A stretch of 64,000 nucleotides of DNA, from contig CBDBGZ010000009.1 in NCBI GenBank assembly GCA_965205425.1, positions 1,024,001 to 1,088,000 on the forward strand, in the 5' to 3' direction. Shown here piece after piece: positions 1-64,000 of the stretch; positions within the stretch are counted from its first letter, which is position 1; every line of letters starts with the position of its first letter. Source of the stretch: Nitrosopumilus sp. (lineage in GTDB: Archaea > Thermoproteota > Nitrososphaeria > Nitrososphaerales > Nitrosopumilaceae). Below the pieces are notes generated by a model. The model saw only the letters and a list, made by a program, of their open reading frames with translations. It did not search any database and had not been told where the DNA came from. Made by a program: the position numbers and the translations under genes.

Positions 1-330
1 GATGAACCAGGTGCATATGCAGCCGTAAACCATGATTATGCAGCAATTTACACTGGCGCAGCTACAGTCTTTGTAGCAGGTGACCCATTCGGCTTGAACC
101 CAATTCTAGTTGAGAAAGGAATTATCCCAGCACCAGTAGCATCTTATGCATATGCTTTAGGCAATCCAAGTGATGCTGTCCCACCAATGGGAATGAACAG
201 TATTGCACATCCTGCCCAAAACATTCACGGTTTAATGACTGATGAAGTAGCTTCTGAAATGCAAGCAAGTGGCGATTATGTCGCATTATGGGAAGTAATT
301 CCTGTAGTAGCAGAAATCCTTACTTCTTGA
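1..330 (+). CDS. nirK: Copper nitrite reductase / multicopper oxidase, C-terminal part (5' end outside window)
   Basis: Frame 1 is open from base 1: DEPGAYAAVNHDYAAIYTGAATVFVAGDPF. The PGxYxxVxH Cu-ligand motif and tail resemble thaumarchaeal NirK. Confidence 0.7.
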   Translation, partial: DEPGAYAAVNHDYAAIYTGAATVFVAGDPFGLNPILVEKGIIPAPVASYAYALGNPSDAVPPMGMNSIAHPAQNIHGLMTDEVASEMQASGDYVALWEVIPVVAEILTS

Positions 331-342
331 TCTTTTAACATC

Positions 343-362
343 TTTTTTTCTTTTTATTTTTC
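343..362 (+). terminator. Archaeal oligo-T terminator
   Basis: T-rich tract TTTTTTTCTTTTTATTTTT just after the nirK stop. Confidence 0.55.
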
Positions 363-393
363 TTAATGAATTATATGCCGTTCTTCACTTTGT

Positions 394-1332
394 TTGATTA
401 TGGGATTTGAAGATTCTGTACTAATTTGTGATGAAGTAGATCCTATATTGAATAAAATTTTGGTTGATAATGGCCTAAAAGTTTCATATGAACCGGAAAT
501 TACTAAAGAACAAATCATTGAAAAGATTTCTACTTTCAACATTGTAATTGTTAGAAGCAGAACTACCATCACAAAAGAGATGATAGAGAAGGCTGATAAT
601 TGTAAAATCATTGCTCGTGTTGGAGTTGGATTAGATAATGTTGATCAAGAAGCTGCAAAGGCAAAAGATATTCGTGTAATCAATGCAGTTGAAGGAGCAA
701 TGAATGCTGTTGCAGAATTAGTTTTAGGTTTAATGTTATCTTTAGCAAGACAAACTGCAAGAGGTGATAGAGCAATAAGAAATGAGCAATGGCTCAAAAA
801 AGAACTCAAGGGAACAGAACTTCGAGGAAAATATTTGGGAATTATAGGTTTAGGAAATATTGGAAAACGATTAGGAAGACTTGCTCGTGCATTAAATATG
901 AATATTATTGGTTATGATGTAATGCCAATTGATGAGGAGTTTGCAAAAGAAGTTGGTTTGATGAAAGCTGACTTGAATACATTGTTACAAAGTTCTGATT
1001 ACATTTCTATCCATGTCCCACTTTTAGATTCTACATACCATCTTTTAGATGCAGAAAAAATGTCTACAATGAAAAAGACTGCAAAAATTATCAATACTTC
1101 TAGAGGCGGTGTTGTTGATGAAGATGCTCTTTACAATGCTCTCAAGGATGGCTCATTGGGAGGTGCTGCATTAGATGTATTTGAAAAAGAACCTGCTATT
1201 GGAACAAAATTAGCTGAATTGGACAATGTAATTTTGACTCCCCACATTGGTGCACAAACTAAAGAGGCTCAATCTTTGGTTGCTAATGTAATTGCTGAAA
1301 AGATTATTCAGATTCTTCGTGGCGTAATCTAG
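394..1332 (+). CDS. serA: D-3-phosphoglycerate / D-2-hydroxyacid dehydrogenase
   Basis: GLGNIG Rossmann motif; RVGVGLDN, INTSRGGVVDE and TPHIGA motifs. Confidence 0.85.
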   Translation: MIMGFEDSVLICDEVDPILNKILVDNGLKVSYEPEITKEQIIEKISTFNIVIVRSRTTITKEMIEKADNCKIIARVGVGLDNVDQEAAKAKDIRVINAVEGAMNAVAELVLGLMLSLARQTARGDRAIRNEQWLKKELKGTELRGKYLGIIGLGNIGKRLGRLARALNMNIIGYDVMPIDEEFAKEVGLMKADLNTLLQSSDYISIHVPLLDSTYHLLDAEKMSTMKKTAKIINTSRGGVVDEDALYNALKDGSLGGAALDVFEKEPAIGTKLAELDNVILTPHIGAQTKEAQSLVANVIAEKIIQILRGVI

Positions 1333-1438
1333 TAGAATTTCTGCCTGAACTTTAAAAATAAGTAAAAAAGCTTGACTTTTACGTGATTTATTATCGTCTC
1401 TTCATTTTTAACGTCAATTCGGAGGTCAAAATATACAA

Positions 1439-2368
1439 ATGAATAATTTTGCTGTAAGAGAATTGTATTCTGAAAAACACACACAACTCCCTAGTGTGAA
1501 TTCTCTATTGAAAATATCCCTTGGGTTAATCTTGTTTACTATGATTTCAACTGCACTAGTATATGCTGAAACAATGTCCGTTGATGTTGAAGGAAATTCT
1601 TTTGATGTTGAATATACTACAACTGAATTGACTGTTTCTGCAATTGAAGCTGATACTGAATTAACTTCTTTAATTTTAACTGTTGAAGTTCCTGATTCTA
1701 CTGGTACATTGGATATTACATTTGATAGATCTTTTTTTGATGCTACCTTTGAAGGATTAGATGATGAATTTTTAGTTTTAATAGATGCTGATTTTGCAAA
1801 TTATTCAGAAACTGAGACCACTTCTGAAAGTAGAACTTTGAGTATTGAAGCTCCTTCTGGAACTGAAGAAATTGAAATTATTGGTTATGACTTTGGTGAC
1901 TCAACAACGGTTGAAGTTTCAGACACTGTTGATGAAGATAAAGCCGCAGCAGATGCAGCAGCAGCCAAAGCCGCAGCAGATGCAGCAGCAGCCAAAGCCG
2001 CAGCAGATGCAGCAGCAGCCAAAGCCGCAGCAGATGCAGCAGCAGCCAAAGCCGCAGCAGATGCAGCAGCAGCCAAAGCCGCAGCAGATGCAGCAGCAGC
2101 CAAAGCCGCAGCAGATAATACTTCATCTACACAATGTGGACCTGGAACTATTCTCCAAGATGGAGCATGTGTCTTAGATGAAAGATGTGGACCTGGAACT
2201 ATTCTCCAAGATGGAGCATGTGTACTTGATTCTAAACCTCAACCATCTAACTCTTCTATCAAAGGGATGGGCAAAGATATGGTGATGGGAGTAATTATTG
2301 CATTTGTGGGTGCTGGTGTCGTTGGAATTGTATTTGCTTTAATTTCTAAAGCCAACAAAAGTAACTAA
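1439..2368 (+). CDS. Membrane-anchored surface protein with Ala-rich repeat stalk and CGPGT repeats
   Basis: Signal-like N-terminus, acidic beta domain, (KAAADAAAA)n, two CGPGTILQDGACVLD units, C-terminal TM helix. Confidence 0.75.
   Translation: MNNFAVRELYSEKHTQLPSVNSLLKISLGLILFTMISTALVYAETMSVDVEGNSFDVEYTTTELTVSAIEADTELTSLILTVEVPDSTGTLDITFDRSFFDATFEGLDDEFLVLIDADFANYSETETTSESRTLSIEAPSGTEEIEIIGYDFGDSTTVEVSDTVDEDKAAADAAAAKAAADAAAAKAAADAAAAKAAADAAAAKAAADAAAAKAAADAAAAKAAADNTSSTQCGPGTILQDGACVLDERCGPGTILQDGACVLDSKPQPSNSSIKGMGKDMVMGVIIAFVGAGVVGIVFALISKANKSN
1940..2116 (+). repeat. 27-bp perfect tandem repeat x6.5 (AAAGCCGCAGCAGATGCAGCAGCAGCC)
   Basis: Read directly; encodes KAAADAAAA. Confidence 0.95.
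2135..2223 (+). repeat. Direct repeat, 38-bp core, 51-bp period
   Basis: TGTGGACCTGGAACTATTCTCCAAGATGGAGCATGTGT at 2135 and 2186. Confidence 0.9.
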
Positions 2369-2880
2369 TCACAAGTTAAATCTTCTGAATTCATATTTTG
2401 ATCAAAATCAAATCCTGAAATTTGTGTTGTAGTTGAATAAGGAATTATTCCTAAAATTGGCATGTCTGCCTGAACAACTACTATGAGCTTGTTGGGATCG
2501 AGTCTGATATCTCCACCATCAAACTCAAAATCTAATGTCATGAAAATATGCTGAGCTGCAGACAAATCTTCTGATGAAAATGTTCCTTCTTGTACTGTTG
2601 AGGATAGTGGGTTGATGGTTGTAGGATTTACTGTAAACACTCCTCTTTGGGTTGTATCATAAAATGTAATGACTTGTAAATTCTCAAAACTTATCCAAAA
2701 TGGCATCGGATTACAAAATTCCATGTCTCCATGATTAGACATTGTAAAAAATGTAAACTGGCCTGGATTGTTCCATCGATATTCTAATTGTTGCATTCCC
2801 ACAATACTTAATCCTGCATGTGCAAATGGAATGATAATTACTATAATTGCAATAATTGTTATGATTGAATGTTTATTCAT
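2365..2880 (-). CDS. Hypothetical protein with N-terminal TM helix
   Basis: 171-aa ORF overlapping its neighbours by 4 bp. Confidence 0.7.
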   Translation of the reverse strand: MNKHSIITIIAIIVIIIPFAHAGLSIVGMQQLEYRWNNPGQFTFFTMSNHGDMEFCNPMPFWISFENLQVITFYDTTQRGVFTVNPTTINPLSSTVQEGTFSSEDLSAAQHIFMTLDFEFDGGDIRLDPNKLIVVVQADMPILGIIPYSTTTQISGFDFDQNMNSEDLTCD

Positions 2881-3554
2881 ATTTCATTTTCCATTTGCAT
2901 TGGAATTCCAATGATGTTTCTTTCTAATAGATTATTTATTGCATTGGAAAAATTATCATCTGATATTGCTCCTTCTAACCACCAATGCCCTATGTTTTTT
3001 ACCCATTCTGGGATGTTTATACTGTAAACATTTTCTTGATTAATTTCAAAAGGAATATCTACTAATTTAACATCTACATATTTTTGGAATGCGTCCAAAA
3101 GGAATCCATCTGAAATATTATCTGAAAGCCAGTTGGCCATTATTGGTTTAATTAATTCTGGAATACAAATTGAATCTGATTCTATTAATTCAAATTCTGC
3201 CGAAGTATTTGCTCCTGAATATTGAATATCAATAAAATATTTTCCTAAAGGAAAAATCTCTGCTTCAAATGGAATTAATGATGGAATTGGATTTTGTAAT
3301 TCTGTGATTGATATGGGAATTGCACTACTCCCTTTGCCTGACTCATCGCTAATGTGAATAATTGCCGGATCTCCTGTTACTTCGGAAACTTGAATTGTAT
3401 AGAATAATTTTTCACAATAACTATAACTTGTTTTTTCCATAATTATGGAAACTGTTGGTTCTGCTTGGACCTGAGGCAAAAACATTATAATTCCAATTAC
3501 AAAAATCATAGAAATTATTGGTACATTTCTTTCCATATTTTTTAAAATCCCCAA
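2877..3554 (-). CDS. Secreted hypothetical protein with thaumarchaeal IPxWVK...WW repeat
   Basis: Signal peptide; IPEWVKNIGHWWLEGAISDDNF motif. Confidence 0.75.
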   Translation of the reverse strand: MGILKNMERNVPIISMIFVIGIIMFLPQVQAEPTVSIIMEKTSYSYCEKLFYTIQVSEVTGDPAIIHISDESGKGSSAIPISITELQNPIPSLIPFEAEIFPLGKYFIDIQYSGANTSAEFELIESDSICIPELIKPIMANWLSDNISDGFLLDAFQKYVDVKLVDIPFEINQENVYSINIPEWVKNIGHWWLEGAISDDNFSNAINNLLERNIIGIPMQMENEI

Positions 3555-3752
3555 TGTTCAATAAAAATCTCAAAGCAATACTGAGGAATCTTTTTTAATT
3601 ACTTGAGGCTATGTCATTTATCGAGTTTTCTGCGGAAGCAACTCTTTGAGCGTGTGGATTGTGACCCGCCTCAAAGAAATTTTTACTGATTAGCATTGCT
3701 TAGGTATAATTTTCGATTTACAGTTATTAAAGGGAATTTTTCTATTCTCGAT

Positions 3753-4208
3753 ATGCCTAGTTATCAAGATCAGATGTGGATCAGACTTTGGAAAGAAAAT
3801 TCTCCTGAGATACGTGAACGTGTAATTGGATGGCGTAAACAAAATGCAGTTACTCGAATTGACAAGCCTAGCCGATTACAAAGAGCTAGAAGATTAGGTT
3901 ACAAAGCCAAACAAGGCATTATTGTTGTTAGAATGAGAGTTGGTACTGGTGGTATGAGAAAACAAAGACCTACTGGTGGTAGAAGACCAAAACATCTTGG
4001 TGTTACCAGAATCAAGGCTGATGATGATATGAAAACTGTTGCAGATAGAAGAGTTCAACAAAGATATCCAAACATGAAAGTTTTAGGTTCTTACTTTGTC
4101 TATAAAGATGGAAAACATTATTGGTTTGAAGTAATCTTAACAGACCCAGATCATCCAAGAATTGCTCAAGATAAAGAATTAACCAAAAGAATTCCTAGAA
4201 CTGCATAA
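3753..4208 (+). CDS. rpl15e: 50S ribosomal protein L15e
   Basis: RARRLGYKAKQG and YWFEVIL motifs; likely start is ATG at 3753. Confidence 0.95.
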   Translation: MPSYQDQMWIRLWKENSPEIRERVIGWRKQNAVTRIDKPSRLQRARRLGYKAKQGIIVVRMRVGTGGMRKQRPTGGRRPKHLGVTRIKADDDMKTVADRRVQQRYPNMKVLGSYFVYKDGKHYWFEVILTDPDHPRIAQDKELTKRIPRTA

Positions 4209-4209
4209 A

Positions 4210-4767
4210 TTGAAAATTTTACTTATCATATCTATTGCATTATTTTTTGTTATCACTCCAGCTTATGGTCAAGCATTATCTGATGCCACTGGATTAGTTG
4301 AAAGATTAGATATTCAAACAGGTGGACATTCTTTTGAAGTAGAAACTGTTTCTAATTTTAATATTCCAACTTTTGAATTTGATAAAGATGAGAAAAAACT
4401 AACTCTCTACATTAGTAGTGGGTTGGAAAATAATTTAGGCGAAGTAATAATTCCACAAAATCTTCTTAGTGGCAATCTAACATTTTATCTAAATGATCAA
4501 GAATATTTGCCTCAATTAAATCGCAATGAAAAAATTTCATTTATTACGTTGAATTTTACAGGTTCTGGTGAAAATAAATTAGAAATTATTGGTACTACAT
4601 ATCTTTCTGGTTTGACTGAAATCTATCCTGATCTACCTACTCCTGATCTTTCCCCAATACCAGAATATGATTATGAATTAATCTATGTGTTCATACTCAT
4701 CATAGTTTTGATTATTGGCGGTGTTGTTGGAATAATTATTCTCACAATTAAGAGAAGAAGAAAATAA
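4210..4767 (+). CDS. Membrane-anchored hypothetical protein
   Basis: Signal peptide, C-terminal TM helix and KRRRK tail. Confidence 0.7.
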   Translation: MKILLIISIALFFVITPAYGQALSDATGLVERLDIQTGGHSFEVETVSNFNIPTFEFDKDEKKLTLYISSGLENNLGEVIIPQNLLSGNLTFYLNDQEYLPQLNRNEKISFITLNFTGSGENKLEIIGTTYLSGLTEIYPDLPTPDLSPIPEYDYELIYVFILIIVLIIGGVVGIIILTIKRRRK

Positions 4768-4801
4768 TAGAACGAAACATATCTTAACAATTAGACTTAT
4801 C

Positions 4802-4882
4802 ATGGATAATGCAAAAATTGCTCTTGTAAGCGGGTTTGTAATAGTTGTAGTATTGTCTATATCTCTAGTTTTGTTAAGTTAA
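4802..4882 (+). CDS. Putative 26-aa single-TM micropeptide
   Basis: MDNAKIALVSGFVIVVVLSISLVLLS fills the intergenic gap; not in the ORF track. Confidence 0.35.
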   Translation: MDNAKIALVSGFVIVVVLSISLVLLS

Positions 4883-5544
4883 TTTTCATTAAGCAATTTT
4901 TGAATCATATTATCTACATGTCCTGATTGCCCAAACGAAACATCTCTGAGAATCCCTTTTCTATCTACTAAAATCATGGAAGGTGTTCCTTGAAGAGCAA
5001 ATTTCTCAAATGTTTCTGCTGAAAATTCCTTTGATTTCATGTAACTTTTCACTCTTTCAATAATTTGGTTTTTGTATTCTTCTGGTTGTGAATCAAACTC
5101 TGGAATTTGTGGATAAATAAACTCCATGATTTTCTCTTGACTTATTTCGCCAGAAGTCTTTGTAAGATTATCCATTCCTAATGGAAATGGAATTTTGTAT
5201 GATAGTTTATTTCCTTCTTGTAATTGTCCATATGATGAAAGTGCATCTTTGGTTTCTCCAATAACTTCACCTGTTTCTGCTAACATTTTCAAATTATCTA
5301 ATGTATTTTTATCAAAATCTTCAAAAGCTGTAGCAAGACCTAAGACCCGTACTCCTTCATCTTTGTATTTGTTGTAGATGTTGATTGCCTCTGGGATTGC
5401 ATTCATGAAACATCCTGGGCAATTTACTTGAAAAACTTCTAACAATACTATGTGATCATTTTCTTGATCAAAATTTGTTGGTGCTCCTTGTACCCATTCT
5501 GATACTCCAAAATTTGGTGCTTTTTCGCCTATCTTTGCACTCAT
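4879..5544 (-). CDS. Thioredoxin-fold (AhpC/TlpA-like) redoxin
   Basis: FQVNCPGC CxxC and GTPS motifs. Confidence 0.85.
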   Translation of the reverse strand: MSAKIGEKAPNFGVSEWVQGAPTNFDQENDHIVLLEVFQVNCPGCFMNAIPEAINIYNKYKDEGVRVLGLATAFEDFDKNTLDNLKMLAETGEVIGETKDALSSYGQLQEGNKLSYKIPFPLGMDNLTKTSGEISQEKIMEFIYPQIPEFDSQPEEYKNQIIERVKSYMKSKEFSAETFEKFALQGTPSMILVDRKGILRDVSFGQSGHVDNMIQKLLNEN

Positions 5545-5643
5545 AGTCGATTATCGGATTTTTTCCATTAAATACATATCTCAACTAATTCTTGATTTTT
5601 TCTCAAGTAACCTAATATAGGACACAAAAAATTTCAAAACAAA

Positions 5644-6132
5644 ATGCAGGTAATAACTGAAGATAGAATGGCTCTTTTCGCTGAGATGGAATCAAAATAT
5701 GAACAAAAAGATACTGAATACTTTGTTTCCCTTTTAGATCATCCTGATTATGTGGTAAGAACAAGGGTTGCGTGTATTTTGGTTGATTTTGGAGGAGAAG
5801 ATAAAGTTCCTCACATTGCTAAAGTTTTAAAAAATGATGAAAATGAACTAGTACGTCATGAAGCTGCATTTGCATTAGGACAAATGTCTTATTCTAGTGC
5901 TATTCCGCCTTTAACTGATGCAACTCTAAATGATTCTAGTATGTTTGTACGTCATGAAGCTGCAATTGCATTGGGTGTAGTTGGATCAAAAGAAGCTAAA
6001 GAATCTCTTCAAAAAGCATTAAACGATCCTGATAAACCCGTTGTGGAATCTGCCGTAGTTGCATTATCTAATATTGAATTTATGGAAAAGTTAAGTAAGA
6101 ACGAACAGTTTGCAAAGTTAACAGGTGGATGA
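5644..6132 (+). CDS. HEAT-repeat (PBS lyase-like) protein
   Basis: Repeated VRHEAAxALG. Confidence 0.85.
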   Translation: MQVITEDRMALFAEMESKYEQKDTEYFVSLLDHPDYVVRTRVACILVDFGGEDKVPHIAKVLKNDENELVRHEAAFALGQMSYSSAIPPLTDATLNDSSMFVRHEAAIALGVVGSKEAKESLQKALNDPDKPVVESAVVALSNIEFMEKLSKNEQFAKLTGG

Positions 6133-7072
6133 AATGAATTTTTCTTATGGTATTATTGCAATAGTTGGAGTACTAGCAGCAATTTCTATTGGTTTTATAG
6201 CAATGGAACCAAATGCGATAATTGAACCAAGAGTAGTTGCTGTTGAAGAAAAACCCGTTGCTTGTACTATGGAGTGGGATCCTATGTGTGGGGTTGATGG
6301 TAAAACTTATGGCAATATGTGTGGGTTGAATGCTGCTAATGCTAAATTAGATTATCCCGGTGAATGTATTTTTGAACCAATTTCTGTCACTTCTTACATT
6401 ATGCCCAAAACTGCTATTGTAGGTGAAACTTTACTTGTTGAAGTTGAATTTAGAGATGATGATAAGAAAATAGTTGATCACGTAAATTATGATATCTTTG
6501 CAACACAAAACGGTGAAAGTATACTTTCTGAACCTGGTTCACACAGACATCCTGGAATGCATCCTATTCATGAAACAGTAATCCTTGATGAATCTTCAAT
6601 TGAAATTTTAGTAATAATTCAAGGTTTAGGACATGGTGAAGATATCACTGAACCAAAGGGAGTTGAAAGTACTATTAGTGTAATTCCTGAACCAACACCA
6701 GAACCAACACCAGAACCAACACCAGAACCAACACCAGAACCAACACCAGAACCTGAAACTCAATCACTACCTTCAACTACAATAGTTTCAATTCCTACTG
6801 GCTCTGCTGTTCCAGGATGTGAAGATACAAACGAATGTTATTTACCTTATGAGATTACCATATCGACTGGTTCTTCTGTATCTTGGATTAATGATGATTC
6901 AGCCGCACACACTGTAACTAGTGGAACCGTTGAGGCTGGAGTAACTGGTGTCTTTGATTCAAGTTTATTCATGGCAGGTGCTGTTTACGAATTTATATTT
7001 GAAGAAGCAGGAACTTCTGATTATTTCTGTATGGTTCATCCTTGGATGATTGGCATTGTTAATGTCAACTAG
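6125..7072 (+). CDS. Blue copper (cupredoxin) protein with Kazal domain and PEPT linker
   Basis: Kazal CTMEWDPMCGVDGKTYGNMC; C-terminal HTVT...YFCMVHPWM. Confidence 0.85.
   Translation: MDEMNFSYGIIAIVGVLAAISIGFIAMEPNAIIEPRVVAVEEKPVACTMEWDPMCGVDGKTYGNMCGLNAANAKLDYPGECIFEPISVTSYIMPKTAIVGETLLVEVEFRDDDKKIVDHVNYDIFATQNGESILSEPGSHRHPGMHPIHETVILDESSIEILVIIQGLGHGEDITEPKGVESTISVIPEPTPEPTPEPTPEPTPEPTPEPETQSLPSTTIVSIPTGSAVPGCEDTNECYLPYEITISTGSSVSWINDDSAAHTVTSGTVEAGVTGVFDSSLFMAGAVYEFIFEEAGTSDYFCMVHPWMIGIVNVN
6689..6753 (+). repeat. 12-bp tandem repeat x5.4 (GAACCAACACCA)
   Basis: Encodes the EPTP linker. Confidence 0.9.
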
Positions 7073-9138
7073 AGTGTAGTAACTTTACTTCCTTGTTCTG
7101 ATGATTCAAATTTGTAAATTTGCTCTACTGTAGAATCCTCAAAGATTTCTGCATCATGAGTAATTATGAGAAATTGCATTGGTGTTTCTGAATTTGAAAT
7201 GTTTGATAATTGGGACAGCACTCCTACCAGGGATTTTTTTCTCTCTGCATCAAGATGTGTTGTGGGCTCATCTAGTATCATCAAATTCAGATTTGATGCA
7301 CCTAGAAGACTTGCCATTCCTAATCTCAAGGCTAATGCCACACTGACTTTTTCCCCTCCACTAAGTGACTCCAAATCCAATTCCTCTGTTTTTGAATTAC
7401 AAATTATTGAAATATCTCTAGCTTTTTCTGTAAGTTGAATTCTCTGAATTTTTGTATTTAGTAATGCAAGATATTCTGAAGCTTTAGCTGAGATTGCATT
7501 GAGTGCCCATGATCTTAAACTTGTAGCAACAGGACCATCTCTACTAAAAATATTATTTTGAATTTCATTAAGATTTGTAACATATTTTTTCACAATACTC
7601 AATTCTGAAATTGCATTTTCAATAACTTTGATTTGGTCATTTCCTTTAGATATTTTTTCTAAAATAGCTCCTATTTGTTGATCAATTTGTGAAAGATCCA
7701 TTTGTTTTTGATTAACCATTTTTTTAAGATTCAAAAATTCATTTTCATCAAATCCCTTGGTTTCTAATTCTAACTCTGAAATATTTTCAAAAATTATTTT
7801 TGCATGAGAATCAATTTGTGCCATTTCAATCAAATTCGTATTACCTAAAACAGGAATTTTCTGTTTTTTTGTTTTTACATCTACTTGAATTTTTTCTAAT
7901 TCTTCTTTTGAATTAATAGAATGTGCTCTAAGTGTAGCTTCTGCATCTCTTGCAGATTGTAATTTATTTGAAAAATCTTTTCTTTTTTGATTATACATCT
8001 GATGTTCTTTTTCTTTTGAAATGATTTGTTCTTGTAGTGATTCTAATTCTTGATTAAGATGTTCTTCTTGGAAAAGTGGATTTAGTTTTTCTACATTTGA
8101 ATCACAAACTGGGCATTTCTTATCTTTTAATTGGAGTTTTGATGCAAGTAGTTGTTTTTCTTTTAGAGATGCTGTCTGACTTTTCATCTCTTGAATTTTG
8201 TTTAGTGTGTCATCTACAGTTTGTTCTACTTTTTCAATTTTGGATTCTAAATCTTCTTTTAGGCTTGCAGGCTCAAAACACCCTTCACAATCACGTATTT
8301 TACGCTCATTTTCACTAATTTCACGCTGAATTTCATGAATTGCCTCTTTTGCATATTCGATGAGTTCTTTTCTTCTTGATTCTAATTGATTGATTTTTTC
8401 AATTTTTGGAGCTTCGATTTCGACTTTTTTTCTTAAATCCTCAATATCACTTTGTAATTTTTCTTGTTTTGTTTGTAGTTGATTTTTCTGTGGAGTGGCC
8501 TCTTCAATTTCTTTATGGTATATTTCTAGATCTCTTGATAATATTTCAATATGTGTATCATCGTATCCAATTTTTTTTCTAATACTTTGACGGAATTCTT
8601 TATTTACAGATTTCATTGATTCTGAAGCTACATCAAGCTTATCAATTCCTATAATTGCATTTAGTAATTCTTTAAATTCTTTAGGCTTTGCATTGATAAT
8701 TGCATTTAATTCTCCTTGTTGTACAATTGATGCTATCTTTAATTTCTCAAAATCAAGACCGATTGCTTTTTCAACTTCATGTGTCATCGATTCGCCAAAT
8801 TGTTTTCTTTCACCTGCTGCTATTTCTATTATTTCATCTCCTTTGATTTCGGAGAATTTTGCAGAAAGAGTTCCTTTACTATCTATTTTCCTTGCTGCTT
8901 CGTAATTTTTCCCATTAACTGAAAAATTAATTTTAGCAAATCCTTGGTTAGAACCTCGTTTGATAAGTCCTTTGTTTGATTTTCTTGTATGCTGTCCAAA
9001 CAATGCAAAAGTAATTGCATCAATGATACTTGATTTCCCTGCTCCGTTATGTCCTACAAAAACTGTAACTCCGTTATCAAAATCTAAATTTGTATTGGTA
9101 TGCGCTAGAAAGTCTCCTAATTCAATTGAAGTAATCAA
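7069..9138 (-). CDS. rad50: Rad50 ATPase
   Basis: GHNGAGKS Walker A, CPVC zinc hook, LSGGE, LDEPT. Confidence 0.95.
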   Translation of the reverse strand: MITSIELGDFLAHTNTNLDFDNGVTVFVGHNGAGKSSIIDAITFALFGQHTRKSNKGLIKRGSNQGFAKINFSVNGKNYEAARKIDSKGTLSAKFSEIKGDEIIEIAAGERKQFGESMTHEVEKAIGLDFEKLKIASIVQQGELNAIINAKPKEFKELLNAIIGIDKLDVASESMKSVNKEFRQSIRKKIGYDDTHIEILSRDLEIYHKEIEEATPQKNQLQTKQEKLQSDIEDLRKKVEIEAPKIEKINQLESRRKELIEYAKEAIHEIQREISENERKIRDCEGCFEPASLKEDLESKIEKVEQTVDDTLNKIQEMKSQTASLKEKQLLASKLQLKDKKCPVCDSNVEKLNPLFQEEHLNQELESLQEQIISKEKEHQMYNQKRKDFSNKLQSARDAEATLRAHSINSKEELEKIQVDVKTKKQKIPVLGNTNLIEMAQIDSHAKIIFENISELELETKGFDENEFLNLKKMVNQKQMDLSQIDQQIGAILEKISKGNDQIKVIENAISELSIVKKYVTNLNEIQNNIFSRDGPVATSLRSWALNAISAKASEYLALLNTKIQRIQLTEKARDISIICNSKTEELDLESLSGGEKVSVALALRLGMASLLGASNLNLMILDEPTTHLDAERKKSLVGVLSQLSNISNSETPMQFLIITHDAEIFEDSTVEQIYKFESSEQGSKVTTL

Positions 9139-10277
9139 TGGGTTTTCTCCTTTTTGAATTTTTCAAAATTCTCTATGATGATTTCTGAGGCTTCTTCAAT
9201 TTCACCTGATGATAAAACTGGGAGAAGCTCTTTGATTGCAAAACTAGCGGCTTGCTCGGAACCCAAAATATCTACTGATAGTCTAAACATCTCATCATCG
9301 ATGATATTTGGTCTATCGAGAAATACTGAAGAATCTGACCCCTGTTTTGTGCTAATTCTCCAAAAACACCTCAAAACAATGGAATTTAGCCTTGCAATTT
9401 GCGCTTGAATGTGGTCTGTTTCGATGTTTTCTCCCTTGATGTTCACCTCTACAACAGGCTTTTTTACAAAGCCTGTAATTTTTTCAGAAATTTCATCTAT
9501 TGTTTTTGATAATTCCCCGTACTCTGTTTTGAATGCAATTTGGGGTCTTGCATCTAGTTCAATCCAATTTGGATTTGCCTCTTTTCCAGAAATGTCTACT
9601 TCAAAAAATCCTTTTTTTGTTTCTTTAATCCCTTCACTGGTTGTCATTTCTATAGAACCTGGATATGCTATTGGCCCACCTAAATGATTAAACTGCTTGA
9701 TGTCTTTATCATGAAGATGTCCCATTGCATAATATGTAAAATTTTTTGGTAAATCTGTTGATTGTAGTTCTCCTGCAAATTTGTTAAATTCTGTAATTCC
9801 TTGATGTAGAATTAAAATTTTATGACCTGAATGTTCTTTTGCAATATTATCAATTGCAGAAAACTTTTCTTCAAATTGTGAAATCTCTGCTTTTCTAATT
9901 TTATCAAATCCAGCTAAAAGAATTCCTTTGTATTCAATTGGATTCCCTTGACCAATATATTTTGAAAATTCTAAATTATGGTATACGTATGGAATTGGCG
10001 TAGTTCTAATTCTACTGATATCATGTTCTCCTAAAATAAAAAATGAATCAATATTATTTTGTTTTAATCTCTTTAATCCATTTGCCATTTGAATGATTGC
10101 TGTTCCGTTAGGATTTGGAACATGAAAAATATCTCCTGCAAAAATTACAAAATTCACATGGTCCTTTATCGATGTATCAATTGATTGATTAAACACATCA
10201 TACACGTCTTGTGCACGTTCTTCTGAACCATACTGTACTAATCCCAAATGCGTATCTGAAATATGTGAAAATAACAT
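9135..10277 (-). CDS. mre11: Mre11 nuclease
   Basis: DTHLG, AGDIF and GHLH phosphoesterase motifs; operon context. Confidence 0.93.
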   Translation of the reverse strand: MLFSHISDTHLGLVQYGSEERAQDVYDVFNQSIDTSIKDHVNFVIFAGDIFHVPNPNGTAIIQMANGLKRLKQNNIDSFFILGEHDISRIRTTPIPYVYHNLEFSKYIGQGNPIEYKGILLAGFDKIRKAEISQFEEKFSAIDNIAKEHSGHKILILHQGITEFNKFAGELQSTDLPKNFTYYAMGHLHDKDIKQFNHLGGPIAYPGSIEMTTSEGIKETKKGFFEVDISGKEANPNWIELDARPQIAFKTEYGELSKTIDEISEKITGFVKKPVVEVNIKGENIETDHIQAQIARLNSIVLRCFWRISTKQGSDSSVFLDRPNIIDDEMFRLSVDILGSEQAASFAIKELLPVLSSGEIEEASEIIIENFEKFKKEKTH

Positions 10278-11809
10278 TAGTCTAACAACAAATCTTTCTG
10301 TACTAACCCTTGCGTTGATTCTACAGCAATTTCTTTCATTTTATCTGCTTTTGCCCATGTATTAATCGCGCTTTGGTCTGCCCCCATTATTTTTTCTTTT
10401 ACTTCTTCTACATGAACCAGTGATGGAAGATTTGTCCACTGTCCAACAAGTACGGCATCCCCGACGTTTAATGATGTCAATTGAGCAATTAATTCACGAC
10501 TAGTGGACTCAGTTGCTGAGGCTATTTGTCGCTGATCATCCTCTTGAATTATCTTCATAATTGCAAATGAACCCATCTGACTTAGTACGTTAAGATCTAC
10601 ACTGCGTGGTCTTTGAGATACTATTCCTAAACCCAAGCCAAATTTTCTTCCTTCTCTAGCAATTTTTGCAGCCCAGTATTTTGCACTTGTATCGTGATCT
10701 TTTGGAATGAAGACATGTGCTTCTTCAATTATTACAAATATTGGTGAATTGAATTGATACTTTCTCTCTCTCTTACTTTTTCCATGTTTTGCAATACTTG
10801 CATCTTTTCTATCTTTGAGTAACTGTTGTAAATAAAATGCTAAAGCAACATTTGCTTGTTTTTCTGATAATTCTGAAATATTAAGAATATTTGCACGTCC
10901 TTCTTTTATGAAACTAATTGGATCACCCATATCCGGATCTAAAATATCTTCAAATCTTTTTTGTGATTCTTCAACTATGTCTTGAACTCTGTATGCTGAT
11001 GATCTAATTTCTTTGAGTTTATTATCATCAGAATCTATAATAGAATTAATTCCATTTTCTAATTTCTTCCAAAACTCTTTTGATTTTTTGACATGTTCTG
11101 TAAACGCTATTCTTAATACTCTTTGTTGAACAGTAGCGCTCTCTCTAATCTCTAATACGTCTGAGAGTTGGTCTGCATCTAACAACCTTGGATTGATCTT
11201 TGCATCAATCACATTAATTCGTGGAATATTTAGACTTGTGTAATCATTGTGATAATCAAAAATAATTACAGTTCCTTTTAATTTTGAAATTTGTTTTGTT
11301 ACTAGTGACACTAAATTACTTTTACCCATCCCTGTCATTGCTAGAATTCCTAAATGTCTTGAAACTATTTTATCTAAATTCACTTTAGCATCAATTGATT
11401 TATTTCGTAAAAGATTGCCGATGCTTACCCATCCTTCATTTTTAGGACTGAATATTTCTTCCAAGTCTTGTTTGTTTGGTAAGGTTATTTCTGTACCTGG
11501 AATTGGTGGAATTGCAGGTATAATTGACTGCCCTTTTCTTAAATTTTCTAAAAATCCTAAAATCCCAATATGTGACGTAAATGTTTTGTCTCTTTTGTTT
11601 AGTTCCGCAATTTCGGTACTTTCTGATGCTTCATCAAAATTTTTGACATCTGTAAATGCAGCACTTGAAACTGAAGATCTTTCAACTAATCCTAAAATCT
11701 CTCCTTCGTCTGAACCAATTTTGATATATTCTCCAACTGATAATGCTCTTGAAGTAATTGCTGTAACAAATGTAGGGTTTGATTCCCCTATCACAAATCC
11801 TAAGCTCAT
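10277..11809 (-). CDS. herA: HerA helicase
   Basis: TGMGKS, IEEAH, AREGRKFG, SQRP. Confidence 0.93.
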   Translation of the reverse strand: MSLGFVIGESNPTFVTAITSRALSVGEYIKIGSDEGEILGLVERSSVSSAAFTDVKNFDEASESTEIAELNKRDKTFTSHIGILGFLENLRKGQSIIPAIPPIPGTEITLPNKQDLEEIFSPKNEGWVSIGNLLRNKSIDAKVNLDKIVSRHLGILAMTGMGKSNLVSLVTKQISKLKGTVIIFDYHNDYTSLNIPRINVIDAKINPRLLDADQLSDVLEIRESATVQQRVLRIAFTEHVKKSKEFWKKLENGINSIIDSDDNKLKEIRSSAYRVQDIVEESQKRFEDILDPDMGDPISFIKEGRANILNISELSEKQANVALAFYLQQLLKDRKDASIAKHGKSKRERKYQFNSPIFVIIEEAHVFIPKDHDTSAKYWAAKIAREGRKFGLGLGIVSQRPRSVDLNVLSQMGSFAIMKIIQEDDQRQIASATESTSRELIAQLTSLNVGDAVLVGQWTNLPSLVHVEEVKEKIMGADQSAINTWAKADKMKEIAVESTQGLVQKDLLLD

Positions 11810-12642
11810 CCTAGAACCTCCCGTGAACCTATTTCATTACTTAGACCTAGCAAACTAACCATCTTTGCAAGCTCTTTATCAGATATTTTACAGTTATTAT
11901 GTGCAAGCTTTAGTGCATATGGATATCCACCCACACTGGTTTTGTATAATTTATTCATAATTGATTTAATCTCTGATTCATCATGTTGCTCCCCTAAAAA
12001 TTCCAATTTTATTATTGGAGTAGAATCACTTAGTCTTACAAATGTGGATGAGATTATTTTATCTGAACCATATTTTTTTTCTACAAAAATTTTACTAAAT
12101 CCTGGATTATTTGTTACATGATTATAATAAAAAATATCTCCAGCAAGAGAACCTAGATTTTCAAATTGTTTCTTTGTATTTGATGTCTTTGCGATGAAAA
12201 CAACATTATTTTTCTTTTTCATTATCCTTACAATTGATGATCCTAAATTTGCTTGTCTTGTCATTAACTGAGAATGTAAAGAACCATCCATTAACACCAT
12301 GTCTACGTCATCTACTGTTTTTTCACATGCTTCGATCTCCATTTTACTAGCTACACTTGAAATGTCATCTGCAGAACCTAAGCCTGATTTGTGTAAATCA
12401 ACAAGAATTTCTCCATTTGATTTGATTGAAACTGCAGTTGTTGCCCAAAGCTCAATTCCTTGAAATTTTGTATTGTTAAAACTAGAATCAATTCCTGCCG
12501 TAACTACTTCTTCTTTTGTAGGCATAAATTCAATCCAATTATCTCGTGCTTTTTGTAAAATCTGCTCAAATTTTGGCCCTTTTAGAATTGAGAGCATTTT
12601 ATCTCTGTTAATTATTGCATCTTTGTATACCGTATTGAGCAC
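11806..12642 (-). CDS. nurA: NurA nuclease
   Basis: GIDSS, MDGSL, GYPYALKLAH; operon context. Confidence 0.9.
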   Translation of the reverse strand: MLNTVYKDAIINRDKMLSILKGPKFEQILQKARDNWIEFMPTKEEVVTAGIDSSFNNTKFQGIELWATTAVSIKSNGEILVDLHKSGLGSADDISSVASKMEIEACEKTVDDVDMVLMDGSLHSQLMTRQANLGSSIVRIMKKKNNVVFIAKTSNTKKQFENLGSLAGDIFYYNHVTNNPGFSKIFVEKKYGSDKIISSTFVRLSDSTPIIKLEFLGEQHDESEIKSIMNKLYKTSVGGYPYALKLAHNNCKISDKELAKMVSLLGLSNEIGSREVLG

Positions 12643-12715
12643 AACAATACTTTGTAGGTTTGAATAAAATCTTTAGGTTATACTGAACTTTGACAAAACT
12701 GATCCATAAAATCTT

Positions 12716-13702
12716 CTATCCTATTCGACCCTTTAGAATGATTTTTTCATTTGTATTTGATGGGGTAGATTTGTCAATATATCGAATTTCATACTCATCT
12801 CCAATGTGAATTGTTTTTCCATCTAATTGGCGTGGAATTTTAATTTGAACTTCAAATAAATTAGAATTAGGTCCTGTTTCTAGAAGATATGATGAATTCG
12901 CATCAAAGATTGGATGATTCAGAGTAGTTCTAATTCCACCATCTCCTCTGTATTCCAATTCACTAAGCGGAATTCTGTCTACATCTTTTGAATCTCTATT
13001 TGCATCAGGTTCATAAATTCTTACAGTAAAATCATGACCTATTCTAGAACCTCCTCCAGCTGTTTGAATTTTAGCAAATGTTTTGGTAAGTGGTACTGAC
13101 TTTACTAACACTCTTTCCTCTCCTGAATAATCTGATCTATCTAAATACTTTATCAGTATAATGTCATCTTGACTTAGTTGCCTTCCATCGATTGTATCGG
13201 GTAACTCTAATTTTATGTAAAATTGTCCTGTGTTAGGGCCTGTTTCAATCATGTTGTCAGGTCCTTTAATTGGAATTCCGTTGATTGTAAATTCAAATAA
13301 TCCTGCAGTTGGAATAACTTCTACACCACTATGTGCAATATTCAAGTCATGATCAGTAATGTAGAAATTCACAATTGACATAGTTGATGCTGGAACTGTT
13401 GCAATTTCTTTGTCCGTGGCTTGAAAAGACTTTCCAATATTGTTCAAATCTGTAAATTTTATTGGACTAAATAACATGCCTATTTTTTCCATTTTTTCTG
13501 CAGTTTCTGGTTTTACGCAAGCTGGATTACCATTTGTTCTAAGTACTAATTCTAATCCTTCTCTACATAGAATGTTTTCCGGAGATACCCCTTTGTTCAT
13601 TTGTTGTCTTGGAGATTCGATTTCTGCATTTACTGGAAGAATAAATGATAGAGTTAAAAAAAATATTATTCCAAAAAATACTTTATTTTGTAAAATCAAC
13701 AA
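12716..13702 (-). CDS. Secreted hypothetical protein (S-layer-like ETGPNTG repeats)
   Basis: Signal peptide, SPRQQ...C...ACVK motif, two ETGPN[TS] repeats. Confidence 0.7.
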   Translation of the reverse strand: MLILQNKVFFGIIFFLTLSFILPVNAEIESPRQQMNKGVSPENILCREGLELVLRTNGNPACVKPETAEKMEKIGMLFSPIKFTDLNNIGKSFQATDKEIATVPASTMSIVNFYITDHDLNIAHSGVEVIPTAGLFEFTINGIPIKGPDNMIETGPNTGQFYIKLELPDTIDGRQLSQDDIILIKYLDRSDYSGEERVLVKSVPLTKTFAKIQTAGGGSRIGHDFTVRIYEPDANRDSKDVDRIPLSELEYRGDGGIRTTLNHPIFDANSSYLLETGPNSNLFEVQIKIPRQLDGKTIHIGDEYEIRYIDKSTPSNTNEKIILKGRIG

Positions 13703-13826
13703 TATTTTAAAATCTATTTTTATTTTAAATAGATTTAGTATGAATTCTATGTAACTTTGTGCTTGTTTTACTAATGATTTTTTGATTACAGACTAGAATT
13801 AATTAAGAGATAATTTCTATAATTGA

Positions 13827-14648
13827 TTGTTGAAACGAATAGGTTTGTTGGGGTGTGGTGCTATGGGTACTCAAATTGCACTTGCGATTGATTCTGGACA
13901 AATTCCTGCAACTTTGACACATATCTTTGATGGGTCAAAAGAAAAATCTTCGCTATTAGTTGAAAAACTCACTAACAAACCTGAAATTGTTGAAAATTCT
14001 CATTTATTGTCTTCTAATCCTATAGACATTGTTGTTGAAGCTGCATCTCAAGATGCAGTTAGGGATGTATCTTTGAGTGTTCTGCAAAATAAGAAAGATC
14101 TCATGATTATGAGTGTTGGAGCATTATTAGATGAATCAATTTATGATGTTTTATCTGATGCTTGTAAGGATTTTAAAAAAACAATCTATCTCCCTTCCGG
14201 TGCAATTGCAGGACTAGATGGTCTTAAATCAGTTAAGGATGAATTGGAATCCCTCTCTATTACAACTACCAAACATCCAAACTCGTTAAAGGGTGTAAAG
14301 TTTTTTGAAACATCTGAACTCAATCTAAATGAAATAAATTCATCATCTACAATTTTTAATGGAACCGCAAAAGAAGCAGTATCTCTATTCCCTGCGAACA
14401 TCAATGTTGCAGCTTTACTTTCTTTGTCTGGAATTGGTAGTGAAAAAACTAATGTAAAAATTATTGTTGATCCTGACACTGATAAGAACACTCATCATAT
14501 TGTAGCTGAAGGAAAATTTGGAAAGATGACTTTTACAATTGAAAATTACCCTGATACGAATAATCCTAAGACCAGCAGACTAGCAATTTTATCTGCCATT
14601 GAAACATTGAAAAAATATTGTTCAGATGATATTCAAATTGGTACGTAA
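13827..14648 (+). CDS. nadX: L-aspartate dehydrogenase
   Basis: GCGAMG, PSGAIAGLD, FPANINVAA, NPKTS; adjacent to nadA. Confidence 0.93.
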   Translation: MLKRIGLLGCGAMGTQIALAIDSGQIPATLTHIFDGSKEKSSLLVEKLTNKPEIVENSHLLSSNPIDIVVEAASQDAVRDVSLSVLQNKKDLMIMSVGALLDESIYDVLSDACKDFKKTIYLPSGAIAGLDGLKSVKDELESLSITTTKHPNSLKGVKFFETSELNLNEINSSSTIFNGTAKEAVSLFPANINVAALLSLSGIGSEKTNVKIIVDPDTDKNTHHIVAEGKFGKMTFTIENYPDTNNPKTSRLAILSAIETLKKYCSDDIQIGT

Positions 14649-14741
14649 TATGGCAATAATTGCCACATTTGCTAGTTTTTCAGAGAATTATAGACCATTT
14701 CCCATTCTTTAAATCCCCACCACTTCAATTTTCTATAGTTT

Positions 14742-15698
14742 ATGCTCGTACAACAAGCCTCAGAACTCAAAGAAGAGATTTTGAAACTCAAAAAAGAAAA
14801 AGATGTGGTAATTTTAGCGCACAATTATCAGATTCCTGATGTACAGGATGTGGCTGACTTTACTGGTGACTCTTTAGGCTTATCACGACAAGCCGCAACA
14901 GTTTCACAAAAAACAATTCTCTTTTGTGGTGTGAACTTTATGGCTGAAACCGCGGCAATTATTAGTCCTCAGAAAAAGGTACTTCTTCCAGATTTAGAAG
15001 CTGGATGTTCGTTATCTGATTCAATAACTGTAGATGAATTAAGAAACTGGAAAAAACAACATCCTAATGCAATTGCAGTTGGATATGTGAATACTACTGC
15101 TGAAATTAAAGCCGAACTTGATTATTGTTGTACTTCTTCCAATGCAGTCAATGTAGTAAAAGCAATTCCAGAAGAGAAGGAGATTTTGTTTCTACCTGAT
15201 ATGTTTCTGGGATCTTATGTTGCAAAAATGACTGGAAGAAAAAATATGCATATTTGGGCAGGTGAATGTCATGTCCATGCAGGAATTACTCCTGAAGATG
15301 TAACTAAAAAATTAGAATCTATGAAAGATGTTGAATTTGTAATTCATCCTGAATGTAGTTGCACAACTCCAATGATGTATGATGTTGCTGATGGAAGTTA
15401 TGCTAATCAAAAAGTTTCAATTCTTTCAACTGAAGGAATGTTAAACCATGTTAGTAAATCAAAAGCAAAGAATTTTGTTGTAGCAACTGAAACTGGGATC
15501 TTGTATAGAATGAGACAACAAAATCCTGAAAAGACATTCATTCCCGCATCTGAAAAAGCAGAATGTCAGTATATGAAAATGATTACTCTAGAAAAAGTCT
15601 ATGATGCATTGATAAATGAAAGAAATGTTGTAACAGTTCCTAAAGAAATTGCAGATAAAGCCCGTTTAGCAATTGATAGAATGCTTGCAATTAGCTAA
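14742..15698 (+). CDS. nadA: Quinolinate synthase
   Basis: LAHNYQ, GDSL, CGVNFMAE, HPEC. Confidence 0.96.
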   Translation: MLVQQASELKEEILKLKKEKDVVILAHNYQIPDVQDVADFTGDSLGLSRQAATVSQKTILFCGVNFMAETAAIISPQKKVLLPDLEAGCSLSDSITVDELRNWKKQHPNAIAVGYVNTTAEIKAELDYCCTSSNAVNVVKAIPEEKEILFLPDMFLGSYVAKMTGRKNMHIWAGECHVHAGITPEDVTKKLESMKDVEFVIHPECSCTTPMMYDVADGSYANQKVSILSTEGMLNHVSKSKAKNFVVATETGILYRMRQQNPEKTFIPASEKAECQYMKMITLEKVYDALINERNVVTVPKEIADKARLAIDRMLAIS

Positions 15699-15709
15699 TC
15701 TATTTTATT

Positions 15710-16099
15710 ATGACTGGATTATTTTCTAGAGCTCCAAAAGACCCTCAAATGAAAAAGAATGCTCAAAAATTAAAAGAAATAAAAAAATTAGTTAAAGAAA
15801 AAAAATATGCAGAAGCTCTAAAATTAGGCACAGAATACCTGCAAAAAGTACCTAACAATCACGATGTCTTGTTTACTGTGGGTGGAATCTATTATTTGAA
15901 AAATAAACACAAAACTGCAATTTCATATTTTGATAAGGCACTTGAAATTGGAACTTATGATGTTGATGTTTTATTGTTAAAGGCATACTCTCATCAAAAA
16001 TTGGGAGAACCTAAACGAGTGATTCAATGCTGTGACAAAATTAAAGAAATAGATCCAAAAAACAAAGCAGTATCTAACTTGTTAGCAGAATTAAATTAA
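15710..16099 (+). CDS. TPR protein
   Basis: TPR consensus helices. Confidence 0.8.
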   Translation: MTGLFSRAPKDPQMKKNAQKLKEIKKLVKEKKYAEALKLGTEYLQKVPNNHDVLFTVGGIYYLKNKHKTAISYFDKALEIGTYDVDVLLLKAYSHQKLGEPKRVIQCCDKIKEIDPKNKAVSNLLAELN

Positions 16100-16911
16100 A
16101 TTTCTAAACTCATATCGATTCCTTTGACAGAATTTGTAATACTACCAACTGAAATAATGTCTACTCCTGTCTGACCGTACTTTGAGATATTTTTAGAATT
16201 GATTCCCCCTGATGCCTCAAGCATTACTTTATTTCGCAATTTTTGATTTTTAAGAACTTGAATTGTTTTTTTAATTTGTACAGGAGAGAAATTATCTAAC
16301 ATAATTATTGTAGCACCTTCTTTTGCTGCCAGCACTGCATCTGAAGTATTTTCAACTTCGACTTCAAATTTTTTGTATTTTTTCTTTGTTTTCTTGATTA
16401 ATGATAATAAAGACCCCTCAATTGCAATGTGATTGTCTTTAATCATTATCATCTCATCTAATGTGAGTCTGTGTTTTTTACCCCCTCCGATCTCTACTGC
16501 TTCTTTGTCAAAATATCTTAGTCCTGATGCTGTTTTTCTTGTAGCATACAATTTCGTTTTTTTTGGAATTTTTTTTACAAGTGCATTTGTCTGAGTAGCT
16601 ATGCCACTCATTCTTGTTAATAGATTTAAGGCCGTTCTTTCACATGTCAAAATACTTCCTGCATTTCCAGTGATTACCATTATTGTCTGATTTGGCTTTA
16701 TTTTTGAGCCATCTTTTTTTAAAATTCGTGTATTGCATCCTTTAATTCTAAAAATCTCTTTTGCATATGATGTTCCTGCAACAATTGCATTTTCTCTAGA
16801 AATAATTTTTACTGAAATTTTTTTCTTTGGTAGTAAATTACTTGTAATGTCTCCCTTTCCAATATCTTCAGCAAGAAATTGTGATAATTGTTTTTTAGAA
16901 TTGAATGTCAA
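16096..16911 (-). CDS. nadC: Quinolinate phosphoribosyltransferase
   Basis: TRKT, IKDNH, EVEV, MLDN, EASGGI. Confidence 0.96.
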   Translation of the reverse strand: MTFNSKKQLSQFLAEDIGKGDITSNLLPKKKISVKIISRENAIVAGTSYAKEIFRIKGCNTRILKKDGSKIKPNQTIMVITGNAGSILTCERTALNLLTRMSGIATQTNALVKKIPKKTKLYATRKTASGLRYFDKEAVEIGGGKKHRLTLDEMIMIKDNHIAIEGSLLSLIKKTKKKYKKFEVEVENTSDAVLAAKEGATIIMLDNFSPVQIKKTIQVLKNQKLRNKVMLEASGGINSKNISKYGQTGVDIISVGSITNSVKGIDMSLEI

Positions 16912-16946
16912 TATAATGATAAAATGTTAATGTGATTTTAAAGATT

Positions 16947-17135
16947 TTATGTTACTTTGATTGCGTACTTTCCTTTTGTAGTGATGCCTAAAGTTTTTGA
17001 AATTTCTGAACTTGTTGGATCAACTACTAGTACAACTCCAGTCCAATCTGGTGTTAAATCTGATGATTTACAATTTGGACATACTTTTAGAGTTGTTACA
17101 TGTTTACATTTGCGACATGCCATTTCTCGTGCCAT
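16947..17135 (-). CDS. spt4: Transcription elongation factor Spt4 (RpoE2)
   Basis: ACRKC...CPNC zinc ribbon, GKYAIKV; follows rpoE. Confidence 0.92.
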   Translation of the reverse strand: MAREMACRKCKHVTTLKVCPNCKSSDLTPDWTGVVLVVDPTSSEISKTLGITTKGKYAIKVT

Positions 17136-17136
17136 T

Positions 17137-17733
17137 CTAACTTGCCTCTACTTTTTCTTCCTTTGCTGGCTCTTCTTTGCCACCGCTGGCTTTCTTAATT
17201 TCTTCTGTAATCCATTCATCTGCACCAAGGAATGGTTGTCTACATGTAATTCCAATCTTACCCATAGCAGCTGCTTTTCCTAATGATACGGCAGTAATTC
17301 TTGCACGAAGTGTAGAACCAACTTTTAGTGTTCTTCCACTTTGATTTGCTAATATCATTCCAGATTTAACATCACTCTTTAGATAATCATCCATCACTTG
17401 TGATAAGTGAAGTAAAGCATCAGTTGGACCAATTCTTACAAATGCTCCAAAGTCTGTAATATCTACAATTTCACCTTGAACGATTTCTTGTAATTTAGGA
17501 TAAAATGTCAATGCTTCAAATTCGACTTTATGAAATGTTCCACCGTCTCCGGCAATCATTTTTCCCATTTCATCAACTTTAGCGTCTAAAATCATAATGA
17601 TGTATCCTAAATCTGCATTAATCATACTCTCGTACTTTTCTTTGAGAATGTTTACTGCAGCCTTTTTGAGTGTAGTTCCAAATAAGCTTGGAGGAATCCT
17701 AACAACATCAACTAGGGTAGATATAGAAAACAA
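17137..17733 (-). CDS. rpoE: RNA polymerase subunit E' (Rpo7)
   Basis: VRIPP; S1 domain FGAFVRIGP; RQPFLG. Confidence 0.95.
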   Translation of the reverse strand: MFSISTLVDVVRIPPSLFGTTLKKAAVNILKEKYESMINADLGYIIMILDAKVDEMGKMIAGDGGTFHKVEFEALTFYPKLQEIVQGEIVDITDFGAFVRIGPTDALLHLSQVMDDYLKSDVKSGMILANQSGRTLKVGSTLRARITAVSLGKAAAMGKIGITCRQPFLGADEWITEEIKKASGGKEEPAKEEKVEAS

Positions 17734-17871
17734 ATGTACAGTTTTTCTCGAATTTCAATTTATGAATGTTTAGGTGATTTTAGGCTTGAAAATCCAAAGT
17801 TTTTTCTTATTTTTGAAATTAAATTCAATGAAAGATAAGATTTTGTTTGTAATTACGCAAGAGGTCTATTT

Positions 17872-17910
17872 AACTGATCCAACTGATCCAACTGATCCAA
17901 CTGATCCAAC
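17872..17910. repeat. 9-bp tandem repeat AACTGATCC x4.3
   Basis: Read directly; non-coding, at the island's left edge. Confidence 0.9.
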
Positions 17911-18183
17911 ATTATGCCTGAAATTATAAACTCTTTAAACCATTTACGTACAAATTACCAAAATCACGACTAAATTCACTCTTAACTACACATCTAACTG
18001 CATCAAAATCACATCTATTTCATTATTCGTTGGAATTTCATCATTTTACAAATTACTCTAGGCATAAATTAAAAATAATTTACAAATCTAGGCACAACGA
18101 ATAACTCATTTCTAGTCACGATTCGCAATATACCATATCTAAAGAATCCAACGAACAAATAACAGAAAACATGAAACTACGTT

Positions 18184-18266
18184 GTACCTATATCCAAGTG
18201 GTCAAAGGAGACAGTTTACCAAACAGTTACTCCAGTGTTTCGTGGGTTCGAATCCCACCAGGTACA
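18184..18266 (+). tRNA. Atypical or pseudo tRNA, long variable arm, anticodon ACC
   Basis: Acceptor GTACCTA/CAGGTAC + A73; D arm TCC-AAGTGGTCAAA-GGA; anticodon arm ACAGT-TTACCAA-ACAGT (1 mismatch); variable region TACTCCAGTGTTTC; T arm GTGGG-TTCGAAT-CCCAC. Confidence 0.7.
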
Positions 18267-18269
18267 CCT

Positions 18270-19295
18270 GGGTGTGTCCTAAAACTATCCTCTAACATGT
18301 TTTGTAACCCCCATCAAATTAACAACTCGTATGTTGTAACAAATTACACGCAACGCCAACTCTTTTCTTTGAACCAACTTGTTTTTTGATGACAAGCTAT
18401 TTCCAAAGATTCTTTTGAGTACTGCAAATACTGATTCAACAAGTGACCTCTTGTGATAATGTCTGTCAAATTCATCTTGATTGTCCTGGAATAATGTTAT
18501 CATTTTTTTCCATGATGCAGAGCCTTTGGGATTTCTAACTGTGTTCTTCTTTGGTTTGATGTATGGTATCTTTTGCAGAGTAGCTACCATATTGCAAATG
18601 TCTCGTGACAAATATGCAGGATCTGCACAAAAATCACCAATTCCCTTTGGAATGTCTTTGATTAGTTTTTTGAGAATTGGTGCATCACCACGAGTTCCTT
18701 TAGTAATGTCAAAAGATACTATTGCCATGGACTGTATTGCAATTAGGATGTGCAGTTTTAGATATAATTTCTTGGATTTGTGCGTGTTTGTCTTGATGTC
18801 AAACCAAGCCTCACATCTTTTGGTACCAAATCCTGAACTGTCAGGAGCTATGTCTTTTTTTTGATTGGTTCTGTGAGTTTTGCGTTTACCTTTTTCAAAT
18901 AAGGCATTGGAATTCTTTTTAGACTGTCATTAATGACAGTCTTGCTTGGTGCTTTTTTGAGCTCCATTATTTCCAACAGATCCGGCCTTGATCTCAAGTG
19001 GGACTCCATGGAACGATAATCCAATCCAAACTTTACCTTTAGCATTGCACACATTATCTTTGCTTTTGTTGGAAATGCAGGACGTCCGCCTGTCTTTGGT
19101 TCCCATGGTGTATCCATACTCCAAACTGTCTTCTTTACTTTTTCCAAGAATAGAATCTCCTCATCCTTGCGATATGTGCCATATACTTGCCAGTCTCTTT
19201 TTGATTTGTTTTGCATAGTTGTTGTGATTCCATGCGATCAATATGTTACAGAATTGAATAAAATTGTTATATTTGTCTACTTTTAGGACACACCC
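18270..19295 (-). mobile_element. IS5-family insertion sequence
   Basis: 15-bp perfect TIR GGGTGTGTCCTAAAA; 9-bp TSD GGTACACCT at 18261-18269 and 19296-19304. Confidence 0.92.
18285..19216 (-). CDS. IS5-family DDE transposase, two frames joined by a -1 frameshift
   Basis: ORF 18848-19216 ends after A_AAA_AAG. The -1 frame reads DIAPDSSGFG...KLHI...ADPAY...YHKRSLVESVF. Confidence 0.85.
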
Positions 19296-19426
19296 GGTAC
19301 ACCTAAAAGAATTAAATATTATTCAAATAGAGTGAAATTGGTAAACTGTTACACTATGTAACTTTGATGAGGATCAATCAAATGGTTCTCATCATTTTTT
19401 ATTTCCAACTAAATACGTCATACATC

Positions 19427-20746
19427 CAGTAGATGGGAAAGTAACTCAATTTAGATCAAAAACTATCAATTATTCAATCAATCTATTCAGATAGAAAAAG
19501 CTTGATGGAAGTATGTCACTCCATCAAATATGCATTGTACTTCATTTGATACCATGACACACCAAGGTGTAGTACTATCAAAAGCATTTGATATTATCAC
19601 TAAAATAATGTACAATATCTTATTGTTTCCATGCTCTAGTAAAAATAACTCACGGTTCCACAATGCTGATGCACACAATTCTATCATGTCATTGTGTTTG
19701 GGAAATTCATATTCTGAATCTGGATTGAAGAGACTGGCAATGGAATCAGATAATGCTTCTCCAACGGGTTTCATGGTTGAGAAAAATCATATCAAAAATA
19801 TCACAAAAAACAATGCAAATTCAATTACATCGTTCACTGGATAGTACCATATCAAAATTACAAGAATTGGGAGTATTGGAGCAACCAGTTACTGTAGCAA
19901 TTGACAAACATCTAATCCCAAGATATGACAAATTGCCAAATCATTCTTTAATAAAATCAAAATCAAAAAACAGTACTACTCATTTTGAGAGTTACTGCAC
20001 CATGCAGTGCGTTGAAAAAAGAATCAGGGCTCAATTAGGTTGTTATCCTTTGTATGACAACAAATCAAATGCCGGTTTTGTGCGTAAATTACTCTCTGAT
20101 GGCATCAATAATGGAATCAAGATTAAACTATTGCTAGTGGATAGGGAGTTTTTCACAGCTGGAACAATTTCAGAAATAAAACAAAAGAATCTGAAATTTC
20201 TAATGCCTGCAAAAAAGAATTCTCGAATCAAAGATGCCATTTTACAATACGTTAATGGAGATAGAAAGTCAATCTCGCCATACACAATAAAATCATCATC
20301 AGGACATGTAGAATCATTTACTCTAGTTATTCTGCCAAACAAAAATGCAAGAAAAAAATCAGATATTATTGATCAGTATGTTGTGTTTGCAACAAACGTT
20401 TCACCAAAAGAAATATCATATAACATACAAAACATTCCAACTGATTACAAGAAACGTTGGGGAATTGAAACAGGCTATGCATGTGTGGGAAGGTTCAGAC
20501 CAAAAACCACCAGTTCAAACCAATCCATAAGATTGTTGTATTTTTACTATTCATTGATTTTGTACAATGCATGGATAATTGCTAATTTGATTATCTCAGA
20601 AGAAACCAATGTACAAAATCACAAACCAATAATATCAATTGAAATTCTCAAATATTTCTTTGTAAAGATAATTATTCATTACTTTAGAAATAACAAAAAT
20701 AATTATTTTCTAGAATGTGTAATTTGATGTACTTTCCCATCTACTG
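19427..20746 (+). mobile_element. ISH3-like (IS4-related) insertion sequence
   Basis: 17-bp perfect TIR CAGTAGATGGGAAAGTA; no TSD visible. Confidence 0.88.
19530..20727 (+). pseudogene. ISH3-like transposase, frameshifted near 19770
   Basis: VAIDKH, LVDREF and YKKRWGIETGY motifs; N-terminus lies in another frame (+1 shift needed). Confidence 0.8.
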
Positions 20747-21081
20747 AGAATGGAGACGACGATGATTCCTGGCACAAAGAGACATTTGATTTGTTCCCTT
20801 ACAAGTCCAGTAATTTCAAGGTACGATTTGTAGCATCAATGAGCTCTCCAAGTGAAGATGTAGGCATTGATGATGTAAAGATTACATCACAAAGTACTTT
20901 ATCTACAACTGTGAAAAAGTTTTATGGCGGCCAGCAAATGCTAATGTCACAAAATGTTACTACTACTACTGATATAGATATTGTACCAGGAACCATAACC
21001 ATTGGTGCCACTACAACTGATGGCCAAGTTGGATTTGTCACAGCAGGCCATGTTTTAAAACCTACTAATTTGTCCAGTTAA
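20747..21081 (+). pseudogene. Remnant of a secreted S1-type serine protease with a beta-sandwich domain
   Basis: Frame open from the IS end: NGDDDDSWHKETFDL...VGIDDVKIT...GFVTAGHV, then a stop; no catalytic Ser motif. Confidence 0.6.
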
Positions 21082-21190
21082 TTCTTAGACTTTAGAAAAT
21101 AATTGGACAAATGAAAGCCAAAAAGGGAAAATCCTAAGAGGCTTGGAAAAATGGATTATAACGCCATGCGTTTGCTGGGTATATGAAATT

Positions 21191-21346
21191 TTAGAAGTTC
21201 CAATACTTGATTAAAACTAAAATCAAGAAAATAATCAAACCAGTTTCAAATATTCCAATTCTAAATATCTGAAACTTGCCAACTCTCTTAATCCATTTTA
21301 CTAGAAAACTATCCTTTAACTTGAATTTCTTAGTAGAGTTTTGCAT
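21191..21346 (-). CDS. Putative 51-aa viral membrane protein
   Basis: MQNSTKKFKLKDSFLVKWIKRVGKFQIFRIGIFETGLIIFLILVLIKYWNF; not in the ORF track. Confidence 0.45.
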   Translation of the reverse strand: MQNSTKKFKLKDSFLVKWIKRVGKFQIFRIGIFETGLIIFLILVLIKYWNF

Positions 21347-21566
21347 ATACTAATAATTGATTTGATTGATAATTAATGTATCTGAATTTTTTTAATTTAT
21401 GATATTCGTTAGTCTTTGTACGGTGCTTTTTCCTGGTCCTAAAAATTGTCCTGGTGTTTCAATTGAAAATAGGCACGATTTTGAATGTTTTTTGAATTTG
21501 GTTTTAGTGCTGTTTTTGGCATGTTTGAATTCAGTTACAATATAACGATATTAGATAAATTACAAC

Positions 21567-21845
21567 TCATAATTTATTATGTGGCGTGTCTTTTTTCATT
21601 TCTTTTTCAAGTCTTCTAGCCTGATGAATGCCCATATATGCTACAGTGAAATTTTTTGCATGTGGTCTAAGAGACCTTTTAGTTTTATTTACTGTGAAAT
21701 CGTCTTTTTGATAGTATGATTGTAACCTGTGGCGTAATACTTTAGATACCCCTACATATTCCAGTTTTCTATTTTTGTTGAAAATTTGGTAATATCCTGA
21801 AACATTTTTTATTTTTGATATATTTTCTTTGTTTAGTTTTTTCAT
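21567..21845 (-). CDS. GIY-YIG nuclease domain protein
   Basis: SGYYQIF...EYVGVSKVLRHRLQSY and a downstream Glu (RRLEK). Confidence 0.75.
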   Translation of the reverse strand: MKKLNKENISKIKNVSGYYQIFNKNRKLEYVGVSKVLRHRLQSYYQKDDFTVNKTKRSLRPHAKNFTVAYMGIHQARRLEKEMKKDTPHNKL

Positions 21846-21851
21846 TTTATC

Positions 21852-21989
21852 TTAACCAATTCTAAACATACCAGTATTGCATTTGGCACATTTGCCTTTA
21901 GTTGCAGGTCTACCGTTCTTCATCTTTGTTTTGGTTGCACCTTTCATAGTTCTCTTTGATTTGCACTTTACACAATATCCCATAGTCAT
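21852..21989 (-). CDS. DUF5679-like zinc-ribbon protein (proviral copy)
   Basis: MTMGYCVKCKSKRTMKGATKTKMKNGRPATKGKCAKCNTGMFRIG; similar to the ORF at 45987-46133. Confidence 0.85.
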   Translation of the reverse strand: MTMGYCVKCKSKRTMKGATKTKMKNGRPATKGKCAKCNTGMFRIG

Positions 21990-22026
21990 AGTATTGTATG
22001 ATTATAACTGATATATGAGGATAAAA

Positions 22027-23700
22027 TCAGTTCGACAATACGACATCAGCAGATATTTTTAGATTCCCCAATAGTTGTAATACTGCCCTTAGTTGTGATT
22101 GTCCTTTTGGCAATACTAGACCACTGGTAAATTCATTGATGTTTTGAGTTGTTTTTCCAGCGGTGTTTATCCGTCCTATTGAATTAAGAATTTCAAACCA
22201 TTCATCATTTGATCCTTTGGATTCTAGTCCTATTTTTATGGATTTTGCACTAGTATCTACTGCTTCATGTTTTGAGAATTGTAATAATGATGGATTGTTT
22301 TCTACTTGTTTTACAGTTAGCAAAAAATTTCTTAGATTTTCTGGAACATAATCGGGGAATAGCACTTCAAAGAATCCCATAACTCGATTCGGTAAATATT
22401 CCATTCCGTTAACTGGTAGATTATTTAGAATTTCAACAAGTCCTACATGAGGATCTTCAATTGGTATATCGAATAAAGAACCGTTAATATCTCGTTTTCG
22501 TAAAGACCAGTTAATACTATCAGCTTCTAAACAGTCCTCAACTATTAAACTGAATGTAATTATTTTTTTAAATCTCAAATACCTAAACGTAGTTGAGAAA
22601 TTAATATCTAAATTTGAATCATCATAGTTATCTTTCTCAAATAATAAAGTTGGATTTGAAAAGTCTTGAGAGTTTGAACCCTCAACTGTTATTTTATTTA
22701 CATTGTTTGAGAAAATTCTTTTTCCCACATAGGAATATTCATATCTGGAATGCTGTGTTGTATGACGACCATTCCTAAAATCAGCAGTAAAGAAAGTTGA
22801 ATAAAAAATACTGGAAAGATAAACAAACTTTACATCTATATCAAAGTCAGATGATGAAGATAAAACAAAGTTAAATTCTTTATTTACATTTAGTAGGTTG
22901 TTTGTGTCAAATATTGTAATATCACTATCATATACGCCATTAGCATTAGTGGGATTAAATAGATTGTTTGATTCATCATAGAATCCGAATCCAGTGGGTA
23001 GACCTGTAGTGATTCTATCAGTGTTTACTTCATAATCCCAAGACATACCATTTTTAGATTCAACAGTACCAGATTTTGTTAATACTGAATTATTCCCCCA
23101 GTAACCGTTTTGTAGTTTGTCTAAAAAGTCAACAGGTGGTGCATTGTGAATTTCAGATATTATTAATGCCGAACCAGCAGATCTAGACAGTATCGTAAAT
23201 GACAGATTAGAATATCCTGTAATATCAAATTCTTTATAATATTTTTCTGATACTTTATTCATGTATGAATTATCAAATAGCGATATTTTTTTTGATATTT
23301 GGGATAGTTGCTGGATTGTAAATGGTATGAGAATTGAAGATATGGGAATGTCCTCAAAGTCCAGTTCCAAACTTATTCCTAATTTGGATTCAGAAATTTC
23401 AGAATCATCATAATTATGTATGTATATTTTCATCTCATCATCCCTATCTAAAAATGGAATTTCCGCCCTGATTGGGAATTGAGAGTATTTTAGAAGTTTG
23501 TTGTTGTTTAGGTTGTTCTCGTATACTGTAATTCCGTTTTTTGTGATTCTGACCTTGCCGAATTTGGCAAAATAGATGTTGGGCAATAGATCAAACTTGT
23601 TTATCCAAAGTCGTGATTTTGTAATGTTTTGGTATTCGAATGTTTTTACTGGTGATGTTGATTGAACCTGTAACAGTTCGTTAAATGTGTCGTATGTCAT
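22027..23700 (-). CDS. Putative viral vertex/spike protein
   Basis: 557 aa, beta-rich and N/S/F-rich; discoidin-like VEGSN...FRYLRF; N-terminus similar to ORF 24209-24652. Confidence 0.55.
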   Translation of the reverse strand: MTYDTFNELLQVQSTSPVKTFEYQNITKSRLWINKFDLLPNIYFAKFGKVRITKNGITVYENNLNNNKLLKYSQFPIRAEIPFLDRDDEMKIYIHNYDDSEISESKLGISLELDFEDIPISSILIPFTIQQLSQISKKISLFDNSYMNKVSEKYYKEFDITGYSNLSFTILSRSAGSALIISEIHNAPPVDFLDKLQNGYWGNNSVLTKSGTVESKNGMSWDYEVNTDRITTGLPTGFGFYDESNNLFNPTNANGVYDSDITIFDTNNLLNVNKEFNFVLSSSSDFDIDVKFVYLSSIFYSTFFTADFRNGRHTTQHSRYEYSYVGKRIFSNNVNKITVEGSNSQDFSNPTLLFEKDNYDDSNLDINFSTTFRYLRFKKIITFSLIVEDCLEADSINWSLRKRDINGSLFDIPIEDPHVGLVEILNNLPVNGMEYLPNRVMGFFEVLFPDYVPENLRNFLLTVKQVENNPSLLQFSKHEAVDTSAKSIKIGLESKGSNDEWFEILNSIGRINTAGKTTQNINEFTSGLVLPKGQSQLRAVLQLLGNLKISADVVLSN

Positions 23701-23882
23701 AGTATTACCTGATAGATTGCGGTGATTGATGATATTATGGCAATTGAGATTAAGATAAGGTCTTTCTTTGTCTTTTCTTTTCGCTGTTTTTCCTTAATAT
23801 GATTGTCTAGTTTTTCCTCCATCTTTGATAATCTGTTGCACAGATCGTCTAGTTTTGTCAGTATCATTTGTTCCAAAGTCAT
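23697..23882 (-). CDS. Small coiled-coil protein with C-terminal TM helix (viral)
   Basis: 61 aa; heptad region followed by LILISIAIISSITAIYQVIL. Confidence 0.65.
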   Translation of the reverse strand: MTLEQMILTKLDDLCNRLSKMEEKLDNHIKEKQRKEKTKKDLILISIAIISSITAIYQVIL

Positions 23883-23899
23883 CTAATACACATCCAGTT

Positions 23900-24208
23900 T
23901 TATTTTACTACTCTGAAATCATTGGCAGAAAATATGCGGACTATTGTTCCAGCCTTTAGTTTAAAGCGATATGCAAGTTCTGTTGATGTTGGTATTTCCT
24001 CATCATTTACGTCTAAAATTCCTGAAACTAACGCCCTAATTTCTGCATCTCTTCGGTTGCGGGTAGTTTGGTCATTTGCAACTATCCATAATCCAGTATT
24101 TCCATTTGTTGATGAATCCGCGATTTTTTTTGCGTTCTCGTATGATGGCATGTCTCTGGATACGATAAATGGGTGATGGGGATTCGGTAAGTTTGGAATG
24201 AGTGGCAT
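23900..24208 (-). CDS. Viral hypothetical protein
   Basis: 102 aa; abuts the upstream gene's stop. Confidence 0.65.
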   Translation of the reverse strand: MPLIPNLPNPHHPFIVSRDMPSYENAKKIADSSTNGNTGLWIVANDQTTRNRRDAEIRALVSGILDVNDEEIPTSTELAYRFKLKAGTIVRIFSANDFRVVK

Positions 24209-24652
24209 TTAATCACCAATTCCAACTAGAACAGAAGTCGTAATTTTTGCTTTATCTGTTCCATTCCATACAAAAAACGACAGTTCGGAATCTCTTTTGA
24301 ATTTTCGCTCCCTGTCAAATTTCAATGTTAGATTTTTGGTCAGTTTGAAATCACCAGTTTTATCATTCTCAAAAATTACAACACCACCCAATTCTATTTT
24401 TAACATTCCCTTTTCTTGGAATGTATCATCAAAAGTCAAGGATAGTTCAGTGATCAGAATATCCTTGTTGTATGGGTTTTTGAATGTCAAATTGGGTTTT
24501 AATGATAATTTTGAATCTGTCGATTCGATTGTAAATAACTTTGAATATGAATAGTCCAATACATCACGAACCAGTAAAACATTCAAAGTTGATGATAGTC
24601 TAGACTTTATTGATTCAAGTAATGTTATGTCGGTTATGTTTTCAGTAGACAT
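24209..24652 (-). CDS. Putative viral minor capsid / penton-like beta protein
   Basis: 147 aa with alternating beta pattern; paralogous to the N-terminus of 22027-23700. Confidence 0.55.
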   Translation of the reverse strand: MSTENITDITLLESIKSRLSSTLNVLLVRDVLDYSYSKLFTIESTDSKLSLKPNLTFKNPYNKDILITELSLTFDDTFQEKGMLKIELGGVVIFENDKTGDFKLTKNLTLKFDRERKFKRDSELSFFVWNGTDKAKITTSVLVGIGD

Positions 24653-24658
24653 GATTTA

Positions 24659-25327
24659 TCAAAAATTGCTATAATTCCTCGTGTATCTTGTAGCTCTTTG
24701 TGCTTCGGCTTGTTTTCGTTGTGCGGTTGCTTTACTGTTTGTGCTAGAATGAGTTGGCACGTTTCGTCCACCTCTGGTAGGTCTTTTGGATGTAGTTGGT
24801 CCTAATGATGAATTAGTTCTATTAGTTGACAATGAGTTGATTCTATCGGTGATGCTTGTTCTTACGCCTGTAGAGTTGCGTTGTATTTGTCCACGTCTAA
24901 TATCTGATGATGTAACGCTAGGATTGTTTTTGTATACGGTTCTTGATGATGTGCCAAGATTTGGAACGTAGGTATTTTGTGATTGTTGTTGAATTTGTGA
25001 ATATGAGTATGGGATAGTTGGTTTTGGCGGTGATTTTACAGTTGGTATGTTATGATAGATTTGTTGGTTTTGTTGTGGTTGTTGTGGTTGTTGTTGTGGG
25101 TTTTGATTTGGGTTATCTGTAGATTCAGGTGCAGTAGTATCAGGTGATGTATTATCTGAACTGCCACCAGAACCAGTAATCTTATTGTCAAGGAATTTGT
25201 TTAGTCTTGCATAGGCATTTTCTCTTTGAGAGTACAAGGCAAGTAATACAATTGCAATACCGCCAACTACTACAAGACCCGAACCCAAGGCAAATGTCTT
25301 TTTGGCAATTTTTAGTTTATTAGCCAT
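24659..25327 (-). CDS. Viral membrane protein with low-complexity Q/N/S/T region and Arg-rich tail
   Basis: N-terminal TM ALGSGLVVVGGIAIVLLALY; disordered basic C-terminus. Confidence 0.65.
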   Translation of the reverse strand: MANKLKIAKKTFALGSGLVVVGGIAIVLLALYSQRENAYARLNKFLDNKITGSGGSSDNTSPDTTAPESTDNPNQNPQQQPQQPQQNQQIYHNIPTVKSPPKPTIPYSYSQIQQQSQNTYVPNLGTSSRTVYKNNPSVTSSDIRRGQIQRNSTGVRTSITDRINSLSTNRTNSSLGPTTSKRPTRGGRNVPTHSSTNSKATAQRKQAEAQRATRYTRNYSNF

Positions 25328-25643
25328 CTTGTCTCCTGTTTTGTGATAGTGAGAATCGATTACCGAACCGTTGGTTTTTTGTTTGGTGTGGTTCTCCAGT
25401 AAGTGGTTTTTGTGGTGGTGCTGAATCAGATTTTAATGCCAAATATGCAGATTCCCCAAATATTGCAGTGTATAGATTGCCACCTAATCCCCTGGAATCG
25501 ATTTTTTTCCTTTGCTCTAAATCATATTCTTTTGTGTCTTTGTATGTTGAATCTAGTTTAGATTGGATTGTATCTTTGTATGAGTATAGAACAGCGATTC
25601 CACCGATTAGCACGATTCCGCCAAAAAATAAAGGCAAAACCAA
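25320..25643 (-). CDS. Viral membrane protein
   Basis: N-terminal TM LPLFFGGIVLIGGIAVLY; directly downstream of the MCP. Confidence 0.65.
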   Translation of the reverse strand: MVLPLFFGGIVLIGGIAVLYSYKDTIQSKLDSTYKDTKEYDLEQRKKIDSRGLGGNLYTAIFGESAYLALKSDSAPPQKPLTGEPHQTKNQRFGNRFSLSQNRRQDG

Positions 25644-25645
25644 GG

Positions 25646-26577
25646 TTATTCACCAGTAATGATATATCTCTTGTATTGACGAATTGCGTTCTCTTTGGAA
25701 GTAGTAGGTTTGGCAGTTATGAACTTCCACTTTATTGCATCAACATTTACGTTTGCTAGTCCACCGTTTCGTATATCTGCCCAGTCAATCATTACTATGC
25801 CTGTAGGATTATCTGATTCAAATCCAAAGTCGGCTTTTTGTGATCTTTGCAAGTCGGCAAAAAAGTCATGATAAATTGCTTCACCGCCACCCTTGACGTT
25901 CTCTAGTTTGATTTGTTTGATAACATCATTGTCATAAGTGGGATCTCCATCAGTAATATTCTTGAGACCTAAAAGAATAGTTTGAAGGTGTAAAGCCGAT
26001 ACTGGTCTAACTGAAACTGGTAATTCATCAGCAGGGTAGGATTTGTATTCTCGGGATATTTCATCTTGTGAAACGCCTTCGTTAATTCTAGTTAAATTAT
26101 CAAGGATTGATTGTATTTGATTTTCACCTTGTCCGTTGTCATAGACCTCAATGATAGATGCCCTTACCTTTGTTTTGGAATCAATTTCAGTGTTATTTGC
26201 AGTTCCCAAAATATCTGAAATTGAACCCCATGTTAGTTTTAGTTGCAATGAGCCTAGTAATTGTGCTGGGAGTAATGCCCTTACATCACTGATTAGATTT
26301 CTCTCAAAAGCAAAGTCTATGGGAATTTCGACATGGAATGTTTTTGAAGTATCTGCATCAGGTATTGAAAATGTGTCCTTGTGAATTTTTACACCATAGC
26401 CGAATCTTAACGCCTCGGCATAGGTTTTCAAATCACAGTCAAAGATATTATCATTTCCGTTAAGAATGACTTCAATTCTTTTGAGTATGTTTAGAATGTC
26501 GCCTTTTTTTACAGTTGTTCCTTTTGTTGTTCCTGTTTTTACTGTAACATCCAAATGTAATGATAAACGTCTAAGTA
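25646..26577 (-). pseudogene. Double jelly-roll major capsid protein (STIV B345-like), N-terminus cut by a MITE
   Basis: Frame extends to the MITE (LRRLSLHLDVTV); motifs LNILKRIEVILNG, IPIDF, LPAQLLGSLQLKLTWG, FADLQRSQKADF, IDWADIRNGGL, DAIKWKF. Confidence 0.78.
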
Positions 26578-26749
26578 CAGTAGATGGGAAAGTAAAATTT
26601 GATTCTTTGAATTTCGGTTAGTTCATACTGATTTCATGACGATATTTTTGTCAGTGCTATAATTTGAGCATGATATTTTCATAGGCACAAAATTAACATA
26701 AAAAAACTAGTGAAAATCGTACAACTGAAATCTACTTTCCCAAGTACTG
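26578..26749. mobile_element. 172-bp MITE with ISH3-like ends
   Basis: Left end CAGTAGATGGGAAAGTA is identical to the TIR at 19427; right end matches 15/17. Confidence 0.85.
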
Positions 26750-26787
26750 TACATTATCGGCCTTAAATCAATTTCAAACATCTCTGT

Positions 26788-27174
26788 ATGGTAGTAATTA
26801 TGTCAGTAACTAAATCAAAACCTCTTTCCTCAAAACAACTTCTCAAAGACCCCTCAAAAATGGAAAATGTAGAGAAATTAATTGAACTAGTAAAATTAAA
26901 AAACCCATCAATCGTATTCATCACTGGTCCTATTCACTCAGGTAAATCTACTCTAATAGACATGATAAAAGATTCTAGTTTTCACACAACCATCCTCATT
27001 GAACCAAGACTAAACCACACTGAAATACACCATGATACCATTGATGGGAATCTTCTCATAGAATGTCAATTAGACTATGATAAACTTCCTGGCTTGATCA
27101 GAACTGATATTCCAAACACAATACTTGTAAAAATGGAATATCCCAATTTCATCAAATCAATCCAAGTTCTCTAA
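26788..27174 (+). CDS. Short P-loop NTPase-like protein
   Basis: VFITGPIHSGKST Walker A; only 128 aa. Confidence 0.55.
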   Translation: MVVIMSVTKSKPLSSKQLLKDPSKMENVEKLIELVKLKNPSIVFITGPIHSGKSTLIDMIKDSSFHTTILIEPRLNHTEIHHDTIDGNLLIECQLDYDKLPGLIRTDIPNTILVKMEYPNFIKSIQVL

Positions 27175-27304
27175 CATTCTGTATTTTTACTTTGTTTCCC
27201 AACCCCAAATAACCATCAACACTCTTTGATGCTTTAAAATCATTTCTGATTCTATTGCATTGCAATCATTTTATTGTACAGACAAACTTTCATTTTCAAT
27301 TCAT

Positions 27305-28450
27305 TAGTTAAGGCATTAAATATTTGAATAATTTCACAACTCGAACGTCTCCATTATCTAATCTCTTCTGCATGTGTTTTCTCATCTCAGTTCCATTTGC
27401 AAAGAATGTATTGGCATTACCATTTTTCTCTTCTCTCCACTGTACCTCAATTGGATTGAGTTCTGGGGTGTATGCAGGAAAATATCTTATGATTACATTT
27501 CTTTTTGATACCTTGAGAAATTCTTTTACTCTGACACTTTTGTGGTATGATGCATTGTCTGCAAATAATAACAGTTTCTTACCAAATTGTTTCTGCAAGG
27601 ATTTTAAGAAATCAAGAAATGAGTCTGTGTTTGATTTATCATAGAACCTACAAAAAAATACGCCGTCATCCCCCAATGCACCAAATGATTGAAATTTTTC
27701 TCGAGTGTAATTAATTGGCGTGGTAATGTTATTCTCTGCAAGATACCATCCGCGCTTTATGTTAGGTGCTATCTTGTTTGTTGACTCATCCAGACATAGT
27801 GTGATATGTCCCAATTTGGAATATTTTTTGATACTCCTTTTTGCGTTTTTTTAAAACGGGTTTGTTCCTCTTTTGAGGCTGATTTGTGATGTGTGGGACG
27901 TGGTTTTTTTGATGAGAATCCAATTCTGTGCAGCAATTCACGCATTCCTCTTGCAGAGTATAGGGTGTTGTATTTTTTATTCACATGTGTAATTACCATT
28001 CTTATACTCCACATGAATTGGTTAAATCCAAACTTTTCTGGACCTGAAATCAGATCATTTCTTAATGATACTAGCTGTTTTTCATTTAGAAAACATCTAG
28101 AACCAGAATATTTCTTGCGGTGTGATGCAGATATTCCCTCTTCATCCATTCGATTTAGCCAGTAGGACAGAGTTGATGGTATGACATCCAGACTTGCACA
28201 TATCACAGAATACGGAATATTTTGTTTTCTTAGTATTGCAGCCTTTAATCTTATCTTTGCTTTTGCATTTTTTTCATTCTTGCATACTTTTCTTAAAAAA
28301 TTAATGCTTGTACCTTTCATGAATTGATTTCCAGAGGAAACCTTGGATTGTCTTGTACTCTTTGACATGGTTTCATGAATTGATTCTACGATCTAGATCT
28401 TTTGAGTTAAAATACTTGACAGTTTATTCAAAATTTATATGCCTAAACTA
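27305..28450 (-). mobile_element. IS630-family insertion sequence
   Basis: Imperfect 26-bp TIR TAGTTAAGGCATTAAATATTTGAATA (21/26). Confidence 0.88.
27308..28368 (-). CDS. IS630 transposase, HTH and DDE ORFs joined by a -1 frameshift
   Basis: TTT AAA AAA ACG slippery site near 27850; CLDES, ADNASYH, YTPELNPIE. Confidence 0.85.
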
Positions 28451-29455
28451 ATGAATCATGGTTTCTCTCTTGTGCGATGTCACATGCTCTCCAAATATTC
28501 TTTTGAATACAGAGAATACTCCCTCTACAATCCATCTATCCCCATAGCTTACGCTGAGCTTCCATAGATCCAAGTTATACAATTGTGCCAAAACGGACTT
28601 TCTCCGAGGATAACAATCAGTTACAACTGATGAGTTTTTTCTTGTTTTAATTGCAGGTAGAATATCATTATCATAATACAGATATGAAAAATTATCCTTT
28701 GTATCATATGCACCATCAGCCAAAGTTTTAGTGACATTGCCAAACTGTTTTGATTGCTCAACTAGCGATATGAAATGTTTTGAATCATGTGACTTGTCAT
28801 CTGTAATATCAATCCCTGTGATCTGTTTAGATTTCACATCTACTGCCACATGAATTTTAAGAAATCCTCTTCTCTTCTGCCATTTCTGTCTCATCCACTC
28901 ACCTCTGTTTGCAACCTTGATTCCAGTTGAGTCTATTGCAATGACAATGTCTTTTCCTAGTTTTGGATTCATCTTGATGTCAAGTTTGTTGACACGTTTC
29001 CAAATGGCAGAATATGTGGGAGTCTTTGTTTTGGATTGGAGGTGTGATTTTATCAGACCTTCTGTTTGTCTGAATGGAAGATGCAAATAGAGATGACAGT
29101 ATCCTAGTGCCTCCATGAAGGATTCAGGATAGACAAATCGATGACCTTCCTTTTTGTGATTCATCTCTTTTAGTTCCATACTCCATGATTCCATTGCGTC
29201 AAAGGACAACATGATTTCTCCACGTCTAACTAGTGTTTTGTTGTAATTTTTCCAGTTTCTGTTCATGGAATAATACAGAATATTCTGATCTAAAGCTTGG
29301 GTGATGAAATTAATTGGATCAACTAGTCATGTTGGGAAACACAGCAAGGTATATCATAAACAATGCTGGGATTCTATGCGTTACTGATATTCAAAAAATA
29401 AAAAATAAAATCTTACTATTTCTGTGTAATTAGTTTTGAAAATAATACATCCTTG

Positions 29456-29590
29456 TATAGCGAAAAGATAAAGTTCGTGAACTAAAAATCATCAAAAAAC
29501 TAGAGATTAGATGATTTTACCTAAGGTAAATACGAATAAACAATCTGAAACACCTTGAAAATAGTTCATGAACATATGCTTCTCGCTATA
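29456..29590 (+). mobile_element. 135-bp IS630-type MITE, copy 1 (terminal TA included)
   Basis: Ends TATAGCGAAAAGATAAAGTTCGTGAACTA and TAGTTCATGAACATATGCTTCTCGCTATA; inverted copy at 35297. Confidence 0.92.
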
Positions 29591-29659
29591 TAACTAAAAA
29601 TGTTTGAAATGGATGTTTTATCAGTATATGTTATTAACTGACATTGATTTTTTATAATA

Positions 29660-31324
29660 TTGCATCTTATACTGTTAGTTTTTGTAGTGCTGATTGTATT
29701 TTTTTCTGTGTTTTCAATTTTTGATGTGGATGCAAGATGTTCAGATAACTATCCGTGCAGAGGTTCTACACAAACTCCACTAGCAGTAGATTATTGGAAA
29801 CAGTCAGATACTGTAGTTCTCGGAAAAGTCATCTCAAAATTATATGGTTCTAATGCATTTGATAACTTTGATCATAACAATTACAAAAATCCCTGTAATT
29901 TAGATGATAAATCAAAATATGTAGAACCTTTCAAGGTACGAATAGAAGTTGAAAAAAGTTACAAGGGTATGGTATTTTTCAAGTATCTTGATGTTTATGG
30001 AACAAAAATAATTGATGAAAGACAATTCTCTAAAGGATATGTGATAAATCCTGAGATTGGAGAACAAGTTCTTTTGTATATGAATCATCATGAATCAATC
30101 CCTTTTGGCAGTTGTGATTTAAAAAATATCTACAAAGTACATTCCACACAAGGCTCTATTTGGAAATGGAATTTTGATGACTACAAACCAGATATTTATC
30201 CCGGAGATGTAAAAATCCCTCCATTTGAAGAACAGTTATTGCATTATGATGTATCTGATCATTATCAAAATTATACACACGTTAGTATTTTTAATTATGA
30301 AAGATTAGTTTGTCCATTGGGTGAAGAATTAATGTTCAAGAGTGTGAACCCTAACGATGTACCTTTTTGCATTAATTACAAGGATGCACCTAGACTAGAA
30401 CAAATAGGATTTGCATTTCGTGTACATGACTGGAATAGTTGGAATACGTTTGGTGAGAATTTTTATGATGAATCAAAAAAATATTCATATATCAAACCAT
30501 TTAATTTTCCAAAAGATCTTATAATGAAATATGATTCATACCCAATTAATGAAAAATTAAAAAAGATTTTATCAAAAATAACAATACGTTCAGATGAGAC
30601 AAAACAATTTGAAAAATTAAAAAATATAGATGACATGCAGATATCTTCTTTCAATTCATCTATTATGATAATGCCTGATGGTTTATTGCATGTACCATTA
30701 GATAATTATAAAGATCATAGGTTTTTTATAGATGAATTTTTTAATGAACAAAAACCTTTGTTTGGTTATGAAAAATATTTTCCTAAACAAATTCCATCAG
30801 GATATGAATTAAAGTTCATAAAGCCTGCCCAATATCTTTATGAAGATGTAATTGCAGTATATGCCCCAATTTCTGCGAACATTGAAACATCTGATAGTTT
30901 TACTGATATTTTTCAACAAAATGGAATAGTTTTTAGATTTACAGACGATGGTGACTATTTTGAACATCTTCAAAAACTTGATCAATTATGGGGTGATGCA
31001 TTTCCTGAAATCCCTTCACAGTATGGGGTTTCAGGAGTATATGACAAAGAATCAATTGGGTTTGATCCTGCCAGTACTCCGTGGCCAAATATGAAAATTG
31101 ATTATAATCCAAATACAGTTTATGTTGAATTTCCAAATAAAATCATGGTAAAAATAGAATCATTTGGAGTGGATACCTTTGCTCTGATGGATATGATGAA
31201 CATCGATAATTCATTCAAAGTGAATTTACATGATACAATCTCGTTACAGGACAATTCTAAAGCATTGGTTTTAGATGGTATAGCGACGATCAAAAGTTCG
31301 CAAACATCTTTGCAGGATTTCTAA
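29660..31324 (+). CDS. Secreted protein with TIMP/NTR-like N-terminal motif; 3' end replaced by IS630
   Basis: Signal peptide; C...DYWKQSDTVVLGKVIS; codons after 31279 are IS sequence. Confidence 0.6.
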   Translation: MHLILLVFVVLIVFFSVFSIFDVDARCSDNYPCRGSTQTPLAVDYWKQSDTVVLGKVISKLYGSNAFDNFDHNNYKNPCNLDDKSKYVEPFKVRIEVEKSYKGMVFFKYLDVYGTKIIDERQFSKGYVINPEIGEQVLLYMNHHESIPFGSCDLKNIYKVHSTQGSIWKWNFDDYKPDIYPGDVKIPPFEEQLLHYDVSDHYQNYTHVSIFNYERLVCPLGEELMFKSVNPNDVPFCINYKDAPRLEQIGFAFRVHDWNSWNTFGENFYDESKKYSYIKPFNFPKDLIMKYDSYPINEKLKKILSKITIRSDETKQFEKLKNIDDMQISSFNSSIMIMPDGLLHVPLDNYKDHRFFIDEFFNEQKPLFGYEKYFPKQIPSGYELKFIKPAQYLYEDVIAVYAPISANIETSDSFTDIFQQNGIVFRFTDDGDYFEHLQKLDQLWGDAFPEIPSQYGVSGVYDKESIGFDPASTPWPNMKIDYNPNTVYVEFPNKIMVKIESFGVDTFALMDMMNIDNSFKVNLHDTISLQDNSKALVLDGIATIKSSQTSLQDF

Positions 31325-32365
31325 AGATATAATTTGCAACATCAAGCTTGAATTTTGTCACTCTGAAATATTCGGACACTGCCTTGTTCATCATTGTAAA
31401 CATTGCATAATACTCTGAAACCAACAATGCATATTTGCTTATCTTCCAGCACTGCTCTATCATGTTCAAGTATGGTGATCCCTTTGGCAACCAGATTAAT
31501 TTGACATCTCTATTATTTGCAAGGTATTTCTTTACCTTCTTTGATTTGTGAACTGATGCTCTATCTAAAATGATTACAATCTTGCCGTATTTCTGATGCA
31601 ATTCCTTTAGGTACTCTACAAATGTCACAGCGTTGAATTTGTCATAAACTCTGAATAGTTGATTACCATTTTCTGTAATTGTACCATACACTGCCAGACT
31701 CTCATGTCGTCCTGTATATGGAAGAAATATTCTCTTTGCAACTGGTGACCAGTACTTTTTTCCTGTTTTTGTATCCCTTACAAAGAATGCTTCATCAGCC
31801 ATTGCAATTACAAATCCTTTCTTTTTTAGGCGTGAAATTCTCTTTTTGGTGCGTTGCTGCCAGCTTCTCACAGCAGATATACTTGCATGGTTGATGTGAT
31901 ATTTTTGTGCAGTTTTTGCAGACATGCCGTATTGGTGCATTATCTTTCTGATGTGGGTTATGTGAAATTTTACTCCAGTGGAATAAAAGATACTTTGTTG
32001 CAACATTATGGGGGTAAACAAAGTTAGCATTGCTTTTGACATGATAGCATCCATTCGAGTCTGGGAGATTGTTCTTGGCCTGCCACTTCTTGGGTGGTCG
32101 TAGAGGCCATCTATCTCAAAACGACTCGTCCATTTTCTCACCCAGCTTGTGCAGTGGTGTAATGTCTTTGCAGTGCACTGTATGTCCTTTCCATCCTTTA
32201 GAATCATCAACACTGCAAGCATCCTTACTGCAACCTTGGAGTTTTCTTTTTTGTATGCTGCTTTCAAGTGATTCTAACTTGTTCATCAAATTTTACCATA
32301 CATAGTGATCAAAAAGTTTTTTGTTTTGGAATTATTTAGTTCACGAACTTTATCTTTTCGCTATA
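31279..32365 (-). mobile_element. IS630-family insertion sequence
   Basis: Ends TATAGCGACGATCAAAAGTTCG and CGAACTTTATCTTTTCGCTATA; TA termini. Confidence 0.9.
31290..32267 (-). CDS. IS630 transposase (single ORF)
   Basis: PRSGRP HTH region; MADEA, LDRASVH, GSPYLNMIE. Confidence 0.92.
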   Translation of the reverse strand: MKAAYKKENSKVAVRMLAVLMILKDGKDIQCTAKTLHHCTSWVRKWTSRFEIDGLYDHPRSGRPRTISQTRMDAIMSKAMLTLFTPIMLQQSIFYSTGVKFHITHIRKIMHQYGMSAKTAQKYHINHASISAVRSWQQRTKKRISRLKKKGFVIAMADEAFFVRDTKTGKKYWSPVAKRIFLPYTGRHESLAVYGTITENGNQLFRVYDKFNAVTFVEYLKELHQKYGKIVIILDRASVHKSKKVKKYLANNRDVKLIWLPKGSPYLNMIEQCWKISKYALLVSEYYAMFTMMNKAVSEYFRVTKFKLDVANYIFRNPAKMFANF

Positions 32366-32545
32366 TATTCTATTTTTGGTGTTTCTCGGTTTTGTTCTCA
32401 ACATATAGTCACAGCATGGGCAATGCTTGCCATCCCACCATATGAAAATCTCACATGTGGAGCAGTGCTTTTGTCCCATTGTATAGCGATTAATTCCATG
32501 AACTCTTTTTGCCTTGTGGGATTCACAGGTTCCTTTGCAGACCAT
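32336..32545 (-). CDS. Small Cys-rich protein, C-terminus cut by IS630
   Basis: MVCKGTC...GQKHCSTCEIFIWWDGKHCPCCDYMLRTKPR; the final YSEKIKFVN comes from the TIR. Confidence 0.7.
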   Translation of the reverse strand: MVCKGTCESHKAKRVHGINRYTMGQKHCSTCEIFIWWDGKHCPCCDYMLRTKPRNTKNRIYSEKIKFVN

Positions 32546-32676
32546 GTGGAATTGTACCTGAAAATACAATTTATGAATCTTGAACAATCTTGAATTTAGA
32601 ATAGTGTAGAAAATCAGCATAAGTCGAGTAATATGCTATCCTAGGTTTAAATAAAGTAGACTGACTTTTTGACGCA

Positions 32677-33789
32677 ATGGTTGGAATAGATCAAGTTCTT
32701 GAAAAACTTAGTACTGTAATTGATCCTGATTTGAAAAAAGATATCGTATCAATGGGTATGATTAAAGATTTAGAACTAAATGATGGTAATCTCAAATTTA
32801 CTTTAGAATTAACAACACCTGCATGTCCTTTCAATGTGGAAATTGAAGACGATGTTAGAAAAGCAGTTGCTGAACTTTCTGACTTGAAGAATTTTGATTT
32901 GAATGTAACTGCCAAAGTCATGGAAGGTCGTTCACTTGATGATGACACTGGAATGAAAACTGTCAAAAACATAATTGGTGTTGCAAGTGGAAAAGGTGGA
33001 GTTGGAAAATCAACTGTTTCATTAAACTTAGCTTTGGCATTATCTCAATCTGGAGCCAAAGTTGGTTTACTTGATGCAGATATCTATGGACCTAGTATTC
33101 CATTAATGCTTGGAATGAAAGATGGTTTTATGGAAGTTGAAGATAATAAATTACAGCCTGCAGATTCAAACGGATTAAAAGTTGTATCATTTGGATTTTT
33201 TGCAGATCAATCAAATCAAGCAGCAATTTATCGTGGTCCAATCATATCTGGAATTTTAAAACAATTCCTTGTCGATACAAATTGGTCTGAATTAGATTAC
33301 TTGATTGTAGATTTACCTCCTGGAACTGGTGATATCCCATTAACTCTTGCACAAACTATTCCAATTACGGGAATCCTTGTAGTTACTACACCACAAGATG
33401 TTGCAAGTGATGTTGCAGTTAAAGCAGTTTCAATGTTTGAAAAACTAAATGTTCCAATTATTGGAGTTGTTGAAAATATGAGTCATTTTATTTGTCCAAA
33501 TTGTGATGATAAACACTACATCTTTGGTGAAGGTGGCGCAAAGAAAATCAGTGAACAATTTAACATGCCTTTCTTAGGTGAAGTTCCATTAAATTCTGGA
33601 ATTATGGAAGGTTCTGATTTAGGCAAACCAATTATGATTACAAATCCTGATTCTCCAAGTGCAGAAGCATTTAGAGTTAGTGCAAAAAATATTGCAGCAC
33701 AATGTAGTATTATTGCAGCCAAGCTTCAAGAAGAACTGGAATCTGAAAGTTCTGGTAAAGAACCAACCCCTGAGGCAAGTACAAACTAA
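32677..33789 (+). CDS. apbC: Mrp/NBP35 Fe-S cluster carrier ATPase
   Basis: TPACP, SGKGGVGKST, DLPPGTGD, ENMS...CPNC. Confidence 0.93.
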   Translation: MVGIDQVLEKLSTVIDPDLKKDIVSMGMIKDLELNDGNLKFTLELTTPACPFNVEIEDDVRKAVAELSDLKNFDLNVTAKVMEGRSLDDDTGMKTVKNIIGVASGKGGVGKSTVSLNLALALSQSGAKVGLLDADIYGPSIPLMLGMKDGFMEVEDNKLQPADSNGLKVVSFGFFADQSNQAAIYRGPIISGILKQFLVDTNWSELDYLIVDLPPGTGDIPLTLAQTIPITGILVVTTPQDVASDVAVKAVSMFEKLNVPIIGVVENMSHFICPNCDDKHYIFGEGGAKKISEQFNMPFLGEVPLNSGIMEGSDLGKPIMITNPDSPSAEAFRVSAKNIAAQCSIIAAKLQEELESESSGKEPTPEASTN

Positions 33790-33800
33790 TTTCGATTCCT

Positions 33801-34295
33801 GTGAAATTACCTGAATCTCTTAGAGACCAAATGAAAATTCCTCTAGGGGTGCTTTTACCTGAAAACCATACTCAAAAAAGTGAAATTCAAAAACATCTCT
33901 CAGAAAATTCGTATCTAATTGCTGTTGGTGATAGAACTACTGAAAAAATGATAAATTTTGATTTAATTCCATCATTGCAAATTATTGACGGTCAAGAGAA
34001 ACGAGAAAAAAGAGACCCTCCAAAGTTAGAAAATGCAATTGAATTGACTGTTGATAACCCTGCAGCTGAAATCACTTCTCAAAGTATTTCTGTAATCCAA
34101 AAAGCATTTACCATGAATTCCCCAGTAAGGATTTTTGTAAATGGGGAGGAAGATCTTTTAGTTCTTCCAGTATGTGTCCATGCTCCTGAAAATTCTGTTG
34201 TCATGTATGGTCAGCCAAATGAAGGATTGGTAATAGTCAATATTACTACCGAAATTAGAAATAAAGCACAAAGCCTACTTGATTTAATGGAATAA
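33801..34295 (+). CDS. GTP-dependent dephospho-CoA kinase (DUF359)
   Basis: VGDRT, NPAAEI, GEEDL, YGQPNEG. Confidence 0.88.
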   Translation: MKLPESLRDQMKIPLGVLLPENHTQKSEIQKHLSENSYLIAVGDRTTEKMINFDLIPSLQIIDGQEKREKRDPPKLENAIELTVDNPAAEITSQSISVIQKAFTMNSPVRIFVNGEEDLLVLPVCVHAPENSVVMYGQPNEGLVIVNITTEIRNKAQSLLDLME

Positions 34296-34297
34296 TT

Positions 34298-34355
34298 GGG
34301 GTGTGATGAGACGGTGGCTGTATGATTGATGATTACTCCACATAACCTCTGACCC
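34298..34355 (+). ncRNA. C/D box methylation guide sRNA
   Basis: GGG...CCC terminal stem; C GTGATGA 34303; D' ATGA 34322; C' TGATGA 34327; D CTGA 34349. Confidence 0.8.
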
Positions 34356-35071
34356 TATTAATTCATAATTTACCAATTAAAATACACCAAATTTCATACA
34401 AGAATTGACATTTCAAGATTGCCACATATCATTTGTATTCATAAAACTAAATGCATTTTTTATAAATCAAAAACAATTTCTGTAGAATTATTTATTTTTA
34501 TTATTTTCTGTTGAGAGTACAAATCTGCCAAAATCTGTAATTCTGTATGTTCTTATTGCTCTATCTCTTTCCAACTTGATTAATCCATCCTTTTCTAAAC
34601 TTCGTAATGTTTTTTCAACAAATATCATGGGCAAGTCTTCTTTTTTAAAATGACTTATAGCTGCACCTTTTTCAAATTTACTTATTTTCTTTAAAAATTC
34701 TACTTCTCTGTCTGTAGGACTTACAGCTGCTGCCGTTTTTATTGTTGGAGCTGTAGTATATGATATCGATGGACGCATTTTTGATGCTAAATCTTCTCTA
34801 AGATCTTTAATTTCCGATTTCAAATCTTGAATTTCAAAAATTGATCTTTCTTCACCTGTAACTTTTTTGTCTGAATCTAATTGGAATGATTTCAAAAATT
34901 CTGATAATATTGAACTTGATGCCTGATCTGGTTCTTTTTGAGCATTTATGATTAGTTTTTCAATTAAGGTAATGCCTTTTTGCCAAATTTCTGGATCTGT
35001 CATATCTATTGAAACACATCGTATGTCTTGAATATCAAAAGGAGGTTTTTGTGATGGTTCTTTTATAATTA

Positions 35072-35298
35072 GGTGATTGTAAACCTATTACCACCAACTA
35101 TTTTTGAGTAATTATTGGAAAAAACAATCAACATAATTGAGTTATCTAAAATAATTCACAACAAATCAACTGCATTGGAATTTCTCTGCAACCAATTCAA
35201 AAAGAAAAACACAATTCATTGTTCATCATGTAACTCTGAGAATTACTATATTATTTCAAGAGGGAAACTAAGATGCAAAGATTGCAAGACAGATTATA
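35072..35298 (+). mobile_element. Truncated IS1595 left end
   Basis: Matches 39144-39370; ends at the MITE. Confidence 0.9.
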
Positions 35299-35431
35299 TA
35301 GCGAGAAGCATATGTTCATGAACTATTTTCAAGGTGTTTCAGATTGTTTATTCGTATTTACCTTAGGTAAAATCATCTAATCTCTAGTTTTTTGATGATT
35401 TTTAGTTCACGAACTTTATCTTTTCGCTATA
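35297..35431 (-). mobile_element. 135-bp IS630-type MITE, copy 2
   Basis: Reverse complement of 29456-29590. Confidence 0.92.
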
Positions 35432-35809
35432 GAACACATTTGGATTGTTTCCAGTAATGTCTGCAATTACTAAAGGTGAGTCAATTAAACGAAGAACAAT
35501 TTTTTTAGATATGGATCCTGGGCTATCTTCATCATCTGCCCTAATTGGAATATATCCTAATTTTTCAAGTATTGGGGTAAAAACAAATTTTAATTTCCTG
35601 TCTGCATCTGTTCTTTCTTCAGAACCTTCTGAACCAATACGTGATATTATAAAACAAATTTTTTCTTCAGACATGTTTGAAACACTTCTAACTTCTTAAA
35701 ATATGATCCTAAGACTAACTTGAAGTTCAATTAGGATAAAACAAGTTATTCCTTTTAATTAAATAACAAAGGTAATGAGTTTAAATTTTGATAAATTATT
35801 AGTTGAAAT

Positions 35810-36370
35810 ATGGTATATGTAGGATCTTTTAAAGAACATGATGATAAACATCTAGACGTTCAATCTGCTTCTGAATTAAAACAATTCATTGTTATGCGAC
35901 AAATGTTTGTTATTTTACAATTCTATCTAATGGATAAATTAGATAGAGAAAAGGTATATGAGAATATCAATGGAATGGAAATTCAATTTTATGGTCAACG
36001 TGTAAAATTGACTTTTTTTGATGATGAGATGGACCTGTATTTTGGTAGTTTAGAATGGGCTGCGTTAAGTCATTACACTGTTAATATTTTTGAAGGCATC
36101 AAACGTTATTATAAAATGAGTGGTCAATGGGATAAATTTCAAAAAGAATCTTATTTTACATATTTTTATGTTGTAAGAAATAGCTTTTCCCATGATTCAC
36201 GTTGGAATTTTGGTAAAATCAAATCTGATAAATTTCCACTCTCTTACGAAAAATCTAAAATTTTCTATAATGAAGAAAAACAACCAATGACATCTCAAGG
36301 ATTTAGTTTAGAAAGCTTTTGGAATCTTACAAATGAAATATTGTCTTTTGTTGATCAGAAATTCAAATAA
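35810..36370 (+). CDS. HEPN-like protein
   Basis: Helical protein with an RNSFSH (RxxxxH) motif. Confidence 0.55.
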   Translation: MVYVGSFKEHDDKHLDVQSASELKQFIVMRQMFVILQFYLMDKLDREKVYENINGMEIQFYGQRVKLTFFDDEMDLYFGSLEWAALSHYTVNIFEGIKRYYKMSGQWDKFQKESYFTYFYVVRNSFSHDSRWNFGKIKSDKFPLSYEKSKIFYNEEKQPMTSQGFSLESFWNLTNEILSFVDQKFK

Positions 36371-36561
36371 TACTGTATTCCATTTATTCTATCTTCTTTA
36401 ACAATATGCGTTTTTTCTGAAACGCAAATTTTGACCTTTTCAGAATCATACTAAATGAAAATCCTCAATTTTAGTCATAAAATACATGTCAAATGCGTTT
36501 AATTTTATCTATACAACATATTGACATGTCAAGATAAACGCAAATTTCAGAACTAAAAAGT

Positions 36562-36939
36562 ATGAAATTAGATCCTGATCTCACATTACAAATTTTAGAA
36601 AAAGTTGGAATTTACTCTAATCGTTTCTCAATTTCAGAACCTCAGATGCTCTTAACCACCAAAGAAGTCTTAGATGCTCCAAAAGAAATGACTGAAGGAA
36701 GACGTACATCTGCCTACAAGTATTATGGAGTTTCATATCTTCTACATAATCTTGTTTTCATAAATGTACGAAAAATACCTGATGAAAAAACTCTGGAGAA
36801 TACCATAGTTCATGAATTGATCCACATGAGATTTCCATATCTTGCCCATGGGAAAAGATTCAACAAATTGGTGAGGCAAGGACTAAGAGGAAAAACATTT
36901 CCGCCATATAGAAAAAGAAGCAAGATCTCTGCTATTTGA
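36562..36939 (+). CDS. Small zincin metalloprotease (SprT/YgjP-like)
   Basis: IVHELIH...HGKRF. Confidence 0.75.
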   Translation: MKLDPDLTLQILEKVGIYSNRFSISEPQMLLTTKEVLDAPKEMTEGRRTSAYKYYGVSYLLHNLVFINVRKIPDEKTLENTIVHELIHMRFPYLAHGKRFNKLVRQGLRGKTFPPYRKRSKISAI

Positions 36940-36975
36940 TTTATATTTCCCAGAATTGGGCAAGCAAAGTATCTT

Positions 36976-39015
36976 ATGGAAATTTCAGAAATTCTGCCAT
37001 TTATTGCAGCAATTGCGTCATTTTTAGTCGCTGGTGGATTGGTATTTTGGATTACAAAACAACCTTCTGGAACCAAAGAAATGATGGATATCTCAAATGC
37101 CGTCAAAGAAGGGGCTGCAGCATTTCTAAAACGAGAAATGATGATTATCGTTCCAGTAGCAATCGCATTAACATTGATTATTGGCATTTTCTTGACTCCG
37201 TCAAACGGAATTGCATTTGCAGTAGGTGCAGCATTGTCTGCAGTAGCAGGGATTATTTCGTTAAAAATTACAGTAAAAGCAGCAGTTAGGGCTGCAAACC
37301 TCAGTAGTGAAGGTCTAGGAAAGACATTTGCTATGGCATTTAGAGGTGGAGCCACTGTGGGACTAGCAGTTCCAGCAATGGCACTAGTTGCAATTACTGG
37401 TCTTTATCTAATTTATCCAGACCCAATCACAATTGCCGGAGTCGGAATTGGAGCAAGTCTAATTGCATTATTTATCAGAATTGGCGGCGGTATCTTTACA
37501 AAAGCAGCAGACATGGGGGCTGACTTGGTGGGTAAAGTCGAGGTAAACATTCCAGAAGATGACCCTAGAAACCCTGCAACAATTGCAGACAATGTTGGTG
37601 ACAACGTTGGAGATGCAGCAGGAATGGGTTCTGATGTTTACGAATCATATATTGTTACAATACTTGCAGCATTACTAATTGCAGCATTAATCGGTGCACC
37701 AAACTTTTTCTTGTATCCAATATTGATTGGTTCATCTGGAATGATTGCATCCATTATTGGTGTTGTCATTGTTGGTTCAAAAGGAATTACAGATGTTATG
37801 AAGCCGCTTAATCGTTCGTTTTATGTTTCAGCTGCAATTGCAATTGGATTGAATTATGTGTTCATTACTCAGTTTATCGGAGATTCTGCAACATCATATG
37901 CTCTCTTTGGTTCAACTGTTATTGGTGTCATTCTTGTTCCAGTTATTCAGAAAATTACAGATTTCTATACTAGTTACAAAAAAGGACCTGTAAAAGAAAT
38001 TGCAGACTCTGCAAAATGGGGATATGCATCATTAACTTTAATGGGAATTATCAAAGGCATGCAATCTACTGGACCATTCATGATTGCACTAGTTGTTGCA
38101 ATTATAGTATCTTACAGTATCGCAGCTGGTGCTGCACCTGAAGGTTCAGACCCAGTACTTTATGGTATATTTGGAACTGCTTTAACTGCAATGGCAATGT
38201 TGAGTTTGGCAGGAATTGTTCTTAGTATCGATGCATTTGGTCCAATTGCTGATAATGCAGGTGGAATTGTTGAAATGACTGGAATGGGAGAAGAAAACCG
38301 TAAAGTCACTGATGAAATTGATGCAGTTGGAAATACTACAAAGGCTGTTACAAAGGGCTTTGCAATAGCAAGTGCTGCTTTAGCTGCCTTGGCAATGATT
38401 CAAGCATTTCAATTTGAGGCTGCTCATGTTTTCGCTGGTGTTTTAGAATTAGATTATAGTTTGACTAATCCTGCAATTATTGTTGGATTGCTAATCGGTG
38501 GCTTAATACCATTTATCATTACAGGTCAACTAATCAATGGTGTTTCAAGAGCCGCAGGAAAAATGGTTGATGAAGTTAGAAGACAATTCAAAGCAGACTC
38601 TGGTATTCTTGAAGGAAAATCAAAACCTGATTATGCTAAATGTGTAGACATTGCAACTGTTGCATCAATTAAAGAACTATGGAAACCAGCTCTTGTCGCA
38701 ATTGTTTCTCCAATTATTTTGGGAATTTTACTAGGTCCAACTGCAGTAGCAGGATTGTTAATGGGCGCAGTTGTAACTGGAATTTTACTAGCATACCACT
38801 TGGCAAATACTGGTGGTGCATGGGATAATGCAAAGAAACTAGTTGAGATGGAAGGAGAGAAAGGTTCTGAAATCCACAAAGTTGCAGTAGTAGGTGATAT
38901 TATTGGTGATCCTTACAAAGACACTGCAGGTCCAGCATTAAACACTGTCATTAAACTACTAAACACAATTGCAATCGTGTTTGTATCAGCATTTGTAGCA
39001 ATACTTGCAATCTAA
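36976..39015 (+). CDS. hppA: Membrane-bound H+-translocating pyrophosphatase, K+-independent type
   Basis: DMGADLVGKVE, DNVGDNVGD, GNTTKA (Lys variant). Confidence 0.95.
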   Translation: MEISEILPFIAAIASFLVAGGLVFWITKQPSGTKEMMDISNAVKEGAAAFLKREMMIIVPVAIALTLIIGIFLTPSNGIAFAVGAALSAVAGIISLKITVKAAVRAANLSSEGLGKTFAMAFRGGATVGLAVPAMALVAITGLYLIYPDPITIAGVGIGASLIALFIRIGGGIFTKAADMGADLVGKVEVNIPEDDPRNPATIADNVGDNVGDAAGMGSDVYESYIVTILAALLIAALIGAPNFFLYPILIGSSGMIASIIGVVIVGSKGITDVMKPLNRSFYVSAAIAIGLNYVFITQFIGDSATSYALFGSTVIGVILVPVIQKITDFYTSYKKGPVKEIADSAKWGYASLTLMGIIKGMQSTGPFMIALVVAIIVSYSIAAGAAPEGSDPVLYGIFGTALTAMAMLSLAGIVLSIDAFGPIADNAGGIVEMTGMGEENRKVTDEIDAVGNTTKAVTKGFAIASAALAALAMIQAFQFEAAHVFAGVLELDYSLTNPAIIVGLLIGGLIPFIITGQLINGVSRAAGKMVDEVRRQFKADSGILEGKSKPDYAKCVDIATVASIKELWKPALVAIVSPIILGILLGPTAVAGLLMGAVVTGILLAYHLANTGGAWDNAKKLVEMEGEKGSEIHKVAVVGDIIGDPYKDTAGPALNTVIKLLNTIAIVFVSAFVAILAI

Positions 39016-39143
39016 TCAATAAGATTAGATATTTGGTTTTATCAGATTAGTTCAGCATCTTACATTTTTGTTATGCCTAATCCCAGAATAGAACGCTTTA
39101 TGACTATCTGAAATGGAGAAAAAGAAAATGAACAATAAATTAA

Positions 39144-40053
39144 GGTGATTGTAAACCTATTACCACCAACTATTTTTGAGTAATTATTGGAAAAAACAAT
39201 CAACATAATTGAGTTATCTAAAATAATTCACAACAAATCAACTGCATTGGAATTTCTCTGCAACCAATTCAAAAAGAAAAACACAATTCATTGTTCATCA
39301 TGTAACTCTGAGAATTACTATATTATTTCAAGAGGGAAACTAAGATGCAAAGATTGCAAGACAGATTATAGACCGTTTGCTGGAACATGGTTTGATATCA
39401 TCAACATTAATTTTACAAAATGGTTGGCCCTAGTCAAACTATTTGATATTGGGATTAGTGCAAGACGTGCAGTTAGAGAAGCAGATGTCAGTTATCCAAC
39501 TTGCACTAAATGCTTTTGATTGCATCAGATATTCAATACTGTATCACCTGGCAGAATCAGACAAGAAACTAAAAGGGAAAATTGAGGCTGACGAGGCGAC
39601 TATTTTGGAGGAAAAAGAAAGGGAAATCGTGGCAGAGGTGCCAAGAACAAGACCATCGTATTTGGCATACTGGAAAGAAAGGGAAAAGTTCACGTTGAGA
39701 TTGTAAACAATGTCAAAGCTAAAACTCTTCTTGCAAGCACCATCAAGAAAGTAAAGAAAGGAAGTATTGTGTATACGGACAAGTGGAGAGGATATGATTC
39801 GCTAGTTTTCAACGGCTACAAACATCTCTCAATAGACCACAGCAAAATGTTTGGGAGTGGTGATGTGTACATTAATGGTATTGAAGGGTTTTGGAGTTTT
39901 GCAAAAGAGAACATGGCAAAGCATCATGGTGTTAGTCCAGGAAAGTTTCTGTTGTATATCAAGGAAATGGAGTGGAGATACAACAACAGAGATGGAAGAT
40001 ACTTTCTCATTATTGTTAGATTATGTGTTGGTGGTGAATAATTGATAATCACC
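39144..40053 (+). mobile_element. IS1595-family element
   Basis: Imperfect TIR GGTGATT...CACCAAC / GTTGGTG...AATCACC; no TSD. Confidence 0.88.
39187..40041 (+). pseudogene. IS1595 (ISXO2-like) transposase with several frameshifts
   Basis: Zn ribbon, EADE, YFGGKRKGNRGRG, YTDKWRGY and NGIEGFWS spread over different frames. Confidence 0.85.
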
Positions 40054-40272
40054 TTATTTTTTAACTAGTATTTTTTTGGAGATTTTTAATGAAAATCCCA
40101 TTGCAATAAAATGAATGATAGCCCCTAAAATTGCAGCATAAATCAAATTATCTAAAATTGTCCAAGTTACAATAAACACTAGAATAGATGGAATCGTGAT
40201 AATGGCAGCAATGATAGTTCCTCGGAGTGCAATTTCACATATTGAAAGTTTAGTTTGTTTGTCATCAGACAA
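40054..40272 (-). CDS. Small two-TM membrane protein
   Basis: Hydrophobic 72-aa ORF. Confidence 0.65.
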   Translation of the reverse strand: MSDDKQTKLSICEIALRGTIIAAIITIPSILVFIVTWTILDNLIYAAILGAIIHFIAMGFSLKISKKILVKK

Positions 40273-40289
40273 TAGCTAAAATTTCAAAA

Positions 40290-40802
40290 ATGGTAATAAA
40301 AACCAAAGATACTTTATATTTGGTAGACCTTAATTTTTACTGTTTGGCAAGTTACAAAGGAGCATATTCAAATGATCAATCATTAAATTTTGTCATACCC
40401 ATAATCATTATTTTGTTTTTAGGTATCATTTACATTATGACACAAAGAGCAGATACAGGATTTGTTAGTTTTATCCTAATTGGTGCAGCTGCTCTGACAA
40501 TGTTTTATTGGGTTAAAGTTCTTAAAAAAATGACAAAGGATCAAAAACCAACTTACAGTAAAGTAAGAGAGCAAGAAACAAAGAATTGGGTATATGATCT
40601 GATTAAAGGAGAAGATGAACTAGTTTTTGTAGCAGAAGTTCCAGGTCCTGAAGATAAAATTGCAGTTAGATTAGTAGACGGAATTTTATATATTCGTGGA
40701 ACTTCAGGGTTTTCAAAAGAAGTTCCTATTGAAGGAGTAAAGGAAATGCAGATATTTGATTTTAAATATAGAAACGGTGTATTAACACTAAGAATAAAAT
40801 AA
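40290..40802 (+). CDS. Membrane-anchored Hsp20/alpha-crystallin protein (true start probably downstream)
   Basis: Two TM helices; VAEVPG and YRNGVLTL. Confidence 0.75.
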   Translation: MVIKTKDTLYLVDLNFYCLASYKGAYSNDQSLNFVIPIIIILFLGIIYIMTQRADTGFVSFILIGAAALTMFYWVKVLKKMTKDQKPTYSKVREQETKNWVYDLIKGEDELVFVAEVPGPEDKIAVRLVDGILYIRGTSGFSKEVPIEGVKEMQIFDFKYRNGVLTLRIK

Positions 40803-41930
40803 CTAAAGGCTCTTTGCTAATTCTAATTTTTGTGGTAGATACTTGTCTGTAATATTTGTTAATCCATATTTTGAGAAGGCTTCTAATTCTGCTTTTCTCT
40901 TTAATTTTAAAAATACATCAAGTTCTTTTTTCCAGATTCCATCTTGATATCTTGGATCTTTTTGAAGATCATAACATCGTTTGATATCAGATTCTGTCAT
41001 TGGTATTGTCGGTAACTTGTATTTTTCAATATCAGTAGCCCATACTCCAACCCATTTTGCATCAGGGACTGTTAATTCTCTGAGATGAGCAGCATTTGCT
41101 GAACCAGATTTAATTACCATTGCAATATGTTCTCCATACACATCTCCATCAGTTAGAACAATTACAGGTAATCCCATTTCTTCGTGCAATCTCTTTAACA
41201 AAGTTCGAGTTGAACGGGGTGCTTGTCCACCAGTATTGATAATTATAGATTTAAATTTTTTATCAACTTGTTCTTCAACAAATCTTGTGAAAAGTCCACC
41301 TTTTTCAATTGCGATAACAATTTCTGCACTTGTATCAACTAATTCAGCAGTAGTCAGACTAGGACCTATGGAATAACCATCAGGGTGATTTGATAAATTC
41401 ATAGTTTTTCCCTCATAACCGGGAATTGTATACTCTATATTCAAATCACCAAAAATGGAACTTCTTTCTTCAGGGAATATATGAAAATCCTCTCTAGGTT
41501 TTGAAGTAACAGCTTCTAAATCCACAATAATATTATCTGATTCAGATTGGTCCTCAAATTCAATTGCGAAAGCCTGTGAAGAATAATAGACATCCCTTAA
41601 AGTAGATGACTTTTTTTCATGAGTTAATCTATTTGCAAAAAATGCCAACCACATTAATTGTGTAAAAGATCTCAACTGTGCAGAATTTCTTGCACTTCTT
41701 AGCGCAGCATTGTTTCCTAAGATATACTGTCGAAGTTTTTTATCATAAACTATGTTACTTACTGATCTGCTAGGTATTGAAAATTTGGGGAATTTGCCAT
41801 TATCTAAGTCGTCATAAATTTTTGCGCCATGACTTTTAAGCATCTCAAGGATATTTTTTTGTTTTTCATCAGCTTTTTTGCTTCGTTCTTTGATTTTGGT
41901 TTGTTCTTTCTTAGTTGTTGCCATTTTCAT
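40803..41930 (-). CDS. top6A: DNA topoisomerase VI subunit A
   Basis: TLRDVYY, IEK, DGDVYG, KAELEA. Confidence 0.96.
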   Translation of the reverse strand: MKMATTKKEQTKIKERSKKADEKQKNILEMLKSHGAKIYDDLDNGKFPKFSIPSRSVSNIVYDKKLRQYILGNNAALRSARNSAQLRSFTQLMWLAFFANRLTHEKKSSTLRDVYYSSQAFAIEFEDQSESDNIIVDLEAVTSKPREDFHIFPEERSSIFGDLNIEYTIPGYEGKTMNLSNHPDGYSIGPSLTTAELVDTSAEIVIAIEKGGLFTRFVEEQVDKKFKSIIINTGGQAPRSTRTLLKRLHEEMGLPVIVLTDGDVYGEHIAMVIKSGSANAAHLRELTVPDAKWVGVWATDIEKYKLPTIPMTESDIKRCYDLQKDPRYQDGIWKKELDVFLKLKRKAELEAFSKYGLTNITDKYLPQKLELAKSL

Positions 41931-43779
41931 TTACCTCCTCTACTTTTTTAGATTCAATTGTATTTTCTTCTAATAGTTTCTTGTAATTAGGTTCTTTCTT
42001 CTTTCCAGCAAGCTCTGTACAAAATTCTGCAATTTGTGGCAAATATTTTGCATAAAGATTTGCCCTCTTTTTTGCCATATCAGCTTGTCCTCTTTTTGAC
42101 ATGTAGGCTGCCAGTTTTCTTGACAAAAATTGTAATCCTAATCTTAGTTCTCTTTCGATTTCTTGTCGGTCAGCAACATTTTCTTTTCCTGCGGTTTTGT
42201 ATGGTATTCGAGTAGAGCAAATATGAGATACTATTATGAAAGGCGGTTCACCTTTTACCTTGTATCGACCCCAATCAGTATCATTAACCACTTTTAGAAC
42301 AACATCACTTCCTTCATCATATAGTAGAGGAATTCTGTTGGCATATCGGTAAACATGTGGTCCACCGGATTTAATATCCCCACCATAAGCAATTCCCATC
42401 TCAATAATGAAAGGAAATCCAGAATATGCGGATGGTGGTCGTTGAACTACTGCAGTAAAATCAGGATTAAAGAATTTCTTAATTCCTTTTTCTAAAGGGT
42501 CTTCCCCTAATGGAGCCAGACAACTTGAATCAGGAGCCATAAAATCATCAAATTTTTGAAGTGAGTCACTAAGTTGAACTAGTTCTTGATTTGTCAAAGT
42601 ACCCATCCGTTTTTCAGGTTTGAATTTTGCAAATTCTGCAAATTTTATAGCAGTTGTGGGTCCGACACGTTGAAATCTTTTAGTCAAAAATGTAGTTAAT
42701 GGTTCACCTTGAACAGTGTTAGTCAATTGTTTGTAGTATTGACTTTCAGGATCCATATCGACAGATTTTGATTGGGAGTCTCCAAAATCCCAGTAAAATA
42801 ATTTTTTGTTAGGAATATCAAGATCTTCAATTTTTATTTTATTTAATTTTTCAAAATCCATTTTAAGAAAAGACATTAAAGCAATTACAACTCTAACTTG
42901 TCGTGAAAGGGTTTTCCATTTTTTCTTTGCTTTATCCATGATTGCCGTAAAACTAAGACTTTTTTTAGATAACCCTAAATCCTTTCTAACTTTTTCAATC
43001 ATTGCATCATCAATTGTAGGAATTTCAAATTGTGATTCAACAATCATTCTTCGTATACGTTCAACGTCAATACCATGTGGATGCGGTCTAATTATTGTTG
43101 GTGGAGGCGGTATTTCTTTTACAAATCTTGGATGAGAAAATTTTTGTCCTTTAGGATCATCAAAAGTAATTGATGCATACGGAGTAATTAATGAAGTCTC
43201 ATAAACATAATCACGAATTTTATTACCTGCTTTTGAATAATCTCCTTCCAAACAAATACTTACAGACAATCCTTTTTTTGAAACTTCTTTTGTATTGTGT
43301 TTAACAATTACAGGTTTGTTTTTTTGAATATCTAGTAAAATTTCAAATTGATTTTGGATAGCGCCATCAGAACAACTTTTTACTATTACAGGTTTGTTTG
43401 TGGTAATTTGTCCATAAAGAATAGCCATTGTCGCTCCAAGGCCAAACATTCCTCTTGCTTGTTTTAATCCAAATTTGGAACCATAAAGGACAGTTCCAAA
43501 AGCAAGAGGGATATGTTCAGTGTCTATTCCAGGTCCATTATCTTTGACTGTCAAAATATACGGCTTGGGATCTGGTTTATCAGGCTCAACTGCCTTAATT
43601 GTTAGATGGACATCAGGCAAGATTCCTTTTTGATCACATGCATCTAATGCATTTTCAACAAATTCTCTTACAGCAGTATAAAGAGATCTTGTAGGATTAC
43701 TAAATCCAGCTAAATCACGATTACTGTAAAAGAACTCACTTGGAGAAATTTGATTGAATTTTTCCTTAATAGAAGACAT
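41911..43779 (-). CDS. top6B: DNA topoisomerase VI subunit B
   Basis: EFVENALDA, DNGPG, RYANRIPL. Confidence 0.96.
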   Translation of the reverse strand: MSSIKEKFNQISPSEFFYSNRDLAGFSNPTRSLYTAVREFVENALDACDQKGILPDVHLTIKAVEPDKPDPKPYILTVKDNGPGIDTEHIPLAFGTVLYGSKFGLKQARGMFGLGATMAILYGQITTNKPVIVKSCSDGAIQNQFEILLDIQKNKPVIVKHNTKEVSKKGLSVSICLEGDYSKAGNKIRDYVYETSLITPYASITFDDPKGQKFSHPRFVKEIPPPPTIIRPHPHGIDVERIRRMIVESQFEIPTIDDAMIEKVRKDLGLSKKSLSFTAIMDKAKKKWKTLSRQVRVVIALMSFLKMDFEKLNKIKIEDLDIPNKKLFYWDFGDSQSKSVDMDPESQYYKQLTNTVQGEPLTTFLTKRFQRVGPTTAIKFAEFAKFKPEKRMGTLTNQELVQLSDSLQKFDDFMAPDSSCLAPLGEDPLEKGIKKFFNPDFTAVVQRPPSAYSGFPFIIEMGIAYGGDIKSGGPHVYRYANRIPLLYDEGSDVVLKVVNDTDWGRYKVKGEPPFIIVSHICSTRIPYKTAGKENVADRQEIERELRLGLQFLSRKLAAYMSKRGQADMAKKRANLYAKYLPQIAEFCTELAGKKKEPNYKKLLEENTIESKKVEEVNENGNN

Positions 43780-44338
43780 CTTGATCTTCCCATAATTTCA
43801 TTTTTTCTTGTTTTTCTTTTCTGTTTGCAGCTTCTAATTTATTGTAAACTGGGCCATGGTTACTTCCACTAGAAATCGAAGAAATTGCATCAACTGCTAA
43901 ACGTAATTTACTTGAGTCACCAATTATTGAAACAGTCTTTCCATAAACTGAGATATGAGTACCACTAAGATTTTCCATATTTCGTCTTGCTCTACCACCT
44001 TCTCCGATAATCCTCCCTTTTATCCTTTCAACATTAGCATTAGATTTTCCTGCAAATTCTCTAAGATCTATTACATGTAATGCATTTTCACCTTTTAGTA
44101 ATGTCATTGCATCATCAGGAGAAAATCCTCTACCAATAGCAGTAACAATCTCCATTGCTTTGAAGGGTTGAATTTTTTCAACATTACCTTGAGTTTTTAT
44201 AAAAACTTCACCATTGTCACCATCAATATCTAAAGTTACATGACATGTTGTTTCAATTTTTGATTTTACACTTCCAGACTTTCCAATTAAAGCCCCAACT
44301 CGATCATTTGGAATACGAATTAATTTTTCAAAGCTCAT
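43766..44338 (-). CDS. KH-domain RNA-processing protein (Dim2/Pno1-like)
   Basis: LIGKSG, AIGRGFS, RIIGEGG. Confidence 0.9.
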   Translation of the reverse strand: MSFEKLIRIPNDRVGALIGKSGSVKSKIETTCHVTLDIDGDNGEVFIKTQGNVEKIQPFKAMEIVTAIGRGFSPDDAMTLLKGENALHVIDLREFAGKSNANVERIKGRIIGEGGRARRNMENLSGTHISVYGKTVSIIGDSSKLRLAVDAISSISSGSNHGPVYNKLEAANRKEKQEKMKLWEDQDVFY

Positions 44339-45114
44339 TTGACAATATCCTCAAATATTTTATCTGAATCTTCAACAAGAATTCCTCTTTTATTGAAGAA
44401 TCTTCCAATGTTATTAATATCTCGTTTAAGAAATTCTTGAGCGTTTGGATGTCTAAGATCAACACCAGAGCCTAGATCAAAAACAACTAAACCTTTTTCA
44501 GTTTTGAAAATATTATATTCTGAAAAATCACCATGTACCAATTTTGCTTTTTTGTATAGATCTCCTAGAATAGATATGGCTTGAGCATAGTCATTCTCAT
44601 CAACTTCTGAAGTCAGTAATGATTTTGCAGGAGTACCATTATCTCCTATGAATTCCATAGCAAGGACATTGTTTGTTACATAAAGTGGTCTTGGGACGTG
44701 GATTCCAGCCTCATAGCACTGAGTTAAATTTCGATATTCCTTTTTTGCCCATAAATAAACAAGGTTTTTTGTTCCCTTTTTCAGATGAGAAAATCTTGGA
44801 TCTCCAAGAATGTAGGGTTCACGTTTTTTAAAATTTGCAGTGCTAACCAAATAAATTTTTAAAGCAACATTTATGTCATTTTCATCAACACCCCAAAAAA
44901 GAACAGATTCTTTTCCTGCACTTACTGAACCATTTACGTATGCAATAACATGATCAGTGATCATTTTGTAAAGAGTCATGACAGTTGGTTTATCCAAAAC
45001 TTCATTGACTACTTTTCCTTTCTTGAATCCATCTTCTAACGGAGAACGTTTTCGTTTTGAATTTAATTTATTATCTAATTTAGACTCTAATTTTTTACTA
45101 ATTATATCAGTCAT
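44335..45114 (-). CDS. rio1: RIO1 kinase
   Basis: SAGKES, WAKKEYRNL, HGDFSEYN. Confidence 0.9.
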   Translation of the reverse strand: MTDIISKKLESKLDNKLNSKRKRSPLEDGFKKGKVVNEVLDKPTVMTLYKMITDHVIAYVNGSVSAGKESVLFWGVDENDINVALKIYLVSTANFKKREPYILGDPRFSHLKKGTKNLVYLWAKKEYRNLTQCYEAGIHVPRPLYVTNNVLAMEFIGDNGTPAKSLLTSEVDENDYAQAISILGDLYKKAKLVHGDFSEYNIFKTEKGLVVFDLGSGVDLRHPNAQEFLKRDINNIGRFFNKRGILVEDSDKIFEDIVK

Positions 45115-45198
45115 TAGAATAAGATACTCCTACTAGATAAAAGAGATTACTGTTAAAATCTAAAAAAAAATGTAAAGTGGAAATCAAATTAAACAACT

Positions 45199-45495
45199 TT
45201 ACATATTAAATATAATTAAAAATGGAACATCAGAAACTATCTTTACAGCATTTTCAGAACCAATTCCTAGTTTTAGAGACAAAGAAATAGTTTCTTTTCC
45301 TGCCATGTTTATAATAGAAGAATTTTTCAGTAAAGATTCAGCTTCATCTTTTTCAACAAATCTTTCACCATAGTAACTTTCACTTATGTGCATAGTCAAA
45401 TCTCCTTCAACAATTTTTTTGCCAAGTAGCTCAACATCACAAATATTGAGCATTGATTGGTTTTGATAATTTGTAGTTCGTATCGAGAATTGCAT
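45199..45495 (-). CDS. DUF424 protein
   Basis: NICDVELLGK, SESYYG, INMAG; likely start ATG at 45495. Confidence 0.85.
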   Translation of the reverse strand: MQFSIRTTNYQNQSMLNICDVELLGKKIVEGDLTMHISESYYGERFVEKDEAESLLKNSSIINMAGKETISLSLKLGIGSENAVKIVSDVPFLIIFNM

Positions 45496-45932
45496 TACGC
45501 GTATTTGCCTTTTAAAGTAGATTTTGCACCACATGCTTCACAAATTAAAAATGATATTCTATTTTCTTTGAAGATTTTTGTATCAGGGCTTTTGCATGTT
45601 GGACACTCAAGATAGTCTTTTACATAAATTTGGAATAATCTGGTAAAATCATCAGGAGCTCTTCTTCCAACAAACATTGCTTTATCTCCAAGTCTTTCTG
45701 CTGGAACTGCAAATTCTTTTGACAGGTATTGAAGAACCTTATCAGGATCTCTACGCAATACCTTGGGAAATTCGGAAAAATTTCTTAAAAATGTCTTTTG
45801 TCCTTCCCACATTACATCAACAACAGGCAGCTCAAATCTAGTTTGTGATTCTTTGTCAGTATCACCTAGTTTATCCTGAATACGTTTGAGAAGATTTTCA
45901 TAATCGGATTTGGTCACTGAAAAATAGTGCAT
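45495..45932 (-). CDS. eif2b: Translation initiation factor aIF-2 beta
   Basis: RFELP, TFLRNF, CPTCKSPDT, CEACGA. Confidence 0.93.
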   Translation of the reverse strand: MHYFSVTKSDYENLLKRIQDKLGDTDKESQTRFELPVVDVMWEGQKTFLRNFSEFPKVLRRDPDKVLQYLSKEFAVPAERLGDKAMFVGRRAPDDFTRLFQIYVKDYLECPTCKSPDTKIFKENRISFLICEACGAKSTLKGKYA

Positions 45933-45986
45933 GGTAGACCCTATATGGGTTTTGAAAAAGAGAAATCGTGTGGACCTTGTTTGAGG

Positions 45987-46133
45987 TTATTCCATCTTTC
46001 CTATTCGGAAGACGTTAGTACCACATGTTGGACATGTACCTTTTACGGCAGGTCGTCCATTCTTTAGTGTAGTTTCTTTGGGATCTTTGATATCCCTTTT
46101 TGCTCTGCATTTTACGCAATATGCTTGAACCAT
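45987..46133 (-). CDS. DUF5679-like zinc-ribbon protein (host copy)
   Basis: MVQAYCVKCRAKRDIKDPKETTLKNGRPAVKGTCPTCGTNVFRIGKME; not in the ORF track. Confidence 0.88.
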   Translation of the reverse strand: MVQAYCVKCRAKRDIKDPKETTLKNGRPAVKGTCPTCGTNVFRIGKME

Positions 46134-46383
46134 TATGAAATTTGTCAAACTTTGTGGTATTTAGGCAGAGGCTGTGAAAATTATTTCACTATAGACTAGA
46201 TGTGCGTAAATTGTTTTAGGCATCAGAAAAGTGATTTTTTCAATATTTTCAAAGAATGCAAGAATTTTGAAAAAAATTATGGACAATATTGAGTGAAAAT
46301 AAGTTTTCTCCAAACAATTGTTAGAAAACAAGAGTTTTATCAATTATTACCAATTATAAACTCCTTAATAGTAAAATTACAAA

Positions 46384-46884
46384 ATGGCATCAAAAAAAGG
46401 AATTGTAGTAACAGCTATAATTTTAGCTGCCATTACAGGAGTAAGTTTTCTGATGTGGATTATTCCACAAGATGTTGAAACAACTTTTGTTGTATCTGAT
46501 TATGAAAATTATTTGGACGGAGTGAAAAATATTCATGAGGTTTTAGAAGAATCAATAGAACTTGAATATGAGAATCTACAAAATGGAAAAATTTCACCAC
46601 AAGAGTATATTGCAGTCACTGAAGTGACATCATCTCAAGTAACTACACAAATTAGTGAATTTGTAACATCAAAGCCATCAGAAGAATGGGAAGCAAGTTA
46701 CATCAATTACATGGAAGCTATGAAATCTTTCAACTCATACATTATTGAGACTAAAGTGTTAGCAAATATGATTGAAAATGGAAATACTAATGAGGAAATT
46801 AATGATACTTTGGAAAAAATAGATTCACTAAAAATAGAATCTATTGAATTCGTTAAAATCTCTGATCAGTCAAGACCAGGCTAG
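46384..46884 (+). CDS. Hypothetical membrane-anchored protein
   Basis: N-terminal TM helix, helical acidic domain. Confidence 0.7.
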   Translation: MASKKGIVVTAIILAAITGVSFLMWIIPQDVETTFVVSDYENYLDGVKNIHEVLEESIELEYENLQNGKISPQEYIAVTEVTSSQVTTQISEFVTSKPSEEWEASYINYMEAMKSFNSYIIETKVLANMIENGNTNEEINDTLEKIDSLKIESIEFVKISDQSRPG

Positions 46885-46955
46885 CCTCAAAACCGAATTT
46901 TACTATTCATATTTGTTGGAAATCGTTAAAAAGCAATTCTGTAATAAAAATTTGA

Positions 46956-48101
46956 ATGTCTCAACATACAGGTAAGGTTGAAAAAGATGTTAATGCATCT
47001 ACAGCCAACAAATTACTAGTAATTTGTATTGATAGAGATAATGATGTTGGTGAAAAAGCCGGTATTGTTACACCCGTCATTGGTAGAGATGCATGTATTG
47101 AGGCAGCTCAAAGATTAGCTTTAGAAGATCCAGAAGATGCAGATTCAAATTCTATTTTTGCTGCAATTAAAACATATGAAGATTTGATCAGTAAAGGATA
47201 CCAAGTAGAAGTGGTAACTGTTGCAGGAGTTAAAGATAGAGGAGTTCAAGCTGATGAGAAAATTTTAGTGGAAACAAGAAAAGTTTTAGGAAAATTTTCT
47301 GCAAACGGTGCAGTTATTGTTTCTGATGGAGAAGATGATGAAAGTGTCATACCAGTAATTCAAAATGTACTTCCAGTAGTATCAGTACAACGTGTAGTTA
47401 TGAAAGTTAGTAGAAGTGTAGAGTATTCTTATGCAGTTTTTGGAAAATATCTAAAAATGCTTGCATATGATTCTAAATATTCAAAATTCTTTTTAGGAGT
47501 TCCAGGAATTCTTTTGTTAATCGGAGGTGTTGCAACTGTATTTGGATATACCGCAGAGATATTTGCAGTGTTAGTAAGTATCTTGGGTGGCGCATTTTTA
47601 ATTAGAGCGTTTGATATTGATAGAGTATGGTCAAGTTGGTCAAAACCAACACCGATGGGTTTTATCAGAATGTTTACAATGGTTGCAGGAGTTTTACTAA
47701 TTCTTTCATCCGTACCAGCTGGGGTTAGTGCAGTGGATACGGAATTAATTGGAGCAGATATACAATTCATTTCAATAATTACAGACAAAATGATAGTTGG
47801 ACAATTTGTGTCAGGAGCAATACCAATTTTGTGGATTGGCATTGGCTCAATATTTGCAGGAACATTACTCAGTAATTGGATTGGTGGAATTCCAAGACAG
47901 ATTAGTGATATTTTAAGAATAATTGTTTTAGCAGCACTTTATCCAACCGTGTTACAATTTACTAAAATTATGATAAATGATGATCCGTCATTTACCTTGA
48001 TTCCACCTCTATTAGGAGGACTTGCAGCTACATTGGTTTCAGCTACAATTCTCTTTAAAAAATATAGAAAACACAAAGATCAAGAGATGATCTCAGACTA
48101 A
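46956..48101 (+). CDS. DUF373 membrane protein
   Basis: CIDRDNDVG, DPEDADSN, SDGEDD, several TM helices. Confidence 0.88.
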   Translation: MSQHTGKVEKDVNASTANKLLVICIDRDNDVGEKAGIVTPVIGRDACIEAAQRLALEDPEDADSNSIFAAIKTYEDLISKGYQVEVVTVAGVKDRGVQADEKILVETRKVLGKFSANGAVIVSDGEDDESVIPVIQNVLPVVSVQRVVMKVSRSVEYSYAVFGKYLKMLAYDSKYSKFFLGVPGILLLIGGVATVFGYTAEIFAVLVSILGGAFLIRAFDIDRVWSSWSKPTPMGFIRMFTMVAGVLLILSSVPAGVSAVDTELIGADIQFISIITDKMIVGQFVSGAIPILWIGIGSIFAGTLLSNWIGGIPRQISDILRIIVLAALYPTVLQFTKIMINDDPSFTLIPPLLGGLAATLVSATILFKKYRKHKDQEMISD

Positions 48102-48188
48102 ATTCATACGAATACAAATCAATGAACAAATTTTCTGAAAAACACTGATATCTTCAAACATACAGGAATCATCAAATGGTGATAAAAT

Positions 48189-48980
48189 ATTAGTAAAATC
48201 AAAGATTTAGTTTTTCAACTATCAGGTCTCTATAAAATATATGGAAAAAGATTAGAGAGTGAAATTCAAAATGGAGATATTCCAAATCATGTTGCATTAA
48301 TTTTAGATGGGAATAGGAGATGGGCAAAAAGACACCTATCAATGCCAAAAAAAGGCCATTGGAAAGGGGCGGATGCAGTAGAGAATCTTCTTGATTGGTG
48401 TGAAGAATTTGATATTAAAATAGTAACCTTGTATGCGCTATCAGCAGAAAATCTAGATAGAGAGGATGACGAATTAAAATATCTATATGAATTAATTCGC
48501 ATGAGATTAGAAAAATTACTCAATGACCCAAGAATACATAGAAGCAAAATGAGAGTAAAAGGTATTGGTAGAATAGAATTACTTCCAGAATCAATAAAGG
48601 AAGTTCTAAAAAAATTAGATGATGCTACAAAAGATTATGACAATCATTTTCTAAATATTGCACTTGCATATGGAGGACAAAATGAATTAGTAGATGCAGT
48701 AAAAAAGATTGGAGGGAAAATTAAAGATGGATCTCTAGACGTAAATGATATTAATAAAAAAGAGATTGAGTCAAACCTATACACATCACATTTACCACAA
48801 TCATCTCCAGACATGGTATTACGAACTTCTGGAGAAAAAAGATTGAGTGGATTTCTTATGTGGCAAAGTGCATATAGTGAATTAGTATTTATGGATATTT
48901 TTTGGCCCGAATTTAGAAAAATAGATTTAATGAGGGCAATTAGAACATATCAAGAAAGGAAGAGAAGATTAGGAAAATGA
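48189..48980 (+). CDS. uppS: cis-prenyltransferase (polyprenyl diphosphate synthase)
   Basis: IPNHVALILDGNRRWA lies upstream of the first ATG; SAENL, YGG, RTSGEKRLSGF; probable ATT start. Confidence 0.9.
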   Translation: MSKIKDLVFQLSGLYKIYGKRLESEIQNGDIPNHVALILDGNRRWAKRHLSMPKKGHWKGADAVENLLDWCEEFDIKIVTLYALSAENLDREDDELKYLYELIRMRLEKLLNDPRIHRSKMRVKGIGRIELLPESIKEVLKKLDDATKDYDNHFLNIALAYGGQNELVDAVKKIGGKIKDGSLDVNDINKKEIESNLYTSHLPQSSPDMVLRTSGEKRLSGFLMWQSAYSELVFMDIFWPEFRKIDLMRAIRTYQERKRRLGK

Positions 48981-49396
48981 TTGAAGAAATATCTGCAGGA
49001 ATTGTATTATTTAGGAAAGAAGATTCAAAAAAATTGTTTTTACTTTTACATTATCCTTCAGGGCATTGGGATTTTGTAAAGGGGAAGATGGAGAAAGGTG
49101 AATCAATTCAAGAAACAGCTCTAAGAGAAACAAAAGAAGAAACAGGTATTACAGATATAAAATTTTTAGAGAATTTTGAAGAGTGGATTGAATATAATTT
49201 TCAATATCAAGGGGAACTAGTTCATAAAAAAGTAGTTTTTTTCTTAGCTGAAACAAAATCAAAAGATGTCAAAATTTCACATGAACATACGGATTACACA
49301 TGGATGGATTACAACACATCAATGAAAAAAACTACATTTGATAATGCAAAAACAGTATTAACTAAAGCACAGATGTTACTTTCCCAAACTTTGTAA
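48977..49396 (+). CDS. NUDIX hydrolase (Ap4A hydrolase-like)
   Basis: HWDFVKG...GESIQETALRETKEETG. Confidence 0.9.
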   Translation: MIEEISAGIVLFRKEDSKKLFLLLHYPSGHWDFVKGKMEKGESIQETALRETKEETGITDIKFLENFEEWIEYNFQYQGELVHKKVVFFLAETKSKDVKISHEHTDYTWMDYNTSMKKTTFDNAKTVLTKAQMLLSQTL

Positions 49397-50116
49397 TTGT
49401 AATTCTTTAGCAACTTCAAGTGGGTTTTTAGAATTTAAAATTGTTCTACCAACAATTAGATAATCAGTTCCAGATGAAATCACTTCATTTGCACTACCAC
49501 CTTGAGTTCCTACGCCTGGAGAAAAGATACTCAGATTTTTTCCTGCTTTTTTAGAACAGTGTTGAATAATTTTTGGAAACGTAGCACCAACTACAATTCC
49601 ATCAACGTTTGCAGTGATAGCCCAATTCAAAAACAATTGGTATAGCTGTTGTTTTTTGCCCATTTTAATTTCCATATCATATGATAATTTAGCCTCAGGG
49701 GCACTCATATGACATAAAGTGATTACCCCTTTCTCATTTTTGTGGGCAGATTTTACTAGATTTTTTAGACTATCAATACCCATTATTGGATTTGCAATAA
49801 CTGCATCAAATCCTAAATTCCATAAATGTCCAGCAGTGACTCTATTGGTATTTCCAATATCATTTAGTTTGATATCTGCAATAGTTTGTAATCCATATTT
49901 GTGAGCCGTTTTGTTTATTTTTAGAATTTCTTTTCCACTCAAAGGAAGAAGTAAATGAAAATTTAATTTAATTCCGCACAGAAATGGATGTAATTGTTTA
50001 ATATTTTGAATAGTTTTTGATTCTAAATTTTTTACAGATAAATCGTAATCATTGGCAAGAATGACTTTGCCATTAGTTTTTGATATCTGTGAAAGTCTAA
50101 TTTTGAAGGTGGCCAT
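49376..50116 (-). CDS. pyrF: Orotidine 5'-phosphate decarboxylase
   Basis: ADIKLNDIGNT, SPGVGTQGG, IVGR. Confidence 0.93.
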   Translation of the reverse strand: MATFKIRLSQISKTNGKVILANDYDLSVKNLESKTIQNIKQLHPFLCGIKLNFHLLLPLSGKEILKINKTAHKYGLQTIADIKLNDIGNTNRVTAGHLWNLGFDAVIANPIMGIDSLKNLVKSAHKNEKGVITLCHMSAPEAKLSYDMEIKMGKKQQLYQLFLNWAITANVDGIVVGATFPKIIQHCSKKAGKNLSIFSPGVGTQGGSANEVISSGTDYLIVGRTILNSKNPLEVAKELQLQSLGK

Positions 50117-50777
50117 AATCTACTAAGGGATGAGTGTCTTTCAATTTTATTATTTTGATATAAGAATAACCATGTTCGGATGGATTTTCAACAAAGGTAG
50201 GTTGGGAGCTGTTTCCTGTTGAGAATTTTAAAAAGGGTTTTTGAGGATCAGAGTCCAAAACAACATGGCAAAAATAAGATGTTCCTTCATCATTAAAATT
50301 CATGAAGACTCCAACTAACCATTTATCATTATGTGGAAACAAGAACAACGGAAAAGGAATTTCTTCAATACCCCAAGTTAATTTAGCAAGACTTGACATG
50401 TCTTCCAATTGAATTGGTTGATATCGATCTAATGTACCATTACCAGGTTGTAGTGTTTTAGGGAGAGATTTTATTCTGACAATTGGTGAATATAGTTTAC
50501 TAGCATCAGAGGTAGTATCAACAATTTCAGATTCTTCTTTTCCTCCTTTTAATCCATAACAAAGATAGTGACCGTTATTTTCTAGATCTGTATAGTATAC
50601 AATTGGTTTTTCTTTCAAAACATCCATTTGTACAGATAAAATTTTCTTACCATCATAATCATGTAAAAATGAAACTCTAGGTGCACGTTCTAATGCACAA
50701 ACGAGCCTAGTAAATTCTAAAGTAGAGTGAACTTGTATGTAACGCGGTAACTTATCAGTAGTTTGTAACTTGTCCAC
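50097..50777 (-). CDS. Hypothetical protein
   Basis: 226-aa ORF between purA and pyrF. Confidence 0.75.
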   Translation of the reverse strand: MDKLQTTDKLPRYIQVHSTLEFTRLVCALERAPRVSFLHDYDGKKILSVQMDVLKEKPIVYYTDLENNGHYLCYGLKGGKEESEIVDTTSDASKLYSPIVRIKSLPKTLQPGNGTLDRYQPIQLEDMSSLAKLTWGIEEIPFPLFLFPHNDKWLVGVFMNFNDEGTSYFCHVVLDSDPQKPFLKFSTGNSSQPTFVENPSEHGYSYIKIIKLKDTHPLVDYGHLQN

Positions 50778-50826
50778 AGGGATTACCTGTTGGTTAACAA
50801 ATTAAACTTATCCAAAACAAAGGAGC

Positions 50827-51840
50827 CTAATTTCTTCTATCAACAACATCATTGACAGTTGGACCAGTTCCAATAATTGTTACAGGCGTGTTTAATTCTT
50901 TTTCAATATTTGCAATGAATGATTTTGCATCATTAGTTAGTTCATCGTAAGAAGTTTTACCTGCACAATCTTCAAAAAGTACATCTAATTTTGTAATTGA
51001 GATTTGTGTTGCACCATTAAGCATGATTGCACGCCTAGCTAAATCAAAATCAAAATCAGCAGCTCTTCTTTGACGACCAGTAACCGTACCAAATTCAGAC
51101 CAGCCTTTTTTTTCTGCATCTTCTAAAGATAATTCTTTATCAAGAGGTCCAGTTCCTACACGCGTAACATATGATTTGAAAACAACGATTACTTCATCTA
51201 CCTTGGTTGGCCCTAGACCAATATCTGCACATATTCCTGAGGCAGTAACATCCTTTGAGGTTACAAAGGGATATGTTCCATGCCATAATGAAAGAAACGT
51301 TCCTTGAGTACCTTCTACCAAGACGTTTTCATTTGCATCAAGTGCAGAATTTACCTCTAAAGGAACATCTACAATAAGTGAAGATAATGAATCAAAATCT
51401 TTTGCAAGTTTTAAAACTCTCATAGCACGGTCTGCATTTGCTGGACCAGTTCCTGAACCAGTACTACCAATTTTTTCTTTTAATTCACCCTTTGAATCTC
51501 TAGTTAGATGTGTTTCCTCAATTACTCCACAGTGTTTATCAATAAATGAACGTCCGGTTACATCAAAATCTTGAATTTCTTTGTTAAGAACATCAGGATT
51601 AATTACAACTCCAGGCCCAATCATTACTTTGGCATTTTTATTTAAGAATCCACTTGGTAGCATTCTTACTTTGTAGACTTTATCACCATCTTTAATTGTA
51701 TGACCTGCATTTGGACCTGCACCACCTCGTACAATGATTTTCGGATTATCTTTAATTGCCAAATATGAGATGATTTTTCCTTTACCCTCATCTCCAAAAA
51801 ATCCTCCAACAACTACAGTTGATGTCATATTGTCCAACAT
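50827..51840 (-). CDS. purA: Adenylosuccinate synthetase (short archaeal type)
   Basis: GDEGKGK, NAGHT, EGTQG, YPFVTS, GTVTGR. Confidence 0.96.
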   Translation of the reverse strand: MLDNMTSTVVVGGFFGDEGKGKIISYLAIKDNPKIIVRGGAGPNAGHTIKDGDKVYKVRMLPSGFLNKNAKVMIGPGVVINPDVLNKEIQDFDVTGRSFIDKHCGVIEETHLTRDSKGELKEKIGSTGSGTGPANADRAMRVLKLAKDFDSLSSLIVDVPLEVNSALDANENVLVEGTQGTFLSLWHGTYPFVTSKDVTASGICADIGLGPTKVDEVIVVFKSYVTRVGTGPLDKELSLEDAEKKGWSEFGTVTGRQRRAADFDFDLARRAIMLNGATQISITKLDVLFEDCAGKTSYDELTNDAKSFIANIEKELNTPVTIIGTGPTVNDVVDRRN

Positions 51841-51896
51841 CTATTTCGTTTATTTAAGCTAAAGTGTTTTGACATGATTTTATATTCAACACTGAT

Positions 51897-52370
51897 TTGT
51901 TTAGATCGATGGTTGGAGAAAATTTTGCTGGAAATATAATTATTAATTTAGCAAATTTGCCGGATTTTCTCAGAAATCCAATTTTAAAAAAAAGAATGAT
52001 TGAATTCTTTTCATTATCAGAGCCCGAACAAATGGAAGTTATCAATAATGCATTAGAAGCAGGACCCACAATACCTTTTCCAAATTTTTCAAAACTTTTC
52101 AAAACATGGCTTAAAATTTTAACAACATTATCTAAGGATCAACGGGAAGGATTATTTTCTGCATATATTACAGAAGTTGCACGCTCACCACAAAAACTAA
52201 TCACTTTCAATATTGATGGCATTCTAGAAATATTCTTGACATTGGATGAAAATGAAAAAGCGATTCTTGCAAATACAATTAAAAAAATCATCAACAATTT
52301 AGATGAAAGTTCTAAAAAACGAATAATGTTAGTGGTTCCAGAAAATGCTAAAAAGCATTTGAATTTTTAG
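51897..52370 (+). CDS. Hypothetical protein
   Basis: 157-aa helical ORF. Confidence 0.7.
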   Translation: MFRSMVGENFAGNIIINLANLPDFLRNPILKKRMIEFFSLSEPEQMEVINNALEAGPTIPFPNFSKLFKTWLKILTTLSKDQREGLFSAYITEVARSPQKLITFNIDGILEIFLTLDENEKAILANTIKKIINNLDESSKKRIMLVVPENAKKHLNF

Positions 52371-52648
52371 GTACCTGTAGGTTCATCAGGTTTTCTATTG
52401 TCTTCATTGGAATAATCAATTACTTCGCCTTCTGGAGATAATACGCCTACAAAGATTTTTTCATGTTTTTTCAATAATTTTCTATGATCAAGCATAGACA
52501 TGTCTAGTTTCATTTCATTCATTACCATGATTTGATATTCTTTCCATTCAGTCCAACATTTGTTGCAAGTAGGATATTTTGCTGCAACAATTCCAAGTTC
52601 TTCGTTATCAGGAATAGAATTTTTACATTTGGTACATGTACGGCTCAT
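52367..52648 (-). CDS. Fe(II)-trafficking (YggX-like) protein
   Basis: CNKCWTEWKEYQIMVMNEMKL; likely start ATG at 52648. Confidence 0.75.
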   Translation of the reverse strand: MSRTCTKCKNSIPDNEELGIVAAKYPTCNKCWTEWKEYQIMVMNEMKLDMSMLDHRKLLKKHEKIFVGVLSPEGEVIDYSNEDNRKPDEPTGT

Positions 52649-52719
52649 AGAAATCAAGAATAAAGAACTCCTTTTATCTTTTTTTGAATGTAAAACAATA
52701 ATAATTATCAGAGACCTAT

Positions 52720-52935
52720 GTGGACATGAAGATAAAATGCCCAAAATGTAAAGAAGATGCAGAGTTGGCAATGGATTATTCTGTTGTAAAATGTGGATCT
52801 TGTGATTTAGATATGAGTTATGGGGAATATGTAAAATTTGTAGCCCATAATGAATCAAAATATTCGGATATTTTGGGGGATTATGCAAGTAGTACAGAAG
52901 GTCATACTTCAGGTTCATTAGATGAATGGGATTAA
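52720..52935 (+). CDS. Zinc-ribbon protein
   Basis: CPKC...CGSC. Confidence 0.7.
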   Translation: MDMKIKCPKCKEDAELAMDYSVVKCGSCDLDMSYGEYVKFVAHNESKYSDILGDYASSTEGHTSGSLDEWD

Positions 52936-52995
52936 CAAAATAGTGTAATCATTCATCAGATTAAAATAATTAGTAAAGCATAATTCTAATCATCA

Positions 52996-53637
52996 TTGGA
53001 ATTTTTATTAGAAAATATTCTTAATTTGATAGGATTTTTGGTAGGACTTGCAATTGGAATAATGTCATATATTGGATTTAGAAATACTGGAAGTCCAACA
53101 TTATTTAGATTAACAATTGCATTTTTTTCAATTAGTGTAGGATTTTTTGTTATCTGGTCAGGATACATGGTAGAGGATCTTGTTACAAAATCAGGACATA
53201 TTGAAAGGTGGATTCAAACTTTAGGAATTGCAATTCAAACAGTAGGGTATTTTTTTATTGCATTTTCGCATAGCATTAAATCATTTTTTCCAAAATCAAG
53301 TTACTTTAGGTCAGTAGGAATATTCCCACTATTTCTTGTTTCTTCTGTTCAATTAGAACATATTTTCAGATCTGTTTCATTTATTCTGTTGGCATATGGT
53401 GCAATTGAAACAATGTTGTCCTATTTTGAAAATAGGAATAAAGGGGCAATTTCTGTATCTGTGGGGTTAGGATTATTAGCATTTGGGGAATTTTTAGGAT
53501 GGTATTCGTTTGTATTCCCTGAATCAATTCTATATCCAACATCAATGATAATTAAAATTGGAGGATTGATAGCTTTGTTTATTCCAGTCAGCAAGGTTCC
53601 CTTAACTAGGATAAAATTTGATGAAGACTTAGAATAA
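52996..53637 (+). CDS. Multi-pass membrane protein
   Basis: About 7 hydrophobic segments. Confidence 0.75.
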   Translation: MEFLLENILNLIGFLVGLAIGIMSYIGFRNTGSPTLFRLTIAFFSISVGFFVIWSGYMVEDLVTKSGHIERWIQTLGIAIQTVGYFFIAFSHSIKSFFPKSSYFRSVGIFPLFLVSSVQLEHIFRSVSFILLAYGAIETMLSYFENRNKGAISVSVGLGLLAFGEFLGWYSFVFPESILYPTSMIIKIGGLIALFIPVSKVPLTRIKFDEDLE

Positions 53638-53757
53638 TTTTCGTTCAGGCTCAAAATATTAAGATTTTAAAAATTTGTCAAATTCTTTTATCTTTTTAGT
53701 ATATTGGAAAATATCAGTGTGCTCTCATAGAAATTAAAGTGATTATTCATTGAAGAA

Positions 53758-54045
53758 ATGGCTGAATATCGAACACATATGAAGATTATAGGAGATATCT
53801 TAGCAACAACTAGAGATGATTTACAAGATGAAGATGGAGCATCAGTTACTTATCTAATTAGAAAAGCAAATATTTCACATTCTAGAATTTCAGCAATTTT
53901 GAAAACATTGGTATCACAAGGTCTTTTAGAAAAAGTAGACAATCAAGGTTCAAATAAATATAAAATTAGTGAACCAGGAAGAGAATTTTTACAAGCATAT
54001 TATACATTTACAAACTTTGCAGATAATTTTGGGTTAAGCATCTAG
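53758..54045 (+). CDS. Winged-helix transcription regulator
   Basis: YRTHMKIIGDIL...ANISHSR...YKISEPGREFL. Confidence 0.85.
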   Translation: MAEYRTHMKIIGDILATTRDDLQDEDGASVTYLIRKANISHSRISAILKTLVSQGLLEKVDNQGSNKYKISEPGREFLQAYYTFTNFADNFGLSI

Positions 54046-54125
54046 TCACTTTCTTCGTCAAATTTATCTAAATCATCATCAAAATCATCTTCAAAATCTG
54101 TATCTTCATAATCAGCAGATGACAT
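54042..54125 (-). CDS. Putative 27-aa highly acidic micropeptide
   Basis: MSSADYEDTDFEDDFDDDLDKFDEESD; not in the ORF track. Confidence 0.4.
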   Translation of the reverse strand: MSSADYEDTDFEDDFDDDLDKFDEESD

Positions 54126-54169
54126 ACATAATAATTTGAAAACAGACTGTAAAAACTTATCAAAAGTAA

Positions 54170-54799
54170 ATGGTAATTAAAGAAAAAAATGGTGAGGATG
54201 TATTGAAAGTTAAGTGTGATATGGCAGGAATTGAAAAAGCTGTGCAAATATTCAATGAAGGTGGAATTATAATATTTCCAACAGATACAGTTTATGGAAT
54301 AGGATGTAATCCATATAATAAATCAGCAGTAGAAAAAATATTTAAAATAAAATCTAGAAGTATTACAAAATCACTTCCAGTATTAGCAGATTCAATACAA
54401 ACAGCGGAAAAAATTGTTAAATTTGATAGATTAACCAAAAGAATTGCTGAAAAATTTTGGCCAGGTCCATTAACATTAATTTTAAAAGTAATTGATGAAG
54501 AAATAAAAAAATCATTAAGCCTAGATGAAAAAATTGCAATTAGAGTTCCTAATCACAAATGCACTTTGGAATTATTGAAAAAATGTAATTTTCTAGTAGG
54601 AAGTAGTGCAAATATTTCTGGAAATTTACCACATACCAACCCAGAAGATTGTTTGAAGAATTTACAAGGTTTTGATATTTTTGTTGATGGGGGAATAATT
54701 ACTAGTGAAGGAGAATCAACTATAATTGAAATAGAAAATGAAGAGATCAAAATTATTCGAGAAGGTTCTTTAACTAAAGAGGAAATTTCACAATTATGA
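54170..54799 (+). CDS. tsaC: L-threonylcarbamoyladenylate synthase (YrdC/Sua5)
   Basis: FPTDTVYG, KIKSR, FWPGPLT, SSANISG. Confidence 0.93.
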   Translation: MVIKEKNGEDVLKVKCDMAGIEKAVQIFNEGGIIIFPTDTVYGIGCNPYNKSAVEKIFKIKSRSITKSLPVLADSIQTAEKIVKFDRLTKRIAEKFWPGPLTLILKVIDEEIKKSLSLDEKIAIRVPNHKCTLELLKKCNFLVGSSANISGNLPHTNPEDCLKNLQGFDIFVDGGIITSEGESTIIEIENEEIKIIREGSLTKEEISQL

Positions 54800-55317
54800 A
54801 TTTGATAATTACTTGCCCTAGGCATCTCGAACCAGAAAGTGAAGAAGAGTTAAAGGGGATTTTGGAAGAGTTTGGAGATTCGGATCTCAAAGTTTCAATA
54901 ACTAACATGTCAGGAATTTTAACAGCAGATACAAATCTAGATCCTGTTGAAGTTGTAAGGAAAATTAAAGAAATGTTGTTAGATGAACCATGGAGTGTTA
55001 GATATTGTAAAAGAATAATACCGATACAGAAAGAAATTGAATCAAAAATTGAGGAGATAGAAAAAAGCGTTTCAGAACTGTCTAATCAGATTTTAGATGA
55101 GGAAACATACAGAATATCCATTGAAAAAAGAAATTCAGATTTATCCAGTAAGGAAATAATCACGAAAATAGCAGATAAAATAAAAAATAAAGTGTCCCTT
55201 GAATTTTCTGATAAAATTATCTTAATAGAAATTTTAGGAAATAAAACAGGAATTTCTATATTAAAAAAATCAGATATTCTTAGTACTGAAAAGACAAAAC
55301 GAAGTATGTCAGAGTAA
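54796..55317 (+). CDS. THUMP-domain RNA-binding protein
   Basis: TYRISIEKR...KVSLE...ILIEIL. Confidence 0.82.
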   Translation: MNLIITCPRHLEPESEEELKGILEEFGDSDLKVSITNMSGILTADTNLDPVEVVRKIKEMLLDEPWSVRYCKRIIPIQKEIESKIEEIEKSVSELSNQILDEETYRISIEKRNSDLSSKEIITKIADKIKNKVSLEFSDKIILIEILGNKTGISILKKSDILSTEKTKRSMSE

Positions 55318-56088
55318 AACTGCTGCTTTCTCGACCAAAATATCAGCTAATTGATTTTTTGAGGAAATTGAATCAATGTGTTTTTCGGTTATTTTGAAAT
55401 GTTTTTTTAGATACAATTCATTATTTTTTGAAAAAAGATTTACAGAAATTGGCTTTAATTCATCATAGAAGGAACTTAGAGTTTTTTTATTTCCCATTGT
55501 AATTAAAATAAAATTTGTTTTCGGTTTAATTCCAGCATTTTTAATGGCAAAAGAGATTTGTGTAGATAATGCAAATCTCATTAAAATATCGGTTTCAAGT
55601 TTATTTGAAAGCAAAATATTGTTTGTTTGAGAATTTATGGATAATGAAATAATTTTTTGTAAATGATAAGAATTTAAAATTAGATCACTAGAAACAGCCT
55701 GAAGTATAATTTTTGGGTATTTTTTACGAAGATCATCAATGAACTTTGGATTAATAGTTTTTTGACCCTTAATCTCCATAATCTGTATTTGTTTTTTAGA
55801 AAATTCAAAGGTAAGTTTTTTTGATGCACCTCCATGAATTACAGGAATTATACTAACAACATCATCATCTTTTATTATTGTAGATTTCCCATCTATTGCA
55901 AAAGAGTCAGCGCCATTAATTGCAATCAAAACATTTTCAGTATCAAGTTTGGGAGTATCTGCTGGTTTTAATTCTAATAATAAATTAATTAATTCTTGAA
56001 TAGTAATATCAGATTTATCAATTTTCAAGTGTTCTATAGGAAAAGATTTTTTTGCACCACCTACAAACTTTACAGAAAACATATCCAT
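55309..56088 (-). CDS. cgi121: MoaD/ThiS ubiquitin-like domain fused to KEOPS subunit Cgi121
   Basis: VSIIPVIHGG followed by LETDILMRFALSTQISFAIKNAG. Confidence 0.8.
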   Translation of the reverse strand: MDMFSVKFVGGAKKSFPIEHLKIDKSDITIQELINLLLELKPADTPKLDTENVLIAINGADSFAIDGKSTIIKDDDVVSIIPVIHGGASKKLTFEFSKKQIQIMEIKGQKTINPKFIDDLRKKYPKIILQAVSSDLILNSYHLQKIISLSINSQTNNILLSNKLETDILMRFALSTQISFAIKNAGIKPKTNFILITMGNKKTLSSFYDELKPISVNLFSKNNELYLKKHFKITEKHIDSISSKNQLADILVEKAAVLL

Positions 56089-56121
56089 CTAATTTAAAAT
56101 CTAGAAATAATATTTAATTTA

Positions 56122-56469
56122 TTATTCAGTTTTTTCTTCTGTAGCCTCAGAAGATTCTTCGTCAGTAGTTGCATCAACAACAGTTTCAGTTGCTTCTTCA
56201 GTAATAGTATCTTCAGTAAGTTCAATTTCAGATTGTTCTTCAACTTGTTGTTCAGATTTTGAAGCTTCAATACGTGCCTGTTTAGCTTTTTCTTCACGGA
56301 TCTCTTTTTTGATAAATTTAGTGATATATCCTGCAATTTCATTTTTCAAACCTTTTGAACGAACTATGGAAATTTGATCTAAGGCTTTTTTATTATCAGC
56401 AAAATCTTCACCAAATTTGGATTTGTGTCCATCTAGAACTTCATATGAAAGTCGTTTTATTCTATCCAC
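56122..56469 (-). CDS. rps17e: 30S ribosomal protein S17e with acidic tail
   Basis: DFADNKKAL...SKGLKNEIAGYIT; likely GTG start at 56469. Confidence 0.9.
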   Translation of the reverse strand: MDRIKRLSYEVLDGHKSKFGEDFADNKKALDQISIVRSKGLKNEIAGYITKFIKKEIREEKAKQARIEASKSEQQVEEQSEIELTEDTITEEATETVVDATTDEESSEATEEKTE

Positions 56470-56500
56470 TGAACGTGTAATGGAGGGGGGTATTTTATAC

Positions 56501-57319
56501 CTATATTCCAAGAAATGAATTTGAGTTCTTTTCTAATTGAAATGACATTTCGTCAAATGATTTACCTAGAATTTTTGATGCACAAAAAATCACGCTTGGG
56601 ATAAAGCTGATTTGTCCAGATTTCATTTCAAAACACCTAGAAAACCTTACGGGACCATCAGTTTCAACAAGGATTTGAGATTCATCTGTTTTTGATAGTA
56701 ATGTTTGTTTATCATTTGCATAAATCAAGACTGGTCCATACGATACAAAGAATCCCATATCCATTGCCTTTTGAAGTTGTTTTTTACTTCCATCAAACCA
56801 ATGTAACAATGCATGTTTTGTATTGTATGAAGTCATTATCTCAAAGACATCATCTAGACTTTTTCTAGAATGAATTGAAACAGGTTTGTTAAATTTTTCT
56901 CCATAGGATAATAATTTCTCAAATACTTGATTTTGTTTTTTTGCATCATCAGGATTATTAACATAAGTTGGATCTAATCCAATTTCTCCAATTCCTGAAA
57001 TAATATTATGATTATCTTCAATTAATTTAGATATTATTTCAATTTCCTCACTTGCACATTCCGGATGAATTCCAATAAAAGGCAAAATAAGTTCACTTTT
57101 TTTTGCAAGTTCCAATGTTTGTAATGAATTATTATAATCCATTGAAACACAACATGCTTTGATTTTCAAATATTCCATTTGCATTAATAGAAATTCCATA
57201 TCAGAAACATAAGCAGGAGCAGACAAATGTATGTGAGAATCAAAATACCAAGTCATTTCTTTATCAATTCTTAAAATAGTCTGTATAAATCGATTCCTTA
57301 GTGATATTTTTTCACTCAT
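56501..57319 (-). CDS. tatD: TatD family DNase
   Basis: DSHIH, GIHP, GEIGLD, HSR, ETDGP. Confidence 0.9.
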   Translation of the reverse strand: MSEKISLRNRFIQTILRIDKEMTWYFDSHIHLSAPAYVSDMEFLLMQMEYLKIKACCVSMDYNNSLQTLELAKKSELILPFIGIHPECASEEIEIISKLIEDNHNIISGIGEIGLDPTYVNNPDDAKKQNQVFEKLLSYGEKFNKPVSIHSRKSLDDVFEIMTSYNTKHALLHWFDGSKKQLQKAMDMGFFVSYGPVLIYANDKQTLLSKTDESQILVETDGPVRFSRCFEMKSGQISFIPSVIFCASKILGKSFDEMSFQLEKNSNSFLGI

Positions 57320-57352
57320 TATCTTTTTTCGGAAAAAACTAAAACAAAATTC

Positions 57353-57574
57353 ATGAAATCATCTGAATTGGGATTATCTGCAATGTATAGAATTTTGAAG
57401 AAGGCGGGAGCAGAAAGAGTAAGTGATGAATCAGCAGATGAATTACGAAGAATAATTGAAGGGATTGCAGACAATATTGCCAAAAGTGCTGTAGATATGG
57501 CTTCTCATGCTAGTAGAAAAACAGTAAAAGGTGAAGATGTAAAGTTGGCTTCAAAACCATTTAACAAATTCTAA
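57353..57574 (+). CDS. Archaeal histone
   Basis: RILKKAGAERVS...HASRKTVKGEDVKLA. Confidence 0.92.
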   Translation: MKSSELGLSAMYRILKKAGAERVSDESADELRRIIEGIADNIAKSAVDMASHASRKTVKGEDVKLASKPFNKF

Positions 57575-57613
57575 TCTAAAGAGTTTAATTATTCATTTTG
57601 TATTTTTTAAAAC

Positions 57614-57685
57614 GGTACTCTGGCAGAACGGTTATGCGTGAGCCTGCAAAGCTTATACAAGGGGGTTCGACTCCCTCGGGTACCT
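57614..57685 (+). tRNA. tRNA-Cys(GCA)
   Basis: Acceptor GGTACTC/GGGTACC; anticodon arm TGAGC-CTGCAAA-GCTTA; GGTTCGACTCC. Confidence 0.95.
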
Positions 57686-58095
57686 TATTCTACTATAACT
57701 TGTCCTTTCATCCAAGGATGAAGAGTACAAAAATAATCGTAGGTACCTATTTCATCAAAATCTAAACTGTATGATTCAAACGGATCTAAATGTCCACTAT
57801 CAAATAAATCAGTAGGAGCACCATAAAATCCAGATGTAACACTATGAAATGCAGAATCTTCGTTTACCCATGTAACTTGTTTTCCGGAATCAATTACAAT
57901 TATAGATGGAATGTAGCATCTATCATTTTCTTCACATCCTGGACGAGAAACTTTTGTAGGCATTATGACATCACCTGTAACAATTATTTCAGGTTCAACA
58001 GAATTTTTTTCGTCAGAAGAATTAGAGAAAATTAAACCTACTGCAATTAGCGGGATTACTATAATTGCTGCAATAATAATTATTTTTTTTAACAA
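57685..58095 (-). CDS. Blue copper (cupredoxin) protein
   Basis: HSVTSG...YFCTLHPWM. Confidence 0.9.
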   Translation of the reverse strand: MLKKIIIIAAIIVIPLIAVGLIFSNSSDEKNSVEPEIIVTGDVIMPTKVSRPGCEENDRCYIPSIIVIDSGKQVTWVNEDSAFHSVTSGFYGAPTDLFDSGHLDPFESYSLDFDEIGTYDYFCTLHPWMKGQVIVE

Positions 58096-58170
58096 TTTAC
58101 ATCATATCCATTTGAGAGTTATTACATAATTACCAAATTCTCTAAATATATAACATATTAGAAGACACAA

Positions 58171-59922
58171 TTGTCTCAAAATGGAAATGGATTGTTAGAA
58201 TACATACCAGGCTCACATACATTACTGGTTCAAAAAAATTCTAGCCCACCCCTAGAAGGATTTACAGAAAATATTCAAGAAAGTATTCATGAATATGCAG
58301 AAAATTCAAAAAGTGAAGTAGAGAAAGGGAATAATTTCCTTCAATGGATTTTAACACGAGTTTTTGAGGCTACAGAAGATGATGCCGCAGATGCAATTGT
58401 TGATGGAGCTAACGATCTTGGTATTGATGCCTATCTTCCAGTAGATTTTTCCGATAATACAATTAGGTTATTTCAATCAAAGTATGGTACATCCCATTCA
58501 CTTGAAGCTATTGCAAAATTCAAAGAAGATGTAAAACGATTACTTGCAAAAGATGTAGTAAAAATGAGACCAGAACTTGCACAACTTGTCACAAAAATTA
58601 AAGAAAAAAATCTAAAGATAAAATGTTGTTATGTAACAGATCAAGAAGTAGATTATAAGGATGACATAGTAGAAATCATAGATCAAAAAGTAATAATTCA
58701 AAAATTATGGGATAGAATAAAAAAACCAGCAGCAGGAAAAAAATCATCAATTAAATTAGAAAGGATGCTTAGACATGAGAATACAATTCTAGGTATTTTG
58801 AAGTTACGTGAGCTTACTGATTTTGTGAGTAAGAACAGAGACTATGTTTTTGAATCAAACATAAGGCAATGGATGCAATTCAAGACTACAGTTAACAAAG
58901 GATTAAGAGAAACATTACAAAGTAATCCAAGTAAATTCTTCTTTTACAATAATGGAATAACCATTGTTGTGAGTGATTTTTCAGAATTAGGTGAAAATAT
59001 GATTGAACTTCATGCTCCACAAATTGTAAATGGAGCACAAACATCTAACTCCATTCTTGATCATTCAAAGAGAACAAAAAATATGGATGGTTCCATGACA
59101 GTGACAATTATCAAAGCAGATGACGAACAAGAACAGAATAATATTACAAAATATAGAAATTCTCAAAATTCCGTTAGAGGAAAAGATCTAGTTTCATTAA
59201 TGGATTTTCATAAATCAGTGAAATCACAATTAAAAAATTGTGGGTATTTCTACGAAATTCAAGCAGGTTCTTTCGATACAAAATCGAAATCAAAACAATG
59301 TGAGTATGATGGAGATACAATATACAATAATTATCTTCCAGATAATCATAAGAAAGTCATCGTAGCTAAAGATGCAATACAAGCATTAGTTGCAGGAATT
59401 GAGCAAAGACCAACAGAAGCATACAGTTCACCAGCACAATTTCTTCCAAGAGGAAGTAAGTATGATGATGTATTCAATGATAATTTAAAAGATGATTACA
59501 GAATTTTGCTATATCCATATCTTGTTAAAGAATTTGCAAAAAAATCATTGAAATATGGAAAACAGGGAGGACATAAAACAAAGAGATACGCAACATTATT
59601 TTTTGTGGCAGTGTATTTTAGAATATTACATAAGAAAATTCTTGAATCAAAGGGAGATTTTAAAGGGGATGTAAGAAAATTAGAACCTATTTTCCGTAGT
59701 TTTAAACTTAATTCTAGGATATTAAAAATAACAGATGTTGTAGTAACTAAATTTCTTGAAGATACGGTAGTAGATGATGAAATTGAATTAGCAAATACTA
59801 AACATAATTTCTTTTCTCAACATGTTTGGAATGACTCTATGCTTAGAGTAATTGATAAAAAAATTAGACAAGAAGAAGATGAGATTTTTGCACTGAAAAA
59901 ACTCACAAGTAATTTATTTTAA
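58171..59922 (+). CDS. AIPR family protein
   Basis: DGANDLGIDA, FESNIR, FFFYNNGITI, QIVNGAQT, NSQN. Confidence 0.88.
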   Translation: MSQNGNGLLEYIPGSHTLLVQKNSSPPLEGFTENIQESIHEYAENSKSEVEKGNNFLQWILTRVFEATEDDAADAIVDGANDLGIDAYLPVDFSDNTIRLFQSKYGTSHSLEAIAKFKEDVKRLLAKDVVKMRPELAQLVTKIKEKNLKIKCCYVTDQEVDYKDDIVEIIDQKVIIQKLWDRIKKPAAGKKSSIKLERMLRHENTILGILKLRELTDFVSKNRDYVFESNIRQWMQFKTTVNKGLRETLQSNPSKFFFYNNGITIVVSDFSELGENMIELHAPQIVNGAQTSNSILDHSKRTKNMDGSMTVTIIKADDEQEQNNITKYRNSQNSVRGKDLVSLMDFHKSVKSQLKNCGYFYEIQAGSFDTKSKSKQCEYDGDTIYNNYLPDNHKKVIVAKDAIQALVAGIEQRPTEAYSSPAQFLPRGSKYDDVFNDNLKDDYRILLYPYLVKEFAKKSLKYGKQGGHKTKRYATLFFVAVYFRILHKKILESKGDFKGDVRKLEPIFRSFKLNSRILKITDVVVTKFLEDTVVDDEIELANTKHNFFSQHVWNDSMLRVIDKKIRQEEDEIFALKKLTSNLF

Positions 59923-60049
59923 TTTTAAAGGTAGGAGTCCAACCAAGTAAAAATCTTGCAGGAGGTTTACATTGGTCAGACTTTCTACCTAAATTCAGTA
60001 ATAAACCAGTAATATTTAACATAATTTTTTTAAGCATGGTTTATTCACA

Positions 60050-60253
60050 ATGTTTTTTATATCGATTAAAAAGAGCAAAATCACTTTGGGTAAAAAAGAA
60101 AAATGCACCATTTGTAATGAAACTGTAGAATTCCGTTTTAAGGCAATGGATGAGTGGAAAATAGAGGGAACTTTATGTGGAAAATGCTATTCAAAAAAAG
60201 TCAATGAACATTATCCCGGAGATCATGTTAGAGTAAACAAACATTTAGATTAA
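60050..60253 (+). CDS. Small zinc-finger protein
   Basis: CTIC...LCGKCY; start may be TTG near 60086. Confidence 0.7.
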   Translation: MFFISIKKSKITLGKKEKCTICNETVEFRFKAMDEWKIEGTLCGKCYSKKVNEHYPGDHVRVNKHLD

Positions 60254-60840
60254 TTTTCTTTTGATTTTGATAATTTATTTGTGTTAATACAATTCCAAAC
60301 AAGTGGATCATCTTTCATATCTTTTTCTTCTAAAAATTTAATGTCAGTAAGAATTTTTTTCTTTTTTAACAGATTGACTTGGAAACTAGAAAATTTTTTA
60401 CAATCACATGAATTGAATAAGCAAATATCTCCATCACCTTCATCATGATCTTGTGCTTCATGATTACAATCACATACTGCATCTTTTTTTACATCGTCAA
60501 GGGATTTTTTTGCATATACGCCTAATCTTAGATATCCCTCACCATCATGACCTTTTTTGAATCGTTCATAGTTTTCAGACTTTGGTAATTCTTTAAAGAA
60601 TGATAGATTGGTGTCAGGTTTTTGAGTATCTGAACCCATGATGAACCAATAATTATCTTCAAGTTCTAGAAATCTGACTTTGATTGATGGATCTACCCAT
60701 GGATGAATTGTATCATGCCAAAGTGAAGCAGCGTCTTTTCTGTCAGTAAATAGCGGAACAACATTCATTCTAAGATCATAGTATCTATACGCAACACCTA
60801 CAAAGTCATCATACCATGGAACAGATGATTGTGAAGGCAT
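60250..60840 (-). CDS. Hypothetical protein with Cys/His cluster
   Basis: CDCNH...H...C...CDC. Confidence 0.7.
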   Translation of the reverse strand: MPSQSSVPWYDDFVGVAYRYYDLRMNVVPLFTDRKDAASLWHDTIHPWVDPSIKVRFLELEDNYWFIMGSDTQKPDTNLSFFKELPKSENYERFKKGHDGEGYLRLGVYAKKSLDDVKKDAVCDCNHEAQDHDEGDGDICLFNSCDCKKFSSFQVNLLKKKKILTDIKFLEEKDMKDDPLVWNCINTNKLSKSKEN

Positions 60841-60924
60841 TGGACAAAAATCAGTTCAGTGCTTATTTATCTGATCTGAATTAATGGTAATACCCTTATA
60901 TCATAGTTTTAGAATTAATGACGT

Positions 60925-61206
60925 ATGGCTTCCTATAGAACCAGTATGCAAATTGTAGCAGATTTACTAGACGCTACTCAACAATCTGGCCAAGAAGGCA
61001 TTAAAACAACATCACTACTTACAAAGGCAAACCTATCTCATTCAAGATTATCAAAATTCTTAGAGAATTTAACGGGTGCAGGTCTAATCAATAAGATAGA
61101 ATTTGATGGTAAGAATACTTTTGTAATCACTTCAAAAGGTAGACAATACTTGGACTCGTACATGAATTTCTCCAGTATTGCAGGATCATTTGGATTAGAA
61201 CTTTAA
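60925..61206 (+). CDS. Winged-helix transcription regulator
   Basis: Paralogue of 53758-54045 (YRT...ANLSHSR...ITSKG). Confidence 0.85.
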   Translation: MASYRTSMQIVADLLDATQQSGQEGIKTTSLLTKANLSHSRLSKFLENLTGAGLINKIEFDGKNTFVITSKGRQYLDSYMNFSSIAGSFGLEL

Positions 61207-61209
61207 AAT

Positions 61210-61422
61210 TTATTTTCTAGATCTTCTTTTAGCATTAGCTGCTTGTCGTTCTTTTCTTTCTTTGTAAGTGCTGTATACAAAAATAATGATGATTCCTGCA
61301 ATAGCAGCATAAAATAATGGAATAAGTGGAGGATCACGGAATTCTCCAGATGATGGTTCAACAAATGCAATTGGTATAGTCACAACCATAAAAATCAAAA
61401 CTACTAGTAGATATTTATCCAT
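61210..61422 (-). CDS. Small membrane protein
   Basis: Two TM helices and a basic tail. Confidence 0.65.
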   Translation of the reverse strand: MDKYLLVVLIFMVVTIPIAFVEPSSGEFRDPPLIPLFYAAIAGIIIIFVYSTYKERKERQAANAKRRSRK

Positions 61423-61480
61423 AAAATGATTGTTTTACAAAACCATATATCTTTTTGATTTTACAAAGTAAGCATAGAAA

Positions 61481-61669
61481 ATGGTCAAAATGCTAGAAAT
61501 GATAGGAATAGTTCTTGTTGCAATTATGACATTAGGGTTTGTAGGATTATTTCAGCCATATGGGATAAAAAATGGAACTTCAGAATTATTTTGGGGATGT
61601 GCAGGTGCCACACTTATGATAATCATCTATAGAAAGATGAAGGACAAACGTGAAGAAAAAGAAAATTAG
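61481..61669 (+). CDS. Small membrane protein
   Basis: Two TM helices and a charged tail. Confidence 0.6.
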   Translation: MVKMLEMIGIVLVAIMTLGFVGLFQPYGIKNGTSELFWGCAGATLMIIIYRKMKDKREEKEN

Positions 61670-61868
61670 AAAATTTTTTAGAATTTGTTAGCGATTGATC
61701 AATTATCAATCAACCGGCAGATCTATAAAGGACAATTCCAAGTAATTGATGAGGGGAGTATTTGACAGAACAAACTAAACAATGGTGGGAAGGTCTAGGA
61801 AAAGAACTAGAAACAGATATTGAAACCTTCGAAGAATCAATTTAATTATTATATCAAAAAATTTAACA

Positions 61869-61942
61869 AGCCTTGAACGGGGTACGAACCCGCGACCTAA
61901 CGCTTACGAGGCGTTCGCTCTACCAGGCTGAGCTACCAAGGC
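61869..61942 (-). tRNA. tRNA-Thr(CGT)
   Basis: GCCTTGG/TCAAGGC acceptor; AACGC-CTCGTAA-GCGTT; GGGTTCGTACCCC. Confidence 0.95.
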
Positions 61943-61995
61943 ACGTTTGGATAAATCCATCAGAGTTAATAAAAAGCCTTTCCGAAATGGACTAA

Positions 61996-63294
61996 TTGAA
62001 AAAAACAATTTCTGGAATTAGAGGAATATTTGGAAAGGATCTTAACCTAAAAGACATACTAGAATTTAGTAATAATTTTTCATCATTAATCAAATCTCAA
62101 AAATGTGTGATTGGTAAAGATACTAGACCATCTGGACAAATGGTAAAAGATACCGCAAGTGCTTCATTAATGAAAAATGGAATAGATGTTTTCAATTTGG
62201 GAACAGTACCAACACCTGTAGTTTTTAGAGAAGCAAGAAATTATGGTGCAGGGTTGGTAATTTCGTCATCCCACAATCCATTAGAATGGAATGGAATGAA
62301 GTTCATTATTGAAGGAAGAGGAATTAATGAATCAGAACTTCCTAAAATAATCAACCACCAAGAAAGATTAGAAACAAGGATTGGATCGGAGACTAATTTA
62401 TCAACGTCGTATATTGAAGATGCAAAAAAAATCATCGGGAATGTTGAAAATAAACCAGAAATAGTAGTAGATATTGGTGGAGGAGCAGCAAAGGGCTTTG
62501 CTCCAGAATTATTAACTCAAATTGGATGTAGAGTCAAAATATTAAACGAAGATCTCTCGAGATGTACTAGAGGGCCAGACCCAACATCAGATAATTTATC
62601 AGAATTGATTACTTCAACTGTCAAAAAAGAGATCGGATTTGCTTTTGATTTAGATGGAGATCGATTAGTTGTAGTAAGGAATGGTAAAAAACAAACTCCC
62701 GATGTTACACTTGGATTAGGAGTAGCAAAATCTATCGAATTGGGTTACAAGAATTTTATTCTAAGTATTGATTCAAGTGTTTCAATTGAAAAGTTCATCA
62801 AAGAAAAAGGTGGAACCGTTCAGAGATCTAAAGTGGGAGAAGCAAATGTGATTGATCTTATGTTAAAAAATAATGCACAAGCTGGAGGGGAAGGTAGTAG
62901 TGGAGGTTTTATTTTACCAAAATTCAATTATTGTAGAGAAGGGATTCTAACTAGTGGTCTCATTGCATCGATGCTTGGCACTTTAGAGTTTAATGAAATT
63001 TTAAACTATATGGAAAGTTTTAACCAAATTAGAGATAAAATAAAAGTTAATTCAGATTTTCATGATAAAATAATTGAAGAAATAAAATCTAAATTTTCAA
63101 AAAATTATTCTGAAACAATTTCATTAGATGGAATTAAAGGAATTATAGATGAAGATAGTTGGGTATTGATCAGAAAATCAAATACAGAGGACATCATTAG
63201 AGTTTCAGCAGAATCAAATAATATTGAAAAATGTAAAAAGATAGTCAAAGATACGTTAGAATTGGTGAATCAAAGTTATGAAAAAATTAGATGA
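61996..63294 (+). CDS. Phosphomannomutase / phosphoglucomutase
   Basis: SSHNP, FDLDGDR, GGEGS, RKSNTE. Confidence 0.92.
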   Translation: MKKTISGIRGIFGKDLNLKDILEFSNNFSSLIKSQKCVIGKDTRPSGQMVKDTASASLMKNGIDVFNLGTVPTPVVFREARNYGAGLVISSSHNPLEWNGMKFIIEGRGINESELPKIINHQERLETRIGSETNLSTSYIEDAKKIIGNVENKPEIVVDIGGGAAKGFAPELLTQIGCRVKILNEDLSRCTRGPDPTSDNLSELITSTVKKEIGFAFDLDGDRLVVVRNGKKQTPDVTLGLGVAKSIELGYKNFILSIDSSVSIEKFIKEKGGTVQRSKVGEANVIDLMLKNNAQAGGEGSSGGFILPKFNYCREGILTSGLIASMLGTLEFNEILNYMESFNQIRDKIKVNSDFHDKIIEEIKSKFSKNYSETISLDGIKGIIDEDSWVLIRKSNTEDIIRVSAESNNIEKCKKIVKDTLELVNQSYEKIR

Positions 63295-64000
63295 ATCTTC
63301 AATAATTAAAATTTTTCAGAGAGGATTAGAGAAAAAAGATTCAGAAGATGTAGAAGTTTTGAACTTGGGGAAAATCAAAATTATAGCAAAAACAGACACT
63401 CTAGTGGAAAGTACAGATATTCCAACAAAAATGAAAATATCTGATGCCGCAAGAAAAAGCATAGTTGCATGTGTAAGTGATTTTGCTGCAAAAGGTGTCA
63501 AACCTAGTTTTGGAATAATCTCAGTTAATCTCCCAAAAACAATTTCACTCTCAAAAGTTAATGAAATTAATGTAGGTTTTAGAAAAGCATGTAGAGAATT
63601 TGATATTTCTATTCTGGGAGGAGATACAAATGAAGGTAAAGAAATAGTGTTCAACGTATGTCTCTTTGGTGAAGCAAATAGTATTGTTTCAAGAAAAGGT
63701 TCTAAGAAAGGAGATTTGATATTTGTAACTGGTCCATTTGGATATACTTCTGCTGGATTGAGTATGCTTTTAGATAAAAAGAAAGGAAGTAGTAGGTTTA
63801 TTGAAAAATCTATTAAATCAGTCACTAAGCCAAAACCCAGACTCGATTTTGGTTTAAAAAATAAAAAATATTTTTCATCATCAATGGATTCTAGTGATGG
63901 ATTATCTACTACCTTAAATGAAATGTCAAAACAAAGTAAAAACAAATTTGTAATAAATAAAAAGCCAGCTTTGAAAGATTTAGAAGAATTTGTAAAATCT
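63278..64000 (+). CDS. thiL: Thiamine-monophosphate kinase (3' end outside window)
   Basis: ATG at 63278; TDTLVESTD, VSDFAAKG, LGGDT, GDLIFVTG, MDSSDGL. Confidence 0.9.
   Translation, partial: MKKLDESSIIKIFQRGLEKKDSEDVEVLNLGKIKIIAKTDTLVESTDIPTKMKISDAARKSIVACVSDFAAKGVKPSFGIISVNLPKTISLSKVNEINVGFRKACREFDISILGGDTNEGKEIVFNVCLFGEANSIVSRKGSKKGDLIFVTGPFGYTSAGLSMLLDKKKGSSRFIEKSIKSVTKPKPRLDFGLKNKKYFSSSMDSSDGLSTTLNEMSKQSKNKFVINKKPALKDLEEFVKS

Follow-up and report, generated by a model that had tools for sequence, protein, structure and literature searches.

A leucine-type long-arm tRNA gene with a glycine anticodon in a Nitrosopumilus accessory island, a candidate archaeal counterpart of nematode nev-tRNA-Gly

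INTRODUCTION

No exceptions to faithful decoding are clearer than natural tRNAs whose body and anticodon are mismatched. To our knowledge the well-studied cases are few: the nematode nev-tRNAs, the bacterial allo-tRNAs and anticodon variants of human tRNA-Ala and tRNA-Ser. A literature search returned no description of such body/anticodon-mismatched tRNAs in archaea. According to the available text of PMC3333845, the nematode nev-tRNA-Gly(CCC) descends from tRNA-Leu, accepts leucine alone and reads a Gly codon as Leu in vitro; nev-tRNAs were termed nematode-specific there in 2012. The allo-tRNAs (Mukai et al. 2017), as described in the available text of PMC5389517, are bacterial and mostly of Ser identity, and that text describes no Gly-anticodon Leu-type archaeal group.

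Here we analyse a tRNA gene, labelled X below (18184..18268, + strand), in a 64,000-nucleotide stretch of DNA (the window) from an IS-rich Nitrosopumilus with a genome of 2.2 Mb. Judged by its body X is nev-like: it is class II, closest to tRNA-Leu, and its anticodon is non-cognate. As far as the available text of PMC3333845 goes, X and nev-tRNA-Gly share a tRNA-Leu-like class II fold with leucine identity marks and a Gly anticodon, and both are additional to a complete normal tRNA-Gly set (GCC, UCC and CCC in the X genome). X is best read, by analogy, as an archaeal counterpart of nev-tRNA-Gly, with leucine identity and a predicted preference for GGU. Since X is archaeal and the nev-tRNAs are animal, the likeness would be one of function and not of common descent. 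They also differ in their targets, in their distribution and in how they are known: the ACC and GCC anticodons of X and its relatives would read GGU and GGC, common codons in the host, whereas nev-tRNAs target rare ones (GGG for nev-tRNA-Gly); the X family is patchy and island-borne while nev-tRNAs are conserved lineage-wide; and charging and decoding of nev-tRNAs were shown in vitro, whereas the X family is known here from its genes.

A similar comparison holds for the allo-tRNAs of PMC5389517, again within its available text. They have in common with the X family a long arm, an anticodon at odds with identity, a sporadic distribution, frequent proximity to toxin-antitoxin or transposon genes and, for many, a doubtful role in translation. 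Their 8/4 or 9/3 arrangement resembles that of a metagenomic subfamily (subfamily B, 8/4) and is unlike X, which is 7/5, archaeal and of Leu type with A73.

Archaeal genomes distant from one another, and metagenomes, carry Leu-type tRNAs with a Gly anticodon, repeatedly adjoining defence genes. If leucylated and used, they would amount to archaeal mistranslation that is regulated or employed as a weapon; if not, to tRNA-shaped partners of defence systems of a new kind. Annotation pipelines call such genes tRNA-Gly and count them among ordinary isoacceptors.

RESULTS AND DISCUSSION

X is a tRNA gene with a long variable region and an ACC anticodon

18184..18268, + strand: class II (long-arm) tRNA gene, anticodon ACC (ARAGORN, Rfam, structure drawing)
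18218..18220, + strand: anticodon ACC, in the loop TT-ACC-AA (18216-18222)
18228..18241, + strand: variable region TACTCCAGTGTTTC, 14 nt (read from sequence)

An earlier note on this DNA had proposed a tRNA-like gene combining a long-arm body with an ACC anticodon, and two independent searches recovered it. ARAGORN called a tRNA-Gly(acc) of 85 nt at 18184-18268 on the + strand, and Rfam RF00005 matched 18184-18266 over model positions 1-71 of 71 with 44.8 bits (gathering threshold 29; E-value 2.7e-6 in the 64-kb window and 1e-8 in the local stretch). The observation of the note is confirmed.

All the details listed in that note (T arm, 3-bp D stem, variable region, A73, anticodon loop, two mismatches and the final ACCT) are present. 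The acceptor stem GTACCTA/CAGGTAC has six of seven pairs, with A7.C66 unpaired, and is followed by U8 A9, a 3-bp D stem (TCC/GGA) and the D loop AAGTGGTCAAA. The anticodon stem ACAGT/ACAGT forms four of five pairs around a central A.A mismatch, and its ACC is expected to pair with the glycine codon GGU. The variable arm is short (A-T and C-G pairs, then a T.T mismatch, a CCAG loop and TGT-TTC), the T arm GTGGG-TTCGAAT-CCCAC is perfect, and the discriminator A73 at 18266 precedes CCT. The overall arrangement is 7/5 and not 8/4 or 9/3 as in allo-tRNA.

A free-energy fold of the bare X sequence did not produce the anticodon arm of the cloverleaf (z = -1.39), hence the case for a tRNA stands on the covariance model and on the relatives described below. 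We also considered a hidden intron that would convert X into a class I tRNA or give it another anticodon. The sole alternative stem, ACAGT/AGTGT, is interrupted by a G.G mismatch, would shrink the variable loop to 3 nt and retains ACC, and ARAGORN with introns allowed returned the same long-arm call; this reading was rejected.

X belongs to a patchy family of long-arm tRNAs with Gly anticodons

BLAST of X found nothing past the T arm in 61 relatives or 400 family genomes, and an exact 27-mer of X had 0 matches in metagenome and viral contigs; across the 61 relatives, the 400 family genomes and the metagenome contigs, no sequence related to X lay within 85% identity. It took a covariance model and degenerate patterns to recover relatives. 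Two other Nitrosopumilus genomes and one high-GC archaeal contig carry well-folded tRNAs of the long-arm type whose anticodon is ACC or GCC. When the X covariance model was run on 150 genomes of the genus, genes in G031 (ACC, 71.9 bits), G408 (GCC, 67.3 bits) and G397 (ACC, 64.1 bits) were among the top matches, at or above ordinary tRNA-Leu (57-64 bits). Similarly, a pattern scan of metagenomes gave 12 loci, 10 of which ARAGORN called as long-arm tRNA-Gly (ACC or GCC). The distribution is patchy (3 of 151 Nitrosopumilus species genomes). When the search put no constraint on positions 34-36, 5 of the 151 genus genomes proved to have such a tRNA, four of the five with ACC or GCC, so the Gly anticodon does not stem from the search design.

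Six members share the 7/5 cloverleaf of X. Among these six, 95.8% of the stem cells are paired and compensatory (two-sided) changes occur at 17 of 20 pairs, counts that are biased toward structure since the queries that found the members were structure- and anticodon-aware. None of 500 shuffled controls reached these values. One candidate (L171) was excluded from these counts, its score being below the Rfam cut-off and its ends unpaired.

X is not a lone decaying copy: it is one of a family with co-varying stems. The note had asked whether homologues carry a normal Leu, Ser or Tyr anticodon, as expected from simple decay. Their anticodons are ACC or GCC, and the Leu-type cloverleaves that bear them are intact and co-varying, so decay of a tRNA-Leu does not explain the family, and the alternative of a non-canonical tRNA is supported. 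Members are about as similar to tRNA-Leu (0.64-0.74) as they are to each other (0.62-0.75), and repeated independent origins are thus possible.

X carries marks of leucine identity

The question of charging can be addressed through known determinants: for H. volcanii LeuRS these are A73, A47c, G47d and U47h (available text of the review PMC9976931). X has A73 and a long variable arm whose AG and TTC match them, positions 47c, 47d and 47h being presumptive assignments by alignment to the tRNA-Leu genes of the genome, which share the variable-loop AG and the TTC after it. The variable-loop AG is present in 12/12 members, TTC before the T stem is likewise invariant in 12/12, and none of the six 7/5 members departs from A73, in agreement with the earlier suggestion that A73 and the variable arm would confer LeuRS identity.

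The likeness extends to much of the body. The host tRNA-Leu(UAG), (CAG) and (GAG) have, like X, a 3-bp D stem, a D loop with GGTCAAA, A73, a YCAG-type variable loop followed by TTC, and a T arm identical in 17-21 bases. With a four-member model, 29 of the 29 best matches in other genera were ordinary tRNA-Leu(UAG). A family model (R2) was discarded as a detector, the family not being separable from ordinary tRNA-Leu, and this overlap is itself evidence of the Leu type. Unlike host tRNA-Leu, X has ACC instead of NAG or YAA and A37 in place of the usual G37; the sequences of its acceptor, D and anticodon stems are wholly unlike those of host tRNA-Leu, and it has no conserved chromosomal site. 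Given its anticodon, X is of Leu type in its body only and is not filed as a tRNA-Leu isoacceptor.

Our tentative preference, to which we give somewhat less than even chances, is that X is an accessory tRNA with a Leu body and a Gly anticodon, housed in an IS-rich island, leucylated and probably reading GGU as leucine at a low level. With nev-tRNA-Gly as the working model, X would be transcribed and processed into a mature tRNA, LeuRS would charge it with leucine regardless of the anticodon, A34 would stay unmodified so that mainly GGU is read, and leucyl-X would place leucine at GGU glycine codons on the ribosome at a low level; it might also take part in the contest of mobile elements with host defence. 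GGT is frequent in the host, at 2.12% of codons overall and 34% of those for Gly; efficient misreading of Gly as Leu would therefore be costly, and X is expected to be scarce, conditional or unused. As to position 34, the genome encodes one protein of the cytidine/deoxycytidylate-deaminase family, which matched ComEB/dCMP-deaminase models below their cut-offs and no TadA model at an E-value cut-off of 1e-5, so that conversion of A34 to inosine is unsupported though conceivable.

The same features can be turned toward glycine. X could be a spare glycine tRNA, charged by GlyRS via C35, C36 and A73 and decoding correctly, whose Leu-like body evades a nuclease or toxin directed at tRNA-Gly, in immunity or counter-defence. 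C35, C36, A37 and A38 are invariant in 12/12 aligned family members and position 34 is always A or G, the bases that read GGY, which favours this explanation; C35 and C36, both present in X, are marks of archaeal tRNA-Gly, and A73 is the archaeal tRNA-Gly discriminator too. The GlyRS set of A. pernix comprises C35, C36, C2-G71 and G3-C70 (PMC9976931, available text). Two members, G031 and L179, carry all four. With C35 and C36 as the main GlyRS determinants, glycylation is conceivable. X and its nearest relative G397, in contrast, have U2-A71 and A3-U70 in place of the Gly acceptor pairs, and X, with its 14-nt variable region, departs as well from the class I body of tRNA-Gly, whose variable loop has 4-5 nt. 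Moreover, the LeuRS marks were kept while the stems diverged completely, which would be superfluous in a purely Gly-charged tRNA, and LeuRS would be a competitor for such a tRNA anyway. Defence genes often adjoin the family (see below), in favour of a spare glycine tRNA, but no nuclease specific to tRNA-Gly was found in the island of X and we know of none elsewhere. We regard a spare glycine tRNA as unlikely, and leucylation of X as the better account of its body.

Family members mostly lie in accessory DNA, often beside defence genes

In six of its seven distinct contexts the family sits in accessory DNA that also contains transposases or defence genes, the latter comprising a Type ISP restriction enzyme, AbiL and DACNV-DAC. 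The association is closest in subfamily B, which in every case comes after an AbiL operon: three independent contigs show the tRNA 27-45 nt past AbiLii and in the same orientation, and the tRNA and its flanks are conserved while the proteins have diverged to 43-81% identity. As reported in the available texts of PMC11464382 and PMC12409363, AbiL-like ATPase/Toprim pairs are related to PARIS, whose tRNA-cleaving nuclease is countered by a tRNA from phage, a precedent that also favours the spare glycine tRNA considered above.

These contexts would also suit a tRNA-shaped RNA or DNA site outside translation, either a decoy or antitoxin-like partner of defence or toxin genes or a dispensable landing site for integrating elements and IS. 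The conservation of the subfamily B tRNA beside diverging proteins and the allo-tRNAs found near toxin-antitoxin genes or transposons, many of them inactive in translation (PMC5389517, available text), speak for a partner; the fact that 39 of 68 integrated elements of Thaumarchaeota target tRNA genes (available text of PMC6563490), together with an IS that landed at the 3′ end of X, speaks for a landing site. The former has its best case in AbiL, which does not apply to X, whose genome has no AbiL homologue; nor was any protein common to the island of X and the loci of G397, G408 or the metagenome members. For the latter, a conserved anticodon, LeuRS marks and compensatory stem changes would be unneeded, the window contains no att-like direct repeat of the 3′ part of X, and the IS shows no target preference. 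Reading X as an att site or a duplicate also fails on the BLAST against its own genome, which gave only T-arm matches of at most 21 bases to other tRNAs. A function wholly outside translation hence appears doubtful to us, on a par with glycine charging, and a leucylated GGU reader is retained as the preferred reading.

X lies at the edge of an IS-rich island

17137..17733, - strand: rpoE′ (Rpb7-like RNA polymerase subunit; Pfam SHS2_Rpb7-N and S1)
17812..17868, + strand: 57-bp end remnant of another repeated element, at the left island edge
17823..32641, no strand assigned: accessory island of 14.8 kb, containing X
about 17872-17909, after the 57-bp remnant: four tandem AACTGATCC units (read from sequence)
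18270..19295, - strand: IS5-like insertion sequence of 1026 bp (Pfam DDE_Tnp_1 and DUF772), DDE transposase broken
19426..20747, + strand: second insertion sequence of 1.32 kb, ~30 genome copies
22027-26554, minus strand: operon of unassigned genes, part of the island cargo
island cargo besides the operon: five or more IS copies in all, one GIY-YIG gene, a fragment of a P-loop ATPase and an unassigned ORF of 554 aa

X had been suspected to be island- or virus-borne. The island stands: 17823-32641 is absent from all five close relatives compared (L021-L025), in which the DNA upstream of rpoE′ directly abuts the homologue of 32642-34419. A viral origin found no support, with 0 matches in two pattern scans of viral contigs. 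The gene flanking the island on the left, rpoE′, is a conserved chromosomal gene (90-99% identity across the 80 relative loci kept, mostly Nitrosopumilus), and X starts 360 bp in from that edge. The syntenic site was scanned in 56 relatives; X was present in none and 55 sites were tRNA-free. The operon at 22027-26554 and the 554-aa ORF had no match in PHROGs, PADLOC or Pfam, and the matches of a 557-aa island protein in a protein atlas were all sub-threshold.

The IS5-like element is inserted three bases past A73, and its end supplies the bases that follow ACCT. A 9-bp target duplication, GGTACACCT, borders it on both sides (18261-18269 and 19296-19304), and the duplicated sequence corresponds to the last 9 bases of the X gene region. 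A whole-genome BLAST gave 17 full copies of this element, 10 of them with an intact 9-bp duplication; the 17 copies revealed no target consensus and no preference for tRNA ends. The 57-bp remnant has five other copies in the genome that extend leftward into the common element.

Such surroundings raise the question of whether this particular copy is already dead, whatever the family does: left behind amid IS debris, unexpressed or not processed, and on its way to becoming a pseudogene. It has two stem mismatches (A7.C66 and the A.A of the anticodon stem), its 3′ trailer is now IS, the edge of the remnant is 315 bp upstream, the island contains broken genes in addition to the IS copies, and the searches above gave no relative within 85% identity. 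Upstream of X, positions -25 to -35 hold a weak A/T-rich stretch in place of a clear TATA box, whereas most host tRNA genes have TTTAAA or TTTAAT boxes. The body itself argues otherwise. Its Rfam score falls mid-range in the family (34.6-56.6), 18 of 20 stem pairs and all the bases of conserved tertiary contacts (U8, A14, G18, G19 and the T-loop) are intact, and the IS spared both the tRNA body and A73. Furthermore, G397 has a mismatch at the same pair of the anticodon stem, suggesting that this mismatch is tolerated and not fresh damage. The X copy may be silent, yet we judge a dead copy rather improbable, slightly more so than the two preceding explanations. In one search of sequencing runs, four runs compared with the locus gave contigs only; a 412-nt contig identical to 17885-18296 was present in two runs (run type unstated), and the RNA runs covered, at this locus, the neighbouring rpoE′ only.

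The boldest extension of the favoured reading, that archaeal defence and mobile islands maintain dedicated leucine-charged tRNAs reading Gly codons and acting with abortive-infection systems that target tRNA, such as AbiL, seems the least probable of all to us; if true, the tRNA would be either a conditional 'poison tRNA', ruinous to the proteome once a cell is infected, or the RNA antidote or bait of the defence system itself, and X would be a stranded copy of such a weapon.

Odd long-arm tRNAs of another type also occur. A loose pattern (CCAA...GGTTCRAATCC) gave 15 matches in the 151 genus genomes, four of which are family members. Eight others show no family-type tRNA fold and look like chance matches, several in apparent coding sequence. 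The remaining three are tandem Ser-type Phe(GAA) intron tRNAs in G447, and one of the 56 syntenic sites likewise harbours a different odd long-arm Phe(GAA) tRNA.

Cloverleaf of the ACC tRNA gene

ARAGORN called a tRNA-Gly(acc) gene (hereafter X) at window 18184-18268 on the + strand, and the Rfam tRNA model, whose gathering score is 29, matched 18184-18266 over its whole length with 44.8 bits. The sequence and the ARAGORN drawing gave the following parts:

Acceptor stem: GTACCTA/CAGGTAC, 6/7 paired, A7.C66 open
U8 and A9: present
D arm: 3-bp stem, D loop AAGTGGTCAAA
Anticodon stem: ACAGT/ACAGT, A.A mismatch at the centre
Anticodon loop: TT-ACC-AA
Variable region: 14 nt
T arm: perfect
3′ end: A73, then CCT

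Together with the Rfam match, these upheld all structural details of the earlier note, which had described a Leu/Ser-type body with a Gly anticodon. A hidden intron altering this reading was rejected: no better cloverleaf was obtained and ARAGORN with introns allowed returned an identical call. Minimum-energy folding of the bare sequence gave nothing remarkable (z = -1.39). Upstream of X lies only a weak A/T-rich stretch, where the other tRNA genes of this genome (G000) have a TATA-like box. The window's other tRNA genes, Cys(GCA) (57614-57685) and Thr(CGU) (61869-61942), are ordinary-looking and scored 50.7 and 59.8 bits respectively.

X lies in an accessory island

The window corresponds to C9:1024001-1088000 of a 2.2-Mb assembly (33% G+C, 9 contigs) rich in insertion sequences, and the rpoE′ protein encoded beside X shares 90-99% identity with its counterparts in records titled Nitrosopumilus. 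Five close relatives have the homologue of window 32642-34419 joined directly to the DNA upstream of rpoE′; the segment 17823-32641 is therefore a 14.8-kb insertion. X sits 360 bp from its left edge, where 57 bp remain of another repeated element. Besides X, the island carries five or more IS copies and a GIY-YIG gene, together with an operon whose genes are unknown, part of a P-loop ATPase and an unknown ORF of 554 aa.

17872-17909: AACTGATCC, four times in tandem, directly after the 57-bp IS-end remnant
18261-18269 and 19296-19304: GGTACACCT, duplicated by the IS copy at X
21567-26554, minus strand: GIY-YIG protein, then six ORFs (557, 61, 102, 147, 222/107 and 302 aa)
29660-31324, + strand: 554-aa ORF
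34420-36512: second insertion (2.1 kb) relative to the same five relatives, with ORFs of 171 and 186 aa, both without family matches

A 1026-bp IS starts directly after the ACCT of X. It has 17 full copies in G000, ten of them with intact 9-bp target duplications, and no target consensus. Its insertion spared the tRNA body and A73 of X, and the 3′ trailer now consists of IS DNA. Searches of Pfam, PHROGs and PADLOC gave no match for the six island ORFs or the 554-aa ORF, and the 557-aa protein had none above threshold in the protein atlas; the cargo may represent a defence or mobile-element module not yet described.

Scanning of 56 rpoE′ loci of relatives revealed no tRNA in 55 and a different odd long-arm Phe(GAA) tRNA in one. 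As ordinary tRNA-Gly genes (GCC, UCC and CCC) also exist in G000, X is surplus and accessory.

Besides the contig of X, runs X1 and X2 contain variant contigs of the rpoE′ region (17300-17822), several-fold to ~10-fold deeper and with 5-7 differences each, so the sample may also contain a close relative, at strain or species level, that lacks this exact sequence. Near-duplicate tRNA loci (Leu-CAA, Tyr, Thr-UGU, Glu-CUC and Ser-UGA) occur on different contigs of the assembly, whose estimated contamination is 5.2%.

Relatives of X carry glycine anticodons

BLAST with X gave T-arm matches only, in 61 relatives and 400 genomes of the host's family, and no metagenome or viral contig contained an exact 27-mer of X. 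A covariance model built from X alone was run on 150 genus genomes. Ordinary tRNA-Leu scored 57-64 bits, and three special matches ranked level or higher:

G031: ACC, 71.9 bits
G408: GCC, 67.3 bits
G397: ACC, 64.1 bits

Each of these tRNAs shows a long arm, A73, a D stem of 3 bp and GGTYAAA in the D loop; the acceptor stems are fully paired, with wholly different sequences. A degenerate pattern (D loop, nine free bases, YYRCCAA, 20-24 free bases, T loop) found 12 loci in the metagenome collection, 10 of which are long-arm tRNA-Gly with ACC or GCC according to ARAGORN. The same pattern matched three of 401 Nitrosopumilaceae genomes, all Nitrosopumilus of 2.2-2.5 Mb, none of 302 genomes from 26 other genera, and no viral contig. 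The earlier note had proposed to judge X by the anticodons of its homologues: by covariance model and pattern scan, these are the Gly anticodons ACC and GCC. As an artefact check on the Gly anticodon, the pattern was rerun with positions 32-36 free; five of 151 genus genomes matched, four with ACC or GCC and one with UUC (Glu), a Leu-like long-arm tRNA with the anticodon loop CTTTCAA (G236:C1:290302-290357). The G031 contig (67% G+C) comes from a different archaeon and carries the archaeal core genes Trm1, fibrillarin, RpoD, SBDS and exosome subunits; the hosts of this family, assembled by targeted queries, accordingly span 27% to 67% G+C.

Two subfamilies were distinguished. Subfamily A (X, G397, G408, G031, L174, identical to L180, and L179) shows A73 and the usual 7/5 arrangement, and every member is a sound cloverleaf, at 62-75% identity. 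In its alignment 95.8% of stem cells are paired, with two-sided changes at 17 of 20 pairs, equalled by 0 of 500 shuffles; these counts are biased towards structure because members were retrieved by structure-aware queries. Subfamily B (L169, L170, L172, L176 and L177, identical to L178) was folded by ARAGORN with an 8-bp acceptor stem, a 4-bp T stem and U at the discriminator position, an 8/4 register favoured by one compensatory change (U1.G to U1-A). A further locus, L171, gave no clean fold and fell under the Rfam cut-off. Since similarity within the family is not above its similarity to tRNA-Leu, family members may possibly have arisen repeatedly and independently.

Probable leucine identity and proposed action

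U8, G18, G19, the T loop, C35, C36, A37, A38 and the TTC before the T stem are invariant in 12/12 aligned members. All 12 also keep AG in the variable-arm loop, within varying surroundings (CCAG, TTTAG, TAAG, TCAG, TTAGT, GCAG). Position 34 is always a purine, A and G occurring in six members each. The 29 best matches of a four-member model in other genera were all tRNA-Leu(UAG); the body is therefore of Leu type. The review PMC9976931 gives A73, A47c and G47d in the loop, and U47h at the arm base as the determinants of H. volcanii LeuRS; compared with this set, the A73, AG and arm-base marks of subfamily A appear to preserve the whole archaeal Leu set.

X is best supported as a Leu-identity tRNA with a Gly anticodon, and we tentatively propose that it is a leucylated tRNA misreading a Gly codon as Leu, both charging and decoding being predicted. 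LeuRS, which does not read the anticodon, would likely charge X with leucine, and on the ribosome X would read GGU as Leu. A34 probably stays A, as no TadA-type deaminase was found in G000. A strong effect is argued against by the abundance of GGT in G000 (2.12% of all codons, 34% of Gly codons), and by the two stem mismatches together with the weak A/T-rich stretch at the place of a TATA-like box. In predicted action X would resemble the nematode nev-tRNA-Gly(CCC), described in PMC3333845 as tRNA-Leu-derived, weakly expressed, charged only with leucine and translating GGG as Leu in vitro; X is not of that lineage. Its 7/5 cloverleaf sets it apart from allo-tRNAs, its anticodon from tRNA-Leu and its body from tRNA-Gly. 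No description of archaeal tRNAs of this kind was found in the open-access literature searched.

It is rather unlikely that X serves as a spare tRNA, charged with Gly and concealed from nucleases that attack tRNAs. The identity set of A. pernix GlyRS comprises C35, C36, C2-G71 and G3-C70 (PMC9976931), and the acceptor pairs are present in G031 and L179 and absent from X and G397. Equally doubtful is a non-translational role as tRNA-shaped partner or landing site, a role that Mukai et al. (PMC5389517) suspected for many allo-tRNAs, likewise near toxin-antitoxin systems and transposons. That X is a dead copy is the least probable, its Rfam score being mid-range in the family (34.6-56.6).

Genomic contexts and AbiL

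The surroundings of the subfamily A copies are:

X: IS-rich island
G408 copy: flanked by an IS110 transposase and a Type ISP restriction-modification enzyme
G397 copy: core genes on one side, an IS1595 transposase and a giant surface protein on the other
L174 copy: adjoining an IS66/IS240-like transposase
L179 copy: adjoining DACNV-DAC and AAA_17/nucleoside-deoxyribosyltransferase-like genes
G031 copy: amid core genes

The subfamily B tRNA lies on the same strand, 27-45 nt past the stop codon, of a two-gene AbiL operon encoding an AbiLi ATPase (PADLOC 1.5e-62) and an RloB-like AbiLii (Pfam PF13707, PADLOC). This order recurs on three independent contigs, with proteins 43-81% identical. Each unit holds AbiLi, AbiLii and an 8/4 long-arm tRNA (ACC or GCC) on one strand:

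L177:4989-6797 (identical to L178), between the archaeal core genes MatE and SurE
L172:1892-3720
L170:437-1067

Flanks past the tRNA are also conserved in these units: TCTTAGTGTAAACT. G000 has no AbiL homologue, and no protein is common to the island of X and the other family loci. The common theme of the contexts is accessory, conflict-related DNA, not one fixed partner.

Other mismatched tRNAs

Seven extra 72-75-nt tRNA genes in G000 bear alanine marks (G3:U70 and A73, as in its own tRNA-Ala), with anticodons AAG (Leu, two), GAA (Phe, two) and GUC (Asp, three); ordinary tRNAs for Phe and Asp are encoded elsewhere in G000. With these seven genes, the same cell would have two kinds of identity/anticodon mismatch.

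C4:165846-165917, C4:166055-166126
C9:454069-454140, C9:254430-254501, C9:711260-711332
C2:54916-54987
C8:191679-191753

Some odd tRNA genes have their own anticodon stem-loop copied ~50 nt upstream on the same strand. Such 16-nt copies at three Ala-type genes (~C4:165795-165810, C4:166004-166019 and C9:454176-454191) change along with the anticodon (AAG vs GAA). At L103 (G408) and L102 (G031), a partial variable-arm copy is joined to the 5′ anticodon arm, at about -55 to -30 of the tRNA. No upstream copy was found at X or at ordinary tRNA genes of G000.

Odd long-arm tRNAs, Ser-like with Phe(GAA) anticodons plus one G73 tRNA with Arg(CCU), form a further set:

G000: C8:120792-120883, C9:254931-255020, C9:901280-901368, C9:356124-356210
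Elsewhere: L065:2338-2429; L128 (G447)

The hot spot of X, upstream of rpoE′, is occupied by one Phe(GAA) copy in a different large Nitrosopumilus genome, and in G447 (L128) the Phe(GAA) tRNA is present in three tandem, intron-containing copies.
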